A program made the translations under genes and the position numbers. Of a DNA stretch of 64,000 bases, positions 1 to 64,000 are shown in pieces; the first letter of the stretch is position 1, and every line of letters starts with the position of its first letter. Source of the DNA: an uncultured bacterium (lineage in GTDB: Bacteria; Chlamydiota; Chlamydiia; Chlamydiales; SM23-39); NCBI GenBank assembly GCA_963716985.1, contig OY970323.1:1344001-1408000 (forward strand), in the 5' to 3' direction. The notes under the pieces are model-generated. The model saw only the letters and a program-made list of their open reading frames with translations, ran no database searches and was not told where the DNA came from.

Positions 1-221
1 GTCTAAATTAAACGTCATCTCCTATGATTAACCTGCAGAACAAGAGCAACAAAGGATGTTGCAGTCGAATTATCTGGGGGTTTGAGATTTTTGGACAATT
101 TTCTCAAACCCCCGAATAAATCAAGCAATATGGTTTTCCGACAGAAATCGCTATAGAGCACAAATCAAGATTTGAACTGATTTTGTACCAGATTCAGACG
201 CGAAATTAGTCCAAACTCCAG
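1..221 (+). mobile_element. 265-bp MITE, copy 1 (first 44 bp lie outside the window)
   Basis: Matches 12579-12799 and 48573-48793 by eye; ends in right TIR GAAATTAGTCCAAACTCCAG. Confidence 0.9.
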
Positions 222-345
222 AGTGATATAAACCAGAGCATACAGCATCAAGAAAACCAACAACTTAAAGAAGCTTTAATTCTGCTCATTTAATCCAATA
301 TTGACCAGTCTTTCCTGACCAAGTGCGTAAAATTTGCGTAATTTG

Positions 346-374
346 TTGACATATGTCAAAAACTTCGTTATTAT
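346..374 (+). promoter_or_regulatory. sigma70/sigma66-type promoter with a palindromic operator, TA module 1
   Basis: TTGACA(346-351)-17 bp-TATTAT(369-374); perfect 14-bp palindrome TTGACATATGTCAA (346-359) covers the -35. Confidence 0.75.
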
Positions 375-397
375 CAAGATTTGATAAGGAAAATGGC

Positions 398-688
398 ATG
401 TCTCATTGGACTGTGGCCTTTTCTAAAGATGCGAGAAAGCAATATAAGAAACTCGAACGTAGCGGATCCAAAATCCTTGACGTAATTGACTTTTTGGCCC
501 TCGATCTCCAGAAAAATGGACCATATCTACCTTCATGGCCTCATTATAAGCCATTAGGGAAAGATCTTTTTCATTGTCATCTTCGCAAAGGACATCCTAC
601 ATATGTCGCTTGCTGGAAGATTATAGGCAAACAAATGAGACAAATTGAGGTATATTATGTCGGCTCACATGAAAATGCACCATATTAA
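398..688 (+). CDS. RelE/ParE-superfamily type II toxin
   Basis: Basic ~96-aa protein (WTVAFSKDARKQYKKL...FHCHL...IEVYYVGSHENAPY) upstream of an HTH gene; ATG 398 follows AAGGA and the promoter, while ATG 353 lies inside the promoter. Confidence 0.75.
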   Translation: MSHWTVAFSKDARKQYKKLERSGSKILDVIDFLALDLQKNGPYLPSWPHYKPLGKDLFHCHLRKGHPTYVACWKIIGKQMRQIEVYYVGSHENAPY

Positions 689-1052
689 AGATGGTCTAGC
701 TTATAAAGTTATCATCGAAATGCCAGGAAGAACAAAGAGACTTTCCTTTGTGCCAGAAAAATATCTGCACAAACTCGAAGCATTCTTGGAAAAGTATGGG
801 CAATCCGAATCGACTTCATGGGAAGAACTCGCCAGCAAACGCATTGCCAAATTTAAGAAGCAGGGCTTGGTGCTTAGAGGCGCTCGCCAGAGAGAAGGTC
901 TCTCTCAAAAAGCATTGGCCAAAAAAAGCGGCATCAATCAAGAAAATATCTCTAAACTAGAAAATGGTCAAAGACCTATTGGCGAAAAAGTAGCTAAAAA
1001 ATTGGCAAAAGCTCTACGAATCGATTGCGAGCTCTTACTTCATGCGATATAA
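657..1052 (+). CDS. XRE-family HTH antitoxin (HigA-like)
   Basis: C-terminal HTH LRGARQREGLSQKALAKKSGINQENISKLENG; overlaps the toxin end; GAGG upstream of ATG 657. Confidence 0.8.
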   Translation: MSAHMKMHHIKDGLAYKVIIEMPGRTKRLSFVPEKYLHKLEAFLEKYGQSESTSWEELASKRIAKFKKQGLVLRGARQREGLSQKALAKKSGINQENISKLENGQRPIGEKVAKKLAKALRIDCELLLHAI

Positions 1053-1094
1053 TCCCCTCAACTGGAGCTTCTATTTTTGGGCGGGTCAGTTCAA

Positions 1095-2276
1095 TCAAAA
1101 AAACCCACCCAAAGACAATAAGAAACTCTTCAGATATTTTCCTTCTTTATGAAACAGACTGATCGGATGATCATAGGCCAAGTGATGGGAGGAAAGAATT
1201 TTCACTTGTCTTTTCGCCTCTTTTGCTGCTCGAAATATTAAGGAAAGAAAATTCTCTTCCGAAACGTGATAGGAGCAGCTGCAAGTCAATAAAAGGCTGC
1301 CCTCGGGCATTTTTTTAAAAGCAAGGCTATGAAGCTCTCGATACCCTCTAATTGCAGAAGAGAGATCTTCGCGTTTTTTTGCAAAAGCCGGAGGATCTAA
1401 GATGAGAAGATCGTAATCCAGAGGTTTTTCTCTGAGAAAATCAAACACATCCTGGCAATAGAACCCATGACCGTCCGGAGACAGTTGATTGAACGAAAAG
1501 TTCTTCTTGGCAAGAGTTAGCGCCTTTTCTGAAATCTCGATCGAATCCACTTTTTTTGCGCCTCCCGCAGCAGCAGAAACGGAAAAAGCTCCGGTATAGG
1601 CAAAGGCATTTAAAACTCGTTTTTGAAAAGCAATATCCTTGATCGCAAAGCGCATCTCTCTCTGATCGAGGAAAAAACCCGTTTTTTGGCCTTGAGGGAT
1701 TTTCACAAGATAGCGCAAACCCTTTTCCAAAATTTCGATTTCGTCGGGAACATCTCCCCACAAAATCCCCTCTTTTCTCTCTAATCCTTCCAAATCCCGA
1801 ACGGACAGATCGGACTTTTCATAGATGCCTTCGATCCGAGGAAGCTTTTCTCTGAGAGTTTCAAGAAGATATTCTTTCAACCTGTCCATACCGAAGGTGG
1901 TGACCTGCAAAACAAGAACTTTTCCGTAAAGATCCACGATCAAGCCGGGCAGGAAATCCCCTTCTCCATGAATCAAACGATAACTATTGGTCTCTTGCCC
2001 TGAAAAAAGACCTTCTCGTAAAGAGATCGCTCTAGAAATGGCATTCCTGATAGCAAGATAGGGATCCTCGCTGCCAAAGCTGACCATCCGCCCAATCAAA
2101 GAACATTTTTCATTAAAATACCCCCAACCCAGCATCTCTCCTTCATGGGTAAAAACCGGAAGCAGATCTCCCTGTCTGCAGGGGGGAAAAGAAGCAATGG
2201 CGCCAGAAAAAATCCAGGGATGAAAATTGCGAACGAACGCATCTTTTTTGGGCTTTAGAATCACCTTGGCTTGCAT
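1095..2276 (-). CDS. rlmI: 23S rRNA m5C1962 methyltransferase, RlmI family
   Basis: PUA-like N-terminus HPWIFSGAI, GQKTGFFLDQRE, NAFAYTGAFS, LDPPAFAK, TCSCS. Confidence 0.85.
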   Translation of the reverse strand: MQAKVILKPKKDAFVRNFHPWIFSGAIASFPPCRQGDLLPVFTHEGEMLGWGYFNEKCSLIGRMVSFGSEDPYLAIRNAISRAISLREGLFSGQETNSYRLIHGEGDFLPGLIVDLYGKVLVLQVTTFGMDRLKEYLLETLREKLPRIEGIYEKSDLSVRDLEGLERKEGILWGDVPDEIEILEKGLRYLVKIPQGQKTGFFLDQREMRFAIKDIAFQKRVLNAFAYTGAFSVSAAAGGAKKVDSIEISEKALTLAKKNFSFNQLSPDGHGFYCQDVFDFLREKPLDYDLLILDPPAFAKKREDLSSAIRGYRELHSLAFKKMPEGSLLLTCSCSYHVSEENFLSLIFRAAKEAKRQVKILSSHHLAYDHPISLFHKEGKYLKSFLLSLGGFF

Positions 2277-2305
2277 GGAAAAACTCGCGGCTTTTGGTCG
2301 CAGAA

Positions 2306-2917
2306 TTATATCTTATGGAGCGTCAAAATAGCAAATATTCCAAAGCAGAAGATCGCAAGACCCGATATCCGGTTGATCCAAAAAATCACTTTTTGGGAAA
2401 AACTTCCTTTAAAATGGGTCAAACTCTCCGCCAGCAAAAACCACCAAAGAGAAGATCCCACAAAAATTCCAAGCCCGAGAGCGGATCCTTTCATAACCTC
2501 CCTCCATTCCAAAGTGAGACCAAATCCCGCAAAAACAACTAGGTAGGAAAGAAGCGAGAGCGGATTGGAAAGAGCAAACAAAAAACTTGTTGAAAAATCA
2601 AAAAATAACTTGTGGTCATGGAAATGATTGTTTGCCTTTGGAGGCTTATGAAGGAAGATCAAAGCGCCCAAGTAGATCAAAAAGATGCCTCCCGTCAACT
2701 TGAGCCAATATTGAATCTGAATCAAAAAATCCAAGAACAACGGGATCATGAGCGCCGCGCCAATGGCACATAAAGAATAGGCAATAGCAGCGCCAAGTCC
2801 GGAGACAAGTCCCGAAGAAAACCCCCGCCTCATCGTTCGATAGGCGCATAACATGCTAATCGGTCCGATCGGCGCGGTTAAAGAAAAGCCAATGAGCAGC
2901 CCTTTTAAGAAAAGCAT
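2306..2917 (-). CDS. LysE-family translocator
   Basis: GLLIGFSLTAPIGP N-terminus, LSNP motif, about 6 hydrophobic segments; start MLFLKG after GGAGG. Confidence 0.85.
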   Translation of the reverse strand: MLFLKGLLIGFSLTAPIGPISMLCAYRTMRRGFSSGLVSGLGAAIAYSLCAIGAALMIPLFLDFLIQIQYWLKLTGGIFLIYLGALIFLHKPPKANNHFHDHKLFFDFSTSFLFALSNPLSLLSYLVVFAGFGLTLEWREVMKGSALGLGIFVGSSLWWFLLAESLTHFKGSFSQKVIFWINRISGLAIFCFGIFAILTLHKI

Positions 2918-3107
2918 TCTTCCTCCCTGTTTTTTTCTCATAACAGGAGGGGAATTAGGAGGCAAGAAACAAAAACATAAGAATTGTTAAAAATTCCGTC
3001 CGATTCTTTCCCTCTCTCGATCCATCTCTTTTTTTTTGCAATGGGTTTCTGAAAGGGGTGGCGGCAGTATCTCCAAAGAAAAGCTAAAAGAAGTTTTTTC
3101 AAAAACC

Positions 3108-3332
3108 TTATCTTCGAAAGATCCAAAAAAAAAGATTGAGCAGCAGGGTGAAAAGAGCGCTCAAGAGCAAGCAGGTAGCAAGTGGAAAGCGAACATAGGC
3201 CCCCTCTTTTTTCCACGCAAGATCTCCAGGGAGTCTTCCCAAAGGAAACCCCATTTTCTGTCCAAAATAGATCAAGAGGCCAAGAACAACAAAAGCAAGT
3301 CCCACGAAAATCAATAGTTTCGCAATGTTCAC
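3108..3332 (-). CDS. DUF2905-like small membrane protein
   Basis: Two TM segments flanking LGRLPGDL...FPLATCLLLS; GTG start inferred. Confidence 0.75.
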   Translation of the reverse strand: MNIAKLLIFVGLAFVVLGLLIYFGQKMGFPLGRLPGDLAWKKEGAYVRFPLATCLLLSALFTLLLNLFFWIFRR

Positions 3333-3472
3333 CAAAAACCCCCTTTCTTCGAAACTTGAAAGAACAACCATTCTACTTAAGCATGAAAATGAATTCCATC
3401 TTTTGCAATTGACCGCAAAAAGAAGAAATTGTTACAATTTCCCCCAAATTAACCCTCGAAGGAGATTTTTTC

Positions 3473-3685
3473 ATGAAACAGAGAGGAACGGTCAAATGGT
3501 TCGACGAACGCAAAGGATATGGCTTTATCATTCCCGATGGAGAGAAAAAAGATATTTTTGTCCACAACACGAACATAGAAAACGCAAACCGCATTCTGGA
3601 GCCCGGCGAAGTTGTAGAGTTTGAAGTAGCGAATGGAAAAAAAGGTCCGGAAGCCATCAAAGTTCGTTCGATTACCGAAGGCTAA
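3473..3685 (+). CDS. Cold-shock protein
   Basis: GTVKWF, RNP1 KGYGFI, RNP2 IFVH, KKGPEA. Confidence 0.95.
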   Translation: MKQRGTVKWFDERKGYGFIIPDGEKKDIFVHNTNIENANRILEPGEVVEFEVANGKKGPEAIKVRSITEG

Positions 3686-3723
3686 GAAATCTCTTCTCGA
3701 AAAGATTTTGCAGCAATTTTTTT

Positions 3724-3748
3724 AAGGCCGCTTGTTATAAGCGGCCTT
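3724..3748. terminator. Probable bidirectional intrinsic terminator
   Basis: AAGGCCGCTT-gttat-AAGCGGCCTT between convergent genes. Confidence 0.7.
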
Positions 3749-3750
3749 TC

Positions 3751-4617
3751 TTATTTTGGAAAAAAACATGTGCCGGTTTTTTTCCAAATCCAAGGCACTG
3801 CGCATCCAATCCATAGCCCGAAAACTAGATTGATCGATGCCTGAAAAAAGTGGTGTCCCTCGAGGAGAGGATGCAACAGAAAAAATAAAAGAAATAGGCC
3901 CGCGATGCCGATCAAAGCACGAAGAGCGCCCTCCTTTTTATTCTTAGGATCAACGAGAAGATGCCAACGAGAAGCTAGGTAAAGAGATACCACGATGCCA
4001 AGCGAGGCGCCCGACAAAAGATAGACGGTATCGTTTCGAATAAGGAGAGATGGAATCGTGGAAACGATCGCCCCCCAGATAAAAAGCTCATTCCAAGATT
4101 TTTTCTTCGCCCATCTCTCGATCCAAGGATCCTTCTGATAGAAAAGGATCAGTAAAAAAAGGCCGACCAGCCAACCGCCCAGGACATCCATAGGGAAATG
4201 AACTCCTAAATAAATTCTAGAGAGGCTCACCCAAAAAAAGAAATTGATCGCAGCAAATCTTGTCCAAAACCCCTTTTTCCATTCTTTGAGGATCAGGCCC
4301 GCAAGCAGAATTGCTGTTTGCGCTCCCCCGCTTGGAAAGCTATATCCCGGCACATAGACCAAAGCCACGCTTGGGTCCAAGAAAAAGGGCCGAGGCGTTG
4401 TGAAAAGCATCTTTAAACCAAGATTCAACAAGCTGCTCGCGATGAAAAGATAAAACAAACGAACGCCCCATTTCCACTGCACTCCGAGCCAAATCAGCGG
4501 TATGAGGACAAAGAAAAATTCCTGCCGATCAAAAATATTTAAAAAGATAAACCATTGATCAAGAATTGGTGTTCTGAAATTGTGGAGAAAATAGATCCAA
4601 TCAAGCTGCCAGTGCAT
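3751..4617 (-). CDS. PAP2-family membrane phosphatase
   Basis: KxxxxxxRP, SFPSGGA (usual His replaced by Gly), SRIYLGVHFPMDV. Confidence 0.85.
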   Translation of the reverse strand: MHWQLDWIYFLHNFRTPILDQWFIFLNIFDRQEFFFVLIPLIWLGVQWKWGVRLFYLFIASSLLNLGLKMLFTTPRPFFLDPSVALVYVPGYSFPSGGAQTAILLAGLILKEWKKGFWTRFAAINFFFWVSLSRIYLGVHFPMDVLGGWLVGLFLLILFYQKDPWIERWAKKKSWNELFIWGAIVSTIPSLLIRNDTVYLLSGASLGIVVSLYLASRWHLLVDPKNKKEGALRALIGIAGLFLLFFLLHPLLEGHHFFQASINLVFGLWIGCAVPWIWKKTGTCFFPK

Positions 4618-4746
4618 AAAAAATTCCGTTTCCTTCCATTCGTAGATGGTTGATTCTCTTGAATCAATCTTTTCCTTGCATCCGTTTTTTGCGATACGAC
4701 TTGGAGCTAATAAGCGATATGATTAAAGCAGTATCTGAGATTTCAC

Positions 4747-5268
4747 TCACTTTTTATCAAAATACTTTTTCAAGATCGCCGGAATCTGTTCGGGAGTTAC
4801 CTGAGGATAGACATCTTCTCCTACTTTGATCACAGGAGCTAAAGCGCACATGCCCAAACAGCGTGTGGACTCGAGGGTAAAGAGGCCATCGTTAGTCGTT
4901 TCGCCAAAATCAATTCCAAGCTCTTCTTTGAGCTTCTTAGCAACATTGTCAGCTCCTCGTACGTGGCAAGCCGTCCCCGTGCAAACGCTGATGATAAAAC
5001 GGCCGATCGTCTTCAATCGGAACAGATGATAAAACGTAGCTACTCCGAACACTTTGGATGTTGGGATTTGCATCACTTGCGCAATCGCATCGAGCCTCTC
5101 TTTGCTCAGATAGCCAAAATGCAGCTGAGTCTTCTGCAATACGGCAATCAGCTGGCTCTCCGGATGGGGCTCCTTTTTGCATTTTTCAATGAAGGCTAAA
5201 ACATCTTGAGGAAGTTCTTTTTTACTTTTCTCGAGAACATCATCTTGGATTGCAGGTTTTTTGCTCAT
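4747..5268 (-). CDS. hydC: [FeFe]-hydrogenase NuoE-like [2Fe-2S] subunit (HydC/HndA)
   Basis: VCTGTACHVRG and RCLGMCALAP Cys motifs, VATFY; ATGA overlap with hydA stop. Confidence 0.9.
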   Translation of the reverse strand: MSKKPAIQDDVLEKSKKELPQDVLAFIEKCKKEPHPESQLIAVLQKTQLHFGYLSKERLDAIAQVMQIPTSKVFGVATFYHLFRLKTIGRFIISVCTGTACHVRGADNVAKKLKEELGIDFGETTNDGLFTLESTRCLGMCALAPVIKVGEDVYPQVTPEQIPAILKKYFDKK

Positions 5269-7025
5269 CGGATCCCCTTGGGAAATTTTTGATGGTAATG
5301 GGTATGGAGAAGTTTATGGGCCATCGCGCTTCCGGGCTCCTTGAGAAACTCTTTATAAAGCTTCTGAATTGCGGGATTGTCATGAGAAGTGCGCAGCTTT
5401 TTCCCTTTGTCGATCGAATAAAGCGCTTCGGCACGTTTGGCAAAAAGCTTGGGATCGAGAGTCGTATATCCCTTGGATGGATAGGGCTGCCCCCCTCCCC
5501 CGATACAGCCTCCGGGACAAGCCATGATCTCGATCACGTGAAACTCTTTTTCTCCCGACAGCACTTTATCCAGCAGAGTTTTAGCGTTGACAAGGCCGTT
5601 GGCAACTCCAATGCTTAAGGTAACATCTCCGATCGTCAAACTTTTCTCACGAAGACCCTCAACCGCCCGAACTTCCTTAAATTCAATGTTCGTCAGGACT
5701 TTTCCCGTAATTTCTTCCGCTGCAGTACGAAGGGCGGCTTCCATCACTCCCCCCGTGGTGCCGAAAATCACCCCGGCTCCGGAAACCTCTCCCCAAGGCG
5801 AATCGAATTCGCTATCGGAAAGGTGGGCAAAATCGATTCCATAGTTTTTGATCATCCATCCCAGCTCCCTCGTTGTAAGAACGGCATCGGTAAGCTTCAT
5901 ATCGTCGATCGTATGCTCGGGACGATCCATCTCAAATTTTTTCGCCACGCAGGGCATGATAGCAACGACAAAAATATCATGAGGGTTTTTCCCCATCTTC
6001 TCTGCATAATAGGTCTTGATCAGCGCCGACATCATGCTCATCGGAGAACGGCAGCTCGATGCATGCGGAATGAGTTCCGGATAGAATTTTTCCATAAAAT
6101 TGACCCAACCCGGCGAGCAGGAAGTGATCAGAGGAAGCCTTTCTTTCTTTTTAATTCTGTTCAAAAGCTCATGGGCCTCTTCCATGATGGTCAAATCGGC
6201 CGTATAGGAAGTATCAAAAATGGGGTGAAACCCTAATAATTTCAAAGCCGTTACCATCTTCCCGGTACAGGGAGTTCCGGGATCAAATCCAAAATCCTCT
6301 CCAATCGCAGCGCGAATGGACGGAGCTACCTGCACGACAACGTGTTTGCTCGGATCCGCAAGCGCGGCCCATACGGCATCGGTGTGCCTCTTTTCCTGAA
6401 AAGATGCGGTTGGGCATGCATTAATGCACTGCCCGCATTGAATGCACACCGAATCATCCATGTTCGCCCCATAAGCAGGAGTGACGACCGTATGAAAGCC
6501 CCGATAGTGCTGGCTCAAATTATTCACCCCTTGCACCTCGCTGCAAACACGAACGCAGCGGCGGCAAAGCACGCACTTGTTGGCATCGCGCACAACGGAT
6601 TTACTCGAACTCTCAATGGGATACTGCTTGCGCTTCCCCTCAAAAAGTCTCTCGCGAACTCCATATTCGTAGGCAAGATTCTGCAGCTCGCAATGGCCAT
6701 CTCTTTCGCAGGTTTGGCAATCCTTGGGGTGGTTGTCTAAAAGCAGCTCAATGATATCCCTGCGGGCTTGGCGAATTTCCGGGGAATTGGTCAGCACAAC
6801 CATCCCCTCTTCTGCAAGAGCGCTGCAAGAGGTCACAAAATATTCGACTCCCGTGACCTTCACGATACAGATCCTGCAAGAACCCTCCAAACTCAGACGA
6901 GGGTGGAAGCAAAGCCGAGGAATATGGATCCCGATTTGCTGCGCCACTTGCATGATCGTAGTTCCCGTCGGAACTTTCACCTGATTCTCATTGATAGTTA
7001 AGGTAATTTCTTTTTTTTCCGCCAT
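5265..7025 (-). CDS. hydA: Group A [FeFe]-hydrogenase catalytic subunit (HydA/HndD)
   Basis: H-cluster motifs TSCSPGW, MPCVAKKFE, EIMACPGGCIGGGGQP; N-terminal [2Fe-2S], His-ligated [4Fe-4S] (HPKDCQTC) and 2x[4Fe-4S]; C-terminal LLHTHY. Confidence 0.96.
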   Translation of the reverse strand: MAEKKEITLTINENQVKVPTGTTIMQVAQQIGIHIPRLCFHPRLSLEGSCRICIVKVTGVEYFVTSCSALAEEGMVVLTNSPEIRQARRDIIELLLDNHPKDCQTCERDGHCELQNLAYEYGVRERLFEGKRKQYPIESSSKSVVRDANKCVLCRRCVRVCSEVQGVNNLSQHYRGFHTVVTPAYGANMDDSVCIQCGQCINACPTASFQEKRHTDAVWAALADPSKHVVVQVAPSIRAAIGEDFGFDPGTPCTGKMVTALKLLGFHPIFDTSYTADLTIMEEAHELLNRIKKKERLPLITSCSPGWVNFMEKFYPELIPHASSCRSPMSMMSALIKTYYAEKMGKNPHDIFVVAIMPCVAKKFEMDRPEHTIDDMKLTDAVLTTRELGWMIKNYGIDFAHLSDSEFDSPWGEVSGAGVIFGTTGGVMEAALRTAAEEITGKVLTNIEFKEVRAVEGLREKSLTIGDVTLSIGVANGLVNAKTLLDKVLSGEKEFHVIEIMACPGGCIGGGGQPYPSKGYTTLDPKLFAKRAEALYSIDKGKKLRTSHDNPAIQKLYKEFLKEPGSAMAHKLLHTHYHQKFPKGIR

Positions 7026-7036
7026 GGCCTTGCCTC

Positions 7037-8974
7037 TTAGAGTTTTTTAACGGCATTGAAGCGACACACTTCAAAACATTTGCCGCACTGGATGCAGCGC
7101 GTTTGATCGATCAGGTGCGTCTTTTTTCTTTCTCCTGATATACAAGCGACAGGACAATTTTTTGCACACATCATACAACCCACGCATTTCTCGGGATCAA
7201 TTTCATAGTGGATCAGATGCTGGCATTTTTTCGCAGGACATGTTTTTTTAACCACATGCGCTACATATTCGTCGCGAAAATATTTAAGAGTGCTCAAAAT
7301 CGGGTTGCACGCAGATCTTCCAAGTCCGCAAAGGGATGCCTTTTTCATGAGAAGCGCCAAGCGTTCCAGCTTTTCGATATCTTCCAAAGTTCCTTTTCCT
7401 GCGATGATGCGATCCAAAATTTCTAAAATACGAACCGTTCCTTCTCTGCAGGGAGTACATTTGCCGCAAGATTCATCTTGGCAAAATTCCATAAAGAAAC
7501 GCGCCACCTGAACCATGCAATCGTCTTCATCTAAGACGATAAGGCCGCCGCTTCCCATGATCGATCCCACTGCAGCAAGTTTTTCATAATCCACAACCGT
7601 ATGCATCAAAGATGCGGGAATACACCCGCCGGCAGGGCCTCCTGTTTGAACGGCCTTCAGTTTTTTCCCCGAAACCGTTCCTCCTCCAATGTCAAAGACA
7701 ATTTCATTGAGCGTCGCTCCCATGGGAACTTCCACAAGACCTGTATGTTTGATCTTTCCCGACATGGCAAAAACTTTCGTTCCCCCGCTCCTGTCCGTAC
7801 CAATTGCTGCAAATTTCTCGCCGCCAATGGACAGAATCACAGGAACATTCGCAAGGGTTTCGACGTTATTGATGATCGTCGGCTTGCCCCAAAGTCCCTG
7901 TACTGCAGGAAAGGGAGGACGTATTCTTGGCTGTCCCCGACTTCCCTCAATGGAGTGGATCAAAGCCGTTTCTTCTCCGCAAACAAACGCTCCGGCCCCA
8001 AGACGCACTTCAAGATCATAGTTAAAATCGGAGCCAAAAATCTTTTTCCCCAGAATGCCGTGGGAGCGGCAAACGTCGATGGCTTTTTCAATACGCTCTA
8101 CAGCTAGAGGATACTCCGCGCGAATGTAGAAAAATCCTCTTTGAGCGCCGATGGCAAAACCCGCGATCATCATGCCTTCAATAACGCTAAAAGGATCGGA
8201 CTCCAGCATGCTGCGGTCCATAAACGCGCCGGGATCCCCTTCGTCCGCATTGCAAATCATGTAGCGCTCTTTTTCTTGATTGGCCCTCGCAAAGGTCCAT
8301 TTTTTTCCCGTTGGAAAACCCGCTCCTCCCCGGCCCCGAAGCTTGGAGGCGTTGATCTCTTCAATCACCCACAGCGGATCATTTTTTTGTAAAACTAAAG
8401 CAAGCGCATGAAATCCATTGGCATCGACATATTCATAGATGTTTTCCGGATCGATCAGTCCGCAATTACGAAGGGCGACTCTTGTCTGGGAGCAATAGAA
8501 GGGCAGATCTCCATAAATTTCACAATATTTGCGCATGATGGAGACTTGGCATAGCTCTTTTTGCTTCACCGATTGCTTCTGTTTTTCTTTGCGCTCTTCG
8601 TCGGTCAGCTCCGCTTCCAAAAGATACTTTTCACAAACTTTGTTTCCCAAAATATGGGAGACAAAGATCTCATGAACCGCGTCTCGGTCTACTTTTCGAT
8701 AGGTGATGTATCGATTCTGGGGAGTAAAAATCGTCACGATTGGCTCTAAACTACAGCGGCCCGTACACCCGACTCGTTTCAGCTCAATGGTTTTTTTTCC
8801 TGCCGCGGAAATGTGTTTACGAAACTCTTCATACACCAGATCGGCGCCGGAGGCATTTTCACAGGTAGCGCTTCCAATCTGGATCACAATTTTTTCGGAA
8901 ATGTTGCCCTTCGAAAGCTCCTCTTTGGCCCTTTGTTTGAGAAGTAGAAATTTTTTTTGCACTTCTTGATTCAT
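7037..8974 (-). CDS. hydB: [FeFe]-hydrogenase NuoF-like FMN/NADH subunit (HydB/HndC)
   Basis: LRGRGGAGFPTG, NADEGDPGAFMDR, GAFVCGEETAL, ESCGKCTPCREG, C-terminal 2x[4Fe-4S]; start MNQEV after GAGGGG. Confidence 0.93.
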   Translation of the reverse strand: MNQEVQKKFLLLKQRAKEELSKGNISEKIVIQIGSATCENASGADLVYEEFRKHISAAGKKTIELKRVGCTGRCSLEPIVTIFTPQNRYITYRKVDRDAVHEIFVSHILGNKVCEKYLLEAELTDEERKEKQKQSVKQKELCQVSIMRKYCEIYGDLPFYCSQTRVALRNCGLIDPENIYEYVDANGFHALALVLQKNDPLWVIEEINASKLRGRGGAGFPTGKKWTFARANQEKERYMICNADEGDPGAFMDRSMLESDPFSVIEGMMIAGFAIGAQRGFFYIRAEYPLAVERIEKAIDVCRSHGILGKKIFGSDFNYDLEVRLGAGAFVCGEETALIHSIEGSRGQPRIRPPFPAVQGLWGKPTIINNVETLANVPVILSIGGEKFAAIGTDRSGGTKVFAMSGKIKHTGLVEVPMGATLNEIVFDIGGGTVSGKKLKAVQTGGPAGGCIPASLMHTVVDYEKLAAVGSIMGSGGLIVLDEDDCMVQVARFFMEFCQDESCGKCTPCREGTVRILEILDRIIAGKGTLEDIEKLERLALLMKKASLCGLGRSACNPILSTLKYFRDEYVAHVVKKTCPAKKCQHLIHYEIDPEKCVGCMMCAKNCPVACISGERKKTHLIDQTRCIQCGKCFEVCRFNAVKKL

Positions 8975-9139
8975 TGCCCCTCTCTTCAACCATCTTTGAT
9001 CTCAAGTTTTCACATATCACGGTAAAGAATTATAATGTACTTTTTCTTTTCTCCAACTTGCTTTTCTCCTTTCGATCAGGTATGTAGAAGAAAGAGCGGT
9101 TTTGTACAACTTACGGAACCCAAGTTTTTTGGAGAAATC

Positions 9140-11515
9140 ATGGATCAAGAATTCATTCGCTTCTTTGCCACGTTGAGTTCGAAAGATATTGCACTTGTCG
9201 GAGGGAAGAATGCCTCTTTGGGAGAGATGATCACTTTTCTTGCGAAAAAAGGAATCTCCGTTCCAAAAGGGTTTGCCATTACATCTACAGCCTACCTTTT
9301 CTTTCTCAATGAAAACCATTTGGAAGAAAAAATCCTCTCTCTTTTAAAAGACTATCGAAAAAAAAAGACCACTCTTGCCAAAACGGGACAAAGAATACGC
9401 TCCCTCATCTTGCACGCATCCATCCCCCTCGAATTAGAAAAGGCCATTTTGCATGCCTATCAAGCCTTAAGTAAAGAATATCATGTCAAGGAGGCCGACG
9501 TAGCAGTGCGCAGCAGTGCAACGGCAGAGGACCTGCCGACGGCCAGCTTTGCAGGACAGCTCGAGTCCTATTTGAACATTGTCGGGAAAAAACGGCTCCT
9601 CGTTGCCTGCCGGAAATGTTTTGCCTCCCTTTTTACCGACAGGGCCATTGCCTATCGGGAAGACAAGGGGTTTGGCCATTCCAAAGTAGCGCTCTCCATC
9701 GGCGTGCAAAAAATGGTCCGTTCGGACAAAGCCGGATCCGGCGTTCTTTTCACACTCGATCCGGAATCGGGATTCCGTAAAACCATAGTCATCAATGCTT
9801 CTTTCGGCCTTGGAGAAAATGTGGTCCAAGGCAAGGTAAATCCCGATGAATATGTGCTCTTCAAGCCCTTTCTCTATAACCGGAAGATCTCTCCAATATT
9901 AAGCAAAGATCTCGGTGAAAAAGAGAAAAAACTTCTCTATTCAAAGGGAAGGGAAAAGGTCAAGAACGTAACCACTTCGCAAAAGGAGAGAAAACGCTTT
10001 GTCTTGAGCGACAAAGAAATCCTCCAGCTTGCCGTTTGGGGCCAGGCCATCGAAGAGCATTATCAAAAACCCATGGACATTGAATGGGCAAAAGATGGCA
10101 TCAGCGGCCAACTCTACATTGTTCAAGCCCGTCCGGAAACCGTGGAATCGCAAAAAGCTTCCTCTTCTTTTAAAAATTACTTCTTAAGGGAAAAGGGGAA
10201 AGTCCTTTTAGAAGGTCTTGCGATCGGAGAGGAAATCGTCACCGGAGAGGTGCAGGTCATCAAAAACATAGCGGAAATCAGGAAATTCAAAAAAGGATCT
10301 ATTCTCGTCACTCCAATGACCACGCCCGACTGGGTGCCCATCATGACGCAAGCATCCGGTATCATCACCGATCACGGAGGGAGAACCTCCCACGCTGCCA
10401 TCGTAAGCCGCGAATTGGGCGTCGCCGCTATTGTAGGAACGCGCATCGCAACCCAAAAGCTCAAAGAGGGACAAAAGATCACCCTTTGCTGTGCTGAGGG
10501 AGATCATGGATTCGTTTATGAGGGGTTTTTACAATTTGCGGAAAAAACACTCGACATCTCCCACTTGCCCTCTATAAAAACTCCCATCCTCATGAATATT
10601 TCCAGTCCGAACGCCGCTTTCCGCTGGTGGCAGCTTCCCACGGATGGCATTGGCCTTGCCCGTATTGAATTCATCATCAGCAATCTAATCAAGATCCATC
10701 CGATGGCGCTGATCCATCTCAACCGGGTGAAAGATCCAATCGTTCGAAGAAAAATTCTCTCACTTACTGCCGGCTATAAAAGCAGGGAAGAGTATTTCGT
10801 TCAAATACTTGCGATGAGCATTGCAAAGATCGCCTCCTCGCAATATCCCAAACCCGTGATCGTTCGCATGAGTGATTTTAAAAGCGTTGAATATGCCGAT
10901 CTCATCGGAGGCAAATGGTTTGAGCCGCAAGAGAGCAATCCGATGCTCGGAGTGCGCGGAGCCTCGCGCTACTATAGCGATATCTACCGCGATGCTTTTC
11001 ATCTAGAATGCCGCGCTCTAAAAAGAGCAAGAGAGGAGATGGGCATGGAGAATATCATCTTGATGATTCCTTTTTGCCGCACTCTCGAAGAAGCAGACCG
11101 CGTTCTTAACATTCTTGAAAAAAATGGCCTCAAAAGAGGAGAAAAAAACTTGCAGATCTACGTGATGTGCGAAATCCCCTCCAACGCACTTTTGGGAGAA
11201 GAGTTTGCAAAGCGCTTTGATGGTTTTTCGATCGGCTCGAATGATTTGACGCAGCTAACCCTTGGCATCGATCGCGACTGCGAAGCTTTGGCCTCTATTT
11301 TCAATCCTCGAGATGAATCGGTCAAGCGTTTGATTCGCGAGGTGATTCAAAAGGCGCACAAACACAAAGCAAAGGTGGGCATATGCGGCCAGGCTCCTTC
11401 CGACGATCCCGAATTTGCGGCTTTTCTCATACGCGAAGGCATCGATTCGATCTCACTCAATCCGGATAGTGTCCTTAAAATCATCGAAACGATCGCAAAA
11501 ATCGAAAAAAAGTAA
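9140..11515 (+). CDS. ppsA: Phosphoenolpyruvate synthase
   Basis: VGGKNASLGEM, VRSSATAEDLP, phospho-His GGRTSHAAI, FSIGSNDLTQL; ATG 9140 after GGAG. Confidence 0.95.
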   Translation: MDQEFIRFFATLSSKDIALVGGKNASLGEMITFLAKKGISVPKGFAITSTAYLFFLNENHLEEKILSLLKDYRKKKTTLAKTGQRIRSLILHASIPLELEKAILHAYQALSKEYHVKEADVAVRSSATAEDLPTASFAGQLESYLNIVGKKRLLVACRKCFASLFTDRAIAYREDKGFGHSKVALSIGVQKMVRSDKAGSGVLFTLDPESGFRKTIVINASFGLGENVVQGKVNPDEYVLFKPFLYNRKISPILSKDLGEKEKKLLYSKGREKVKNVTTSQKERKRFVLSDKEILQLAVWGQAIEEHYQKPMDIEWAKDGISGQLYIVQARPETVESQKASSSFKNYFLREKGKVLLEGLAIGEEIVTGEVQVIKNIAEIRKFKKGSILVTPMTTPDWVPIMTQASGIITDHGGRTSHAAIVSRELGVAAIVGTRIATQKLKEGQKITLCCAEGDHGFVYEGFLQFAEKTLDISHLPSIKTPILMNISSPNAAFRWWQLPTDGIGLARIEFIISNLIKIHPMALIHLNRVKDPIVRRKILSLTAGYKSREEYFVQILAMSIAKIASSQYPKPVIVRMSDFKSVEYADLIGGKWFEPQESNPMLGVRGASRYYSDIYRDAFHLECRALKRAREEMGMENIILMIPFCRTLEEADRVLNILEKNGLKRGEKNLQIYVMCEIPSNALLGEEFAKRFDGFSIGSNDLTQLTLGIDRDCEALASIFNPRDESVKRLIREVIQKAHKHKAKVGICGQAPSDDPEFAAFLIREGIDSISLNPDSVLKIIETIAKIEKK

Positions 11516-11637
11516 AAAAATTTCCTCAAATCTCAGGAGCAAGCAGCGCAGGCCCCTTCAAATGGGAAACACCCCCACAGAAGAACCACTCCTTCCGAAA
11601 GGTTGCGCGCATAGATAACCGCTAGTTCTCAAATAGC

Positions 11638-12416
11638 TCAAAAAACATACCCCACTCCAAGCCCAAAAGCAAAACCACCAACTTGAACGCTTCTTTGATA
11701 GATCAAAGGCCTAGTGCTCTGTCACCCTTTAATTTTAGGATAAATTGACTTGAGTTTATGCCGACCGTTGCCAAACTTATAATCCTAAATTTTAACTATG
11801 ACAGAGCACTAGAAGGATGAACGTGCATTTTTTTGTATGAGAACTCCCCAAAAACATCCACGAGCAGATGAGAACATGGAAGAATGTGAAAACCGGTATT
11901 CGCAAATAATCCGAATCCGCTCTTTTCAATTGTCTTGTTGACATAGGAGGCGTTGTTATGCTGGTGCAGAAAGAAGTAGCGCGGTCCAATCGTGAAATAA
12001 TATTGCATCTTTGAACAGATGGGAATGATAGGTTTCAATCCCAGGCTCAACGGAATTTCCCAGATTCTTGTTTTTTCTCCGATAGTGAGCGACCTACCAT
12101 GCCTTTCCAGGTACGCCACACTGCCATATATTTGGAGATATCTTTGTATTGGACAGGACAGAGATAATTGAACATCTTCTCCCCCTTTACGATAGATTTT
12201 GCGCATTGTAGAATCGTAAAAAAGGAAATAGCCCCCTTTTATTTCCAGAATCGGCAGTCGTTTTTTCGCTTTCGGATGGGGACGCGGCGGACTCTGTTTC
12301 CTTGAAAAAGGCGTGGCATAGGAAGGCTGATCAAACCCAACCATCAAGAAAGTGAACAATAGAAAAAACAGGATCAGCAATGCGCCTGTGTTTTTCGATA
12401 TTAATGGACGATACAT
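11638..12416 (-). pseudogene. Outer-membrane beta-barrel protein interrupted by the 102-bp MITE
   Basis: Signal-like N-terminus and amphipathic strands; removing the MITE plus one CTAG restores ...HPSRPLIYQRSVQVGGFAFGLGVGYVF-stop (TGA at 11638). Confidence 0.85.
11711..11812. mobile_element. 102-bp fold-back MITE, copy 1 (span includes both CTAG)
   Basis: CTAGTGCTCTGTCA...TGACAGAGCACTAG; near-identical to 12924-13025 and to the reverse complement of 33744-33845. Confidence 0.9.
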
Positions 12417-12534
12417 AAACCTCCATTATGGGTTTTTAACACTGACAGGACTCTTTCAAGGCCTACACGTTATATTCAGTAAAAGTTTTCATAAGCCCTT
12501 AGCGATAAGGGTATGTCTTAACGGCAGATTATGT

Positions 12535-12799
12535 CTGGAGTTTGGACTAATTTCTGGGACCAGGAGGCGCAGAAATCAGTCTAAATTAAACGTCATCTCC
12601 TATGATTAACCTGCAGAACAAGAGCAACAAAGGATGTTGCAGTCGAATTATCTGGGGGTTTGAGATTTTTGGACAATTTTCTCAAACCCCCGAATAAATC
12701 AAGCAATATGGTTTTCCGACAGAAATCGCTATAGAGCACAAATCAAGATTTGAACTGATTTTGTACCAGATTCAGACGCGAAATTAGTCCAAACTCCAG
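12535..12799 (+). mobile_element. 265-bp MITE, copy 2
   Basis: Perfect 20-bp TIR CTGGAGTTTGGACTAATTTC; TSD TTATGT at 12529-12534 and 12800-12805. Confidence 0.95.
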
Positions 12800-12923
12800 T
12801 TATGTGCAATATTTTTTTGAATAGAGTCATTCCCGATGCGGGTGATGTTCAAAAAGGCTTCGCTTCAACCGGGCTTGCTTTTGCCGGCTCCTCCCTATCG
12901 CCTTATAAAATGCCGCTCAAAAG

Positions 12924-13025
12924 CTAGTGCTCTGCCATTCTTTAATTTTAGGATAAATTGACTTGAGTTTATGCCGACCGTTGCCAAACTTATAATCCTA
13001 AATTTTAACTATGACAGAGCACTAG
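12924..13025. mobile_element. 102-bp fold-back MITE, copy 2
   Basis: CTAGTGCTCTGCCA...TGACAGAGCACTAG. Confidence 0.9.
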
Positions 13026-13387
13026 GGATGGATCCAAGTGGCTGTTTACTCTCGCTCGCTTGTTCTTTTGTTGTAGTGAAGTTTCCGCTTATCAAGAGGA
13101 GGAGGCGATCGCCCGACTCCCCCTCGTTAGAACCGGCCGAGCCCAATGAAAGCAACGGGCTTACGATCGTGCGCCTAACATTTGCCAAGCTGCCCTTTAA
13201 AGAGAGCGCAAATCGACACGGTTTTTCGCCTCGATGATGGACAACAATTAGATTGCACTTGAGTCAGATCGGTTGAAATGCTATGGTTTTTTCATAGACA
13301 AAACTTGTTCATTTTTTACATTCAAACAAAGGGAGCAGCGTTTCCTCTCATTCCTAAAGGAATTGGTTTTGCGCGCTGTCGCATAGG

Positions 13388-14659
13388 ATGAAAATAAAAA
13401 AAACATCGCTTTGGTTCATTTTGGTCGTGATCGTTTTGGGCATGGCTGCCGGCAGCCTCTCGGGAACAACAAGAGGTCTTTGGGGCTTATCATTTTATTC
13501 GGTCTATGAATTCATCGGACAGCTTTTTATTCAGGCGCTGATGCTCGTCTCCATTCCGCTCATCATCTCCTCCGTCATGACGGGTATTGCAAAAATCGCT
13601 CAAGACAACTCTTTTAAAAGGATCATTACAAAAGTCTTTGCTACCTTTTTTGCGCTCAATCTACTCGCTCTTCTGGTCGGTATACTCATGACGCTTTTGT
13701 TTCAAAAAAGCTTAACAGAGTCGGCCAATCTGCTGCTCCAAGCGAAGGGAGGCTCTTTGACAGCGCCCCCCTTGTCGAGCAGCGCGATGGACTTTAATTT
13801 TTCTCAATTTCTTTTGCAGATCATCCCTTCCAATTTGGTGGAAGCTTTTTATCATATGCGAATCATCGGCCTTGTCTTTTTTAGCCTTTTATTCGGCTAT
13901 GTAATGACCAAAATTGAAAAAAAAGCATCAGAAGTATTGCAGAATTTTTGGAAAGGCGTCTTTCAAACCATGATCGGAATTACCGAGATCATCTTGACAT
14001 TCCTTCCACTTGGAGTCTTTTGCCTCGTTGCCAAACAATTTGCAGCGACCGGACTCGAAACGCTTGGGTTTTTGGGGAGATTCTTTTTCATCGCCTCATT
14101 GGGCCTTTTCAGCTACATGTTCATCGTTTTGCCCCTCTGTCTGCTGTTTGTTGCGAAGGTGCACCCCTTACGCCACTTCAAGGCCATGCTACCGGCAATC
14201 GTCACTGCTTTTTCCACCACCTCCACCTCGGCTACCTTGCCGGTGACTATTGACTGTCTCGAAAATCGGGCCAAAGTGTCTGCAAAGCTCAGCCATGTCA
14301 TTCCTCCTCTGGGAGCCTCATTGAATATGGCGGCAACCGTTCTTTTTTCCTTCATCGCCGTTGCTTTCATCGCAAAAACCTATGGAATACCTGCATCATT
14401 ATACACCTATTCCATCATCGCATTTTTATCTCTATTTCTCTCCATGGGCGTCGCCGGAATCCCGTCGGGATGCCTAGTCATTGTGATGATCATCTTAAAA
14501 ACAATCAACCTTCCGCCGGAATCTATCGCCCTGATCATCGCCCTGGATCGTTTTCTGGACATGTTTCGCACAACCACCAACGTTTTTACCGGCAGCTGCT
14601 CTACAATCCTCGTGGCTCGCTTAGAAAAAGAAGAAGGAATATTGGAGGAAAAAAGATAA
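13388..14659 (+). CDS. Dicarboxylate/amino acid:cation symporter (DAACS)
   Basis: AFSTTSTSATLPVT, PLGASLNMAAT, GVAGIP, DRFLDMFRTTTNV. Confidence 0.92.
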   Translation: MKIKKTSLWFILVVIVLGMAAGSLSGTTRGLWGLSFYSVYEFIGQLFIQALMLVSIPLIISSVMTGIAKIAQDNSFKRIITKVFATFFALNLLALLVGILMTLLFQKSLTESANLLLQAKGGSLTAPPLSSSAMDFNFSQFLLQIIPSNLVEAFYHMRIIGLVFFSLLFGYVMTKIEKKASEVLQNFWKGVFQTMIGITEIILTFLPLGVFCLVAKQFAATGLETLGFLGRFFFIASLGLFSYMFIVLPLCLLFVAKVHPLRHFKAMLPAIVTAFSTTSTSATLPVTIDCLENRAKVSAKLSHVIPPLGASLNMAATVLFSFIAVAFIAKTYGIPASLYTYSIIAFLSLFLSMGVAGIPSGCLVIVMIILKTINLPPESIALIIALDRFLDMFRTTTNVFTGSCSTILVARLEKEEGILEEKR

Positions 14660-14687
14660 AAACAGGGCTTTTTCGATATTTAAGAAT

Positions 14688-15413
14688 TCAGCCGCTATAC
14701 GCCTCATCTTTTTTGGGCGCGGCTAAATAGATTTTCATCTTTTTCTCGAACTCTTCGATCAGATCTTGCAAATGTTTTTGCCATCTCTTTTCCTTTGCGT
14801 ATCGAGGCAGCTCTTCTTTCCATGAAGAGAGAGCCTCGTTTGGCAAATGAAAAAAATTCAAATGGCAATAATAGAGAACAGATAGAGTGTCGCTGGGAGC
14901 AAAGGCAAGATAGTTCATAAGAAAAAAATGCCATTTCTTCAGAGAAGATAGGGGCGCTTTTTGCTTTTCATATTCGGAAATATCCTTTAAAAATTGGGTT
15001 TTTTTTGTCCACAAACCGCTAGAAAAAAGAATCTCATCTTCTAAAAATTTCAGAAAAAGATCTCTTTGATTATAAGCCAAAAAAGAAAGTTCCGTCTCCA
15101 CATCCGTTCGCCTGATATACAATTCTCTCATGACATCGATCCAGGAATGGAAGATCATTCCCGCTTCAAAGAGAGAAGAGGCTCTGTTTGTCATTTCTAA
15201 AGAGGGGTACGCAACATGCGTTTTCTTGCGCGGCCAGCCTTCTAAATAGCGGATATCCGGGAAGAGCGCCCCCAGAAGAAACTCTTGGCGATTTTCTTCT
15301 TTTGAAATTCCACTCATGTCCAGCCAACGTTCGGCTAAATAAAAATGAAGGGCCGGACAGGAGGATGAAAGAGGGGTGAAAAAAAACAAAAAAACAAAGA
15401 AAAACCTCTTCAA
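14688..15413 (-). CDS. Hypothetical secreted protein, possibly zinc-dependent phospholipase C-like
   Basis: Signal peptide; early His, LGALFPDIRY, THV, FHSWID pattern. Confidence 0.5.
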   Translation of the reverse strand: MKRFFFVFLFFFTPLSSSCPALHFYLAERWLDMSGISKEENRQEFLLGALFPDIRYLEGWPRKKTHVAYPSLEMTNRASSLFEAGMIFHSWIDVMRELYIRRTDVETELSFLAYNQRDLFLKFLEDEILFSSGLWTKKTQFLKDISEYEKQKAPLSSLKKWHFFLMNYLAFAPSDTLSVLYYCHLNFFHLPNEALSSWKEELPRYAKEKRWQKHLQDLIEEFEKKMKIYLAAPKKDEAYSG

Positions 15414-15483
15414 AAAGGCCTCCTACAAAAAAGCTGGACAATAACATATCCAAAAAAGCTTTCCCCGAAAGATCTAGCAATGA

Positions 15484-15915
15484 TTAACTTTTTTTGTAGA
15501 GGCCGATACATTCTGCAGATTCCAAAAGAGAGCCCTTCATTGCCTTGACTACCTGCTCTTTTGTCGGATGACGGGAAAAGGAAAGCAGGTCGCTCAATGC
15601 ATAAATCTTAAAAAAGTAACGATGCGTTCCCGAGGGAGGACAAGCGGGACAATACCCCACATCTTGCATTGAATTGAGTCCCTGCTTGCCCGGAAAGGCT
15701 CCTTCTTCAATGCGCTCCTGTGGCAGAATGTTATAGACGACCCAGTGCACAAAGGTCCCCTCTGGCGCATCGGGATCATCCACAATGAGGACAAGCGATC
15801 GCGCAGCTTTGGGAATGTCTTCTATGATTAAAGCGGGAGAAACACCCCTCCCCTGGCAGGTGAACTTTTTGGGCATCATCTGATTGTGGGCAAAATCGGG
15901 ACAAGAAATTTTCAT
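15484..15915 (-). CDS. YbhB/YbcL (PEBP) family protein
   Basis: DDPDAP, FVHWVVYN, PACPPSGTHRYFF. Confidence 0.92.
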   Translation of the reverse strand: MKISCPDFAHNQMMPKKFTCQGRGVSPALIIEDIPKAARSLVLIVDDPDAPEGTFVHWVVYNILPQERIEEGAFPGKQGLNSMQDVGYCPACPPSGTHRYFFKIYALSDLLSFSRHPTKEQVVKAMKGSLLESAECIGLYKKS

Positions 15916-15935
15916 GTTTTTGTTTTTTCACCTCC

Positions 15936-16982
15936 CTAAAATGTATAGGTCGTGCTGATGATTCCGGAAATAAAGTTGGAAGAATTTCTTCCCCATACAG
16001 AAAACCAAATCCCTCCGATAAAACCCAAATCGGCATTGGGATTGTATTCCAAAGCGGGAGCCAAACTCAATTGATCGTTAAAAGGACCTCCGACAGAAGC
16101 CGGCGACCCGGTTGCATCCACTCCTGTAGTACCCAAAAACGTTGTTTTCATAGAATAGGAATAAGCAACATCAAGCGCTAAAACCCAGCGCTGCGTAAAG
16201 CTGAACTCATAACCGAAATCAGTAGAAAAACTCTGCCCCGGATGCACTTTCCCCCAAGTCCCATAGCCTCCGCCATAAGCATTGAAATTTTTCACCGAAA
16301 CATGGGAAGGAAAGGCATAGGAGTTAGATAAACGAAAGCTCATCGGGTGCTCTGTCCATACCCACCAGACGATTTTGGCAAAATTCAAGATCAGGCTCGT
16401 CGTGTAAGCACCGCTTCCCGTGGCATCGACCCCCCCCTTATGAGGAGAAAGCTTGTTGCATTTTCCCGTGGGAAAGGTTTCTTTCACACCAAAGAGAACC
16501 GCAGGATAGTACATCGTTTCTTCTGCAAGACCATAGCGAAGGGAGAGAGAAGTATCCGTAATGTTCATGATGGAATGCCCCCTCTGCTTATTGTAAAGCC
16601 CTTGAAGAGTGAACACTCCGTCGATCCGCTTGTCATATACGCCAAATTGCAAAATCGCAACGGGATTTACCTGTTGAAGGTCGCGTACATCATGGGACTT
16701 TCCGTGAGCATCAAAATGCCCATAATTATCGATATAATAGAGGTAGGGCTGTATATTGAATTTTCCGGCCTGAAGAACATGCGCGCCGCCGGCAAGAAGC
16801 GGCCCTGCGTACCAGGGGTCGAACATTTCCTGCGCTTCATGAAAATCCTCTTCCGCCTTGGCGAGCTGGCTTTCCACAAGCTGAGGAGTAACGGGCATCG
16901 CAGGCTCTTCGGCAGAAAGCAAAAAAAAACCGGAAAAAAACAAACCGCAAACCACCAGTCCAAAACGCGCTTTTTTATTCAT
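15936..16982 (-). CDS. Putative outer-membrane beta-barrel (PWxxGPLL family, paralog 1)
   Basis: Signal peptide, PWYAGPLL, FPTG, FSFTQRW, C-terminal TYTF. Confidence 0.7.
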   Translation of the reverse strand: MNKKARFGLVVCGLFFSGFFLLSAEEPAMPVTPQLVESQLAKAEEDFHEAQEMFDPWYAGPLLAGGAHVLQAGKFNIQPYLYYIDNYGHFDAHGKSHDVRDLQQVNPVAILQFGVYDKRIDGVFTLQGLYNKQRGHSIMNITDTSLSLRYGLAEETMYYPAVLFGVKETFPTGKCNKLSPHKGGVDATGSGAYTTSLILNFAKIVWWVWTEHPMSFRLSNSYAFPSHVSVKNFNAYGGGYGTWGKVHPGQSFSTDFGYEFSFTQRWVLALDVAYSYSMKTTFLGTTGVDATGSPASVGGPFNDQLSLAPALEYNPNADLGFIGGIWFSVWGRNSSNFISGIISTTYTF

Positions 16983-17128
16983 AAAAACTCCCCTTTTTAA
17001 AAAAACAGCCTACCCTTTTTGAATTTTTTTTTATAGCTCAATATTGCCGCTCTTTCTTTCTCCTCTGGAAAAAAAAACGGGCAAAAACTATATAGAGCTT
17101 TAAGTGCCCTAGAGGGAGGAAGCCGCCG

Positions 17129-17458
17129 ATGTCGGAAAATATTGAAGGGAAGCCCTACGTTTCCCCTGAAGATAAAGCTCTGTTTAAGCAGGATTATGCG
17201 AGAGGAGTGAAGCTTTTTCAGAACAGCCTGATTGAATATGAAAACACAACAGAAGAACATAAAAAAGCAAAATTCAAACAGGTGATGGACGAAGCATCCA
17301 CTGTAATGAATGAAACGGCCAAGCTCTGCCTTTCAAAAAAAGGACAAAAGCTTGAGAAAACACTCGAGCAGGATTACAAAGAATTTAACATAAACACTTC
17401 CGATGAAGTAATAGAAAAACTACGCACAGACATTACAGAAATACAAAAAAAATTATAG
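17129..17458 (+). CDS. Hypothetical helical protein
   Basis: GGAG RBS; 109-aa charged ORF filling the intergenic gap. Confidence 0.7.
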   Translation: MSENIEGKPYVSPEDKALFKQDYARGVKLFQNSLIEYENTTEEHKKAKFKQVMDEASTVMNETAKLCLSKKGQKLEKTLEQDYKEFNINTSDEVIEKLRTDITEIQKKL

Positions 17459-18430
17459 ATCCAATTTTTCATCAATCCAATCCAGCAGAAGATAGTCGAG
17501 CCAGTGGAATTTTTTATTTTTTCCCATTTTGCCCAAATACCCCATATGTCCCCCTTTTTGGGTCAGGAAGACCTGAATATTCTCAGGAAGATCCCATCCT
17601 TCAAATGTTTGCCGTCTGATAATGGGATCGTCTTTTGACCAGAGGATTTTCGCCGGAATGCGTATCAAGGGAATCAAATACTTGCAGCTGCTTTTGTCAT
17701 AATAATCCAAAACATTAGAAAATCCAAAATGGGGAGCGGAATAGATCCGATCAAATTCCAGACACGTCAGCTTTTCAGGAAGGTCGATTTGAGGAAGATC
17801 GGGAAATTTTCGATGACGAAAAAGAACCTCTTCCCTCATGTGCTTCAAAAAATATCGCTGATAGATGGCATTGTCGGGATGATCTAGAAGAAGGATACAG
17901 GAATAAAGGTCCACCGGCGGATTGACGGCAATGACCTTTTGAAAATATTTGGCCGCATCGGAAAGAAGCTCGCCTGCCAATCGCAGCACAATATTCCCTC
18001 CTAAAGAAAATCCGATCAGAGTCGTTGGAGAAAGAGGATGCTCGCTCTTGAGAACCTTCAGAGCTTCGAGCACATCCGCGCTCTGCCCTCCATGATAGAT
18101 GTGGCGGGAAAGCCCTTTGCCCGATCCGCATCCGCGCAAATTGACACGAACGGCACGCACTCCTTTTTTGGCAAGTCTATTCGCCATGCGAACCAGATGG
18201 GGGGAACGATGAGAGCCGCAAAGACCATGAACCATGACAACCGTTTGATCCGTGGACTTCCACCCTTTCGGGGTCGACACTTCCAAAGCAAGGACATCGC
18301 GGTCGGGAAGGGAAACGTAAATCGTTTTAGAAAAAGGAGATAAGCAAAACTGTAGACTGCAGCCAAAGATCGTCTGCAAGTGGGCATTATTAAAAAACGG
18401 GGAGGGATCGAAAGGAAGCTCTGTAGGCAT
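17453..18430 (-). CDS. YheT-family alpha/beta hydrolase
   Basis: HLQTI, HGLCGS, nucleophile GFSLGG, DDP, GGHMG. Confidence 0.9.
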   Translation of the reverse strand: MPTELPFDPSPFFNNAHLQTIFGCSLQFCLSPFSKTIYVSLPDRDVLALEVSTPKGWKSTDQTVVMVHGLCGSHRSPHLVRMANRLAKKGVRAVRVNLRGCGSGKGLSRHIYHGGQSADVLEALKVLKSEHPLSPTTLIGFSLGGNIVLRLAGELLSDAAKYFQKVIAVNPPVDLYSCILLLDHPDNAIYQRYFLKHMREEVLFRHRKFPDLPQIDLPEKLTCLEFDRIYSAPHFGFSNVLDYYDKSSCKYLIPLIRIPAKILWSKDDPIIRRQTFEGWDLPENIQVFLTQKGGHMGYLGKMGKNKKFHWLDYLLLDWIDEKLDL

Positions 18431-18623
18431 AATAGCGCTCTTAAAAACAAAATTTCTTAATAACATTATTATTCGCTTCTGTTTATTAATAAATCAAACT
18501 AAATATTTACTGTTTATTGTTAATTAATCTTAATCCTGAAGCACAAAAACATGAGCCCCAAGATCTTGTGGAAAAATATTCAAATCTTTCTTAAGATACC
18601 ACTTTTGTATACAACTGGAATTG

Positions 18624-19622
18624 ATGATGTTTCCACGGCTCGTTCTCTTAGCGTTGCTTTCTACCTTTTCTCTCTTTGCACACAATCCGCGCGTGTCCCA
18701 AAAAGAAATTTCCGTCGAGAAGAGCTCTTTTGCTTATGTCCCTTGGTTTACCGGACCGCTTCTTGGAGGAAGCGGAACTTGTTTGAGCCCGGGTGAATGG
18801 AACGTTCAGGGATTTGTTGCTTTTGGGGCTCTCAATCAATTCTTCGACCTCAGCGGGAATGCCGTCTCCCTCGACGACAAAAGGACAATCGTTGACTCTC
18901 TTGCCTTCGTCCAAGCGGGACTTGTGTCCGGCTTGGATCTGAGCGTAGTATTGGAAGAATTTTATGCTCATATCAATGGCCGCTCCACATATGATTTTGG
19001 GGATACCTTGGTTTCTCTTGGCATGCAAGTCCACCGAGAAGATGATCGGTGGCCCGGGATTCGCTTGTTGTTTATGGAAAGATTCCCGACAGCGAAATTT
19101 GAATACCTCAACCCCCTATTCGAGGGCATGGATGCCTTTGTAGCGACAGGCTGTTTCACCTCCTATGTGAAACTAAACCTTTCCAAAACACTCTTCTGGT
19201 TTTATCGACATCCGATTGAATGGCGCCTCAATTTTATCCAGTCGTTTTCTTCCACTGCGCGCGTCCATGAATTTCATGCCTACGGGGGAGGGCATGGAAC
19301 GAAGGGGACTGTCTACCCTCCCAAAGGATTTTCTGCGATTTTCTCTTTTGAATTTTCCTTCACCCAACGCTGGGCCTACGCGATGGATATCTGGTACCAG
19401 CGCTTCACCAGAAGTCGCTTTTCCGGAATGAATGGAACGGATGACGAAGGAGCGCCGGCAATCAACGCCCAATCTTTTTATCAATGGATTGTTTTGACCC
19501 CCTGTCTCGAATATAATATTAGTGCGACTCAGGGACTTATAGGAGGCCTTTATGTGACCGTATCCGGCCACAACACCTATAAGATCGTCAACGCCGTCGT
19601 TTCCTACGAAGTTCTCTTTTAA
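18624..19622 (+). CDS. Putative outer-membrane beta-barrel (paralog 2)
   Basis: PWFTGPLL, FSFEFSFTQRW, C-terminal SYEVLF. Confidence 0.7.
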   Translation: MMFPRLVLLALLSTFSLFAHNPRVSQKEISVEKSSFAYVPWFTGPLLGGSGTCLSPGEWNVQGFVAFGALNQFFDLSGNAVSLDDKRTIVDSLAFVQAGLVSGLDLSVVLEEFYAHINGRSTYDFGDTLVSLGMQVHREDDRWPGIRLLFMERFPTAKFEYLNPLFEGMDAFVATGCFTSYVKLNLSKTLFWFYRHPIEWRLNFIQSFSSTARVHEFHAYGGGHGTKGTVYPPKGFSAIFSFEFSFTQRWAYAMDIWYQRFTRSRFSGMNGTDDEGAPAINAQSFYQWIVLTPCLEYNISATQGLIGGLYVTVSGHNTYKIVNAVVSYEVLF

Positions 19623-19712
19623 GGAAACGCAAGATTTTGATCTTCTCGTTTTGATAATAGAATTTTTTTCTCCTCTTTGATAAGTTGCCTATGAACGTAA
19701 AAGAGTATCTCG

Positions 19713-20708
19713 ATGCTTTTCTTGCGACTGCTTTTGGCGCTATTTCTATTTTCATTCCCTTTGCTTGCAATCAACCCTCCTTTGAGCCCCGAAGAGCTCC
19801 TTACGGAAAAGAAAAAATTTGCCTATCAACCCTGGTTTACGGGACCGATTTTATCAGGAAGCGGAACCTGCTTGCCTCCCCGCTACTGGGATATCCAGCC
19901 CTATTTTTCCTTTGGTTCCTTCAATCAATCGTTCACAGCCCGTGGAAAAACCACCACAGGCTCTAGAAAAAAATTGATTGATTTTTTGACCGTGGTCGAA
20001 GCGGGGATTGTTTCGGGTTTGGATATGAACGTTATATTAGAGGAATTTTATGTGCGCGTGAACCATCAGTCCGCCCATATTTTTGGAGACACGCTAGTCA
20101 CGCTTGGAATCCAAGCGCACAAAGAAGATGAAGAGTGGCCTGCAATCCGCGTGGTTTTTCAAGAGACTTTCCCCACAGGAAAATATGAACACCTCAATCC
20201 TTTAATGGAGAGTATGGATGGGTATGTAGGCAGCGGCTGTTTCACTTCGCATATAGGCCTGGCCCTCTCTAAAATCATCTACTGGTTTTATCGGCACCCC
20301 ATCGCCTGGCGCCTCAATTTACTCCAAGAGTTTCCAACAAACGCCCATGTCCATGGCTTTAACTCCTATGGAGGAGGTTTTGGGACAAATGGAACGGTTG
20401 CTCCTCCAAAAACATTCACGGCCCTCTTCTCTTTTGAATTTTCCTTCAACCAGCGCTGGGTCTATGCAATGGACATTCAATACAAGCGTTTTACACGAAA
20501 CCGCTTTCATGGATTTTCGGGAACGGATGCCAAAGGAACACCCGCAATCAACGCACAGCCCTTTTTTCAATCCTATGTTTTGACCCCTTCCATCGAATAT
20601 AACATTAAAGCAAATCAAGGGTTGATCTTTGGCGGTTTCATTACCATATATGGCCACAATGCTTTTAAGATTGTCAATACCGTCGTCTCTTATGAAATCA
20701 TCTTTTAA
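19713..20708 (+). CDS. Putative outer-membrane beta-barrel (paralog 3, tandem duplicate of paralog 2)
   Basis: PWFTGPIL, FSFEFSFNQRW, C-terminal SYEIIF; colinear with the previous ORF. Confidence 0.7.
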   Translation: MLFLRLLLALFLFSFPLLAINPPLSPEELLTEKKKFAYQPWFTGPILSGSGTCLPPRYWDIQPYFSFGSFNQSFTARGKTTTGSRKKLIDFLTVVEAGIVSGLDMNVILEEFYVRVNHQSAHIFGDTLVTLGIQAHKEDEEWPAIRVVFQETFPTGKYEHLNPLMESMDGYVGSGCFTSHIGLALSKIIYWFYRHPIAWRLNLLQEFPTNAHVHGFNSYGGGFGTNGTVAPPKTFTALFSFEFSFNQRWVYAMDIQYKRFTRNRFHGFSGTDAKGTPAINAQPFFQSYVLTPSIEYNIKANQGLIFGGFITIYGHNAFKIVNTVVSYEIIF

Positions 20709-21186
20709 CGAGCGATCCCAAGGGAATCGCCACAAAAAAGATCAATGATTCGGTTCCGGGATTTTTCGACCCCAGAGAAGCATTGGAAATGTGAAAGAAA
20801 TGAGCCCCCCATCTCATCTGATTTTTAAAAACCCATCCGGCTTCGAGTCCAGAGCGAAATTCTAAGGGAAATCCCAAATCCTTATCCTCCCCTCTCTGGT
20901 AATACCCGGCGGCAAAATTAGGAGATAAAAAAAGATGTCTTCCGATCACCCAATCGAATCCAAATCCGCCATAAAGATAGGTAGCTTTTTTCGCCGTAAT
21001 CGAAAAGCCCAGCATCGGCCGTATCGTTGCCCACTCCAAATGAGATTGATACTCGAGCCGGCTTACTACGCATCTTCTTTCTTCTCGGATGATGTCGTTG
21101 ATCCCGACGCCGACAGAAATCAGATCGGGTTTTGCATAGAGAAAAGAGGCACTCAAAAGCAAAGCCAACAAGAGCCAAACTTTCAT
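20698..21186 (-). CDS. PagL-like lipid A 3-O-deacylase / acyloxyacyl hydrolase
   Basis: Signal peptide, EFRSGLEAG, catalytic-type HISNA...NPGTES. Confidence 0.8.
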   Translation of the reverse strand: MKVWLLLALLLSASFLYAKPDLISVGVGINDIIREERRCVVSRLEYQSHLEWATIRPMLGFSITAKKATYLYGGFGFDWVIGRHLFLSPNFAAGYYQRGEDKDLGFPLEFRSGLEAGWVFKNQMRWGAHFFHISNASLGSKNPGTESLIFFVAIPLGSLVKR

Positions 21187-21270
21187 GCCCCCTCCTACAA
21201 AAGTTGCTTATATCTCGATGAAAATTCAAAGGCAATTGAAAAAAATGAAAGAGACCCCTATGCTAGCCTT

Positions 21271-21597
21271 ATGTTCTGTTGGAAATGCAAGGCAAACATT
21301 GATTTACCACATGGAAAGGCTGGGTTTCGCGCCATCTGTGAACTATGCGGAGCTGATTTTCACGTTTGCAAAAATTGCAAATATTTTTCCCTAGGCAAGC
21401 CCAACGACTGTTCTTATCCCGACACCCTCTTTGTTTCGGATCGCGAAAGCAATAATTTCTGTGAAGAGTTTTCCGCATCAACTTCTTTCTCACTCGAAGA
21501 AAAATCCTCCCCAAATGATGTTTCTCATAAGCTTTTTGGCGAAGATGCCACTCTTAAGAAAAAAGATTTCCATGCTCTTTTCGATGATCATGAATGA
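21271..21597 (+). CDS. Cys-rich zinc-ribbon hypothetical protein
   Basis: CWKC, CELC...HVCKNCKYF, NFCEEF. Confidence 0.75.
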   Translation: MFCWKCKANIDLPHGKAGFRAICELCGADFHVCKNCKYFSLGKPNDCSYPDTLFVSDRESNNFCEEFSASTSFSLEEKSSPNDVSHKLFGEDATLKKKDFHALFDDHE

Positions 21598-21692
21598 TCG
21601 TCCCTGCGATGGAGCAAATGGGCCAAATTCCCGGGACAAGGGTCGTTGTTTTTCAGCGCAAAGTAATAGAATTCTTAAAAAAGCCCATGAGT

Positions 21693-22631
21693 TCATTCGC
21701 CTGCAAAATGTAAAATGATATTTTCCGCCGCCGCCTTTGCCATGTTCCAGCGGCACTCTTTGGTCGACGTCCCAATATGGGGAAGAATCCAGCAATTTTT
21801 GAGTGCGCATAACGGATGGGAAGCGGGAAGCGGCTCCGGATCCGTTACATCTAAAGCCGCCCCTTTGAGCATGCCTTCTTTTAAAGCAATCACAAGATCG
21901 TCGGTTTTGACCACCGCTCCTCTTGCCATGTTGATCAGTAATGGCTTTTTTTTCATTTTTCGCATGGCCTCTAAATGAATCATTCCTCGGGTCTTGGGAG
22001 TCAAGGGCACATGTAAAGAAATAGTATCAGAAGATGCAAACAGCTCCTCTTGGTCGACTTGTATCGCCTTTTTTTCAAGATCTTCGGGTATTTCTTTTTT
22101 AGAAAGAGATGAGAAGATGACCTTCATCCCAAACCCTAAAGCTCTTGTTGCAACCGCCTGGCCGATCCGGCCAAAACCAAGAATCCCGAGCGTCTTTCCC
22201 CAAAGCTCATCGCCTACAAAAAGATCGCACCTCCAATTCTTCCAAAGATCTTTTCTGACATACTCTCTAGACTCGCAAAGATTGCGGGAGGCAGCCAGAA
22301 GCAGCGCAAACGTCAGATCTGCGGTGCTATTCGTAACAATATTGGGGAGATGATAGACTGCGATCCCGACCCTCCCGGCAAATTCCAGAGCAATGTTATC
22401 GAGGCCGACGGCATAATTGGAAATGACTTGCAGCCGGCTCTTTTGAGATAAAATCTCCTCATCCAGAGGATCGGAGAGCATAGAAAGAATCCCGTCATAT
22501 TCTTTGACCGATTCGATCAACTCTTGGCGAGACAGGGTGGGTCGCGGGTGAACTTTCACACAAAACCGCTTTTCCAACAGCAACTTTTGCGCAATATCGG
22601 GAATCTTTCTTGTAATGAAGATTTTTCTCAT
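21693..22631 (-). CDS. D-isomer-specific 2-hydroxyacid dehydrogenase (glyoxylate reductase-like)
   Basis: AVGLDNI, GILGFGRIG, INMARG, LDVTDPEP, LPHIG. Confidence 0.92.
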   Translation of the reverse strand: MRKIFITRKIPDIAQKLLLEKRFCVKVHPRPTLSRQELIESVKEYDGILSMLSDPLDEEILSQKSRLQVISNYAVGLDNIALEFAGRVGIAVYHLPNIVTNSTADLTFALLLAASRNLCESREYVRKDLWKNWRCDLFVGDELWGKTLGILGFGRIGQAVATRALGFGMKVIFSSLSKKEIPEDLEKKAIQVDQEELFASSDTISLHVPLTPKTRGMIHLEAMRKMKKKPLLINMARGAVVKTDDLVIALKEGMLKGAALDVTDPEPLPASHPLCALKNCWILPHIGTSTKECRWNMAKAAAENIILHFAGE

Positions 22632-23638
22632 GATTTCTTCGCACCCAAAAGATCGGGAGAAAGTTTGGACACAGGATATTTGGTTTTGATGGAATCAAAT
22701 AAAGAAAGAGACTGTGTAATCATTGACGCTGCATTGGCCACGTCGGCCGGCATGAGAATCGTCGTGCCTGCCTTTGCCAGCTCTTTAAAAGCTTCGATAT
22801 ACTCCTGGGCCAATTTCAAAGAAATGGCCTTTTCGCTGGAAAGACCTTGCATCGCATCGGCAATGATCTGTATTTCTTCCGTCGTCGCCTTTGCAAGAGC
22901 TAGAATCGATTCCGCTTTTGCCTTCGAACGATTGATCACCTCCACCATTGCAGCCTCGGAGGAAAGCAGCGTGCATTGCTTCATACCCTCTGCCAGGTTG
23001 ATTTCCGCCTGTCTTTTTCCCTCGGATTCGTTGATTTGCGCTTGCCGAATCCCCTCAGACTCCAAAATGCGCGCGCGTTTTTGCCTCTCCGCCGTCATTT
23101 GCAGCTCCATGGCCTTGCGAATCTCGTCGGGCATGTTAATATCTTTAATTTCATAGCGAAGGGCGCGGACACCCCACGCAGACGCTGCCTCGTTGATTGT
23201 CTCGACGATATGGGCGTTGAGCATCTCTCTTTCCTGAAACGTTCGATCCAAAGGAAGCTTGCCTATTTCGGATCTCATGCTTGTTTGCACAAGTTGGGAG
23301 ATGGCAAATTGAGGATCTTTCACTCCATAGGAAGCTGCCACGGGATCCACAACTTTTATGTAAAGAACACCATCCAAAGTAAGCGTCACGTTGTCCTGCG
23401 TAATCGCCATCTGTTCCCGAATCTCCATCGCTTCCTCTTTGAAGGAGTGGGTATAGGCCACAACGTCGATAAGTGGGGGAATCCAGTTGAGTCCGGGAGA
23501 TAGCTGTCGATGAAATCTTCCAAGCCTTTGGACAACCCAGGCCTCTTGCTGGGGAACGACCCGATATCCTTTTACAACGACGTAAAAAAAAGCAAGACCA
23601 AAGAAAAGAAACCCTATTCCAAAGTAAAGAGATTGCAT
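22628..23638 (-). CDS. SPFH/stomatin-like protein (QmcA-like)
   Basis: N-terminal TM, AITQDNVTL, MRSEIGKL, QMTAERQKRA. Confidence 0.92.
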   Translation of the reverse strand: MQSLYFGIGFLFFGLAFFYVVVKGYRVVPQQEAWVVQRLGRFHRQLSPGLNWIPPLIDVVAYTHSFKEEAMEIREQMAITQDNVTLTLDGVLYIKVVDPVAASYGVKDPQFAISQLVQTSMRSEIGKLPLDRTFQEREMLNAHIVETINEAASAWGVRALRYEIKDINMPDEIRKAMELQMTAERQKRARILESEGIRQAQINESEGKRQAEINLAEGMKQCTLLSSEAAMVEVINRSKAKAESILALAKATTEEIQIIADAMQGLSSEKAISLKLAQEYIEAFKELAKAGTTILMPADVANAASMITQSLSLFDSIKTKYPVSKLSPDLLGAKKS

Positions 23639-23794
23639 GGTTTTTCCTCAAAATATCCTCATCATCTCAAACTTTACCGAAGAAGAAAATTTTTCGCGAT
23701 CGAAGAAAATGAACTCGTTTCCTTTTTGATTTAAAACAAAAAAGGACCCGGAGTAAAATAACGAAAAAAACTGAAGTCCGGTGAAATTTTTCCC

Positions 23795-25510
23795 ATGAAA
23801 AAACTTTCTTTTTTTCTCTTATCCGCTTGCCTGTTTTTGTCTTTCAAAACGCATGCAATGAGCGAACCTACCGATGAAGCCATTGATAGCGCCATCGATT
23901 CGCTCAGCTTCGATCAAAAAGTAGGACAGCTCTTCCTCTCTTTTTTCCATGGAAGCTCTCTCGATGAAGAGACGAAGCGGTTCATCGAAAGGGCGCATCT
24001 TGGAAATTTTCTCTATTTTTCATGGGCAAACAAGCTTTCCGATCCCCGCCAAGTAAGAAGGCTCTCCGATGAGCTCTATGATTTTGTCTCAAAAATAAAC
24101 AACCTCCCTCCTCTTATTTGCATCGATCAGGAAGGAGGGATCGTTTCTCGTCTACGCGTGGGATACAGTCAATTTCCGGGCAACATGGCGCTTGGAGCCG
24201 CTCAAGACGAAGCTTTGAGCTACAAGGTTGGGAAAGCAATTGGAAGAGAGCTGAAAGAGAGCGGGATCCATCTCAATTTAGCGCCCGTTGTCGATGTCCA
24301 TTCCAACCTGGAAAATCCAGTCATCGGAGTGCGCTCCTTTTCCGGCAAGCCGTTAATAGTCGCAACTCTTGCAAAAAAAATGATTCAAGGCTTTCACGAG
24401 GAAAATATTGGATCTGCCCTCAAACATTTTCCGGGACATGGGGACACAACTCTCAATTCCCACACTCATCTTCCCTGCGTCCGAAAAACACTCAAGGAGT
24501 TGCAAGCAACCGAACTCATTCCTTTTGCCTCGTTGAAAAATGATGCCGACTGCATCTTGACAGCACATGTGATCTATCCGGCGCTAGATGCAACAAACCC
24601 GGCCACTCTTTCCGCCAAAATTATCACCGATTTTTTGAGGAAATCTCTCGGATTTGACGGGGTTGTGCTCAGCGATTCTCTGATGATGCGGGGCGTGTCC
24701 AGAGATCAATCCTCATTTGAAAGGGCCGTCGCTTCCATCTCAAAAGCTGCCATTAAAGCTTTTCTCGCGGGGTGCGACCTGCTCATCGTGTCCAGGACCG
24801 AGTGGGCCGATTTTCTTCCCTCAAGAGAAGAAGATGAAGAGCTCATCATCCGGGTCGTCGAAAATTTCAAAAGAGCCGTCAAAGAGGGAATCATCCCTCA
24901 AGAGCGTCTGCATGATTCGCTGAAAAGAATTCTTCGTCTGAAAGCCAAATATGCTCACAAAAACACAAAACGGGAAGAGATTTACCCCCAAGAAGCGCTT
25001 AGCCGCGAAGTTGCCCAAAAATCCTTGACTCTTTTGTCTTCGGAAAAGCTCTGGAATCAAATCGACACCCGTCTTTCCGGAAAAAACTGGGTGGTCATCG
25101 CTCCGGAAGAGCTCAGAGAACCGCTGGAAGAGAGTTGTAAAAATACCCGCCTCTCTCCCTCTCTCTTTTATTTTACAAACGAAGAGCTTAAAACCTGCTT
25201 TTTGCCCACTTTAGAGAAAGTCAAAGAGAAGATTTCGTCTTCCTCTCTTGCCCTTTTTCTTTCCTATCTATCTCCTACTAACAAGGAGCAGAAAGAACTG
25301 CTCGGCCGTCTTGCAAAAGAATATGGCAAAGAACAGTTGGTGATCGCGGGCTGTCGCAATCCTCAGGACCTCTTCCAAATAAATGATCATTTGACGCTTT
25401 TGACCTATAGTCCCTCAACATCGAGCCTCTCTGCTCTCCTCTTAGCGTTGGAAAACCATGAAAAACCCCGCGGCATTCTTCCATTAAGCGTCTTGCCATC
25501 AAAGCCTTAA
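23795..25510 (+). CDS. nagZ: GH3 beta-N-acetylhexosaminidase, secreted
   Basis: Signal peptide, DQEGG, NLAPVVD, KHFPGHG, nucleophile in LSDSL. Confidence 0.85.
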   Translation: MKKLSFFLLSACLFLSFKTHAMSEPTDEAIDSAIDSLSFDQKVGQLFLSFFHGSSLDEETKRFIERAHLGNFLYFSWANKLSDPRQVRRLSDELYDFVSKINNLPPLICIDQEGGIVSRLRVGYSQFPGNMALGAAQDEALSYKVGKAIGRELKESGIHLNLAPVVDVHSNLENPVIGVRSFSGKPLIVATLAKKMIQGFHEENIGSALKHFPGHGDTTLNSHTHLPCVRKTLKELQATELIPFASLKNDADCILTAHVIYPALDATNPATLSAKIITDFLRKSLGFDGVVLSDSLMMRGVSRDQSSFERAVASISKAAIKAFLAGCDLLIVSRTEWADFLPSREEDEELIIRVVENFKRAVKEGIIPQERLHDSLKRILRLKAKYAHKNTKREEIYPQEALSREVAQKSLTLLSSEKLWNQIDTRLSGKNWVVIAPEELREPLEESCKNTRLSPSLFYFTNEELKTCFLPTLEKVKEKISSSSLALFLSYLSPTNKEQKELLGRLAKEYGKEQLVIAGCRNPQDLFQINDHLTLLTYSPSTSSLSALLLALENHEKPRGILPLSVLPSKP

Positions 25511-25575
25511 ATCTATTCTTTGTTTTTTTTGAAGAACATGAAATACTAACTGCTTTCCTGATTTAAAAGGTATTT

Positions 25576-26982
25576 ATGTCGCGCCCGAAAAGTAGAGTTC
25601 TTAGCGTTTTTGTGCTTTGCATGATCAATGTCGCTGCCATTTGTAATATTGCCAATTTGACCTTCACTGCCCAAAAGGGATTTTCTTCTCTTTTTTATTA
25701 TGCCCTCTCTTCCCTGATTTTCTTCATTCCCGTTGGACTTGCCTCTGCAGAGCTCGCCTCCGGATGGCCTGAGCGCGGAGGGGTTTATACCTGGGTAAGA
25801 GAAGCACTTGGGGAAAGGGCCGGTTTTGTTGCGATATGGCTGCAATGGGTCGAAAACGTGATCTGGTATCCGACCCTTCTTGCTTTTGTTGCAGGAACGT
25901 TTGCCTATATTTTCAATCCTTCCTTAGCGGAAAATAAATTGTATATCATGACCGTCGTGCTCGTCACCTTTTGGCTGATCACTTTTTTGAATACATTAGG
26001 CATGAGAATTTCTGCATGGATCAGTACGCTCTGCGTTCTCTTTGGAACGCTTTTCCCGGGACTTTTTTTGATCTCTATGGGCATTGGACATCTCGCATCG
26101 GGAGGAATTTCTCAAATATCCTTTTCGTCAGGCTCTCTCATCCCGTCGCTTGCAAATTTTGATCACATTTCCGTGCTTGCCGCAGTACTGCTCTCTCTTG
26201 CGGGGCTCGAAATGTCCGGCGTTCATGCGAAAGAGGTCGAAAATCCCCAAAAAGATTATCCGAAGGCCATCTTTTCCTCCTCCATCATCATCTTCGGCCT
26301 GCTCTCGCTGGCCTCGCTCTCCATCGCACTGATCGTTCCCAAAGAGAAGTTAGAGCTTGCATCGGGAACCATCGAAGCCTTTCGCCTCTATTTTGATTCC
26401 TACGGAATCTCCTGGATGCTGCCTCTTGTTGCTTTTCTCATCGTTCTGGGATCGATTGGACTGATTAGCACCTGGACCATTGGACCGACCAAGGGGCTTT
26501 TGGCAACTGCACGCCATGGAGATTTGCCTCCTTTTTTACAAAAGACCAATAAAAAAGGCATGCCTGTTTCCATTCTTTTTATCCAGGCATCGGTCGTAAC
26601 CCTTTTGTCCTTTACTTTCTTCCTCATGCCAACTGTCAGCTCCACCTATCGTCTTCTTTTTTATTTGGCAGCCCAGCTCTACCTCGTCATGTATGTTTTG
26701 CTATTCCTCTCGCTTCTTGTCTTACGCTACAAAAAACCCGAAGTGGAGCGCCCCTTTAAAGTTCCTTTTGGAAAAGCGGGCGTTTGGATCCTTGCCTCCC
26801 TGGGAATATTGGGATCTCTGTTTGCCATCGGGTGCAGCTTCATCCCCTCAGGTGACATCGAAAAAACCCATCGCGTATTTTTTGTGCTTTTTTTAGCGGG
26901 AGGCATCTTCCTTTTTTGCTTCATCCCTCTCATGATTCATAGCATGAGAAAACCTTCCTGGCACATTTTTAAAGAAGAGTGA
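25576..26982 (+). CDS. APC-superfamily amino acid antiporter (GadC-like)
   Basis: AELASGWPERGGVYTWV, W-YPT, AGLEMS, NPQKDYPKA; about 12 TM. Confidence 0.85.
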   Translation: MSRPKSRVLSVFVLCMINVAAICNIANLTFTAQKGFSSLFYYALSSLIFFIPVGLASAELASGWPERGGVYTWVREALGERAGFVAIWLQWVENVIWYPTLLAFVAGTFAYIFNPSLAENKLYIMTVVLVTFWLITFLNTLGMRISAWISTLCVLFGTLFPGLFLISMGIGHLASGGISQISFSSGSLIPSLANFDHISVLAAVLLSLAGLEMSGVHAKEVENPQKDYPKAIFSSSIIIFGLLSLASLSIALIVPKEKLELASGTIEAFRLYFDSYGISWMLPLVAFLIVLGSIGLISTWTIGPTKGLLATARHGDLPPFLQKTNKKGMPVSILFIQASVVTLLSFTFFLMPTVSSTYRLLFYLAAQLYLVMYVLLFLSLLVLRYKKPEVERPFKVPFGKAGVWILASLGILGSLFAIGCSFIPSGDIEKTHRVFFVLFLAGGIFLFCFIPLMIHSMRKPSWHIFKEE

Positions 26983-26992
26983 GGAAAAAAAA

Positions 26993-27964
26993 TCAGAAGA
27001 CCAGATATTTCGCAAGAGAGAGGTAGATCACCATTGTCAATACATCGGAAAACATGAGGACAATAGGACCGGAGGCAATCTTAGGATCCAAGGCCACCCG
27101 ATGCAATAAAAGAGGCAGGAAGGCCCCGAGAACCGAGGTCAAACAAACAGAGGCCATAATCCCAAGGGCAATCGCAAGCGAAGTGATCAGGGATCCTTCC
27201 AATAGAGAAATGCATCCGACAAAAACCCCCGTCGTTGCTGCCATAAAAAAAATGAGCTTAAACTCTTTAAAGGGCCGCAAAAAGATCGAAAATCGGGGCG
27301 CCTTGTTTCTTCTGACATAAAAAAGACTTTGCGCCATCAATTGCATGGAAATGGCTTCACTCAGAGAGAGTACAAGCGGGATAAAGATGACCAGAACAAG
27401 TGTTTTTGAAAAAACGGCTTCGTAATGATAGGAAATAAACGCACAGAGAAGTCCGCCCAATATATTGCATATGATCCAAGGCATACGCAAAAGATATTTG
27501 CGCCAAAGCGAGGCTTTTTCTTCTAAACTCAGCCCCATCAGCTGAAACGCATCTTCCCGCTGGCAGGCTTTGGCAATGTCAAAAGATTCATCAAGACAAT
27601 TTTCCACATCAATCGATCCCAAGAGATGTCCCTCTTTGTCAAGAACGGGAAGGGCCAGAAGGTTATGGCGGTGAAAAATTTCGAACGCTTTTTCGAGTTT
27701 TTCATCTTCCAAAACGTGGATCACAGCCCTTTCCATCACCTCTTCCACCCTCTTGAGGGGAGGCGAAAGAAGAAGTTTTCTGGCCGGAACGATTCCCGTC
27801 AGATGATTTTCATCATCAACGACATAAAAATAGATAATCTTTTCCTCTATCCCCTGTTTTTGAAGAAAAGAGAGTGCGTCATGAATCGTATCTCTCATTT
27901 TGAGAGTCGTATGGACAGGCTGAACGACATCCTTGACAAGAGCTGATAGTTTGCAATGAGCCAT
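26993..27964 (-). CDS. mgtE: MgtE-family magnesium transporter (CBS pair plus TM domain, no N-domain)
   Basis: YFYVVD CBS pair, RMPW, DPKIASGP...SDV. Confidence 0.85.
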   Translation of the reverse strand: MAHCKLSALVKDVVQPVHTTLKMRDTIHDALSFLQKQGIEEKIIYFYVVDDENHLTGIVPARKLLLSPPLKRVEEVMERAVIHVLEDEKLEKAFEIFHRHNLLALPVLDKEGHLLGSIDVENCLDESFDIAKACQREDAFQLMGLSLEEKASLWRKYLLRMPWIICNILGGLLCAFISYHYEAVFSKTLVLVIFIPLVLSLSEAISMQLMAQSLFYVRRNKAPRFSIFLRPFKEFKLIFFMAATTGVFVGCISLLEGSLITSLAIALGIMASVCLTSVLGAFLPLLLHRVALDPKIASGPIVLMFSDVLTMVIYLSLAKYLVF

Positions 27965-28166
27965 ACATTTTCTTCATAAACGAAGCGGGAAAAATGCGCA
28001 AGAGCCTTTCCCGCAAAATGTCTTTTATCTTTTTGTCAGTCAATAAGATAGTACTTATTTCCTCCGCATCAGCCCGAAGGGGGGATGAATGTGCAATGAG
28101 TTGGTATTTTTTTCTCAACTCTTTTTCATCAAATTTGTTAAACTCCTCGAAAAAAGGACAAACCCC

Positions 28167-29999
28167 ATGTGCGGCATATTCGGGTACGTCGGCAAACGAG
28201 ATCCCCTAAAAACCTGTCTTCAAGGATTAAAGTTGTTAGAGTATAGAGGCTACGATTCTTCCGGGATTGCCGGTCTTCGGCAAGGAGAGTTGATCTCGTT
28301 CAAGGAGGTTGGCAAGGTCGCCATACTCGAAGAACAGATGAACCTTTTGGACCTAAAACTGGATCTTGCCATTGCCCACACCCGCTGGGCAACTCATGGG
28401 AAGCCCAACAAAACAAATGCCCACCCGCATTCGGACGAAAAATCGCAAATCTCATTAATACACAATGGGATCATCGAAAACTTTGACTTTTTGCGCACAA
28501 ATCTCCAGAAGAAAGGGGTTTGTTTTATTTCAGAAACCGATACCGAGGTCATTGCCCAGCTCCTTGCAGATCATTATGACGGCGAGCTTCTCCCTTCCGT
28601 CTGCCGCACGCTCCTTGAGCTCAAGGGAAGCTTTGCCATTGCCTTAATCCACAAAAATCACCCCGACACAATCGTTGCGGCATCTCGAGAAAGTCCTCTG
28701 GCCATCGGATATGATGACATGCACTCGGAAGCGATCATCTCCTCCGATCCCAACGCTTTTTTAGGCCATAATTTGAATGTCTTCTATTTAAAAAATGACG
28801 AAATCGCCCTTGTGCGAAAAAATTCCGTTGAAGTCTATGACATGCATCAACAGCCCATCCACAAGAAAACGGAAAAGATCCAAGCAGAAAACCTCTCCTT
28901 TTCCAAAGAGGGGTTTCCCCATTACATGCTCAAAGAAATATTCGAACAGCCCTTCACCATGCAAAAAGCCATGATCGAAAACCTCTCCGATGATGGCACA
29001 AACGCTGCCTTCAAAAACCTTCCCAACTTCGCAGAGGAACTGAGGAAAATCAACCGCATACTCATTATTGGCTGCGGCACCTCTTGGCATGCAGGATGCA
29101 TTGCCGTCTCTTTGTTCGAAGAGATGGCCCGTCTGCCCGCCAGTGCTGAAATTGCATCGGAGTTTCGCTACCGAACTCCCTTGATTTCCGACGACACGCT
29201 CATCATCGCTATCAGTCAATCCGGAGAAACTGCTGACACTGTGGGAGCCGTGCGCAAAATCAAAGCAAAAGGACACAAAATCTTTGGCATTTGCAATGTA
29301 AAAAATTCTACCCTCTCTAGAGAAGTGGACGGCTGTGTTTTTCTTCACGCAGGCCCTGAATTTAGCGTCTGCTCCACAAAAGCGTTTACCTCGCAGCTCA
29401 CCCTCCTGGCGCTCTTCTCTCTTTTTGCCGCGCGGTGCCGCCACATGGGAAAAGAGGAAGGAAGAGATTTCTTAAGCGAACTCAAAAAAATTCCACAGAA
29501 AATCAACGAAGTATTGAAACGTTCGAAAGAGATGGAACTTCTCGCCAAAAAATATAGCAAATTCGAGAACTTCTTTTTTCTTGGACGGCGCATGATGGTT
29601 CCCACCTGCATGGAAGCGGCCCTAAAGCTCAAGGAGATTTCCTATCTCAATGCAACAGCCTATCCGGCAGGAGAGTTGAAGCACGGTCCGATCGCGCTCA
29701 TCTCTCCCTCGTTGCCGGTCGTTGCCTTTTGCCAAAATGAACAAACCTATGAAAAGATGATCAGCAACCTCATGGAAGTAAAAGCAAGGGGCGCTCCCAT
29801 TATAGCGTTCGCAAGCTCAGAGGCCAAGGGCTTGTCCGCTATCGCAGATGACCTCTTTTATCTCCCCCCTGCCATCGATCTCCTCTCCCCTTTTATTTCT
29901 ACAATCGCCGGACAGCTCTTCGCCTATTACGTAGCAATCGAAAGGGGCACAGCAATTGACCAGCCGCGCAACCTTGCTAAATCCGTAACCGTTGAATAA
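28167..29999 (+). CDS. glmS: Glutamine--fructose-6-phosphate transaminase
   Basis: MCGIFG (Cys1), HTRWATHG, SQSGETAD, QPRNLAKSVTVE. Confidence 0.97.
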   Translation: MCGIFGYVGKRDPLKTCLQGLKLLEYRGYDSSGIAGLRQGELISFKEVGKVAILEEQMNLLDLKLDLAIAHTRWATHGKPNKTNAHPHSDEKSQISLIHNGIIENFDFLRTNLQKKGVCFISETDTEVIAQLLADHYDGELLPSVCRTLLELKGSFAIALIHKNHPDTIVAASRESPLAIGYDDMHSEAIISSDPNAFLGHNLNVFYLKNDEIALVRKNSVEVYDMHQQPIHKKTEKIQAENLSFSKEGFPHYMLKEIFEQPFTMQKAMIENLSDDGTNAAFKNLPNFAEELRKINRILIIGCGTSWHAGCIAVSLFEEMARLPASAEIASEFRYRTPLISDDTLIIAISQSGETADTVGAVRKIKAKGHKIFGICNVKNSTLSREVDGCVFLHAGPEFSVCSTKAFTSQLTLLALFSLFAARCRHMGKEEGRDFLSELKKIPQKINEVLKRSKEMELLAKKYSKFENFFFLGRRMMVPTCMEAALKLKEISYLNATAYPAGELKHGPIALISPSLPVVAFCQNEQTYEKMISNLMEVKARGAPIIAFASSEAKGLSAIADDLFYLPPAIDLLSPFISTIAGQLFAYYVAIERGTAIDQPRNLAKSVTVE

Positions 30000-30000
30000 C

Positions 30001-30597
30001 ATGACGCACAAAGCATCCCTAGCTGAAAAACAGAAAAAAAAAGAAGAAAGAGCCCTTCAAAAAAGCGAGCGCGTCTATCAAGGCAAGATCATCAATCTCC
30101 GGCTCGAAACACTTCTCTTCAAAAACAGAGAACCTACCTATCGAGAATATATAGAGCATCAAGGAGGCGTTGCCATCATCGCCATCGATCCTCAGGGAAA
30201 CTTGCTTTTCATCCAACAATATCGAAAAGCTGTCGATGAAATCCTTTTGGAAATACCCGCAGGTATTTTGGAAAAGGGAGAGGCTGCTTGCGATTGCGCT
30301 GCGCGCGAGCTTCAAGAAGAAACGGGATACAAGCCAGAGACACTCATTTCTCTTGGAGGTTTTTTTGTTTCTCCCGGTTTCTGTAATGAGTACATCCATC
30401 TTTTTTTAGCTCTTAACCTTAAAAAAAATCCCCTTCCATGCGACGATGATGAAGCCATCGATCTTATTCCCCTGTCGCTGCAAGAATTTTTTGTTCGTTT
30501 AGAAAAAAATGAAATTCGCGACTTAAAAACCATTGCCGCCGTTTTGCTCTACTTGCGATGGGAAACCCAAAAAAAAGAATCCAAAGACTTTTTATGA
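30001..30597 (+). CDS. NUDIX hydrolase (ADP-ribose pyrophosphatase-like)
   Basis: Nudix box GILEKGEAACDCAARELQEETG, QYR, SPG. Confidence 0.9.
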   Translation: MTHKASLAEKQKKKEERALQKSERVYQGKIINLRLETLLFKNREPTYREYIEHQGGVAIIAIDPQGNLLFIQQYRKAVDEILLEIPAGILEKGEAACDCAARELQEETGYKPETLISLGGFFVSPGFCNEYIHLFLALNLKKNPLPCDDDEAIDLIPLSLQEFFVRLEKNEIRDLKTIAAVLLYLRWETQKKESKDFL

Positions 30598-32054
30598 AAA
30601 AGATTTTGCTCCCCCTTCTTCTCCTCTCACTTTTAGCCCTGGCAATCTTTAGTCTTCCGGACATTCTCTCCTCTCCCACGGGCAAAAAATTTCTTTTGCA
30701 ACTCGCAGCTAAAAAGATGCATCAGCAAGTGAATGCGGAAGCGGTTCATTTTTCGTGGCTCGGCCCGCAAACGATCCAACAGATCGAAATAAAAAGCGAA
30801 AATTTTGCGCTTTCCATTGAAGAGTTTTCCACCGATCTTCCCTTTTGGAAGCTATCCTCTCTGTCCTCCTTCTCCTCAAAAACACTCTCTTCTTTGCGGA
30901 CAAAAACTGCCATAAAAAATGCTGCGCTGACGACCCATATTCCCGAGAGCCATTTTTCCCACATCAACTTGGCGATCACACATGAGGAAAATGCCCCCTT
31001 GCATATAGAGATGGAGGGCAGTAGTACAGAAGGGGGGAAAGTTTTTGTAAACCTTCTTACGGAAGATCTTGATTTTTCAAAAGCATCTTTAGATCTTTCT
31101 TGCCAAGACCTCCCCTCGGTTTTCTTAGATCGAATCGTTTCCCTATTTACCCAATTGCCGGACAGCTTTTTTTCCACTCTTTTAGGGAAAACCATCCAAC
31201 TGCAAGGATCGGCCCATATCGAAAACGAGAAGGGCACCCTTGCCCTTTCCCTTTCCTCTCCTCTGGTTTCTACCAAAATGAAAGGAGAGATCCGAGAGGG
31301 GATGGTTACTCTGCAAGAGGACTTGCAACTGGACGTTTTTCTCACCGAAACATTCAGCCAATATTTTCTCAAAGAGATGTCTCCCCTTTTTACATCAGCG
31401 CAATCTTCCAAAAAACCAATCCGCCTGACAATCTTTAAAGAGGGATTCGAATGCCCCTTTTCCCCCTTTTCTCTGAAGGAGGTCAAAGTGCAAAAATCCA
31501 TCCTTGATTTGGGTCAAATGAGGGCCAAAAATGCTGCAGGAGTTGGTTTGATTATGGGCATTATGAAGCTCCACCTTCCTTCCCACATGGAAGAGATGGA
31601 TGTTTGGGCAACTCCCGTCACGCTTTCTCTTTATGACGGAACGCTCTATACCGATCGGATGGATGTTCTTTTGGACAACTCGGTTCCTATTTGCACTTGG
31701 GGAACGATCGATCTGATCTCTAAAGAAGTGGACATGACCCTAGGGTTAACTGCCGAAGCCCTTCGAGAGACCTTTCGTTTTGCAAATCTTCCGGAAGACT
31801 ATGTACTGACCATTCCCGTCAAAGGAACGATCGACCATGTGAAGGTCGACAATTCCGTTGCCGCAGCAAAAATCGCCAAACTGATGGCAATGAAAGCGAC
31901 CAATGCGGGAGTTTTGAATAAGATTTTCGGAGGCATCATACAAGAAGACAATATTCCGCCTCCCAAGCGCCCCTTTCCCTGGGAAGGAAAGAGGCAAAAA
32001 CGACATTCGGAAGAAAAGCCCCTCGATCATCTCTTTGATCTTTTCCAGCAGTGA
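30594..32054 (+). CDS. Hypothetical membrane-anchored beta-rich protein (possibly AsmA-like)
   Basis: N-terminal TM anchor, long beta-rich body; ATGA overlap with the NUDIX stop. Confidence 0.6.
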   Translation: MKKILLPLLLLSLLALAIFSLPDILSSPTGKKFLLQLAAKKMHQQVNAEAVHFSWLGPQTIQQIEIKSENFALSIEEFSTDLPFWKLSSLSSFSSKTLSSLRTKTAIKNAALTTHIPESHFSHINLAITHEENAPLHIEMEGSSTEGGKVFVNLLTEDLDFSKASLDLSCQDLPSVFLDRIVSLFTQLPDSFFSTLLGKTIQLQGSAHIENEKGTLALSLSSPLVSTKMKGEIREGMVTLQEDLQLDVFLTETFSQYFLKEMSPLFTSAQSSKKPIRLTIFKEGFECPFSPFSLKEVKVQKSILDLGQMRAKNAAGVGLIMGIMKLHLPSHMEEMDVWATPVTLSLYDGTLYTDRMDVLLDNSVPICTWGTIDLISKEVDMTLGLTAEALRETFRFANLPEDYVLTIPVKGTIDHVKVDNSVAAAKIAKLMAMKATNAGVLNKIFGGIIQEDNIPPPKRPFPWEGKRQKRHSEEKPLDHLFDLFQQ

Positions 32055-32405
32055 TGTACATGGCAAACGGCAATCAGCTTTCACTCAAGTTGGAATGCCA
32101 CAACCGATCCATAAGGGAAGAGATGAACATTCTCTTGACTTACCTGCTCTATTATTCTGTGTATAAGTCACGTGTCAATTTTACAAACCTCTATTTACGC
32201 ACTTCTTACGCATTCCAAAAGAATTTATGAATCAGGTTTTATAAATTATGCTGGAGCAACAAGCAGTTAGGATTGCATTTTTTGAGTAGCGGTTGAGGAT
32301 TGAATATATTTTGAACAATCAGAATAGGCCCTGCATCAAAAATAAATTTATAAGCATCTAATTACAAGTCTTTTATGTAGCCATGATTGATAATCTTACA
32401 TATCA

Positions 32406-32434
32406 TTGCATGAAAATCGCACATCTGTTACAAT
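32406..32434 (+). promoter_or_regulatory. Promoter of TA module 2
   Basis: TTGCAT-17 bp-TACAAT with a TGn extension; GAGG RBS before 32457. Confidence 0.65.
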
Positions 32435-32456
32435 GAACATATCTTAAGAGGTTAAA

Positions 32457-33233
32457 ATGGGCGATACTTTAGGAGAAAAAATTCGATTGTTGCGAGAGGC
32501 TAAAGGCTGGCATCAGGATGAGCTCGCTCAAAAAGTGGGCTTAAGTCGCGAAATGCTTTCGAGTATTGAAAATAGTCACCGTCAAATAAAGGCAGAAGAA
32601 CTGAGTCGTTTTGCCGACATACTAGAAGTCAGCTCGGACCAACTTTTGGGTCGCATCCCTTTGGATGAAGTTAGTCTCACAAAACTATATCCAACGGAAA
32701 AAACAAGAGAAGCTATGAGAATTAGCGTACCGGCAAAAAATGTTCAAAAATTTCGAGAAGTTCTGTTGTATATCCTAAATAAAGTCGGAGCAAAAGCAAA
32801 TGTAGGCGAGACTGTTATTTATAAGTTCTTATATTTCATAGATTTTGATTTTTATGAAAAATATGAAGAGCAACTGATTGGCGCAACTTATAAAAAGAAT
32901 ATATATGGCCCAACTCCTATTGAATTCGCTGCGATCATAAACGAGATGGTTACAAATAAAGAAATCGAAAAAGTAAAAAGCTTATTCTATCGGAAGGAGC
33001 AAAGGAAATACTTACCTCTTCGCACGGCTTGTTTGGCTTCCTTATCAGCAAAAGAATTGAAACTCATAGATGAGGTCTTAGATCGTCTAAGTGATAAAAA
33101 TGCCTCTCAAATAAGTGAATATTCTCATGGAGATATTCCTTGGAAAGTTACAGAAGATATGGGGATTATTGATTACGAAACCGTTTTTTATCGAACTCCC
33201 GAATATAGCGTGAGAAGTACTGATGACGAGTAA
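32457..33233 (+). CDS. XRE-HTH plus Panacea (DUF4065/SocA-like) antitoxin
   Basis: N-terminal HTH; KFLYFIDF, YGPTP, SEYSHGDIPW Panacea-type motifs. Confidence 0.8.
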   Translation: MGDTLGEKIRLLREAKGWHQDELAQKVGLSREMLSSIENSHRQIKAEELSRFADILEVSSDQLLGRIPLDEVSLTKLYPTEKTREAMRISVPAKNVQKFREVLLYILNKVGAKANVGETVIYKFLYFIDFDFYEKYEEQLIGATYKKNIYGPTPIEFAAIINEMVTNKEIEKVKSLFYRKEQRKYLPLRTACLASLSAKELKLIDEVLDRLSDKNASQISEYSHGDIPWKVTEDMGIIDYETVFYRTPEYSVRSTDDE

Positions 33234-33600
33234 ATTTGCAAAAATTACAAGGGGAGACGGGTTCTCTAAAGATCTAAAACAGTTGCTCAAAAAATATCGT
33301 TCTCTTGAAGAAGATCTGGATAATTTCATCAAAGCACAACTCTTTGCTTTCCATAAATTACAGGTAGATAATCACGGGCTTTTTCCCATTAACAATTTAG
33401 GCTTTGAATCTCCTCAGGTATATAAGGCAAAAAAGTTTGCTTGCAAATCATTGAAGGGCAAGGGAGCTAAAAGCGGCATTCGAGTTATCTATGCCTACAT
33501 TCCTGAAACTGATGAAATATATCTGATAGAAATCTACTCCAAGAGCGATAAGGAAAATGAAAACCGAGAGAGAATCAAAGGTTTGTTTATTAGCGTTTAA
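33223..33600 (+). CDS. RelE/HigB-like toxin
   Basis: FSKDLKQLLKKYRSLEEDL, GKGAKSGIRVIYAY, IYSKSDKEN; overlaps the antitoxin stop. Confidence 0.75.
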   Translation: MTSKFAKITRGDGFSKDLKQLLKKYRSLEEDLDNFIKAQLFAFHKLQVDNHGLFPINNLGFESPQVYKAKKFACKSLKGKGAKSGIRVIYAYIPETDEIYLIEIYSKSDKENENRERIKGLFISV

Positions 33601-33743
33601 ACTGACTCTTGATCCATGTTCTCTCGCATTCCATAAGACATGACACAAGCTTGAAGATTGCGCTTGTGACTTGTTTCTTCTGCGTTACATAAGTCACATC
33701 TAAAAAATGAAATGAGATCTTTGTTTGATTACGCTGACTTCTT

Positions 33744-33845
33744 CTAGTGCTCTGTCATAGTTAAAATTTAGGATTATAAGTTTGGCAACGGTCGGCATAA
33801 ACTCAAGTCAATTTATCCTAAAATTAAAGAATGGCAGAGCACTAG
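33744..33845. mobile_element. 102-bp fold-back MITE, copy 3 (opposite orientation)
   Basis: Reverse complement of 12924-13025. Confidence 0.9.
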
Positions 33846-33904
33846 TTTAGCGCGTAAAATTTGCGTAAACTATTGCTTACGCAAAAAATTTTCAGACTAA
33901 TCTA

Positions 33905-34078
33905 TTCGGCAAATTCTCCTGTCAAATACCTCTGGTACAAGACCTGAGGCTTGCCCCTGATACAGGGACGTAGCATTCGAACATACACCATTGTTTGCAT
34001 GTCCTACCGTTAGGCGGGCAATTGACTGTGCCCTGCTTCACAGACTCAATGAGTAGTGAAGAGATTGCTTTTGCGAGC
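33905..34078 (-). ncRNA. Candidate structured ncRNA, possibly 6S RNA
   Basis: Ends pair (GCAA-TCTCTT with AGGAGA-TTGC); nested helices (TGAG/CTCA, GCAGGG/CCCTGT); promoter TTGTTT-16-TATACT upstream; hairpin plus T-run downstream; about 175 nt; no ORF. Confidence 0.5.
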
Positions 34079-34413
34079 AAATCGAGTATAGAATAGGAGA
34101 CGATTAAAACAAGAGCGATCTTTCATCTACCAGTACAAGGCTCGTGGTGTTCCCGATCATCATCATAAAATCGAGAAAATTCAATCAACCAAAAAAAGCT
34201 CAAAACCCAACCGTGTTCGATACTCTCTTCTATGTCAAAAGTGGTAAAAGTTAGGCGGCGGACATCCACGTGCGGAAGGGGAAAACAGTCTATTGCTTTG
34301 ATGAAGACAAACAACAACCTCAAAAGGAGCCCTCCGGGTAATTGATCAGTCAATCGCCCCAGATCTCTCAAGGAGATCCTCTTGCGATCATGCGTAACTG
34401 AAATCCCATCGCT

Positions 34414-34451
34414 ATTCAACCACTATGAACTAAAGTTCATAGTGGTTGAAT
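34414..34451. repeat. Perfect 17-bp-arm palindrome with TAAA loop
   Basis: ATTCAACCACTATGAAC-TAAA-GTTCATAGTGGTTGAAT. Confidence 0.85.
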
Positions 34452-34612
34452 GCAAGAAAAAAAATTTAAAAAAGATTTAAAGAATCCGGCTCTGAAAAAT
34501 TTTCTAAGAAAAAAACTTTGAGTTTCTGCATGACCCATCATATTCATGTCGTCCACACAAAGAGGCGCCTCTCAAAACCATTTTCCGATCTTGAAAGGCA
34601 TAGACTCTACAT

Positions 34613-36211
34613 TCATGAAGAGATCTCCTTCCATTCTTGATAATAGCTCTCCAAGAGATCCTTGATGCCCCTGCCTACTTTGGCGTAATCTTCATCGTCG
34701 CAATTTGCAAGAGAGATGCGCAAAGACCAAAGAGGGCCGCCGAAACCAAAGCCGGGCAAACAAATGGTTGCTTTTTTTTCTGCCAAATCAAAAAAGAAGC
34801 GCATCACCTGCTTTGACTCGAGATATTGGGCAAAATCCTCTCCATATTTTTTCCGGGAAATCGAGAGAAGATCGAGCATCGCATAATAGAAGGTATTTCC
34901 CTCCTCTTTAGGAGGCGTGAGCTCTAAATTTTTATAGAGAATACCCTTGCGCTTTTTTAATACCCTATGGACATTTTTTTTATAGACGTGGTTTTCGTCC
35001 ATCAGATCAAAAAGCGAGAGCAGCGCCATGAGACATTGCTGCGGGGTCGAAAGTCCTCCTGTATGAGCGAGCGCTTCTTCTCGGCTATCGGCAACCATCC
35101 TCTCAATAAAGGGAAAATGAGCAGAATCCAGAGTAATCGTGCGATACCGCTCGTGCAGCTTTTTCTTCACATTTTCGGGATGGTTTGCAATCAGGCGGTC
35201 CAGGACGTTCTTCTCATGAAGCATCACCACACCAAGACGCCAGCCGGTCACTCCAAAATATTTTGAATAGGAGTAGATGCAAATCGCATTTTCGGGGATT
35301 TCATCTACAAGGGAGCGAAAATGGTTTACAAAAGGAGCGTAGACCGTATCGGTCAAAACAATCAGATCCTGTCTTTCGGTACGCACAAGATCCACTAAAC
35401 GATCGAGCGATTTTCCTTCCAAAGCGACCGCGGTCGGATTGGTGGGATCGACAAGAAAAAGCGCTTTGATTTTTGGATTTTTTAACTTCTCCATTTCACT
35501 CTCCGGTATCTGCCACTGATCCTCTTCGGTTGTTTGAATGAAGATCTCTTGGAGCTGAAACTCCTGCAACTGGGGGATCTCCAAATAGGGAGAAAAGATG
35601 GGGGTGACAATGGCAATTTGATCCCCCTCGCAAAGAAGATCATTCATTTTCAAAGAAGAGAAGATGTAGATCATCGCTGCCGTTGCGCCCTCGGTTGCAA
35701 AAAGCAGATAGCGATCCTCTCTTGCTTTTTTCGCCAAGCAAAGCACCTTGTCCAGGTAGGCTTTCACGATCTTTTCTATGAAGGGCAAAATGCGGGGAGG
35801 CGTTGGATAAGAAGCTCCAAGAGCCGATTCGCACATCTCAAGAAAAAAATCCTCTTCGTTAAAGGAAAATCGCTCTATGGCAAAAGCGAGGGCATTTTTT
35901 AGAAACTCAAGGCCCGGAGTCTTTTCGGTTTTTTTTACAAAAGCTCCAAACTTTTCTCTCATCCCCTCTTTTTGGGGACGATAGCCCAAATCGGGATCTT
36001 TCGTTAAAGAATGGGCGAGCGAGGTAGAAAAAAGACTTAGCAGATCAAACGCTTCTCTAACTGTGGTATTGAGAAAATTCGGATTTCCTCTCCCTACATC
36101 CAAAAGATGGCATTCTTTGTTTTCCTCTCGCCGACTTTTACAGCACTCCTCAGCCAGAGAATGTAAAATGTTTTTAACCTCAAAAGGACTAATAAAAAGA
36201 TAGGGATCCAC
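34613..36211 (-). CDS. aspD: Aspartate 4-decarboxylase (PLP-dependent)
   Basis: ISPFE, GRGNPNF, FATEGATAAM, YSYSKYFGVTGWRLG, HTGGLSTPQQ, LRISLAN. Confidence 0.9.
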   Translation of the reverse strand: MDPYLFISPFEVKNILHSLAEECCKSRREENKECHLLDVGRGNPNFLNTTVREAFDLLSLFSTSLAHSLTKDPDLGYRPQKEGMREKFGAFVKKTEKTPGLEFLKNALAFAIERFSFNEEDFFLEMCESALGASYPTPPRILPFIEKIVKAYLDKVLCLAKKAREDRYLLFATEGATAAMIYIFSSLKMNDLLCEGDQIAIVTPIFSPYLEIPQLQEFQLQEIFIQTTEEDQWQIPESEMEKLKNPKIKALFLVDPTNPTAVALEGKSLDRLVDLVRTERQDLIVLTDTVYAPFVNHFRSLVDEIPENAICIYSYSKYFGVTGWRLGVVMLHEKNVLDRLIANHPENVKKKLHERYRTITLDSAHFPFIERMVADSREEALAHTGGLSTPQQCLMALLSLFDLMDENHVYKKNVHRVLKKRKGILYKNLELTPPKEEGNTFYYAMLDLLSISRKKYGEDFAQYLESKQVMRFFFDLAEKKATICLPGFGFGGPLWSLRISLANCDDEDYAKVGRGIKDLLESYYQEWKEISS

Positions 36212-36220
36212 GAAATCCTC

Positions 36221-37279
36221 TTAAGCAATCGTAATATCCTTAGAGAGATAAACGTCCTGAATCATATGGAGAAGCTCGACTCCTTCCTTCACAGGCTTTT
36301 GGAATGCTTTTCTTCCGGAAATCAGTCCCATGCCTCCGGCTCTTTTGTTGATAATTGCAGTGGCGGCAGCTTCGGCCAAATCATTTTTTCCGGAAGCGCC
36401 TCCGGAATTGATCAGACCGATTCTTCCCATGTAATTATTGATCACTTGATAGCGTGCAAGATCGATGGGATGGCCGGAGCTAAGCTGCGTATACATCGAC
36501 TCGCTAAATTTTCCAAATTTGATGGCTTTAAAGCCGCCATTGTTCGTCGGCAATTTTTGCTTGATGATATCTGCTTGAATAGTTGCTCCAAGATGGTTGG
36601 CCTGTCCGGTAAGGTCCGCCGATTCGTGGTAGTCCACTCCTTCTGCTTTAAATGCACTATTTCTTAGATAGCACCAGAGGATCGTACACATTCCCCATTC
36701 GTGTGCCATTTCAAACGCTTTGGACACCTCCACAATTTGGCGTCTGCTCTCTTGCGATCCAAAATAAATCGTCGCGCCCACTCCCACGCATCCCATGTCG
36801 TGCGCCTGCTTCATGGAAGCGAAAAGAACCTGGTCATAACTGTTTGGATAAGAAAGAAGCTCGTTGTGATTGAATTTTAAGATGAGAGGAATCTTATGCG
36901 CGTATTTGCGGGCGACAATCCCTAAAACGCCCGAAGTTGAGGCAACGCCATTACAGCCTCCCTCGATCCCAAGACGAACGATATTTTCAGGATCAAAGAA
37001 CTCGGGATTCGGAGCAAAGGAAGCTCCCGCAGAGTGTTCGATGCCCTGATCGACGGGCAGTATAGACAAATATCCGGTAGACGCGAGCCGCCCATGTTGA
37101 AAAAGAGCATGTAAACTTTTCAAGACGCGAATATTTCGATCGGAGGGGCCGAAAATGCGATCCACGAAATCGGGCCCCGGCAAATGAAGTTTTTCCTTTG
37201 GCACGGTTTTGCATTTGTGTTTCAGAAGATTTTCAGCTTCATCTCCTAAAAGAGCCTCAATTTTAGAAAGCGGCGACAT
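36221..37279 (-). CDS. fbaB: Class I fructose-bisphosphate aldolase (DhnA/FbaB)
   Basis: [38 protein letters not shown]. Confidence 0.95.
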
Positions 37280-37315
37280 ATCCCTACCTCATCGTTTGAT
37301 CAAAGACCAACTTTA

Positions 37316-38668
37316 TTATGAGGGAAGCTGATTTTTTTTCCTCCAAAATTTCTGAATTTCTTCAAAGCTTTTCTCTTTTGTCTCTGGAACTTTCCGATAA
37401 ATAAACCAAAGGGCAAATAACGAAATGCCGGCATAAAGCAAAAATGTTTGCCCCTGCCCAAATGCATCAACAAGCGGAAGAAAGGATAGGGAAACAAAGT
37501 AGTTCGCAAGCCAGTTCACGACAAGAGCAAGCCCCATCGCGCGACCCCTGACTCCCATGGGAAAAATTTCGGAAAGCAAAATCCAGACAACCGGCCCCAA
37601 GCTTATCGCAAAAAACGCGCCATAGGCAAAAAGACTATAAAAAGTCAGCAATTGCCAACCACTCGCGCGAATCAATAGTCCAAGGCCGACCAAAACAAGG
37701 GAAAGGAACATGCCCGATACGCCTATTAAAAGAAGCGATCTCCTTTTCCAGATAGCGATCAAATAAAGAGCGAGAAAGGTAGAAAAAACGTTGACAAGCC
37801 CGATTCCGACAGCACTGAGCAACCCGGAAGAATCTTTTGCATAGCCAACCATTTCAAAAACAGCAGGAGCGTAATAGATAACGACGTTGATTCCCGTGAT
37901 TTGTTGAAAAAGGCTGACCATAATTCCGACAAAAAGAGCGGGCCGAATGGTTTTTTCAAACAGATGCTTCCAACTGGAGATCTCTTTTGGCGCTTCATCC
38001 TTTGTTTCCCAAAAAACCTCTTCTTCTTTTTCCTTCCTATGAATCTTCCGCAAGACAATTTTTGCATCGTGGATATGGCCCTTCATTGCCAAAAAACTGG
38101 GAGTTTCAGGGATAAAAAAGAGTCCCATGAAAAGTAGGAGCGCAGGAGCCATTCCCCAACCGAGCATCTCCCGCCAAGCAGCCGCGTCCCTCAAGAGATA
38201 GCCTACGATATAAGCAAAAAGAATGCCAACCGTGATCATCAGCTGATTGATCGCCACCAACACTCCCCTCTCTTCAGCCCGCGACATCTCCGCAATATAG
38301 AGGGGAGATACGACCGACACGATCCCGACGCCAAGGCCGGCCAAGAAACGCCCCGCTAAAAGATGGGAAAACCCCAAAGCCTTCATTTGGAAAAAAGCGC
38401 CTGCAAAAAAAAGGATCGTCGCAAGAAAGAGGGTTTTTTTTCTTCCCCAAAGATCCGATAGGCTCCCTCCTGCCCATGCCCCGAAAAGCGCAGCGACAAT
38501 CAGGATACTCACCCAAAAGCCCCCATCCCATGAAGAAAGGCGAAATTCTTTGGACACGAACGCAAGAGCCGCCGCCACCGAGCTGCTATGATAGCCAAAC
38601 AAGAACCCGCCCAGAGACGCAACCAACGTCACATAGAGAGAAAATCCAAAAAAACCATTTTTTTTCAT
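37316..38668 (-). CDS. Sugar porter family MFS transporter
   Basis: GGFLFGY, DLWGRK, PETP, QQITGINVVIYY, SEIFP, PETK. Confidence 0.93.
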   Translation of the reverse strand: MKKNGFFGFSLYVTLVASLGGFLFGYHSSSVAAALAFVSKEFRLSSWDGGFWVSILIVAALFGAWAGGSLSDLWGRKKTLFLATILFFAGAFFQMKALGFSHLLAGRFLAGLGVGIVSVVSPLYIAEMSRAEERGVLVAINQLMITVGILFAYIVGYLLRDAAAWREMLGWGMAPALLLFMGLFFIPETPSFLAMKGHIHDAKIVLRKIHRKEKEEEVFWETKDEAPKEISSWKHLFEKTIRPALFVGIMVSLFQQITGINVVIYYAPAVFEMVGYAKDSSGLLSAVGIGLVNVFSTFLALYLIAIWKRRSLLLIGVSGMFLSLVLVGLGLLIRASGWQLLTFYSLFAYGAFFAISLGPVVWILLSEIFPMGVRGRAMGLALVVNWLANYFVSLSFLPLVDAFGQGQTFLLYAGISLFALWFIYRKVPETKEKSFEEIQKFWRKKNQLPS

Positions 38669-38800
38669 TTGTTTTTCCACGCTCCAAGGGAAGATAAATA
38701 GGCTGCCATTCAGACACATCGCTCATTAAAATAATCTATTTATTTGCTTTTTTTCACTCAACCATTGTTCAATATCTGCTCATTTACCAAAAGAAAAGAG

Positions 38801-38983
38801 ATGAAAGACTTCTTGCATAAGTTTTTAAACACAAAGAGCTCATTATTGGTTCCCCTGCTCGGAGGATCTGTCGGTATCGCGATTGGCACCATTTATGAAA
38901 AAATTCTTCCCATGGGCGCAACTCTTTCGCTGATCGTGCTCGTTGGCGTTCTGATTGGACTGGTCCTTCCACCGCGCTGTTGA
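38801..38983 (+). CDS. Small two-TM hypothetical protein
   Basis: 60 aa, two hydrophobic Gly-rich segments, purine-rich upstream. Confidence 0.5.
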   Translation: MKDFLHKFLNTKSSLLVPLLGGSVGIAIGTIYEKILPMGATLSLIVLVGVLIGLVLPPRC

Positions 38984-39352
38984 GTTTGTCTAGAGAGATT
39001 TTTCCCGCAATCCCTTTCGATTCTCGATAGGTTTGCAGAACTTTTTCCCCATTCCTCTTGATCGAAAAAGTGTAGGGAATTTTCGAGGAATGCATTCCCA
39101 TTTTGCTTTTTCAATCGATTCAGGAAAGAATGGAAGAGGTGATTTTTTTCTCAAAAGACAAAGCGCTTCTTTCTCTTGCACCAACTGAAGGAATTGCTCT
39201 TTTTTTCAAGCTTGATCCTGCACGAAATTCCAAGCAGCATTCTCTTTCAAAAATCACAAAAAAACAAATTAAAGAAATTAATTTAATTCACAATAAATAG
39301 ATTCATAATAAATAATCACCACTTCGTTTCACAATTCAACAGGAGAAAAAAC

Positions 39353-39892
39353 ATGAAACGACTTTTATTGCTATTTGGACTTCTTTCATCTTTCGCTCTC
39401 AGAGCAGAAGAAACTCCAACAACACCTGCACCTGAAAAAACTTGCGTGAGACAGTCAGATTTTTACGCAAGCATTGGTGTAGGACCTCTTCCCGTTCTCC
39501 TTCCCGTTTTTGGAATTGGATATCGCGAAAACTGGAATCATCATGGGTTTGACACCTCTTTGCAAGTTGCAACGATTGTCAAGGTAACTGCTTTGAGAAT
39601 GAACCTACTCTATTCTTACATAGTGCATCCCGATCCAAAGGGACAAACCTATGTGAACTTAGGAGCAGCTGTAGGCAGTGTTTTTCATAGCGGTTTTGCA
39701 GGAATGTTTACCTCTCCCGAACTGATTGTCGGAAGAGAGTGGATGAACAAATCGCATGAAAAGAGATTTTGCCAAGCCGAAATCTCCTTCCCTAATTTTT
39801 CATGGGAATACAAACATCATGAGAAGGAATTCGACCGAAAAGACATTTTGTACTTTCCTGTCGTAACCGTTTCTTATGGATTTTTGTTCTAG
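39353..39892 (+). CDS. Putative small outer-membrane beta-barrel protein
   Basis: AGGAG RBS, signal peptide, C-terminal VSYGFLF. Confidence 0.65.
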   Translation: MKRLLLLFGLLSSFALRAEETPTTPAPEKTCVRQSDFYASIGVGPLPVLLPVFGIGYRENWNHHGFDTSLQVATIVKVTALRMNLLYSYIVHPDPKGQTYVNLGAAVGSVFHSGFAGMFTSPELIVGREWMNKSHEKRFCQAEISFPNFSWEYKHHEKEFDRKDILYFPVVTVSYGFLF

Positions 39893-39910
39893 AAAGAATT
39901 CTTAACCCAA

Positions 39911-39933
39911 GGGCTCTTCCTATTGAAGAGCCC
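39911..39933. terminator. Terminator hairpin between convergent OMP genes
   Basis: GGGCTCTTC-ctatt-GAAGAGCCC. Confidence 0.6.
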
Positions 39934-39991
39934 CTTCTTCCAATACCAGAGATTCTCAACGCAAATCCGCCGGTTCCCTTCAATTGCACAA

Positions 39992-41077
39992 TTAATACTC
40001 GAGAGACCCTCCGGCCGTGATTCCGCTCATGGTCAAATCTGTTCCGAATGTAACACCGCTATTTCCCGCTGTTTGCAAAGGAGCTTCCTCTCCCATATGC
40101 CACCAGTAGTTGGCCTCCCATGCAGCGTGCAGAGAAAAAGCTTTCTTGCCCCGATCAAAACGCCAGTGGATATCCGCACCAATGAGCGTTTGTAGATTCG
40201 TTTTTAGATCACGATGGTTATCGCGAATTTGTGCATGTCCTGCAGAGAGTCCTTCGATATCTGATTTTGCATGGAGAGAGCCAAATAGAAGGGTGGCAGA
40301 CAGCCCACCGAAAAAACTCAAACCGCTTCGACCAAAATAATAGGCAACATTTGCACCGGCCCTTGGGCCAAAGCCATTCCATTTGGAAGCATTTCTAAAC
40401 AATCCATTCTTGGAAATATCCGCACCACCCGTATAGTGATTGACCACGTGTTGCCAGATCCTTGCTCCACGTACGCTTATATAAGGCCGGACACAGCAAT
40501 TTTTTATCAGGCCGTACATGCCCGCGAACTCTACGTCCCCAACGTTGTAATCGATTTTTGCAAGAGACCGTGCCGCCGTTCCCTCAAGCGCGAATAGACC
40601 AAGTAAGCCATCATCCGCGTGGCAGCTCGAAATCGATTCATTATGATAATAGGTCCATATTCCCGAAATGTCCCAATGATAGGGCATCGCAAATCCAAGT
40701 GTAAAACGGCCGCCCGGCTTCCATTTTGACTCTCCGCTAATAGCGACAAACCCTCCTTGATTTGCAAGAGAGCCGCTGCCTTCTATTGCAGTCGCATATT
40801 TCCATTGGTTCCCCCATGCTTTCCAATACAGAAAAGAAACATTCATGAATCCATGCAGAGGGTTTTTTGAGCCGCCCAATCCCTCTTCACGGATGGTTTT
40901 CATTTGATCCTCAAGCTGCTCGACTCTATTGGCCAGTGAATGCTCGGCAGGAGATAGAGAATCTGCGCCCTTCCAACTTCTTTTGGACTCTCTGTGTTTT
41001 TGTGCGTCTGGAGAAAAGAAAAAAGCCGCCAATATAAAAAGACCCGCAGCAGACAATAAGAAATAATTTCGCCTCAC
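39992..41077 (-). CDS. Lpg1974/MOMP-like pore-forming outer-membrane protein (paralog A)
   Basis: FLYWKA, WKPGGR, WTYYHN, GFGPRAG, WEANYWW, terminal LEY; GTG start inferred. Confidence 0.8.
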   Translation of the reverse strand: MRRNYFLLSAAGLFILAAFFFSPDAQKHRESKRSWKGADSLSPAEHSLANRVEQLEDQMKTIREEGLGGSKNPLHGFMNVSFLYWKAWGNQWKYATAIEGSGSLANQGGFVAISGESKWKPGGRFTLGFAMPYHWDISGIWTYYHNESISSCHADDGLLGLFALEGTAARSLAKIDYNVGDVEFAGMYGLIKNCCVRPYISVRGARIWQHVVNHYTGGADISKNGLFRNASKWNGFGPRAGANVAYYFGRSGLSFFGGLSATLLFGSLHAKSDIEGLSAGHAQIRDNHRDLKTNLQTLIGADIHWRFDRGKKAFSLHAAWEANYWWHMGEEAPLQTAGNSGVTFGTDLTMSGITAGGSLEY

Positions 41078-41366
41078 GAAAGCCCCTATTACCACTACAT
41101 TCACTAACTAGTATGGGAAATAATTAATATGCAACAACTATTTGGATCGCTGATCGGGCAATTTTTTCGGCGTTATTCATAGGAGACCTATCAATGCTGC
41201 CAACTGAAGGATTCGAGGGCTGTGCTCTCGGGCTCTTTCCAAAGGACTGTGTCCTTCGGGGGAACTATGGGCACGCAATGACCAGGAAGAGCTGCCCATT
41301 GCGGAAACAAAACTAATCGGAAAAGATAAAACGGGTTTTTCAGAAAAAAACAGATGTGTCTTAAAA

Positions 41367-41398
41367 AACAACACCCTCAAAAAATTGAGGGTGTTGTT
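41367..41398 (-). terminator. Intrinsic terminator of porin paralog B
   Basis: 14-bp stem AACAACACCCTCAA/TTGAGGGTGTTGTT running into a T-run on the minus strand. Confidence 0.75.
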
Positions 41399-41423
41399 AA
41401 ACTCATGCATTCGACGACAAAAA

Positions 41424-42539
41424 TTAATACTCGAATGCCACGCCACCGCTAACGCCGCTCATGATCAAATCCTGACTCGAGATTTGATCGGTAAGGGCGA
41501 GACGGATCGGAGTTGCTTGCCCTCCGACATTCCACCAATAATTGGTCTCCCATTCGGCATGCAGACAAAAAGCCTTCTTGCAGTGATCAAAATGCCATTT
41601 TAAGTCTGCCCCAATAAATGCTTGCAGATTTGTTTTGAGTTCGCTGCAATGATCACGCATTTCTATAGAAATAGGAACTCCCAAATTGTTGTTGAAATTT
41701 AAATTCGATTTCATATGAGCGTTGCCATATAAAATCGATCCTGAAAGACCGCCAATGAAACTAAAGCAGCTTTTGCCGAAATGGTAAGCAACATTTGTTC
41801 CCACTCGAGGGCCAAAACCATTCCATTCGGAGGATTGTCTATACATTCCGTTCAGTATATAGAGAACGCCATCTCCGCTATAGTGATTTCTCACGATTTG
41901 GTTGATCCAAGCGCCGCGTGCACTTATGTAAGGCTTCAAACAAAGATTTTTCAACAAACCATAGCTGCTTGAAAACTCCAAATCTCCCAGATTGTAATTG
42001 ATTTTCGAACACGAGCCGGCTTTTGTTCCCTGCAGCAAAATATTTCCTGCCAGTCCATTGCTTGCACTGTGGGACGACGTGGACCGATTGTGGTAATAGG
42101 TCCAAATTCCCGAAATATTCCAATTATGAACCGTAGAAACTCCGACCTCCAAGCGACTGCCCGGCTTCCATTCGGATTTCCCTCGAATATTTTTGATTCC
42201 CTCCGACTGAGCCGTCAAGCTGGCCGGAAGCGCCTGCCCACTATCTAAGGTATAGGCATAAATCCAATGATTCCCCTGCGCCCTCCAATAAAGAAGTTCT
42301 AAATTCACAAATCCATGTAGTGGATTTTTTGAAGACACTGTTTTCTTTATTTCCATGTTTGTCATCTGATCTTCAACATTCCCTACTCTACTTGTTAGAG
42401 AAGTTTTTGAAGGCTCAAACATTTCAGAAGAAGACGTAGAAGACATGGAGACCGTCTCTTCATCATTTGTCGCAGAAGAAAATAGCGCTGCAGACATAAA
42501 AATAGCTGCCGCTGGGGAAAATAAATACCGCAATTGCAT
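41424..42539 (-). CDS. Lpg1974/MOMP-like porin (paralog B)
   Basis: LLYWRA, WKPGSR, GFGPRVG, WETNYWW, terminal FEY; GGAGG RBS. Confidence 0.8.
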   Translation of the reverse strand: MQLRYLFSPAAAIFMSAALFSSATNDEETVSMSSTSSSEMFEPSKTSLTSRVGNVEDQMTNMEIKKTVSSKNPLHGFVNLELLYWRAQGNHWIYAYTLDSGQALPASLTAQSEGIKNIRGKSEWKPGSRLEVGVSTVHNWNISGIWTYYHNRSTSSHSASNGLAGNILLQGTKAGSCSKINYNLGDLEFSSSYGLLKNLCLKPYISARGAWINQIVRNHYSGDGVLYILNGMYRQSSEWNGFGPRVGTNVAYHFGKSCFSFIGGLSGSILYGNAHMKSNLNFNNNLGVPISIEMRDHCSELKTNLQAFIGADLKWHFDHCKKAFCLHAEWETNYWWNVGGQATPIRLALTDQISSQDLIMSGVSGGVAFEY

Positions 42540-42806
42540 ATGCACCTCCGATTGTTTCTAAATGTAATTATTAGAATTCGCAATAACATGCAACATTTTT
42601 TTTAAATTTGTCATGAGATTCGAAAAAAAGCCCCACTTTTGTGCAACGGGATCTTTCCTGCAGAGCAAAAATTAAAAAAGAAAATTGAAAAAAGGGGCCT
42701 TTCCTCTTCGGAGAAGATCTTTTTCCTGAGAAAAAACATCTGGAAGAACAAACCCCCTTCCTGCTATGATTTTTATTTAGACTCCTAAAATAACCGGTCT
42801 CTTCCT

Positions 42807-44633
42807 ATGTTCCTTCCAGAAAAAATTCGCAATATCGCCATCATTGCCCATATTGACCATGGCAAAACAACCTTACTAGATAGCCTCTTAAAACAATCGA
42901 AAACATTCCAAGAGCATGAAGTCGTCCCCGAGAGAGTCATGGACAGCTACGATCAGGAAAAAGAGCGGGGCATCACCATTTTTGCCAAACATACCTCGAT
43001 TTTTTATAAAGATTATAAAATCAACATCATCGATACGCCCGGCCACGCTGACTTTTCCGGAGAGGTCGAGCGCTCGCTCGGAATGGTCAATTCCGTTCTT
43101 CTTCTCGTCGACGCAAAGGAAGGGCCCATGCCCCAAACGCGGTTTGTCTTGATGAAATCTCTCCAAATGGGCTTAAGGCCCATCGTCATTCTCAACAAAA
43201 TTGACAGGCCCTATGCAGACCCTGAACGAACGCTGAATCTCACCTTTGACCTCTTTTCAGAACTTGGAGCAAACGATGAACAGCTCGATTTTTCCTACAT
43301 TTATGCTTCCGGCCTTGCTGGCTATGCGATCATGCACTTAGAAGATGAGAAGAGGAACATGGATCCTCTCTTCGATCTCATTTTAAAGGCAGTGCCCCCT
43401 CCGGAGGGTGATCTCAAAGCCCCTTTCCTGATGCAAGCGGCGACTATAGAATATGACGATTATGTGGGCCGGCAGGCATGTGGGCGCATCTTAGCTGGCG
43501 TCGTTCAAAAAGGGATGACTCTAAACTGCGTTCGAGCTGATGGAAAAGCCAACTCTTTCCGCGTGCAGAGAATTGAGGGGCGTTTAGGTCTGAAAAAAGT
43601 TGAAATGCCCGAGGCCGGCGTTGGAGATATCGTGACGATATCGGGCATGGAAGACGTTACGCTCGGCGATACTCTTTGTGCTTTAGAAAACCAAACCATT
43701 CTTCCTCCCATCGCTGTAGATGAGCCGACCCTTTCCATTGACATCATGGTCAATTCCGGCCCTTTTTCCGGTAAAGACGGAAAACATTTGACCATGAACA
43801 AAATCCGCGAACGGCTCCTTAGAGAAAAACGGTCCAATGTAACATTATTGATTGAGATTCCAGACAATATGACGGACAAGGTAACCGTTTCGGGCCGTGG
43901 AGAACTCCATCTGGCCGTCCTGATCGAAGCCATGAGAAGAGAGGGTTTTGAATTTATCGTTTCCAAACCCCAGGTAATCTTAAAAAAAGAAAACGGCATC
44001 ACTTTCGAGCCTATCGAAATGGCGCATGTCGAGGTTCCCAAAGAATTTTCCGGGGCCGTCATCCAAGAGATGGGGGGGAGAAGGGCCGAAATGCAAACAC
44101 TCGATACCGATGTGCATGGAATCGTTCGCATGGACTTCTTAATCCCCACCAGAGGACTAATGGGATGCAAAAACGAACTATTGACCCTTTCGAAGGGCCT
44201 CGTCATCATGACGTCGGTCTTTAAAGAGTATGCTCCCTGGAAGGGAGCAATCGCAGGAAGAAAGAATGGAGTGCTTATTTCTCTTTGTGCCGGAACAACC
44301 AATGGCTATGCTTGTTTCGGCCTCCAAGAAAGGTCCACGCTATTTGTATCTCCGGGAGATGAGGTTTACGAAGGAATGATTGTGGGAGAAAACAGTCGCG
44401 ATAACGACCTGGTTGTCAATGTGACAAAAGCAAAGCACCTCACCAACGTTCGTGCTGCGGGCAAAGATGAGAACATCCTGCTGACCCCCGCCCGCCGATT
44501 CATTCTCGAAGAAGCAATTGATTATATCGAAGAGGATGAATTTGTCGAAATCACGCCAAAAAACATCCGTCTTCGCAAGCGTTTTCTTAATGAAAACGAC
44601 CGCAAACGCAACATAAGGCAAAAAATCAAATAA
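42807..44633 (+). CDS. typA: Translational GTPase TypA/BipA
   Basis: [31 protein letters not shown]-terminal [11 protein letters not shown]. Confidence 0.97.
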
Positions 44634-44643
44634 AGCCGTAGCT

Positions 44644-45204
44644 CTATTGAGAAGATTTGACAGTTGCTTTGATGATTTTCTGCTCTTTTTCGGGCTTGTC
44701 GCCAAGTCCGGTTTTCACCTGTTCAATTTTCTGCACCACGTCATAGCCGGAAATCACTTCGCCAAAAATGGTATGGCGCATATTAAGCCAAGGTGTTTTG
44801 ACCGTGGTGATAAAAAACTGACTGCCATTGGTATTCGGCCCCGCATTCGCCATAGCCACAAGACCCGGGCGATCAAAAGCTACACCTGCCCTTACCTCGT
44901 CCTGGAAAGATTTTCCCCAGCAAGATTTTCCGCCGGCCCCCGTTCCCGTGGGATCCCCCGTTTGAATCATGAAATTCTTGATCACTCGATGAAAAACCAC
45001 TCCGTCATAGTAGTGTTGATTGACAAGCGTGATGAAATTTTTACAAGCCATAGGCGCCACTTCGGGATGCAATCGAATTTCGATCGTTCCCTGGGTAGTT
45101 TCTAAGCTTATAACGGGCATTTCCTTTGCCATGTCTGTCTCCTGTGCTGTCAGCTGAAATGTAATTGTTAAAACAAAAAGAAAAAAACTCAAAAAGCTCT
45201 TCAT
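44644..45204 (-). CDS. Secreted cyclophilin-type PPIase
   Basis: FHRVIKNFMIQTGDPTG, MANAGPNTNGSQFFIT; signal peptide. Confidence 0.95.
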   Translation of the reverse strand: MKSFLSFFLFVLTITFQLTAQETDMAKEMPVISLETTQGTIEIRLHPEVAPMACKNFITLVNQHYYDGVVFHRVIKNFMIQTGDPTGTGAGGKSCWGKSFQDEVRAGVAFDRPGLVAMANAGPNTNGSQFFITTVKTPWLNMRHTIFGEVISGYDVVQKIEQVKTGLGDKPEKEQKIIKATVKSSQ

Positions 45205-45702
45205 TTTTCCTCCTTTTTCTCTTCTAAAAAATTGAGACCGTTTGATTTTAGCCATTTAGAATAACACAGGCAAGGAAAGATGTGGAAAAATTTGAAAAAC
45301 TTCTTTTTCCTATATAAAGCAACAGATGCCATTGCAACGGCTGATAGGGCAATCGAGCGCAACACATCTGGATGGCATATGCCTTGCAATGAAGCCTACC
45401 CACCTGTCTCTATCTTGAAGCTCCGTGCTCATCAGCTCCAATGCCCACCGTCCTCAATACTTGACACATGATTTTCTGAAAGCCCAAAAGCTTCTCCAAG
45501 GAGCTTGGCTCTACCCACCTTGCCTTGTTTCAAAAAAGAAAACGCTCTTTACATCCCTTCTAAGGGATTTGAACTCCCCTCTTGCATGTGAGAATACTTT
45601 CTTTGCCTTCCACTAAACTTGCCAAAAAAAATCATTCTCTTCGATCGATCATTTTGTTAAGTTAAGAAACGTTGGAACCGCTAGCTTCTGGGGGAAAAAG
45701 AG

Positions 45703-47166
45703 ATGAAGTATGATTTGGGTATTTTAGCAGATCAGGTCATGAAAGCAAGAGGTCTGCAAACGAAATTTTCTTCCCAGGCCCTATTGCAGCTTCAATCCAT
45801 CTCATCTCCTGCAGGGCCCACAAAAAATTGCGAAGATCTGCGCTCTCGTCTCTGGTGTTCCATTGACAATGATACCTCTCGCGATTTGGATCAATTGACC
45901 TATGCAAAAAAAAACAAGGATGGCACAAGTTCGCTCTGGATCGCTGTGGCCGACGTAGAAGCTGTCATTCCCAAAGGATCCCCCATTGATCAGCATGCGG
46001 AAATCAATACCACGTCCGTTTATACGCCTGCAAAAATATTTCCGATGCTTCCCGAAAAACTCTCTTTTGACTGGACCTCGTTAAATGAAGGGGAAGACCG
46101 CCTTGCAATCGTTGTGAAAATCCAACTCGATACCAGCGGGAATCTGCAAGATTTTTCTATTGTCCAAGCCTACGTTACAAATCATGCCAAGCTACATTAT
46201 CACTCTCTTGGCGCATGGCTTGAAGGAAAGGAAAAAATTCCGGAAAAGGTCAAGAAAGTAGAGGGGTTGGAAGAGGCGCTTCTATTCCAACATCAAACAG
46301 CTCAAATGCTGCAAGAAAAGCGCCACCTTTTGGGCTCGCTCACTCTCCACCCCGTTGAAATTGAGGCAAGATTCACAGAGGACCTGCAGATCTATCTAGA
46401 GCCCCCATTGCATAATTTTGCCCACCAGCTCATCGAATCGTTTATGATCGCTGCCAATATTGCAGTAGCACGCCGGCTAAGATCAGCCAATATTCCCAGT
46501 TTGCGCAGAATAGTACGCACTCCCAAACGCTGGGAGCGCATCGTCGCAATTGCTGCATCTCTTGGAACAACGCTGCCTAAACTGCCCGACCCAAAAGCTT
46601 TGGATGATTTTCTGCTTTTAAGAAAAAAGAAGAATTTTGAGAGCTTCCAAGACCTTTCGCTCATCATGATCAAACTTTTGGGAAGAGGAGAATATATCGT
46701 CGAAATGCCGGGAGCTCCTTCCATTGGCCATTTCAATCTCGGTCTTTCTGAATATACCCACTCCACTGCCCCAAACCGCCGTTTTGCCGATCTGGTATCG
46801 ATTCGTCAATGCAAAGCCCTCCTCTTGCGGAAAAAAAATCCTTATTCTATGGAAGAACTGCAGCATTTAGCAGAGCACTGCTCAGTCCAAGAAGAAAAGG
46901 CGCTAAAGGTCGAAAGACATCTCAACAAATCCGCCGCCGCTCTCTATCTGGCACCCCATATTGGCACGGTTTATCAAGGGATCATTACCGGATCTTCCGA
47001 CAAAGGCACATGGGCGCGCATCTTTTCCCCGCCGGTGGAAGGAAGAATCATTCAGGGATTTGAAAATCTCGACGTCGGGGACAGGGTGCAAGTCAAGCTC
47101 GAAAGCGTCGATGTGCCGATGGGCTTTATCAATTTTGTCGCAAAAAAACAAGAAAGCGTCGTCTGA
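45703..47166 (+). CDS. RNB-domain exoribonuclease (short RNase II/R family)
   Basis: SIDNDTSRDLDQ, LIESFMIAAN, YTHSTAPNRRFADL, C-terminal S1-like; no N-terminal cold-shock domains. Confidence 0.9.
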   Translation: MKYDLGILADQVMKARGLQTKFSSQALLQLQSISSPAGPTKNCEDLRSRLWCSIDNDTSRDLDQLTYAKKNKDGTSSLWIAVADVEAVIPKGSPIDQHAEINTTSVYTPAKIFPMLPEKLSFDWTSLNEGEDRLAIVVKIQLDTSGNLQDFSIVQAYVTNHAKLHYHSLGAWLEGKEKIPEKVKKVEGLEEALLFQHQTAQMLQEKRHLLGSLTLHPVEIEARFTEDLQIYLEPPLHNFAHQLIESFMIAANIAVARRLRSANIPSLRRIVRTPKRWERIVAIAASLGTTLPKLPDPKALDDFLLLRKKKNFESFQDLSLIMIKLLGRGEYIVEMPGAPSIGHFNLGLSEYTHSTAPNRRFADLVSIRQCKALLLRKKNPYSMEELQHLAEHCSVQEEKALKVERHLNKSAAALYLAPHIGTVYQGIITGSSDKGTWARIFSPPVEGRIIQGFENLDVGDRVQVKLESVDVPMGFINFVAKKQESVV

Positions 47167-47587
47167 ATTCCTCCCGAAACTCGCTAGCCAAAGCATAGTC
47201 GATAAATTTTTTTTCCCTTTCGATGAAAGCGCTGTGATGCACGCGTCTCCTCCGCCTTCCGGAAACAGGCGGAAGGACGTGGTGCAGCATTTCATGATAG
47301 ATGACAAAAGAAACGAAGTGCAGCGGGATATCTTTGCAATCCAGTCTCCGATGAATTTTGATCAAACGTAAGCGCTCATGATACGCTCCAAAAACAATCC
47401 TCGTTTTCGAACGTGCGTTCGCATTGCCAAACCAGCCGATGCTAAGGTCCAGACTCCCCTCGAAATATTGACGATTCAACTCATCGTAAATCCGTTTCAG
47501 GTTATAGTGGCTGCCAATCGGGCGCAAATGGTTTTCTCTTGATTTTTTTTGGGAGGCGAACAGTTGAAAAAATTTTTTCAAACACAT
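47129..47587 (-). CDS. SprT-like zinc metalloprotease domain protein
   Basis: LNRQYFEG, YHEMLH (HExxH), RRVHHSAF. Confidence 0.75.
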   Translation of the reverse strand: MCLKKFFQLFASQKKSRENHLRPIGSHYNLKRIYDELNRQYFEGSLDLSIGWFGNANARSKTRIVFGAYHERLRLIKIHRRLDCKDIPLHFVSFVIYHEMLHHVLPPVSGRRRRRVHHSAFIEREKKFIDYALASEFREEFRRRFLVFLRQN

Positions 47588-47852
47588 GGTCCCCTCAAAA
47601 TACTGCGCGCCAAAAGGATGGTTTTTCGCATGGATCTCTTCGCTTCAATGAACCATCAGAATGCCACAAAACCCCCCAATAAAAAACAAAAAAACCTATC
47701 GCCCAAACCCCGGTTTAAAAAATTCCCAATAGCCTCCTCTCCTGTTTTGTGTTGCAATAAATCCTCACCCATCCGTAGTATTAAAAACGTACGGAAATCA
47801 TTCTATGATTAGTCAAAAAACAATTAAGTTTTTCAAAAAGGTAAGGTTAAAA

Positions 47853-48116
47853 ATGAAAAAATTCAATTTTATTCTTTTCGCAGGTGCACTTCTCTCTTTA
47901 GCTGGCTTTCAATTACAAAGCGCAGACGCCGAACAAGCACAAAAAGCTTCCTCGGTTGTTTCAGAAGAAGTCGCAGTTAAAAAACAAAACAAAGACGTAG
48001 CCGTTGTTGAAAAAGCAGAAGCTGCAGCTCCAGCTGCAACAGCTGCTGCTGTATCAACAGAGAAAAAGGCCGACACACAAAAAGCCGCGCCTGCTTCTGC
48101 AGTTCAAAAGAAATAA
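47853..48116 (+). CDS. Small secreted Ala/Lys-rich low-complexity protein
   Basis: Signal peptide MKKFNFILFAGALLSLAG; followed by a strong hairpin. Confidence 0.75.
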   Translation: MKKFNFILFAGALLSLAGFQLQSADAEQAQKASSVVSEEVAVKKQNKDVAVVEKAEAAAPAATAAAVSTEKKADTQKAAPASAVQKK

Positions 48117-48124
48117 GTCATTTG

Positions 48125-48167
48125 TTTCTGAATGCCCAACTCCCTCTAGGAATTGGGCATTCAGAAA
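48125..48167 (+). terminator. Intrinsic terminator
   Basis: 15-bp stem TTTCTGAATGCCCAA/TTGGGCATTCAGAAA then TTTTT. Confidence 0.75.
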
Positions 48168-48528
48168 TTTTTCAAAAATTCCATTTTTTTCTTCTCTCTT
48201 TCATTCCAATTACTGAAACGCAAGAGGATTTGAGACAAAGATATAATGTCTCCAGACATTTTGATAAATTGGGTTTTTACTCAGAAGAATTTTATCTTCA
48301 ATTTCACAAAATTCTAGACGCAAATACTATACCGAAGAAAGCTCAAAATCGGACTGAACTTATCTCTCACGCAGCTTCTAAAATCTTGACCTAACATGGA
48401 CTCAGGTCCAAGTTTCGATTGTACGGCAAGAAAACCAAGCTGAGCCAATTTAAAATCTTCAAATTCCGGATATTTAAAATTTTAATTCTCGAATAAATTT
48501 GGATGATTTTTGCTGCTTTTTGTGATAA

Positions 48529-48793
48529 CTGGAGTTTGGACTAATTTCTGGGACCAGGAGGCGCAGAAATCAGTCTAAATTAAACGTCATCTCCTATGAT
48601 TAACCTGCAGAACAAGAGCAACAAAGGATGTTGCAGTCGAATTATCTGGGGGTTTGAGATTTTTGGACAATTTTCTCAAACCCCCGAATAAATCAAGCAA
48701 TATGGTTTTCCGACAGAAATCGCTATAGAGCACAAATCAAGATTTGAACTGATTTTGTACCAGATTCAGACGCGAAATTAGTCCAAACTCCAG
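48529..48793 (+). mobile_element. 265-bp MITE, copy 3
   Basis: 20-bp TIRs; TSD TGATAA at 48523-48528 and 48794-48799. Confidence 0.95.
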
Positions 48794-48864
48794 TGATAAA
48801 CTATTCCCAATAAATGGAGATTTTTTCATGAACCTTTCGCTTTTCTCACCCAAGAACCCCAGAC

Positions 48865-49740
48865 TTGATTCCTCAACATGCTTTTTATAAACTGCCCCTA
48901 GTTCAAAAAGTTTGGACTCCTCCCGCTTTGCAAAGTCATGATTTCTTCAAATGGACCTATCGCATCACCTGCATTGGTTTGATTGCACTCTCCTTCCTCG
49001 TTGACGTCTCGACAGGCAATCTTTATCGACTGACCATCGGAAACTGGATAATCCATTCTCAAAATGGGGAAAATCAAAAGAAATTCCTCCAAGCCAAAAA
49101 AGAGGTCACAAGAAATCGACGGATCACATTGGGAGCTCTTGCCATCGGAGCTGCAGCTTTGGCAGCCATTTATTTAGGAAGAAGATACTCCTTCACACTC
49201 CACTCAGATTTGCCTTCTTTCCTAGCAGGAAAAGTGCCTACAATTCCTCTACACAAAACCAGCATTGCAGTAAACGGTCTCTCCGGATCAAATTCTTTCT
49301 ATTGGATCGCAAGACTCGGTATAATCGGAGCCATTTGCGGGTGCGCAATCGGTGCGTTTGCAAATAGCGCACGCGTTAGGATCCCAGAACATAAGGCTGC
49401 TGCGCCAGTAACTACAGAAGCTGATGGCGAACAATTTTCGTTCTGTATTAAAACGCTTTCAGGAAACAATTTCATAGTGAAGGTCAATAAAGATGCAACA
49501 GTTCTTGAATTAAAGAAAGCGATTCTACCCTCCCTGCATTCCTCTGAAACACTTGAATCCATGCGGCTAATATTTGCTGGCAAAATATTAGAAGATAGAC
49601 AGCCTCTTTCTGAAGAGATGGCGAAACTAGAAGCGATTTACCTAATCACTAAAGAGAATCTCCCTGATCCCACTAGTAGTTGGCTTCCCAAGTGGCTACA
49701 AACAAAAAGCTTTTTCCCATGGTCAAACTCCCCTCGATAA
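48865..49740 (+). CDS. Membrane protein with a C-terminal eukaryote-like ubiquitin domain (5' end possibly frameshifted)
   Basis: Three hydrophobic segments; IKTLSG...TVLELKKAI...MRLIFAGKILED resembles ubiquitin VKTLTG...QRLIFAGKQLED. Confidence 0.75.
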   Translation: MIPQHAFYKLPLVQKVWTPPALQSHDFFKWTYRITCIGLIALSFLVDVSTGNLYRLTIGNWIIHSQNGENQKKFLQAKKEVTRNRRITLGALAIGAAALAAIYLGRRYSFTLHSDLPSFLAGKVPTIPLHKTSIAVNGLSGSNSFYWIARLGIIGAICGCAIGAFANSARVRIPEHKAAAPVTTEADGEQFSFCIKTLSGNNFIVKVNKDATVLELKKAILPSLHSSETLESMRLIFAGKILEDRQPLSEEMAKLEAIYLITKENLPDPTSSWLPKWLQTKSFFPWSNSPR

Positions 49741-49824
49741 TCAACACCGAGCATCAATTCAAGAGAGGCTTTGAGATCTCCGAAACCATCTCGAAATTCT
49801 AAAGAGGATGGGCCTCGAAAAAAC

Positions 49825-50934
49825 TCAAAATTCAAATGTGAGTCCGCCAGATACACCACTCAAAGTCAAGTCCTGTGTTGCCAGTTCGTTGGTAAGGTTT
49901 GCTCTTAGCGGAGTTAGCGCTTCCATATGCCACCAATAATTGGTTTCCCATACCGCATAGAGAGAAATAGCTTTTTTGCAATGATCAAACCACCACTTCA
50001 TATCGGCACCGATCAGAGCCTGCACGTTGGTTTTAAGCGCATGCGATCGATCGCGGGTTTCTACAAATACCGAGCCAAGAGTTCCGAGATAGTCCAGATT
50101 GGTTTTCATATGAATGCTTCCATATAAAAGCGAAGCGGAAAACCCCCCAAAGAAACGCAACCCGGTTTTCCCAAAATGACAAGCGATATCGAGTCCCAAA
50201 CGAGGGCCAAACCCGCTCCAGTCGGTGGCTTGACGGTAGGTTCCGTTGAACACACCGGCCGGAAGAATAGAATCTCCGGTGTATGTATTCCTCTGGTTTT
50301 GTTCGATCCATGCTGCGCGCGCGCTAAAATAGGGTTTTAAGCAAAGATTTTGTAGCAGTTGAAAGCTACTGGAAAACTGCAAGTCGCCTACGTTATAATT
50401 GATTTTCGAAACAGATTTTGCTCCTGTTCCTCCCAGGAAAATATTTCCTGCCAAACCATTATCTGCCCGATGGTTCGATACAGACCTATTATGATAATAA
50501 GTCCAAATTCCCGAAATATTCCAATTATAGGCCGTTGCGTATCCCAGTTCTAGGCGCGCTCCGGGTTTCCACTTAGCTTTTCCTCGGATAGTTTTAATTC
50601 CTGATGTCTGTCCACCGAGACTCCCGGGAGCGATGAGCTGCTGTCTGCTGTCCAGCGCGTAGCCATAGATCCAACGGTCTCCTTCTGCTCTCCAATAGAG
50701 GAGTTCCAAATTCACAAAACCGTTGATCGAATTTTTTGAAACCACCAACTTTTCTACATCAATGTTCATCATCTGGCTTTCAGAACGCTCTACTTTATTT
50801 GATTTAGGCAACTCGATTGCACCTGTTTTCTCTGGCATGGCAAAGGAAACCATTTCTTCTTTGTTCTCGGAAGAAAAGAGGGCAGTAGACATACAGATGG
50901 CTGCCGCAGGCAAAAATAAAACGTTAAACCGCAT
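49825..50934 (-). CDS. Lpg1974/MOMP-like porin (paralog C)
   Basis: LLYWRA, WKPGAR, GFGPRLG, WETNYWW, terminal FEF; GGAG RBS. Confidence 0.8.
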   Translation of the reverse strand: MRFNVLFLPAAAICMSTALFSSENKEEMVSFAMPEKTGAIELPKSNKVERSESQMMNIDVEKLVVSKNSINGFVNLELLYWRAEGDRWIYGYALDSRQQLIAPGSLGGQTSGIKTIRGKAKWKPGARLELGYATAYNWNISGIWTYYHNRSVSNHRADNGLAGNIFLGGTGAKSVSKINYNVGDLQFSSSFQLLQNLCLKPYFSARAAWIEQNQRNTYTGDSILPAGVFNGTYRQATDWSGFGPRLGLDIACHFGKTGLRFFGGFSASLLYGSIHMKTNLDYLGTLGSVFVETRDRSHALKTNVQALIGADMKWWFDHCKKAISLYAVWETNYWWHMEALTPLRANLTNELATQDLTLSGVSGGLTFEF

Positions 50935-51093
50935 AACGGACTCCTGGATTTTTTCCTCAATCGTTTTTTTACATTTTATTTTTTTAATACGAAATAATTT
51001 ATTAATTCGCAATAACATTAAAATATTTGCTGTAAGATAATTTTATTTTAATGTACGCGTTCACGGGGGGTAGTGGGGGATGGGGTTAAAATC

Positions 51094-51233
51094 TCATCCC
51101 ATAGAAGAAAGCTCTCGAACTAGCCAATAACTCCAAGATCCGCTTTCGAGGGACATTTTTTGAATTGAGAATCCTGCGGTTTTTAAAGCCTTATCGATAC
51201 TTTGAGGGTCCGTTTTCACGGAAGCTTCAAAAA
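51094..51233 (-). pseudogene. Possible 3' remnant of an unknown gene cut by IS3
   Basis: Open frame FEASVKTDPQSIDKALKTAGFSIQK...SSMG-stop begins at the IS3 left end. Confidence 0.4.
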
Positions 51234-51299
51234 TATAATGGTCCCAGAAATTTAGACACAGGTCTAAGCTTATAACCTCTTAAAAAAAAGAGGTCAAAA

Positions 51300-51584
51300 A
51301 TGAGAAAAAAACATTCTCCTGAATTCAAGCTCAAAGCTGTGCTTGAGGTATTGAAAGGAGAAAAAACGGCTACACAATTATCAGGTGAACTCGGGGTTCA
51401 CCCGATGGCTCTTTCAGATTGGAAAAAGCACTTTCTAGATACGGGAGCGCAGGTTTTTGAAAAACAAAAAAAAGCTTCCAAGATGAATGGAGAGGTGAAA
51501 GAAAAGGCAGAGTTATTCGAACAGATAGGACGACTCAAAATGGAAGTCGAATGGCTTAAAAAAAAATTGGATTGCTTAGCCTAG
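51300..51584 (+). CDS. IS3 OrfA (HTH)
   Basis: RKKHSPEFKLKAVL...LFEQIGRLKMEVEWLKKK; A9 run at the orfA/orfB junction (-1 frameshift site). Confidence 0.9.
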   Translation: MRKKHSPEFKLKAVLEVLKGEKTATQLSGELGVHPMALSDWKKHFLDTGAQVFEKQKKASKMNGEVKEKAELFEQIGRLKMEVEWLKKKLDCLA

Positions 51585-52325
51585 CAAAGCGACGGGCCCT
51601 CATTGATCCAGGAGATGCAAAATTATCTCTGGAAAGACAATGTGGGCTCCTCGGGGTAAGCAGGCCTGGATGGTATTATGAACCAAGAAAACCAAATGTT
51701 GAAGATCTATTGCTCATGCGCGCGATCGATGAAGAATATCTCAAGCATCCTTTCTATGGAAGGAGACGGATGACCATAGCAATGAGAACTCAAGGATTTT
51801 TTGTCGGACAAAAAAGGGTCAGGACTGCGATGCAGACCATGGGATTGGAAGCAATTTATCCTAAACCAAATCTAAGTGCAGCGAATCAGGAACATGAGAA
51901 ATTTGTTGCGCGATCTGACTATCGATCATTCCGATCAGGCCTGGGCTGATGATATCACCTATATTCCCCTGACAATAGGCTTTGGGTATCTTTTTGCTAT
52001 TATTGATTGGCACAGCCGCTATGTGGTCGCTTGGGAACTATCGAATTTGCTCGATACTGATTTTTGCATGGAGGCATTGGACAGAGGGCTCTCCAAAAAA
52101 GAGCCTGAGATTTTCAATACGGATCAGGGGGTTCAATTTACAAGTCGACAATTTACCGAGAGGCTATGGAGAAGTGTAAAATATGAAGACATTTACCCCA
52201 AAGGATATGAAAATTTAAATGAAGTCCGACAAGGGCTTAGAATGTATTTCGAATTTTATAACGAGAAACGGCCTCATCAAGGGCTCGAGTATCGAACACC
52301 GGCAGAGGTTTATTTTGAAAAATAG
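51572..52325 (+). pseudogene. IS3 OrfB DDE transposase, frameshifted and internally deleted
   Basis: HPFYGRRRM, WADDITY, NTDQG, ERLWRSVKYE; frame break near 51903; the segment normally between FTS..F and ERLW (SMDGKGRA.DN-type) is missing. Confidence 0.85.
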
Positions 52326-52409
52326 ACTCGATTTTCGCCGCGCGCGTTCCCCCCATGGGGGGATCTGGTTTTCTTCCTTCGGGAGGTAAAGCAGTGTTAT
52401 GCTCTGGAC

Positions 52410-53794
52410 CTGATCCTTACACACAAGTCTAAAATTTAGTATACTGTTCCTTTTTTAAAAGGAGCGGTATCATGAAAGAACAATGGATTTATGAACAATT
52501 TTCTACTATCGATGTAGGAGATGCCCGCCTGCAAAAGAGGGCCGTTGACGTTGCTATAGGTTGCGCAGAACATCCTGAAGAGTCCCTGGCAGGACGCTTT
52601 GATAAATGGGCAGATCTCCAGGGAACTTACCGCTTTTTTAATAATCCTAAAATTACACATCAGGCGCTTCAACAACCCCATTACGATCAAGTCTTAGAAA
52701 AGGCGCGCTGGTCGGAACAGCTTGTTCTATTTATTCAAGATGGTTCAGAGCTTTTGTTCAATTCCCATCCATGGACACATGGACTTGGACCAACCGCGGA
52801 CAGTAACGGAAATGGACTCATGTTTCACTCATGCCTGGTCGCCAAATATCATGAATCTGAAGAAACCGAAATTTTGGGACTTGGTTACCAGGAGGCTTGG
52901 GTGCGTCCCGAAGAAAAATCGGCGAGTGATTCGAAAGAATCTGAGGTGTGGCTGAGGACGTTAGAGAAAATGGGACGTCCCCAGGAGAACTGGGTGAGCG
53001 TTGGCGATCGCGCCAATGATATTTATGATTTTTTGAATAATGCAAATAGGCTGGGGTGGAAATGTGTAGTGCGGGCGCGACATGATCGCAAAGTCGAGAT
53101 TGATGGCGAGAAGACACGTCTTTTTTCATGGATTCGTCAACAGACAGCCAAGTGTACATCCACGCTGTATGTGAAAGCAAAAGGCGAAGAATTTGGTGGT
53201 GAAGTGACACTGGAAATAACTTGGGTCAAAGCGAAATTGTTTCCTCCAGGAAATGGGGGTTCAGCAGGTGAAGAAGTGACGTATATTCGAGTGTGGTGTC
53301 CCGATAGGCCCAGGTTAGAATGGCTATTGGTTACGAATCTTCCTGTCAACAATCAAGAAGACTCCCTAAGAATCGTCAGAATCTACCGCCGACGCTGGCT
53401 TATAGAGGATTATCATAAGGCGGTCAAAACGGGCTTTCGAATCGAAGATAATCAGCTTAAACAGGCGAGCCGAATTCTTGCACTATTTGGAATGATTGGG
53501 GTGATAGCGACGCAACTTTTATCGATGAGAGAACAATGTCGGTTGTCTCCGGAAACACCGGTCGAGGAAAAAGTGCCCAAGCCTTGGATTACGCTCATAG
53601 AAAGGCATCTGATGGTGAAATTGAAAACGGTGAAAGATTTCTGGCGTTCTCTGGCTCGTATGGGGGGTTTTATAGGGCGCAAATCAGATGGGGAGCCTGG
53701 GTGGCAAACAATTTGGAAGGGTTATAAACGATTGCAAGACATGTTAATGGGAGCGCTTTTAGGTTGTGGATGTTGACTTGTGTATAAGGATCAG
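52410..53794 (+). mobile_element. IS4-family IS50/Tn5-like insertion sequence
   Basis: 19-bp ends CTGATCCTTA(C/T)ACACAAGT; 9-bp TSD GCTCTGGAC at 52401-52409 and 53795-53803. Confidence 0.95.
52472..53776 (+). CDS. Tn5-like IS4-family transposase
   Basis: GDARLQKR, YRFF, IQDGS, VGDRAND, YREK motif YRRRWLIEDYHKAVK, LARMGGF...DGEPGWQTIWKG. Confidence 0.95.
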   Translation: MKEQWIYEQFSTIDVGDARLQKRAVDVAIGCAEHPEESLAGRFDKWADLQGTYRFFNNPKITHQALQQPHYDQVLEKARWSEQLVLFIQDGSELLFNSHPWTHGLGPTADSNGNGLMFHSCLVAKYHESEETEILGLGYQEAWVRPEEKSASDSKESEVWLRTLEKMGRPQENWVSVGDRANDIYDFLNNANRLGWKCVVRARHDRKVEIDGEKTRLFSWIRQQTAKCTSTLYVKAKGEEFGGEVTLEITWVKAKLFPPGNGGSAGEEVTYIRVWCPDRPRLEWLLVTNLPVNNQEDSLRIVRIYRRRWLIEDYHKAVKTGFRIEDNQLKQASRILALFGMIGVIATQLLSMREQCRLSPETPVEEKVPKPWITLIERHLMVKLKTVKDFWRSLARMGGFIGRKSDGEPGWQTIWKGYKRLQDMLMGALLGCGC

Positions 53795-53900
53795 GCTCTG
53801 GACTTTCGGTAAAGGTCAGAGAGCCCTCAAAGGAATCTTTAGCAATGCGAAGTTATAAGCTTAGATTTTATGATTTTTTGTCTTGACGCTTGGGACCACC

Positions 53901-54092
53901 TTAGAGGAAAATTTTCGCTTTTTGTAATGAGTTCAGTTCTTTAAAACATTCTTTTGCGATCTTTTTAACCAAAGGGGTCCTGACACCATAAAATCGCACC
54001 TCATTTTTAAAAAATCGCTGAAAGGTTTCTTTGGACTTTTCATCGGCGCTTGAGAGAAGTTTTTCTATGATTTTTTTTATAATGGAATGCAT
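53901..54092 (-). pseudogene. 5' fragment of a DNA alkylation repair (AlkD-like) protein truncated by IS3
   Basis: QRFFK...FYGVRTPLVKKIAK N-terminal motif; the stop TAA is supplied by the IS terminus. Confidence 0.7.
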
Positions 54093-54462
54093 AGCGAGAT
54101 GGCTCCAAGTTTGCGAGAAGAGATCCTCAAAATGTTTCTGATTTTGCCTAAGAATCAATTTTTTTCCTTCAACTTTCTTTAAGGATCCTTTTTCGATGTG
54201 TCTCTTCAATGATCTGGGAAAATATTACTTTTGCGGACAATCGCCAAATGTTTCTGGTTTTTGCCACCAAGTGTGGCACTGCTTTTGCCAAAGTGCATAG
54301 CGCTTTTAAGATGCTTATTTTTTTTAAGACAGAGCACCTGTTTTTTCTCCCTTTGCAACTATCAATATATTTTGCAAACCTTTGATAAACCCTCACAAAC
54401 AAATCATAACACGTTTTCCATCAAATACTTAAAAAGATTAACGCAAAAGAATTTATTTTCAA

Positions 54463-54492
54463 TTGCATTATTTGTAGCCAACTAGCTACAAT
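54463..54492 (+). promoter_or_regulatory. Promoter/operator of TA module 3
   Basis: TTGCAT-18 bp-TACAAT; inverted repeat TTGTAGC-N6-GCTACAA (54472-54491) overlaps the -10. Confidence 0.7.
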
Positions 54493-54513
54493 GAAAAAAG
54501 AAAGGGAATACTC

Positions 54514-54849
54514 ATGTTCGAAATCGAAATTTATAAAGCAGCTACAGGAAAAGAACCTTATATCGATTGGGAAAAAAGTTTAGATAAAACTACATCAGTC
54601 AGAGTAGATGCAAGACTTACTAGGATTAGAGAAACAGGAAATCTGGGAATCTATGAGTCTGTAGGAAATGGCGTTTTCGAACTAAAACTTGATTTTGGAG
54701 CTGGGTACAGAATTTATTTTGGATTTAAAACAAACAGATCTTTGCTTTTGCTTTTCGGAGGCAGCAAAAAATCACAACAAAAAGACATCAATAAAGCGAA
54801 AGAATATTGGGAAGAGCACCTTTCGCTAACTAAGACGAGGCAAAAATGA
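54514..54849 (+). CDS. RelE/HigB-family addiction module toxin
   Basis: GKEPY..W, GNLG..ESVGNGVFELKLDFGAGYRIYF, GGSKKSQQKDI. Confidence 0.9.
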   Translation: MFEIEIYKAATGKEPYIDWEKSLDKTTSVRVDARLTRIRETGNLGIYESVGNGVFELKLDFGAGYRIYFGFKTNRSLLLLFGGSKKSQQKDINKAKEYWEEHLSLTKTRQK

Positions 54850-55151
54850 GAAAATATAAAGATTACAAAGTTCATTTAATAGAAAAATTGAAGGACGCAG
54901 AATATGCATCTGCTTACTTAAATGCATGTTTAGAAGAAAGCTTTGAAAATAAAGATATGGGAATCTTTCAACTTGCTGTTCGTGATGTCGTCGAAGCTCA
55001 TGGAGGAATGTCCCTTATCTCATCAAAAATGAAAGTGAGTCGAGAGAGTTTTTATAGAAGTTTATCCCAGAAAGGAAAAGCAAGATTTGCAACACTTATC
55101 AATGCAATCAAAGCTTGTGGTTTAAAACTGGAATTTCACCCTGCCTATTGA
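54846..55151 (+). CDS. Addiction module antidote protein (HTH)
   Basis: ASAYLNACLE, VVEAHGGMS, RESFYRSLS..G; ATGA overlap with toxin. Confidence 0.9.
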   Translation: MRKYKDYKVHLIEKLKDAEYASAYLNACLEESFENKDMGIFQLAVRDVVEAHGGMSLISSKMKVSRESFYRSLSQKGKARFATLINAIKACGLKLEFHPAY

Positions 55152-55277
55152 CATCTACTTTCGGATACCATCAATGCGAAATGTATTCCTAATTTTCAGA
55201 GAGAGCTCGCTTTCTTTTTTGCAATTTTGTTGTTGTCAAATGTTGTGGGAAAATGTGCCAAGAGTGTGCCACAAACG

Positions 55278-55313
55278 AAAAAGGCAGCCAGGGTTTTCAC
55301 TCTAACTGCCTCT
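55278..55313 (-). terminator. Intrinsic terminator of tRNA-Asn
   Basis: Minus strand AGGCAGTTAGAG-tgaaaa-CCCTGGCTGCCT-TTTT. Confidence 0.7.
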
Positions 55314-55322
55314 TAATCAGAA

Positions 55323-55394
55323 CTCCGGATGTAGGATTCGAACCTACGACCAATTGATTAACAGTCAACTGCTCTACCACTGAGCTAATCCGGA
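55323..55394 (-). tRNA. tRNA-Asn(GTT), CCA not encoded
   Basis: TCCGGAT acceptor stem, TAGCTCAGTGGTAGAGC D-arm, CTGTTAA anticodon loop, GGTTCGAATCC T-arm. Confidence 0.97.
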
Positions 55395-55440
55395 AAAACA
55401 TAAGGACTAATGGTAGCAGAACTTTCCTTTAAAAGTAAAG

Positions 55441-55614
55441 TTATTTTAGGAGAGTAAACTGGTCTTTGCCCACTCCGCATTCGGGGCAGACAAAATCCTC
55501 GGGAAGATCCTTAAAATCGATCCCGGCTTTTATCCCCTCGGTAGGAACACCGGTAGCAGGGTCATAGATCCAGCCGCAAATATTGCAAATATACCTATTT
55601 TTTTGGTTCATCAT
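55441..55614 (-). CDS. Rubredoxin (57 aa; absent from the ORF track)
   Basis: MMNQKNRYICNICGWIYDPATGVPTEGIKAGIDFKDLPEDFVCPECGVGKDQFTLLK; two CxxCG knuckles; AAGGAG RBS at the fprA stop. Confidence 0.95.
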   Translation of the reverse strand: MMNQKNRYICNICGWIYDPATGVPTEGIKAGIDFKDLPEDFVCPECGVGKDQFTLLK

Positions 55615-55621
55615 GAGCTCC

Positions 55622-56800
55622 TTATCTTTTTACCTTTTCTGCTAAAGCCAGGCCAAGCCGTTCACATTCTTCAAGAATCTTTTGGGTCGATTTCCATTGA
55701 CTCTTGATCGGAGGAGCAAAAACCTCTAAACTAGCTGACTTGAAAAATTCTTCTATCTCTTCAACAGCACCTCTTCCCCAGCCAAAACTACCAAACGAAG
55801 CAACGAGCTTTTTTTGAGGCCTTAGGCCTTTCAAATAGGTCAATAGCATGCCCATAAAGGGCATCAACCCCTGATTTAAGTTGGAACAGCCTAAAATAAT
55901 CCCATGTGCATCTAGAACATCGGTAACGATATCGGTGATGTTCGTCGCGCGTATAAAAATTAGTTTGGCCTGCACTCCTTCAATAGACGCTCCCCGATGA
56001 ATCGCTACCGCCATCTCTTTTGTGCTCTCCCACATGGTATCGTAGATCACAAGAACTTTTTTCTGCGGCTTGAAAGAGGCCCACTCTTGATAAAGAGAGA
56101 CTATTTCCGAAAGAGAGGATCTCCAAACGATCCCATGAGAAGGAGCAACGATCCGAATCTCATATTTTTTGATCTTGTCGATCGCTTTTAAGATCTGCTG
56201 TCCAAAGGGCATGAGAATGTTGGCATAATATTTTTTCGCCTCGTCCATGACTGCGCATCCATCCACCTCGTCGTCGAAGCGAGAAGAGGAAGAAAAATGC
56301 TGTCCAAAAGCATCCATCGAAAAGAGAATTTTTTCTTCTTTGAGATAGGTAAACATCGATTCGGGCCAGTGGACCATCGGAGTTTCAATGAAGGAAAGCG
56401 TCTTTTTTCCCAAAGAGAGAGTATCCCCCTCCTTGACAATCTGAAACACCCACTTCGAAACATCGTGATAAAGGGAGAGTATCTCCTGACATTTTTTGGT
56501 GCAAACAACTTTTGCCTTTTTACATGCCGTCACGATGATGGGAAGAGAGCTTGCATGGTCGGGCTCCGCGTGATTTACGATGATGTAATCGATCTTTTCC
56601 GGAGAGGCGAAAGCGGAGATGTTGAATAAAAGCTCCTTGGCAAAGGTTGCTTTGACCGTATCGATCAAAGCAATCTTTTCATCGAATATGAGATAGGAAT
56701 TGTAGGTCACGCCACGCAGTGTGGTAAAACTATGAAAATCGCGCATCGACCAGTCAACAGACCCAACCCAATAAATATCTTTTACAATCGTTCTTTGCAT
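55622..56800 (-). CDS. fprA: Flavodiiron protein (A-type flavoprotein)
   Basis: TYNSYLI, NHAEPDH, VHWPES, SMDAFGQH, PSHG, flavodoxin YDTMWEST and FGSFGWG. Confidence 0.93.
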   Translation of the reverse strand: MQRTIVKDIYWVGSVDWSMRDFHSFTTLRGVTYNSYLIFDEKIALIDTVKATFAKELLFNISAFASPEKIDYIIVNHAEPDHASSLPIIVTACKKAKVVCTKKCQEILSLYHDVSKWVFQIVKEGDTLSLGKKTLSFIETPMVHWPESMFTYLKEEKILFSMDAFGQHFSSSSRFDDEVDGCAVMDEAKKYYANILMPFGQQILKAIDKIKKYEIRIVAPSHGIVWRSSLSEIVSLYQEWASFKPQKKVLVIYDTMWESTKEMAVAIHRGASIEGVQAKLIFIRATNITDIVTDVLDAHGIILGCSNLNQGLMPFMGMLLTYLKGLRPQKKLVASFGSFGWGRGAVEEIEEFFKSASLEVFAPPIKSQWKSTQKILEECERLGLALAEKVKR

Positions 56801-57143
56801 GCAACCACTCGTTTTCTTTTGACGATAGCAACTCAAGAAATATTTTTGACCTAAATTTTTTCAGTCCAAACAATCCGATCATTTTGGAGTAATGGGCGAT
56901 GATTTCCGGCATTTGCGAAGAGGCAGGCTTGGTTTTTCCACATCTGCCGAGGAACAAGATCGACTCAAAACAACACCTGCAAACCTCTTCGCAGCGGGAG
57001 GGTCTGCAGAAATGATGGATCGCGTTGCAGAAATTGCAAGAGAGCGGAAGAGGCCATTCTTCAGAAACTTTCCCGCAATTCTTAGAAATTCTTTGCCAAG
57101 ATCTGAAAGTATGCTAATTTTATTTGATCGAAAGAGCTTTTTT

Positions 57144-59363
57144 ATGAATGAGATCATCGGTTTTGTCGACCACATCCTCTTTTCCAATCCAGAAAATGGA
57201 TTCATAGTCGCAAAACTCAAAGAAAGCCATAAAAAAGAGCTCACCCTCGTCGTGGGCCCTATGCCCTCCGTTCAGCCGGGAGAAACCCTTCTTTGCCAGG
57301 GCACTTGGAAAAACCACCCGACTCATGGGAAACAGTTCGAAGTCTCTTCCTATTCCGTCCGCTCGCCATCCGATCTTGCAGGAATTCAAAAATACTTGGA
57401 ATCGGGACTCATCAAAGGGATCGGCCCCGTATTTTCCAAAAAAATCGTAGATAAATTCGGTCTCGACACCCTGGTCATTCTCGACCAGCAAATGGAGCGT
57501 TTGAAAGAAATCCAGGGCATCGGGAAAAAAAAGATCGAAAAAATCCAAGAATGCTGGGCGCAGCAAAAGTCGATACGGGAGGTGATGATCTTTCTTAGAT
57601 CCTTCGAGATCAGCCCCTCTTTTGCGCAAAAGATCTTCAAACGCTATGGAGACCAGAGTTTAGAAAAGATCAAAGAAAATCCCTTTGCCTTGGCCCAGGA
57701 AATCTTCGGCATCGGATTTAAAAGTGCAGATAAAATTGCCCAAAAGATGGGATTTACTCTCACCGATCCCAAGCGGATCTTCTCAGGCATCCAATATGTT
57801 TTGTGGGAGATGACCAATGACGGGCATACCTGCGGACTCGAAAAGGAATTTTTGGAGAAGGCGGAAAAAACTCTTCTTATAGAAAAAAAACTGATCCAAG
57901 AGATGATCGACAAAATGGTGCTGGACAACCAGCTCGTGCGGCAAGAACTTCTTTTCAATGGTATCCCCCAAAATTTTCTCTGGCTTAAACCTTTTTTTTA
58001 TTCGGAAGAGGGAATTGCAAAAGAACTTGCTCGCTTAAAAAATGCGCCCTCGAAAATACGAAAGATGGATGTGAGCAAAGCCATCGATTGGGTGCAAAAA
58101 AAGCTTCATATCCAATTTGCAAATGCGCAAATCGAGGGAATTAAAAAAAGCATCTCTGAAAAATTCCACATCATCACCGGAGGCCCCGGAACCGGCAAGA
58201 GCACCATCATCAACGCCATTCTCACCATCACCGAAAAAATCACCGATCAGATCGTGCTCGCAGCGCCGACCGGAAGAGCGGCCAAACGCATGAGCCAAAT
58301 CACAAGAAGAAGAGCCCAAACCATCCATAGCCTTTTAGAATATGATTTTGGGACAAAGGGATTTCGAAAAAATAAAAACAATCCCCTGAAGGGCCATCTT
58401 TTCATCATCGATGAATGCAGCATGATCGATACCCTTCTCATGTTTCACCTGGTCAGGGCGCTCCCCCCTGACGCCAGACTGATCCTTGTCGGCGATATTG
58501 ACCAGCTGCCCAGCGTGGGCGCCGGACAGGTGCTTAAAGACCTGATCATCTCCCATATCTGCCCGGTCACGCAACTCGTCGAAATCTTTCGGCAGGCCGC
58601 CGGATCTACCATCATTTTGAACGCCCATAAAATCAACAGGGGAGAGTTTCCGATTCTCGGTGCAGAGCAGTGGAGCGACTTTCAATTTTTTGAGGTCCAG
58701 GAACCTCTTGCGATTCAAAAGAAAATCCTGTCTCTAGTTTCGCAAGAATTGCCCCAATCTAAAAAGTTTCACCCCATCAATGACATTCAGGTTCTTTCCC
58801 CCATGAAAAAAGGGCCGCTCGGAACCGAATCTTTGAACCTCCTTCTGCAAAACGAATTGAATCCCTCCAACACGCCATTTTTCCGCGGCGGTCAGCGCTT
58901 TCACGTGGGCGATAAGGTCATGCAGATCCGCAATAACTACAATAAAGAAGTATTCAATGGCGATATCGGAAGGATTGTTCGCATCGACGTTAGCGAACAG
59001 ATACTTGAAGTGACCTTTGATGAGAGACGGGTCGGCTATGAGTTCCATGAGCTCGAAGAGCTCTCTCTTTCCTATGCCGTTTCCGTCCATAAGTATCAGG
59101 GCAGCGAGTGTCCTTGCATCGTCATGCCCATTCACGTCTGCCACTTCAAGCTTCTCTATCGCAATCTTCTCTACACAGCAGTGACAAGGGGGAAAAAACG
59201 GGTGGTCCTTGTGGGGACAAAACAGGCCATTGCCATGACGATCAAAAATAAAGATGTACAAAATCGCTATACGGGCCTGCAATCTGCTCTCAATCGAAAC
59301 TCTCTTCTTACGGCAGAAGATGGCCTTCCTTATGAAATGATGCTTCCGGGCTTTAAAGATTGA
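57144..59363 (+). CDS. recD2: ATP-dependent RecD-like helicase RecD2
   Basis: HhH IKGIGP, Walker A GGPGTGKS, APTGRAAK, DECSM, VHKYQGSE; start MNEIIG. Confidence 0.95.
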   Translation: MNEIIGFVDHILFSNPENGFIVAKLKESHKKELTLVVGPMPSVQPGETLLCQGTWKNHPTHGKQFEVSSYSVRSPSDLAGIQKYLESGLIKGIGPVFSKKIVDKFGLDTLVILDQQMERLKEIQGIGKKKIEKIQECWAQQKSIREVMIFLRSFEISPSFAQKIFKRYGDQSLEKIKENPFALAQEIFGIGFKSADKIAQKMGFTLTDPKRIFSGIQYVLWEMTNDGHTCGLEKEFLEKAEKTLLIEKKLIQEMIDKMVLDNQLVRQELLFNGIPQNFLWLKPFFYSEEGIAKELARLKNAPSKIRKMDVSKAIDWVQKKLHIQFANAQIEGIKKSISEKFHIITGGPGTGKSTIINAILTITEKITDQIVLAAPTGRAAKRMSQITRRRAQTIHSLLEYDFGTKGFRKNKNNPLKGHLFIIDECSMIDTLLMFHLVRALPPDARLILVGDIDQLPSVGAGQVLKDLIISHICPVTQLVEIFRQAAGSTIILNAHKINRGEFPILGAEQWSDFQFFEVQEPLAIQKKILSLVSQELPQSKKFHPINDIQVLSPMKKGPLGTESLNLLLQNELNPSNTPFFRGGQRFHVGDKVMQIRNNYNKEVFNGDIGRIVRIDVSEQILEVTFDERRVGYEFHELEELSLSYAVSVHKYQGSECPCIVMPIHVCHFKLLYRNLLYTAVTRGKKRVVLVGTKQAIAMTIKNKDVQNRYTGLQSALNRNSLLTAEDGLPYEMMLPGFKD

Positions 59364-61357
59364 AGAAACGGCAGCTCCATCTCGTCGTTAAAGCTTCCGG
59401 CCAAGATCATTCCCCGGCTTTCTACTCCCATCAAAGTGACGGGCTTCAGATTGGCGACCACGACCACTTTTTTTCCAATCAAGGCTTCCGCTTCGAAGTG
59501 CTGGGCAATCCCGGAAACAATTTGTCTCTTTTCAAATCCAAGATCCACTTCCAGCTGAAAAAGTTTTTTGGCTTTTGGGATGGGCGCTGCTTTCAAAATC
59601 TGACCCACGCGAAGATCGATCTTATCAAAATCTTCGATGGAAACAGCGTCTCTTACCGCCGGAAAAGATTCTTTTTGCACGCTGCTTTTAAGTTTTTTGA
59701 TCTCCGCTTCAATTTCGCTATCTTCGACCTTACGGAACAAAATTTGGGCTTTGCCTAAATGATCATTGGGTTTTAAGAGCCTTTCTTTGACCCCGTCCCA
59801 GGACTCTTCCGCAAGAAGATGTTTCCTGCCCAGCATATCCCAGATCTTTTGCGAAGACTCCGGAATAATCGGAAAAGCGATCAGACCTAAACTCTGAATA
59901 CATTGAAGACAGCAATAGATCACGGAAAACATACGCTCTTTTTTCTGCGGATCCTTAGCAAGAAGCCAAGGTTTGTGGAAGTCGAAGTAGACGTTGCCAA
60001 CCGAAGCTAGTTCCATCAAAACTTGACTTCCTCTTCGCAGCTGAAAATTTGCAAAAGCATCTTTTGCAAGATCCACATGCCGCCGGATCTCTTTTAGAAA
60101 TTGTCTATCTTCGGTATTTAAAGCAGGATTGGGGACTTTATTTTCACAATGATTTTGCGCAAAGACAAGCGTTCGGTTTATAAAATTTCCCAGCTTGCCC
60201 AAAAGCTCGCTATTGCAGCGAATTTGAAAATCCTTCCAAGAGAACTCGGTATCGGAGGTCTCGGGGGCATTTGCAGCTAAATAGTAGCGAATCTGATCGC
60301 TTGTATATTTATTAAAAAAGTCGTCGAGATCGATAAACCAGTTGTCCGACTTGGAAAAACGCTTGCCCTCCAAGGTAAAAAATTCATTGGCAGGAACCTC
60401 ATCGGGTAATTTGTATTCCAGAGTTTGCCCCATGAGCATGGCGGGGAAAAAGAGCGTATGGAAAGGGATGTTGTCCTTCCCGATGAAATGGACAAGTTTG
60501 GTTGAGGGATCGAGCCAATATTTTTTCCAAAGATCGGGATTTCCTTCTACCTTTTCCGCCCATTCCTTCACTGCGGAAATATACCCGATCGGAGCATCAA
60601 ACCAGACGTAAAAGACCTTTCCTTCCGTTCCCTTTAAGGGAATAGGAACTCCCCATGTGGAATCTCTTGTGATGCCGCGGGGGTGCAGATCATCTAGGTA
60701 ATTCTTTGTAAAGGCCATCACATTGCTTTTCCAATTCTTTTTCGCAAGCCAATGGGTAAGTCTTTCCTTAAAAAGATCGAATCGATAGTACCAGTGTCTG
60801 CTCGGCTTCAAAACTAGAGAGGAACCCGTCAGTTTCGATTTTGGGTTCTTTAAATCGGTCGCTTCATAGGTCGATCCGCATTTTGTGCATTCATCGCCTC
60901 TTGCGCTTTCATGCCCGCATTTCGGACAGGTGCCAACAACATAACGATCGGCTAAAAATCGTTTTTCTTCTTCGGAGTAGAGATGGTTTTCAATCTTCTC
61001 TTCCACAAATCCATTTTTGAGCAAAACCTCAAAAAATTCCTGTACGGTTTTTGCATGCCCCTCCCAAGTCGTTCGAGAATAATGATCAAAAGAAAAATTC
61101 AGCTGCCGAAAAATCTCTTGATTGAGCGCATGATAGATCTCGACATGTTCTCGTGGAGATCTGTTGGCAAGCTCGGCACTTAAAGCGATCGCAATTCCAT
61201 ACTCATCAGACCCGCTGATATAAAGAACATCGTTTCCTAAAAGTCTTTCGAACCTGGCATAGCAATCGGCCGGCAAATAGGCCCCTGCAATATGCCCAAA
61301 ATGAAGAGAGCCATTGGCGTAAAGAAGCGCCGATGTAATGAGAATTCGCTCTGCCAT
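59330..61357 (-). CDS. metG: Methionyl-tRNA synthetase
   Basis: YANGSLHFGH, Zn knuckles, YVWFDAPIGY, RFSKS, C-terminal tRNA-binding domain. Confidence 0.97.
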   Translation of the reverse strand: MAERILITSALLYANGSLHFGHIAGAYLPADCYARFERLLGNDVLYISGSDEYGIAIALSAELANRSPREHVEIYHALNQEIFRQLNFSFDHYSRTTWEGHAKTVQEFFEVLLKNGFVEEKIENHLYSEEEKRFLADRYVVGTCPKCGHESARGDECTKCGSTYEATDLKNPKSKLTGSSLVLKPSRHWYYRFDLFKERLTHWLAKKNWKSNVMAFTKNYLDDLHPRGITRDSTWGVPIPLKGTEGKVFYVWFDAPIGYISAVKEWAEKVEGNPDLWKKYWLDPSTKLVHFIGKDNIPFHTLFFPAMLMGQTLEYKLPDEVPANEFFTLEGKRFSKSDNWFIDLDDFFNKYTSDQIRYYLAANAPETSDTEFSWKDFQIRCNSELLGKLGNFINRTLVFAQNHCENKVPNPALNTEDRQFLKEIRRHVDLAKDAFANFQLRRGSQVLMELASVGNVYFDFHKPWLLAKDPQKKERMFSVIYCCLQCIQSLGLIAFPIIPESSQKIWDMLGRKHLLAEESWDGVKERLLKPNDHLGKAQILFRKVEDSEIEAEIKKLKSSVQKESFPAVRDAVSIEDFDKIDLRVGQILKAAPIPKAKKLFQLEVDLGFEKRQIVSGIAQHFEAEALIGKKVVVVANLKPVTLMGVESRGMILAGSFNDEMELPFLQSLKPGSIIS

Positions 61358-61372
61358 GAAAGACCCCGGAAT

Positions 61373-61567
61373 TTATTTTCTTTCGGAAAAATCTTGTTTT
61401 TTGGGATAGAGCTGGATGAGCTCTTCGATCAACTCTCCCACGCTTTTCGGTGTCGATGCGCGTATGTGCTCCTTGGCCATTTGGATCGCAATGTTGATCA
61501 TTTCGAAATTGTTTTTAAATCGGCCTTTCAAACGCTCGTTGGTCAAAAATTGTGCAACCGCTGTCAT
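61373..61567 (-). CDS. rpoZ: RNA polymerase omega subunit (short chlamydial type)
   Basis: LTNERL..RFKNNFEMINIAI; located between gmk and metG. Confidence 0.7.
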   Translation of the reverse strand: MTAVAQFLTNERLKGRFKNNFEMINIAIQMAKEHIRASTPKSVGELIEELIQLYPKKQDFSERK

Positions 61568-62166
61568 TTTTCCACTCCTTTTTTTCTCGTTCGATGCTCT
61601 TCGGCAATAAAAATTGCACGAAGAACCTGATAGGCTATCTCTAAATCTTCGTTGACAATGAGATAGTCATAATGTTTTGCCGCCTTCATCTCCTCTTTGG
61701 CCCATTCGAGCCTTTTTTCGATCATCTCGCCGGATTCTGTTTTGCGAGACATAAGGCGTCTTTTCAACTCTCCCAAGGAAGGAGGCTCGATAAAGATGAA
61801 GACTCCCTCGACTTTCTTCTTTAAAAAGAGAGCTCCTTGGGTATCGATCACCAAAACTACATGCCTGCCCTCTTTTTGCGATTTTTGGATTTCTGCTTTT
61901 GACGTACCATAATCATGGTCGAACACATGGGCATGCTCTAAAAATTCATCACCCTCTACTTTTTTTCGAAAAACCTTAAGTGAAACAAAATGATAGTGCA
62001 CGCCATTCTCTTCCCCTATGCGAGGAGGTCGTGTAGTGAACGATACGCTCTCCGTGACGCAATGAAACTCTCTCTTCAAGCGATCGACCAGCGTGTTTTT
62101 TCCCGTTCCGGCAGGAGCGCTGATGACAAATAAAAGTCCTTTTTTCTGATTTCCTAAAAGTTTCAT
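61564..62166 (-). CDS. gmk: Guanylate kinase
   Basis: APAGTGKNT, SFTTRPPRIGE..GVHYHFV, YGT, IDTQGA. Confidence 0.96.
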   Translation of the reverse strand: MKLLGNQKKGLLFVISAPAGTGKNTLVDRLKREFHCVTESVSFTTRPPRIGEENGVHYHFVSLKVFRKKVEGDEFLEHAHVFDHDYGTSKAEIQKSQKEGRHVVLVIDTQGALFLKKKVEGVFIFIEPPSLGELKRRLMSRKTESGEMIEKRLEWAKEEMKAAKHYDYLIVNEDLEIAYQVLRAIFIAEEHRTRKKGVEK

Positions 62167-63044
62167 TCGATGTTTTGCACCTGTTCCCGAATTTTTTCAA
62201 GCTCGCTTTTTATCTCAATAGACCTTCGCGAGACTAAAGCATCAGAGGTTTTGGATCCGATCGTATTAATCTCCCTGTGGAATTCTTGTAAGAAAAATTC
62301 CAATTTTCTTCCGATGGGCTGCTCTTTAACCTTAAAAAGAGCCTCTACCTGAGATAGGTGGGAGCGAAAACGAACGATCTCTTCCGTGATATCGATCTTT
62401 TCCGCAAAAAGCACCACCTCTTTTAAAAGACGCTCCTCATCGGAAGGCTTTGTAAAATATTCTCCAACCCTCTGCAAAAGTTTTTCTCGGTACTGAGAAA
62501 CGCTTGTCTTGGATAGCTTTTCTATCTCATCGATCCACTTTTCACATTTTTTCAGCCTGGTTTTGATATCCTTAAGGAGCAACGCTCCCTCTTTTTCCTT
62601 CATCGCCACGAGCGCATCGATCAGCCGATCCACGAAGGAAAAGAGGTTTTTTTTCACCTGTTCATCTTCAGAAACGCTCTCGGGAAAAGAAACTTCTTTC
62701 GCCTGCTGGGCCAAAAAGAAAAGATCCACGCTTTTTTTATCCAATCCAAGAAGACGCGCCCTCTCTTCCCAACCCTTCTTGAGAGTTTTTAGGAAACCCG
62801 TCTCGGGTAAAAAGGAGAGAAGCTCAGGTTTGTGTGGAAAAAAAAAGATCCGAAGGGATACTTGTCCGCGAGAGATCTCTTCCGATATTTTTTTTCTCAA
62901 ATCCATTTCATAGCGAAAAAATTCTTTGGGAAGAAAAAGACTCACTTCGAAAAATTTTTTATTCAAAGAGGCAATTTCTCCAACGAACTGGCCCTCTTTT
63001 GTCTGGACCGCCAAACGGCTAAAACCTGTCATGCTTCGAGGCAT
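62163..63044 (-). CDS. yicC: YicC/YloC-family endoribonuclease
   Basis: SMTGF, DITEEIVRF, GRKLEFFLQE..REINTIGSK, EKIREQVQNIE. Confidence 0.93.
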   Translation of the reverse strand: MPRSMTGFSRLAVQTKEGQFVGEIASLNKKFFEVSLFLPKEFFRYEMDLRKKISEEISRGQVSLRIFFFPHKPELLSFLPETGFLKTLKKGWEERARLLGLDKKSVDLFFLAQQAKEVSFPESVSEDEQVKKNLFSFVDRLIDALVAMKEKEGALLLKDIKTRLKKCEKWIDEIEKLSKTSVSQYREKLLQRVGEYFTKPSDEERLLKEVVLFAEKIDITEEIVRFRSHLSQVEALFKVKEQPIGRKLEFFLQEFHREINTIGSKTSDALVSRRSIEIKSELEKIREQVQNIE

Positions 63045-63176
63045 CGGCTTTTCTCTGGTAAATACTTTAAAAACCATGCCAGATCTTATCTGGAAATTCC
63101 CTCTAAAGCAAGAGTTTCGTGAAAAGGCGCCTTTTTTTAAAAAATAGTTTATGATGATAAGGAAGAAGAAACAAAA

Positions 63177-63611
63177 ATGGCAAACTATAAAACACACATC
63201 CGATTTAATCTTTTCCTGGCCCTTCCCACCTTGTTGGGCATATCATGGGTTGTGGCGCATCCGACCTTTCAGATGCTGCTGCTCTTCTCTGCGGTTTTTG
63301 CCTATGCCACCTTTTTTTTCAACCCCGATCTGGATTTGGCCGCTCGGATCAAGCTTTTTTCTTTGAGAGGAATCTTAACGCTCCCTTTTCGCGTCTATTC
63401 GATGATCTTTCGCCATCGAGGCATTTCCCACCACCCGCTTTTCGGCACGCTCACGCGTCTTGTCTGGTTTGGAGGATTATTCTATGCCGTTTTGGCTCTC
63501 TTTTTTTCCATAAAAAACCCAAGCTTTGTTCTTCTCGATTACCAGCAAGAGCTCATTTTTGGAGCCTCTGCCATTTTTTGCGCAGATTTGTGCCATCTTC
63601 TTTTGGACTAA
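63177..63611 (+). CDS. DUF2227-like metal-binding membrane protein
   Basis: YKTH, PDLDL, HRGISH.P..GTLTR, HLLLD. Confidence 0.8.
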   Translation: MANYKTHIRFNLFLALPTLLGISWVVAHPTFQMLLLFSAVFAYATFFFNPDLDLAARIKLFSLRGILTLPFRVYSMIFRHRGISHHPLFGTLTRLVWFGGLFYAVLALFFSIKNPSFVLLDYQQELIFGASAIFCADLCHLLLD

Positions 63612-64000
63612 ATAGATTCCGAATGTAGAGAAAGTTTTCCCTGCGACATCGAGGCGACCACACGCGTCATTGCCGGCACTTCGATTCGATGGTTTTTTTC
63701 GAAAACCACCCCCTCGGCAACAAATTCCGCACGCTCATGCAAAAGGACGTGCAAAGCTTCGTTTCTTTTGATCCGATTCTTCCAATAGACATTGCAAGCA
63801 TTTCTATCGAAGCCTTCATTTAAAACGCGCACGTTTTTTAAAAGACATCTTCCTAAAAGAGCTTTTTTCCCCTCGCCTTTTGTCTGAATGATGAGACTTC
63901 CTTGGATTTCTGTGTTTTCCATGAAAAGATCGCCAAGTTCCAAGTGGAGCTCAGATCCATAAAAAAGTTTGCCCTTCCGAATCTTCTTCTGAATCTCGGA
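63608..64000 (-). CDS. 3' part of a UGP3-like UTP--glucose-1-phosphate uridylyltransferase (runs off the window)
   Basis: GRCLLKNVRVLNEG...NVYWKN..KR.EAL.V.LH..AEF.A...F...HRIEVP resembles, from recall, the plastid UGP3 C-terminus. Confidence 0.65.
   Translation of the reverse strand, partial: SEIQKKIRKGKLFYGSELHLELGDLFMENTEIQGSLIIQTKGEGKKALLGRCLLKNVRVLNEGFDRNACNVYWKNRIKRNEALHVLLHERAEFVAEGVVFEKNHRIEVPAMTRVVASMSQGKLSLHSESI

Follow-up and report, generated by a model that had tools for sequence, protein, structure and literature searches.

A predicted group A3 [FeFe]-hydrogenase operon divergent from ppsA in an environmental chlamydial genome

The 64,000-nucleotide stretch of chlamydial DNA analysed here (the window) carries hydB, hydA and hydC as a tight minus-strand operon, divergent from the phosphoenolpyruvate synthase gene ppsA. 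The explanation that we favour, and regard as likely overall, is that these genes encode a complete group A3 HydABC/BfuABC hydrogenase belonging to an environmental chlamydia, which would probably act in the confurcating direction and represent a trait of its lineage. A first-pass annotation had proposed an anaerobic, H2-evolving chlamydia with possible co-regulation of hydrogenase and ppsA, and this interpretation is partly supported by our analysis. The three hydrogenase genes that it had named were recovered in the list of open reading frames and by Pfam and NCBIfam searches, and the locus is organized as follows:

3751..4617, minus strand: PAP2-family phosphatase gene, 129 bp downstream of hydC
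4747..5268, minus strand: hydC (bfuC), NuoE-like [2Fe-2S] subunit, 173 aa, Cx4C...Cx3C; PF01257 at 172 bits
5265..7025, minus strand: hydA (bfuA), catalytic [FeFe]-hydrogenase subunit, 586 aa, M3-type
7037..8974, minus strand: hydB (bfuB), NuoF-like FMN/NADH subunit, 645 aa
8975..9139, no strand: hydB-ppsA divergent intergenic region, 165 bp
9009..9036, plus strand: sigma-70-like promoter, TTCACA-16-TATAAT, 11/12 matches, facing ppsA
9140..11515, plus strand: ppsA (phosphoenolpyruvate synthase; pyruvate, water dikinase), 791 aa; NF005057 at 1124 bits, cutoff 598

All three hyd reading frames are intact, with a gap of 11 bp between hydB and hydA and an overlap of 4 bp between hydA and hydC according to the list of open reading frames. 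The listed hydB frame (7037-8989, 650 aa) begins at a TTG at 8989, but the most likely start is the ATG at 8974, which has GAGAGGGG before the start codon; ppsA most likely starts at the ATG at 9140, which is preceded by GGAG. Using these two starts, the intergenic region measures 165 bp, in agreement with the initial estimate. No convincing terminator was found between hydC and the PAP2-family phosphatase gene, a homolog of which also lies downstream of hydBAC in one related locus (L022). Plus-strand open reading frames within the hyd genes (e.g. 7689-8021) were rejected as genes despite having matches in all loci, because these matches arise only from the strand opposite to conserved coding regions.

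In Pfam, HydA comprises Fer2_4, NADH-G_4Fe-4S_3, 2x[4Fe-4S], Fe_hyd_lg_C (314 bits) and Fe_hyd_SSU domains; it matches TIGR02512 with 508 bits (cutoff 406) and the NCBIfam model NF040763 (FeFe_hydrog_A6) with 846.2 bits (cutoff 765) over profile positions 1-571 of 571. The consensus of the H-cluster motifs is TSCCPxW for L1, MPCxxKxxE for L2 and ExMxCxxGCxxGGGQP for L3. HydA had been described as carrying the full set, which is exact for L2 (MPCVAKKFE) and L3 (EIMACPGGCIGGGGQP) but not for L1, which reads TSCSPGW. The L1 serine is invariant in all 29 aligned HydA relatives, as are all cluster-ligand cysteines across these sequences, and the solved chain 7q4v_A has this serine as well. The three motifs are likewise listed, as P1-P3, in PMC11406978, which describes the serine variant as common among A3 enzymes; the L1 motif is not treated in the review PMC8924675, and a full-text literature search for TSCSP gave only unrelated papers. 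By its motifs HydA belongs to the group A [FeFe] hydrogenases, with a serine variant in L1.

HydA adjoins a NuoF-like HydB and a NuoE-like HydC, as in the group A3 or HydABC (Bfu) trimer. HydB is built from an N-terminal thioredoxin-like domain, a NuoF core, a hinge site of the form His-x5-Cys-x4-Cys and, at its C-terminus, a 2x[4Fe-4S] domain; Pfam and NCBIfam detect Complex1_51K and NADH_4Fe-4S, followed by two Fer4 motifs at the C-terminal end. Its closest solved chains are 9n5u_B (714 bits), 7q4v_B (706 bits), 9bov_B, 7t2r_B and 8oh5_B, all within 696-714 bits. For HydA, the best match in the PDB is 8a6t_A (593 bits, E 6.9e-177), deposited as 'Electron bifurcating hydrogenase subunit HydA1', followed by 7q4v_A (581 bits), which we take to be from the HydABC of Acetobacterium woodii. 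The first of these is the HydABC of Thermoanaerobacter kivui (PMC10482914). Both solved enzymes align with the window proteins over their full length (for HydB with 651 and 706 bits, respectively) and contain the same cofactor motifs. They differ from the window enzyme in their operons, which judged from the Bacillota loci among the best 80 are of the Bacillota type with hydC upstream, and in their HydB, where GGPSG stands in place of GGPAG and the N-terminal domain has four Cys rather than three.

These two HydB details bear on electron bifurcation. Losey et al. (2020) proposed as criteria for bifurcating enzymes an Ala or Glu at position 232 and a Met at position 234 of Thermotoga maritima HydB, a Phe rather than a Tyr at position 367 near the FMN, and GGPSG in the SLBB region. 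The window HydB has the Ala and the Met in DEGDPGAFMD and the Phe in GAGAFVCGEE. In a sample of 60 HydB sequences (34 of the Bacillota type and 26 of the BAC type) the Ala and Met occur in every one. The SLBB region instead reads GGPAG, a clade-wide variant of one residue that is found in 18 of the 26 BAC-type sequences, compared with GGPSG in all 34 of the Bacillota type. According to PMC7311640, the Ala and Met in GAFM and the Phe in GAGAF are the bifurcating-type states, and non-bifurcating HydB proteins carry Thr or Ser, then Lys, Ser or Ala, and Tyr at these positions. The C-terminal ferredoxin-like domain (B3, B4) is present with two CxxCxxCxxxC motifs at 7064-7186; in the listed 650-aa frame, Pfam matches Fer4 to residues 595-647. 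Both HydB features on which the first-pass annotation had based its assignment, ADEGDPGAFM and the C-terminal 2x[4Fe-4S], were found and are among the published marks of bifurcating enzymes (PMC7311640). The ligands of the hinge site (B2, [2Fe-2S] or Zn) are present as GGPAGGC and H-x5-C-x4-C (AHVVKKTCPAKKC), corresponding to the set given in PMC8880783, namely one Cys that follows the SLBB motif plus a His and CxxxxC.

The N-terminal domain of HydB, residues 1-125, by contrast departs from the canonical 4-Cys [2Fe-2S] site (B5), as only C38, C70 and C74 are present and an Ile occupies the first ligand position. The chains 8oh5_B, 9n5u_B and 9bov_B show this 3-Cys pattern as well, and the canonical 4-Cys domain is found in 33 of the 34 Bacillota-type and 19 of the 26 BAC-type sequences. 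A second N-terminal domain of ~85 residues is present in the HydB of loci L006, L013, L020 and L030, and in L031 with its Cys ligands lost; this 4-Cys domain is deleted in the window HydB and in L022, L002 and L027, which are ~640 aa long compared with ~727. In the HydB search of a library clustered at 50% identity the whole BAC clade was a single 727-aa representative (P0365, 63% identity). The best match to the N-terminal domain of the window HydB is StnB (8oh5_B, E 3e-10), which shares its three-Cys pattern as well as the NuoF core, hinge and C-terminal ferredoxin domain; its partner, however, is a GltD/NuoG fusion rather than a hydrogenase, and StnABC shuttles electrons among NADPH, NAD+ and ferredoxin (PMC10482914). 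According to one published view, bifurcation requires HydB to carry its complete set of clusters (PMC11406978), and the N-terminal 4-Cys loss in chlamydial and Coxiellaceae HydB bears on the dispute over the role of that cluster.

In the mechanism that we propose, HydA would carry the H-cluster together with an M3-type chain of FeS clusters, HydB would bind FMN and NAD(H), with the hinge site and the C-terminal 2x[4Fe-4S] connecting the flavin to ferredoxin, and HydC would provide a [2Fe-2S] cluster beside the flavin. Most likely, NADH and reduced ferredoxin would be oxidised together to form H2 (confurcation). Two observations weigh against this, namely that one of the three HydB sequence criteria is inexact (GGPAG) and that the 4-Cys N-terminal domain is missing. 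Together with the title of NF040763, 'NADH-dependent [FeFe] hydrogenase, group A6', which counts against bifurcation, they point towards a non-bifurcating enzyme that depends on NADH only and needs very low H2 pressure, like Hyd1ABC of Syntrophomonas wolfei or HydAB of Syntrophus aciditrophicus. These enzymes likewise combine a NuoF-like beta subunit with a group A HydA (PMC7311640). The window HydB nevertheless differs from them in its bifurcating-type residues around NADH and FMN and in keeping the C-terminal [4Fe-4S] pair, the absence of which marks the S. wolfei enzyme as non-bifurcating (PMC11406978), and its 3-Cys N-terminal domain resembles that of StnB, itself a subunit of a bifurcating complex (PMC10482914). 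We therefore consider an NADH-only enzyme distinctly unlikely.

A contig search for HydA relatives matched at least 603 stretches, 600 of 603 encoding a relative, and the best 80 loci were used for comparison; the best loci among the matches listed were L001 (HydA 73% identical) and L021 (72%). In the 39 of these 80 loci whose HydA is at least 60% identical, hydB lies directly upstream of hydA in 27 of the 28 with upstream room and hydC directly downstream in all 35 with downstream room, whereas in the 41 loci below 60% hydC is found upstream instead in 31 of 35. The operon shares the BAC order of a widespread non-Bacillota clade, and from these sequence comparisons the enzyme is assigned to the group A3 (Bfu-type) hydrogenases with 'BAC' gene order, nearest to solved bifurcating enzymes. 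The same hydB-hydA-hydC order, a Ser at the fifth P1 position and an M3-type HydA are described for sub-type III 'BAC' BfuABC of Hydrogenedentota (Zheng and Huang 2024, PMC11406978), and Hydrogenedentota rows form the next-nearest group to the window in the HydA tree. The BfuB of sub-type III is described there with a doubled N-terminal [2Fe-2S] domain, unlike the single domain of the window HydB.

The contig is chlamydial, as had been suspected from the sequence and is borne out by two lines of evidence. All eight organism-named relatives of its BipA, a single marker, are Chlamydiota (best 78%, among 120 matches listed), and in the HydA tree the window falls into a clade of 33 rows that includes every one of the 13 rows named as Chlamydiota and none from another named phylum. 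The SH-aLRT support of this clade is 90 under LG+G4 and 92 under a C20 mixture model (run as a quick search), below the mark of 95, while the enclosing clade of 44 rows is supported with 100 and 99. The closest relatives are 88% identical in HydA and 94% in BipA. Within the 33 rows, the window HydA and three relatives form a subclade of their own (SH-aLRT 99) apart from the Anoxychlamydiales subclade. Since the best named BipA relative among the matches listed is only 78% identical, the organism probably belongs to a different family from the Anoxychlamydiales.

The operon would represent a chlamydia-specific branch of the BAC clade and hence a trait of the lineage rather than a recent import. 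That the hydrogenase segment is instead non-chlamydial, either mis-assembled or recently imported, might be argued from HydA relatives at 73-74% identity that include organism-named Gammaproteobacteria MAGs, and from the GC content of hydA, which at 0.50 is the highest of the genes measured (hydB 0.47; other window genes mean 0.455, sd 0.018). Against this, HydA is placed among chlamydial rows in the tree, and the hyd genes lie mostly inside the composition range of the other window genes, with GC3 less than 2 sd away. Moreover, relatives of HydA (84%), BipA (90%) and PpsA (81%) seemingly share one 73,094-bp JGI contig, a linkage suggested by matching contig size and source only. Taken together, a foreign origin of the segment appears extremely improbable.

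Trimeric [FeFe] hydrogenases have been published for Anoxychlamydiales (Stairs et al. 2020, PMC7449678) and for MCF-E and Simkaniaceae MAGs (Kostlbacher et al. 2021, PMC8242063), so the window operon is a further example. The earlier statement that H2 metabolism is described for chlamydiae of anoxic sediments is correct, and the published range is broader than stated because it includes the MCF-E and Simkaniaceae MAGs (PMC8242063). The Anoxychlamydiales belong to the same phylum and the same 33-row HydA clade and have the same three subunits, with HydA 69-72% identical to that of the window; the HydB of one Anoxychlamydiales locus (L009) shares 68% identity with the window HydB and, like it, lacks a second N-terminal domain. 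SM23-39 is likewise among the chlamydial groups reported to carry the enzyme. The window adds to the known carriers a chlamydial lineage distinct from the Anoxychlamydiales subclade, and lends support to the published idea of a widespread anaerobic, H2-linked metabolism among environmental chlamydiae.

We further examined the window for genes that would accompany such an enzyme. As noted in the first-pass annotation, hydE, hydF and hydG are absent from the 64 kb, both in Pfam searches of 41 open reading frames (9 + 32; every frame of at least 150 aa except those within larger scanned genes) and in a motif scan, in which the radical-SAM motif CxxxCxxC occurred in frames of at least 150 aa only as a chance match in a YicC-like gene. 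Maturase genes were also absent within 10 kb of hydBAC in five relatives' loci (L001, L002, L009, L021 and L022). This would fit a non-functional relic operon in a genome that has no maturases and hence no active H-cluster. Such a relic is very improbable, however, given three intact frames and the conservation of every cluster-ligand Cys in HydA. In addition, Anoxychlamydiales encode the same trimeric cluster, pfo and, in a separate cluster, hydEFG (PMC7449678), so that the absence of maturases near hydBAC is expected. Neither a pfo nor a ferredoxin gene was found within the window, including by a motif scan for stand-alone CxxCxxCxxxC ferredoxins. Given this gene content and the reversibility of the enzyme class, the anaerobic, H2-evolving chlamydia first proposed is a putative reading. 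The window also encodes a flavodiiron protein, a sugar porter, a class I aldolase and an aspartate 4-decarboxylase, and Rfam detects one tRNA only.

Acetogens, the source of the closest solved relatives, use these enzymes for H2 uptake. A mainly consuming role, in which the chlamydia would oxidise H2 (e.g. from host hydrogenosomes) to yield NADH and reduced ferredoxin, would also be compatible with the reversibility of the class stated for chlamydial trimeric enzymes in PMC7449678, and a Legionellales symbiont of an anaerobic amoeba has been proposed to oxidise host H2, there with a [NiFe] enzyme (bioRxiv 10.64898/2026.04.11.717937). The window, however, contains no terminal reductase, CO2-fixation gene or other reductant sink, and the authors of PMC7449678 saw no H2-consuming pathways in Anoxychlamydiales and prefer production. 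We consider uptake as the main role unlikely and favour H2 formation, which would serve as an electron sink in a fermentative, oxygen-poor lifestyle.

The closest relative of the window ppsA is 81% identical. Of the best 80 loci, only two, L022 and L009, have ppsA no more than 10 kb from hydBAC; both fall into the chlamydial HydA clade, so that this neighbourhood recurs solely in the chlamydial branch. In five further relatives (P0003/P0245, P0002/P0247, P0004/P0248, P0053/P0267 and P0032/P0364) a linkage of ppsA and hyd is suggested by equal contig size and shared source only. The arrangement differs between the loci: ppsA is directly divergent in the window, co-directional with hydBAC in L022, with a small opposite-strand gene between, and 7 kb away in L009. 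Since distance and orientation vary among relatives, the suggested co-regulation is unproven, although the linkage itself recurs. The only strong promoter-like site (9009..9036) faces ppsA, the number of such sites region-wide (7) does not exceed the shuffle mean of 8.4, and no shared operator-like element stood out. Hence, a regulatory tie between hydBAC and ppsA is at most weakly indicated. Folds of the ppsA leader (9048-9056 paired with the ribosome-binding site at 9129-9137; no more stable than shuffles, z -1.21) and of the hydB leader (less stable than shuffles, z +1.42) were rejected as regulatory RNAs. Neither the recurrence of ppsA nor the domain loss in HydB changes the identity of the enzyme.

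Chlamydial hydBAC and those of Coxiellaceae and Gammaproteobacteria MAGs form one clade (SH-aLRT 99-100), and chlamydial and Coxiellaceae HydB have both lost the canonical 4-Cys N-terminal [2Fe-2S] domain, a derived change that they share. It is conceivable, though on balance doubtful, that they represent one streamlined enzyme exchanged between unrelated intracellular bacteria of oxygen-poor hosts, which in chlamydiae would be tied through ppsA into a conserved module linking pyruvate and PEP to H2. If so, the HydB cluster loss would constitute a natural test of whether bifurcation needs that cluster.

The hydB-hydA-hydC operon reported by the first-pass annotation was confirmed by the ORFs and by the domains of their products, with one amendment concerning the H-cluster motif L1 of HydA. 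The genes, taken from the ORF list and translation, are:

8974-7037, minus strand: hydB, 645 aa
7025-5265, minus strand: hydA, 586 aa
5268-4747, minus strand: hydC, 173 aa

The hydB stop is separated by 11 bp from the hydA start, ahead of which lies GAGGCAAGG, and hydC overlaps hydA by 4 bp. For hydB, the ATG at 8974, located behind GAGAGGGG, is a likelier start than the TTG at 8989 of the listed ORF. The ppsA ORF is listed from 9035, but its NCBIfam profile match begins only at ORF residue 37-41, and an ATG at 9140 has GGAG before it. With these two ATG starts, the gap between hydB and the divergent ppsA is 165 bp, as initially stated.

HydA possesses an M3-type domain layout according to Pfam (Fer2_4, NADH-G_4Fe-4S_3, two [4Fe-4S] motifs, Fe_hyd_lg_C and the small-subunit domain) and passes the NF040763 cutoff of 765 with 846 bits. 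The description of its H-cluster motifs as full holds for L2 and L3, which are canonical, but not for L1, which reads TSCSPGW. In a HMMER alignment the L1 serine falls on residue 300 of C. pasteurianum-type chains, in whose numbering we take residue 299 to be the proton-relay cysteine and residue 300 to be a cubane ligand. Since this serine is invariant in all 29 aligned HydA relatives, is also carried by the solved chain 7q4v_A and is described as common at this position in four of five A3 sub-types (Zheng and Huang, PMC11406978), it is the ordinary state for the A3 class rather than a defect. HydC is a NuoE-like [2Fe-2S] protein with the pattern Cx4C...Cx3C.

HydB contains a NuoF core, an NADH_4Fe-4S domain and two ferredoxin motifs at its C terminus. 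Three diagnostic differences between the beta subunits of bifurcating and other enzymes are described by Losey et al. (PMC7311640): HydB has the Ala and Met (DEGDPGAFMD) and the Phe (GAGAFVCGEE), and reads GGPAG instead of GGPSG. In a sample of 60 HydB proteins (the window and 59 loci having a complete 5′ end), GGPSG occurs in 34 of 34 Bacillota-type proteins and GGPAG in 18 of 26 of the BAC type, i.e. from the order hydB-hydA-hydC, which makes GGPAG a clade variant. The hinge-site ligands are a Cys after GGPAGG and H-x5-C-x4-C; the same ligands are described for the B2 cluster of NiFe-HydB and are assigned to zinc by others (PMC8880783, PMC10482914). HydB keeps the C-terminal pair of [4Fe-4S] motifs; the lack of this pair distinguishes the non-bifurcating enzyme of S. 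wolfei (PMC11406978). The nearest solved chains are 8a6t_A ('Electron bifurcating hydrogenase subunit HydA1', from T. kivui; PMC10482914) and 7q4v_A for HydA, and 9n5u_B (NfnB), 7q4v_B, 9bov_B, 7t2r_B and 8oh5_B (StnB of the StnABC transhydrogenase; PMC10482914) for HydB, all from bifurcating complexes or their kin. Together, the Ala/Met and Phe residues, the hinge, the C-terminal pair and the nearest solved chains support, at the sequence level, the proposed group A3, bifurcating-type character of the enzyme.

The usual BAC-type HydB comprises about 727 aa with two N-terminal thioredoxin-like domains, the first with three conserved Cys and the second with the classical Cx4C...Cx3C; in the alignment it is this second domain that corresponds to the only N-terminal domain in Bacillota HydB. 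The window HydB retains only the first (Cys 38, 70 and 74, with Ile at the first ligand position), and the second, of about 85 residues, is deleted. The same deletion is found in L022 (chlamydial clade), L002 (Coxiellaceae) and L027 (Holophagaceae), and unbroken tblastn alignments imply that L009 (Anoxychlamydiales) and L021 (chlamydial clade) share it. Because ATG-only start calling clipped some N-termini, first-domain counts are lower bounds. The retained domain most resembles the N-terminal domains of StnB (E 3e-10), 9n5u_B and 9bov_B, with the same three Cys. StnB is described with one [2Fe-2S] cluster and its N-terminal thioredoxin-like domain as a hallmark of the bifurcating module (PMC10482914); the role of the N-terminal cluster is disputed, being a dead end in one view and part of the gate in another (PMC8880783, PMC11406978). 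The closest non-chlamydial hydBAC operons among the loci listed belong to Coxiellaceae and 'Gammaproteobacteria bacterium' MAGs (L002 8053-12345 and L001 2-3929; HydA 68-73% identical), and L002 HydB shares the loss of the second N-terminal domain with chlamydial HydB.

Gene order was compared in the best 80 loci of a longer match list from a genome contig scan for HydA relatives.

Gene order around hydA in the best 80 loci (counts refer to loci with room)
HydA at least 60% identical, 39 loci: hydB directly upstream 27/28 (exception L023); hydC directly downstream 35/35; hydC upstream 0/28
HydA below 60%, 41 loci, almost all Bacillota: hydB directly upstream 35/35; hydC directly downstream 1/39; hydC upstream 31/35

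The BAC order of the window corresponds to 'sub-type III' of Zheng and Huang, called previously unreported in 2024 (PMC11406978). In L023 (1-6700, Pirellulales), the sole exception among the 28 loci, hydA-hydC is present and hydB was not detected in the 6.7 kb upstream. In the chlamydial-clade MAG locus L021 (8155-9971 and 12849-14813), hydB is split into two overlapping ORFs with query residues 366-411 unmatched, suggesting a frameshift or an error in the assembly; the gene immediately following hydC is feoB.

BipA (42807-44633) has relatives reaching 94% identity among the matches listed, and all 8 organism-named matches among the 120 listed are Chlamydiota. The 19 organism-named HydA matches listed comprise 13 Chlamydiota, 3 Gammaproteobacteria and one each of Lentisphaerae, Planctomycetota and Hydrogenedentota. 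The 83-row HydA tree (the window, 42 of 120 listed matches, 19 organism-named and 23 others, and 40 loci, leaving out L050 with its in-frame stop and partial HydA matches) contains a 44-row clade of chlamydial and Gammaproteobacteria/Coxiellaceae rows (SH-aLRT 100) and, inside it, a 33-row clade (SH-aLRT 90) uniting the window with 13 of 13 Chlamydiota-named rows and no further named phylum. A quick search on 53 rows under the C20 mixture model gave SH-aLRT values of 99 for the wider and 92 for the chlamydial clade. The window HydA groups with three relatives (SH-aLRT 99), separate from the Anoxychlamydiales subclade. Judged by these sequences, BipA and the HydA tree support the suggested chlamydial origin of the contig. 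In GC and GC3 the hyd genes come close to the other genes of the window, which together with the tree placement makes the operon an established trait in a chlamydial lineage.

The operon is a further case of a hydrogenase kind already published in chlamydiae: trimeric [FeFe] hydrogenases are described for Anoxychlamydiales (2020, PMC7449678) and for MCF-E and Simkaniaceae MAGs (2021, PMC8242063), and a supplementary legend of the latter names family SM23-39 too. Pfam and motif scans detected no maturase, PFO or ferredoxin gene in the 64-kb window, in line with the reported lack of hydEFG there, and the five relatives examined likewise have no maturase gene within 10 kb of hydBAC; for Anoxychlamydiales, maturases in a separate cluster are described (PMC7449678). 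The organism may, as proposed, evolve H2 and be anaerobic.

With 1124 bits (NCBIfam cutoff 598), PpsA is identified as a full-length PEP synthase. Of the best 80 loci, just two have ppsA no more than 10 kb from hydBAC, namely L022 and L009, which belong to the chlamydial HydA clade; in L021, of the same clade, ppsA was not found within this distance. In L022 it is co-directional with hydBAC, with a small opposite-strand AdoMet-decarboxylase gene between, and a PAP2 gene follows hydBAC as in the window; in L009 it is divergent, 7 kb upstream. Five PpsA relatives apparently co-located with HydA relatives (equal-sized contigs, shared source) suggest a wider linkage. The linkage in the lineage is real, and the postulated co-regulation might operate through the shared gap. 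One strong promoter-like site (11/12 matches) faces ppsA; no shared operator was found, and no significant structure in the ppsA or hydB leader, the ppsA leader fold being no more stable than shuffles (z -1.21). Within the putative ppsA leader (9043-9139), 9048-9056 (UUUCUCCAA) can pair perfectly with 9129-9137, covering the ribosome-binding site, and 9098-9130 contains a hairpin with a U-tract. hydB and ppsA begin with 12 nt (8963-8974 and 9140-9151) that are nearly identical in inverted orientation (MNQE versus MDQE), probably by chance.

Other products of the window suit a fermentative organism, without proving this way of life: a flavodiiron protein, amino-acid exchangers, a sugar porter, an aspartate 4-decarboxylase and a class I aldolase. 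The flavodiiron protein (55622-56836) has ODP and flavodoxin domains, its best NCBIfam match being a flavorubredoxin-type NO reductase (402 bits, under the 635 cutoff); such O2/NO-detoxifying enzymes are typical of anaerobes and microaerophiles. The aspartate 4-decarboxylase (34613-36211; NF006755, 667 bits, cutoff 321) is adjoined by the aldolase and sugar porter genes. The window further encodes a GltP-like symporter and an amino-acid antiporter that is GadC-like but scores under its cutoffs; taken together, these genes (with 13388-14659 and 25576-26982 among their positions) hint at decarboxylation-linked energy or pH homeostasis. A 291-aa protein (48865-49740) without an NCBIfam match carries a eukaryote-like ubiquitin domain (PF00240, E 7e-11), and three paralogous outer-membrane proteins belong to the Pfam family Legionella_OMP (39992-41104, 41424-42545 and 49825-51018; E about 1e-23 to 1e-25). 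The stretch 50000-55400 contains an IS4/Tn5-family transposase gene (52472-53776) and tRNA-Asn (55322-55395); GC skew flips sign locally there, with values up to +0.165 at 52-54 kb. A low-GC stretch (32000-34000, 0.368) harbors a protein with HTH and SocA/Panacea antitoxin domains (32457-33233).
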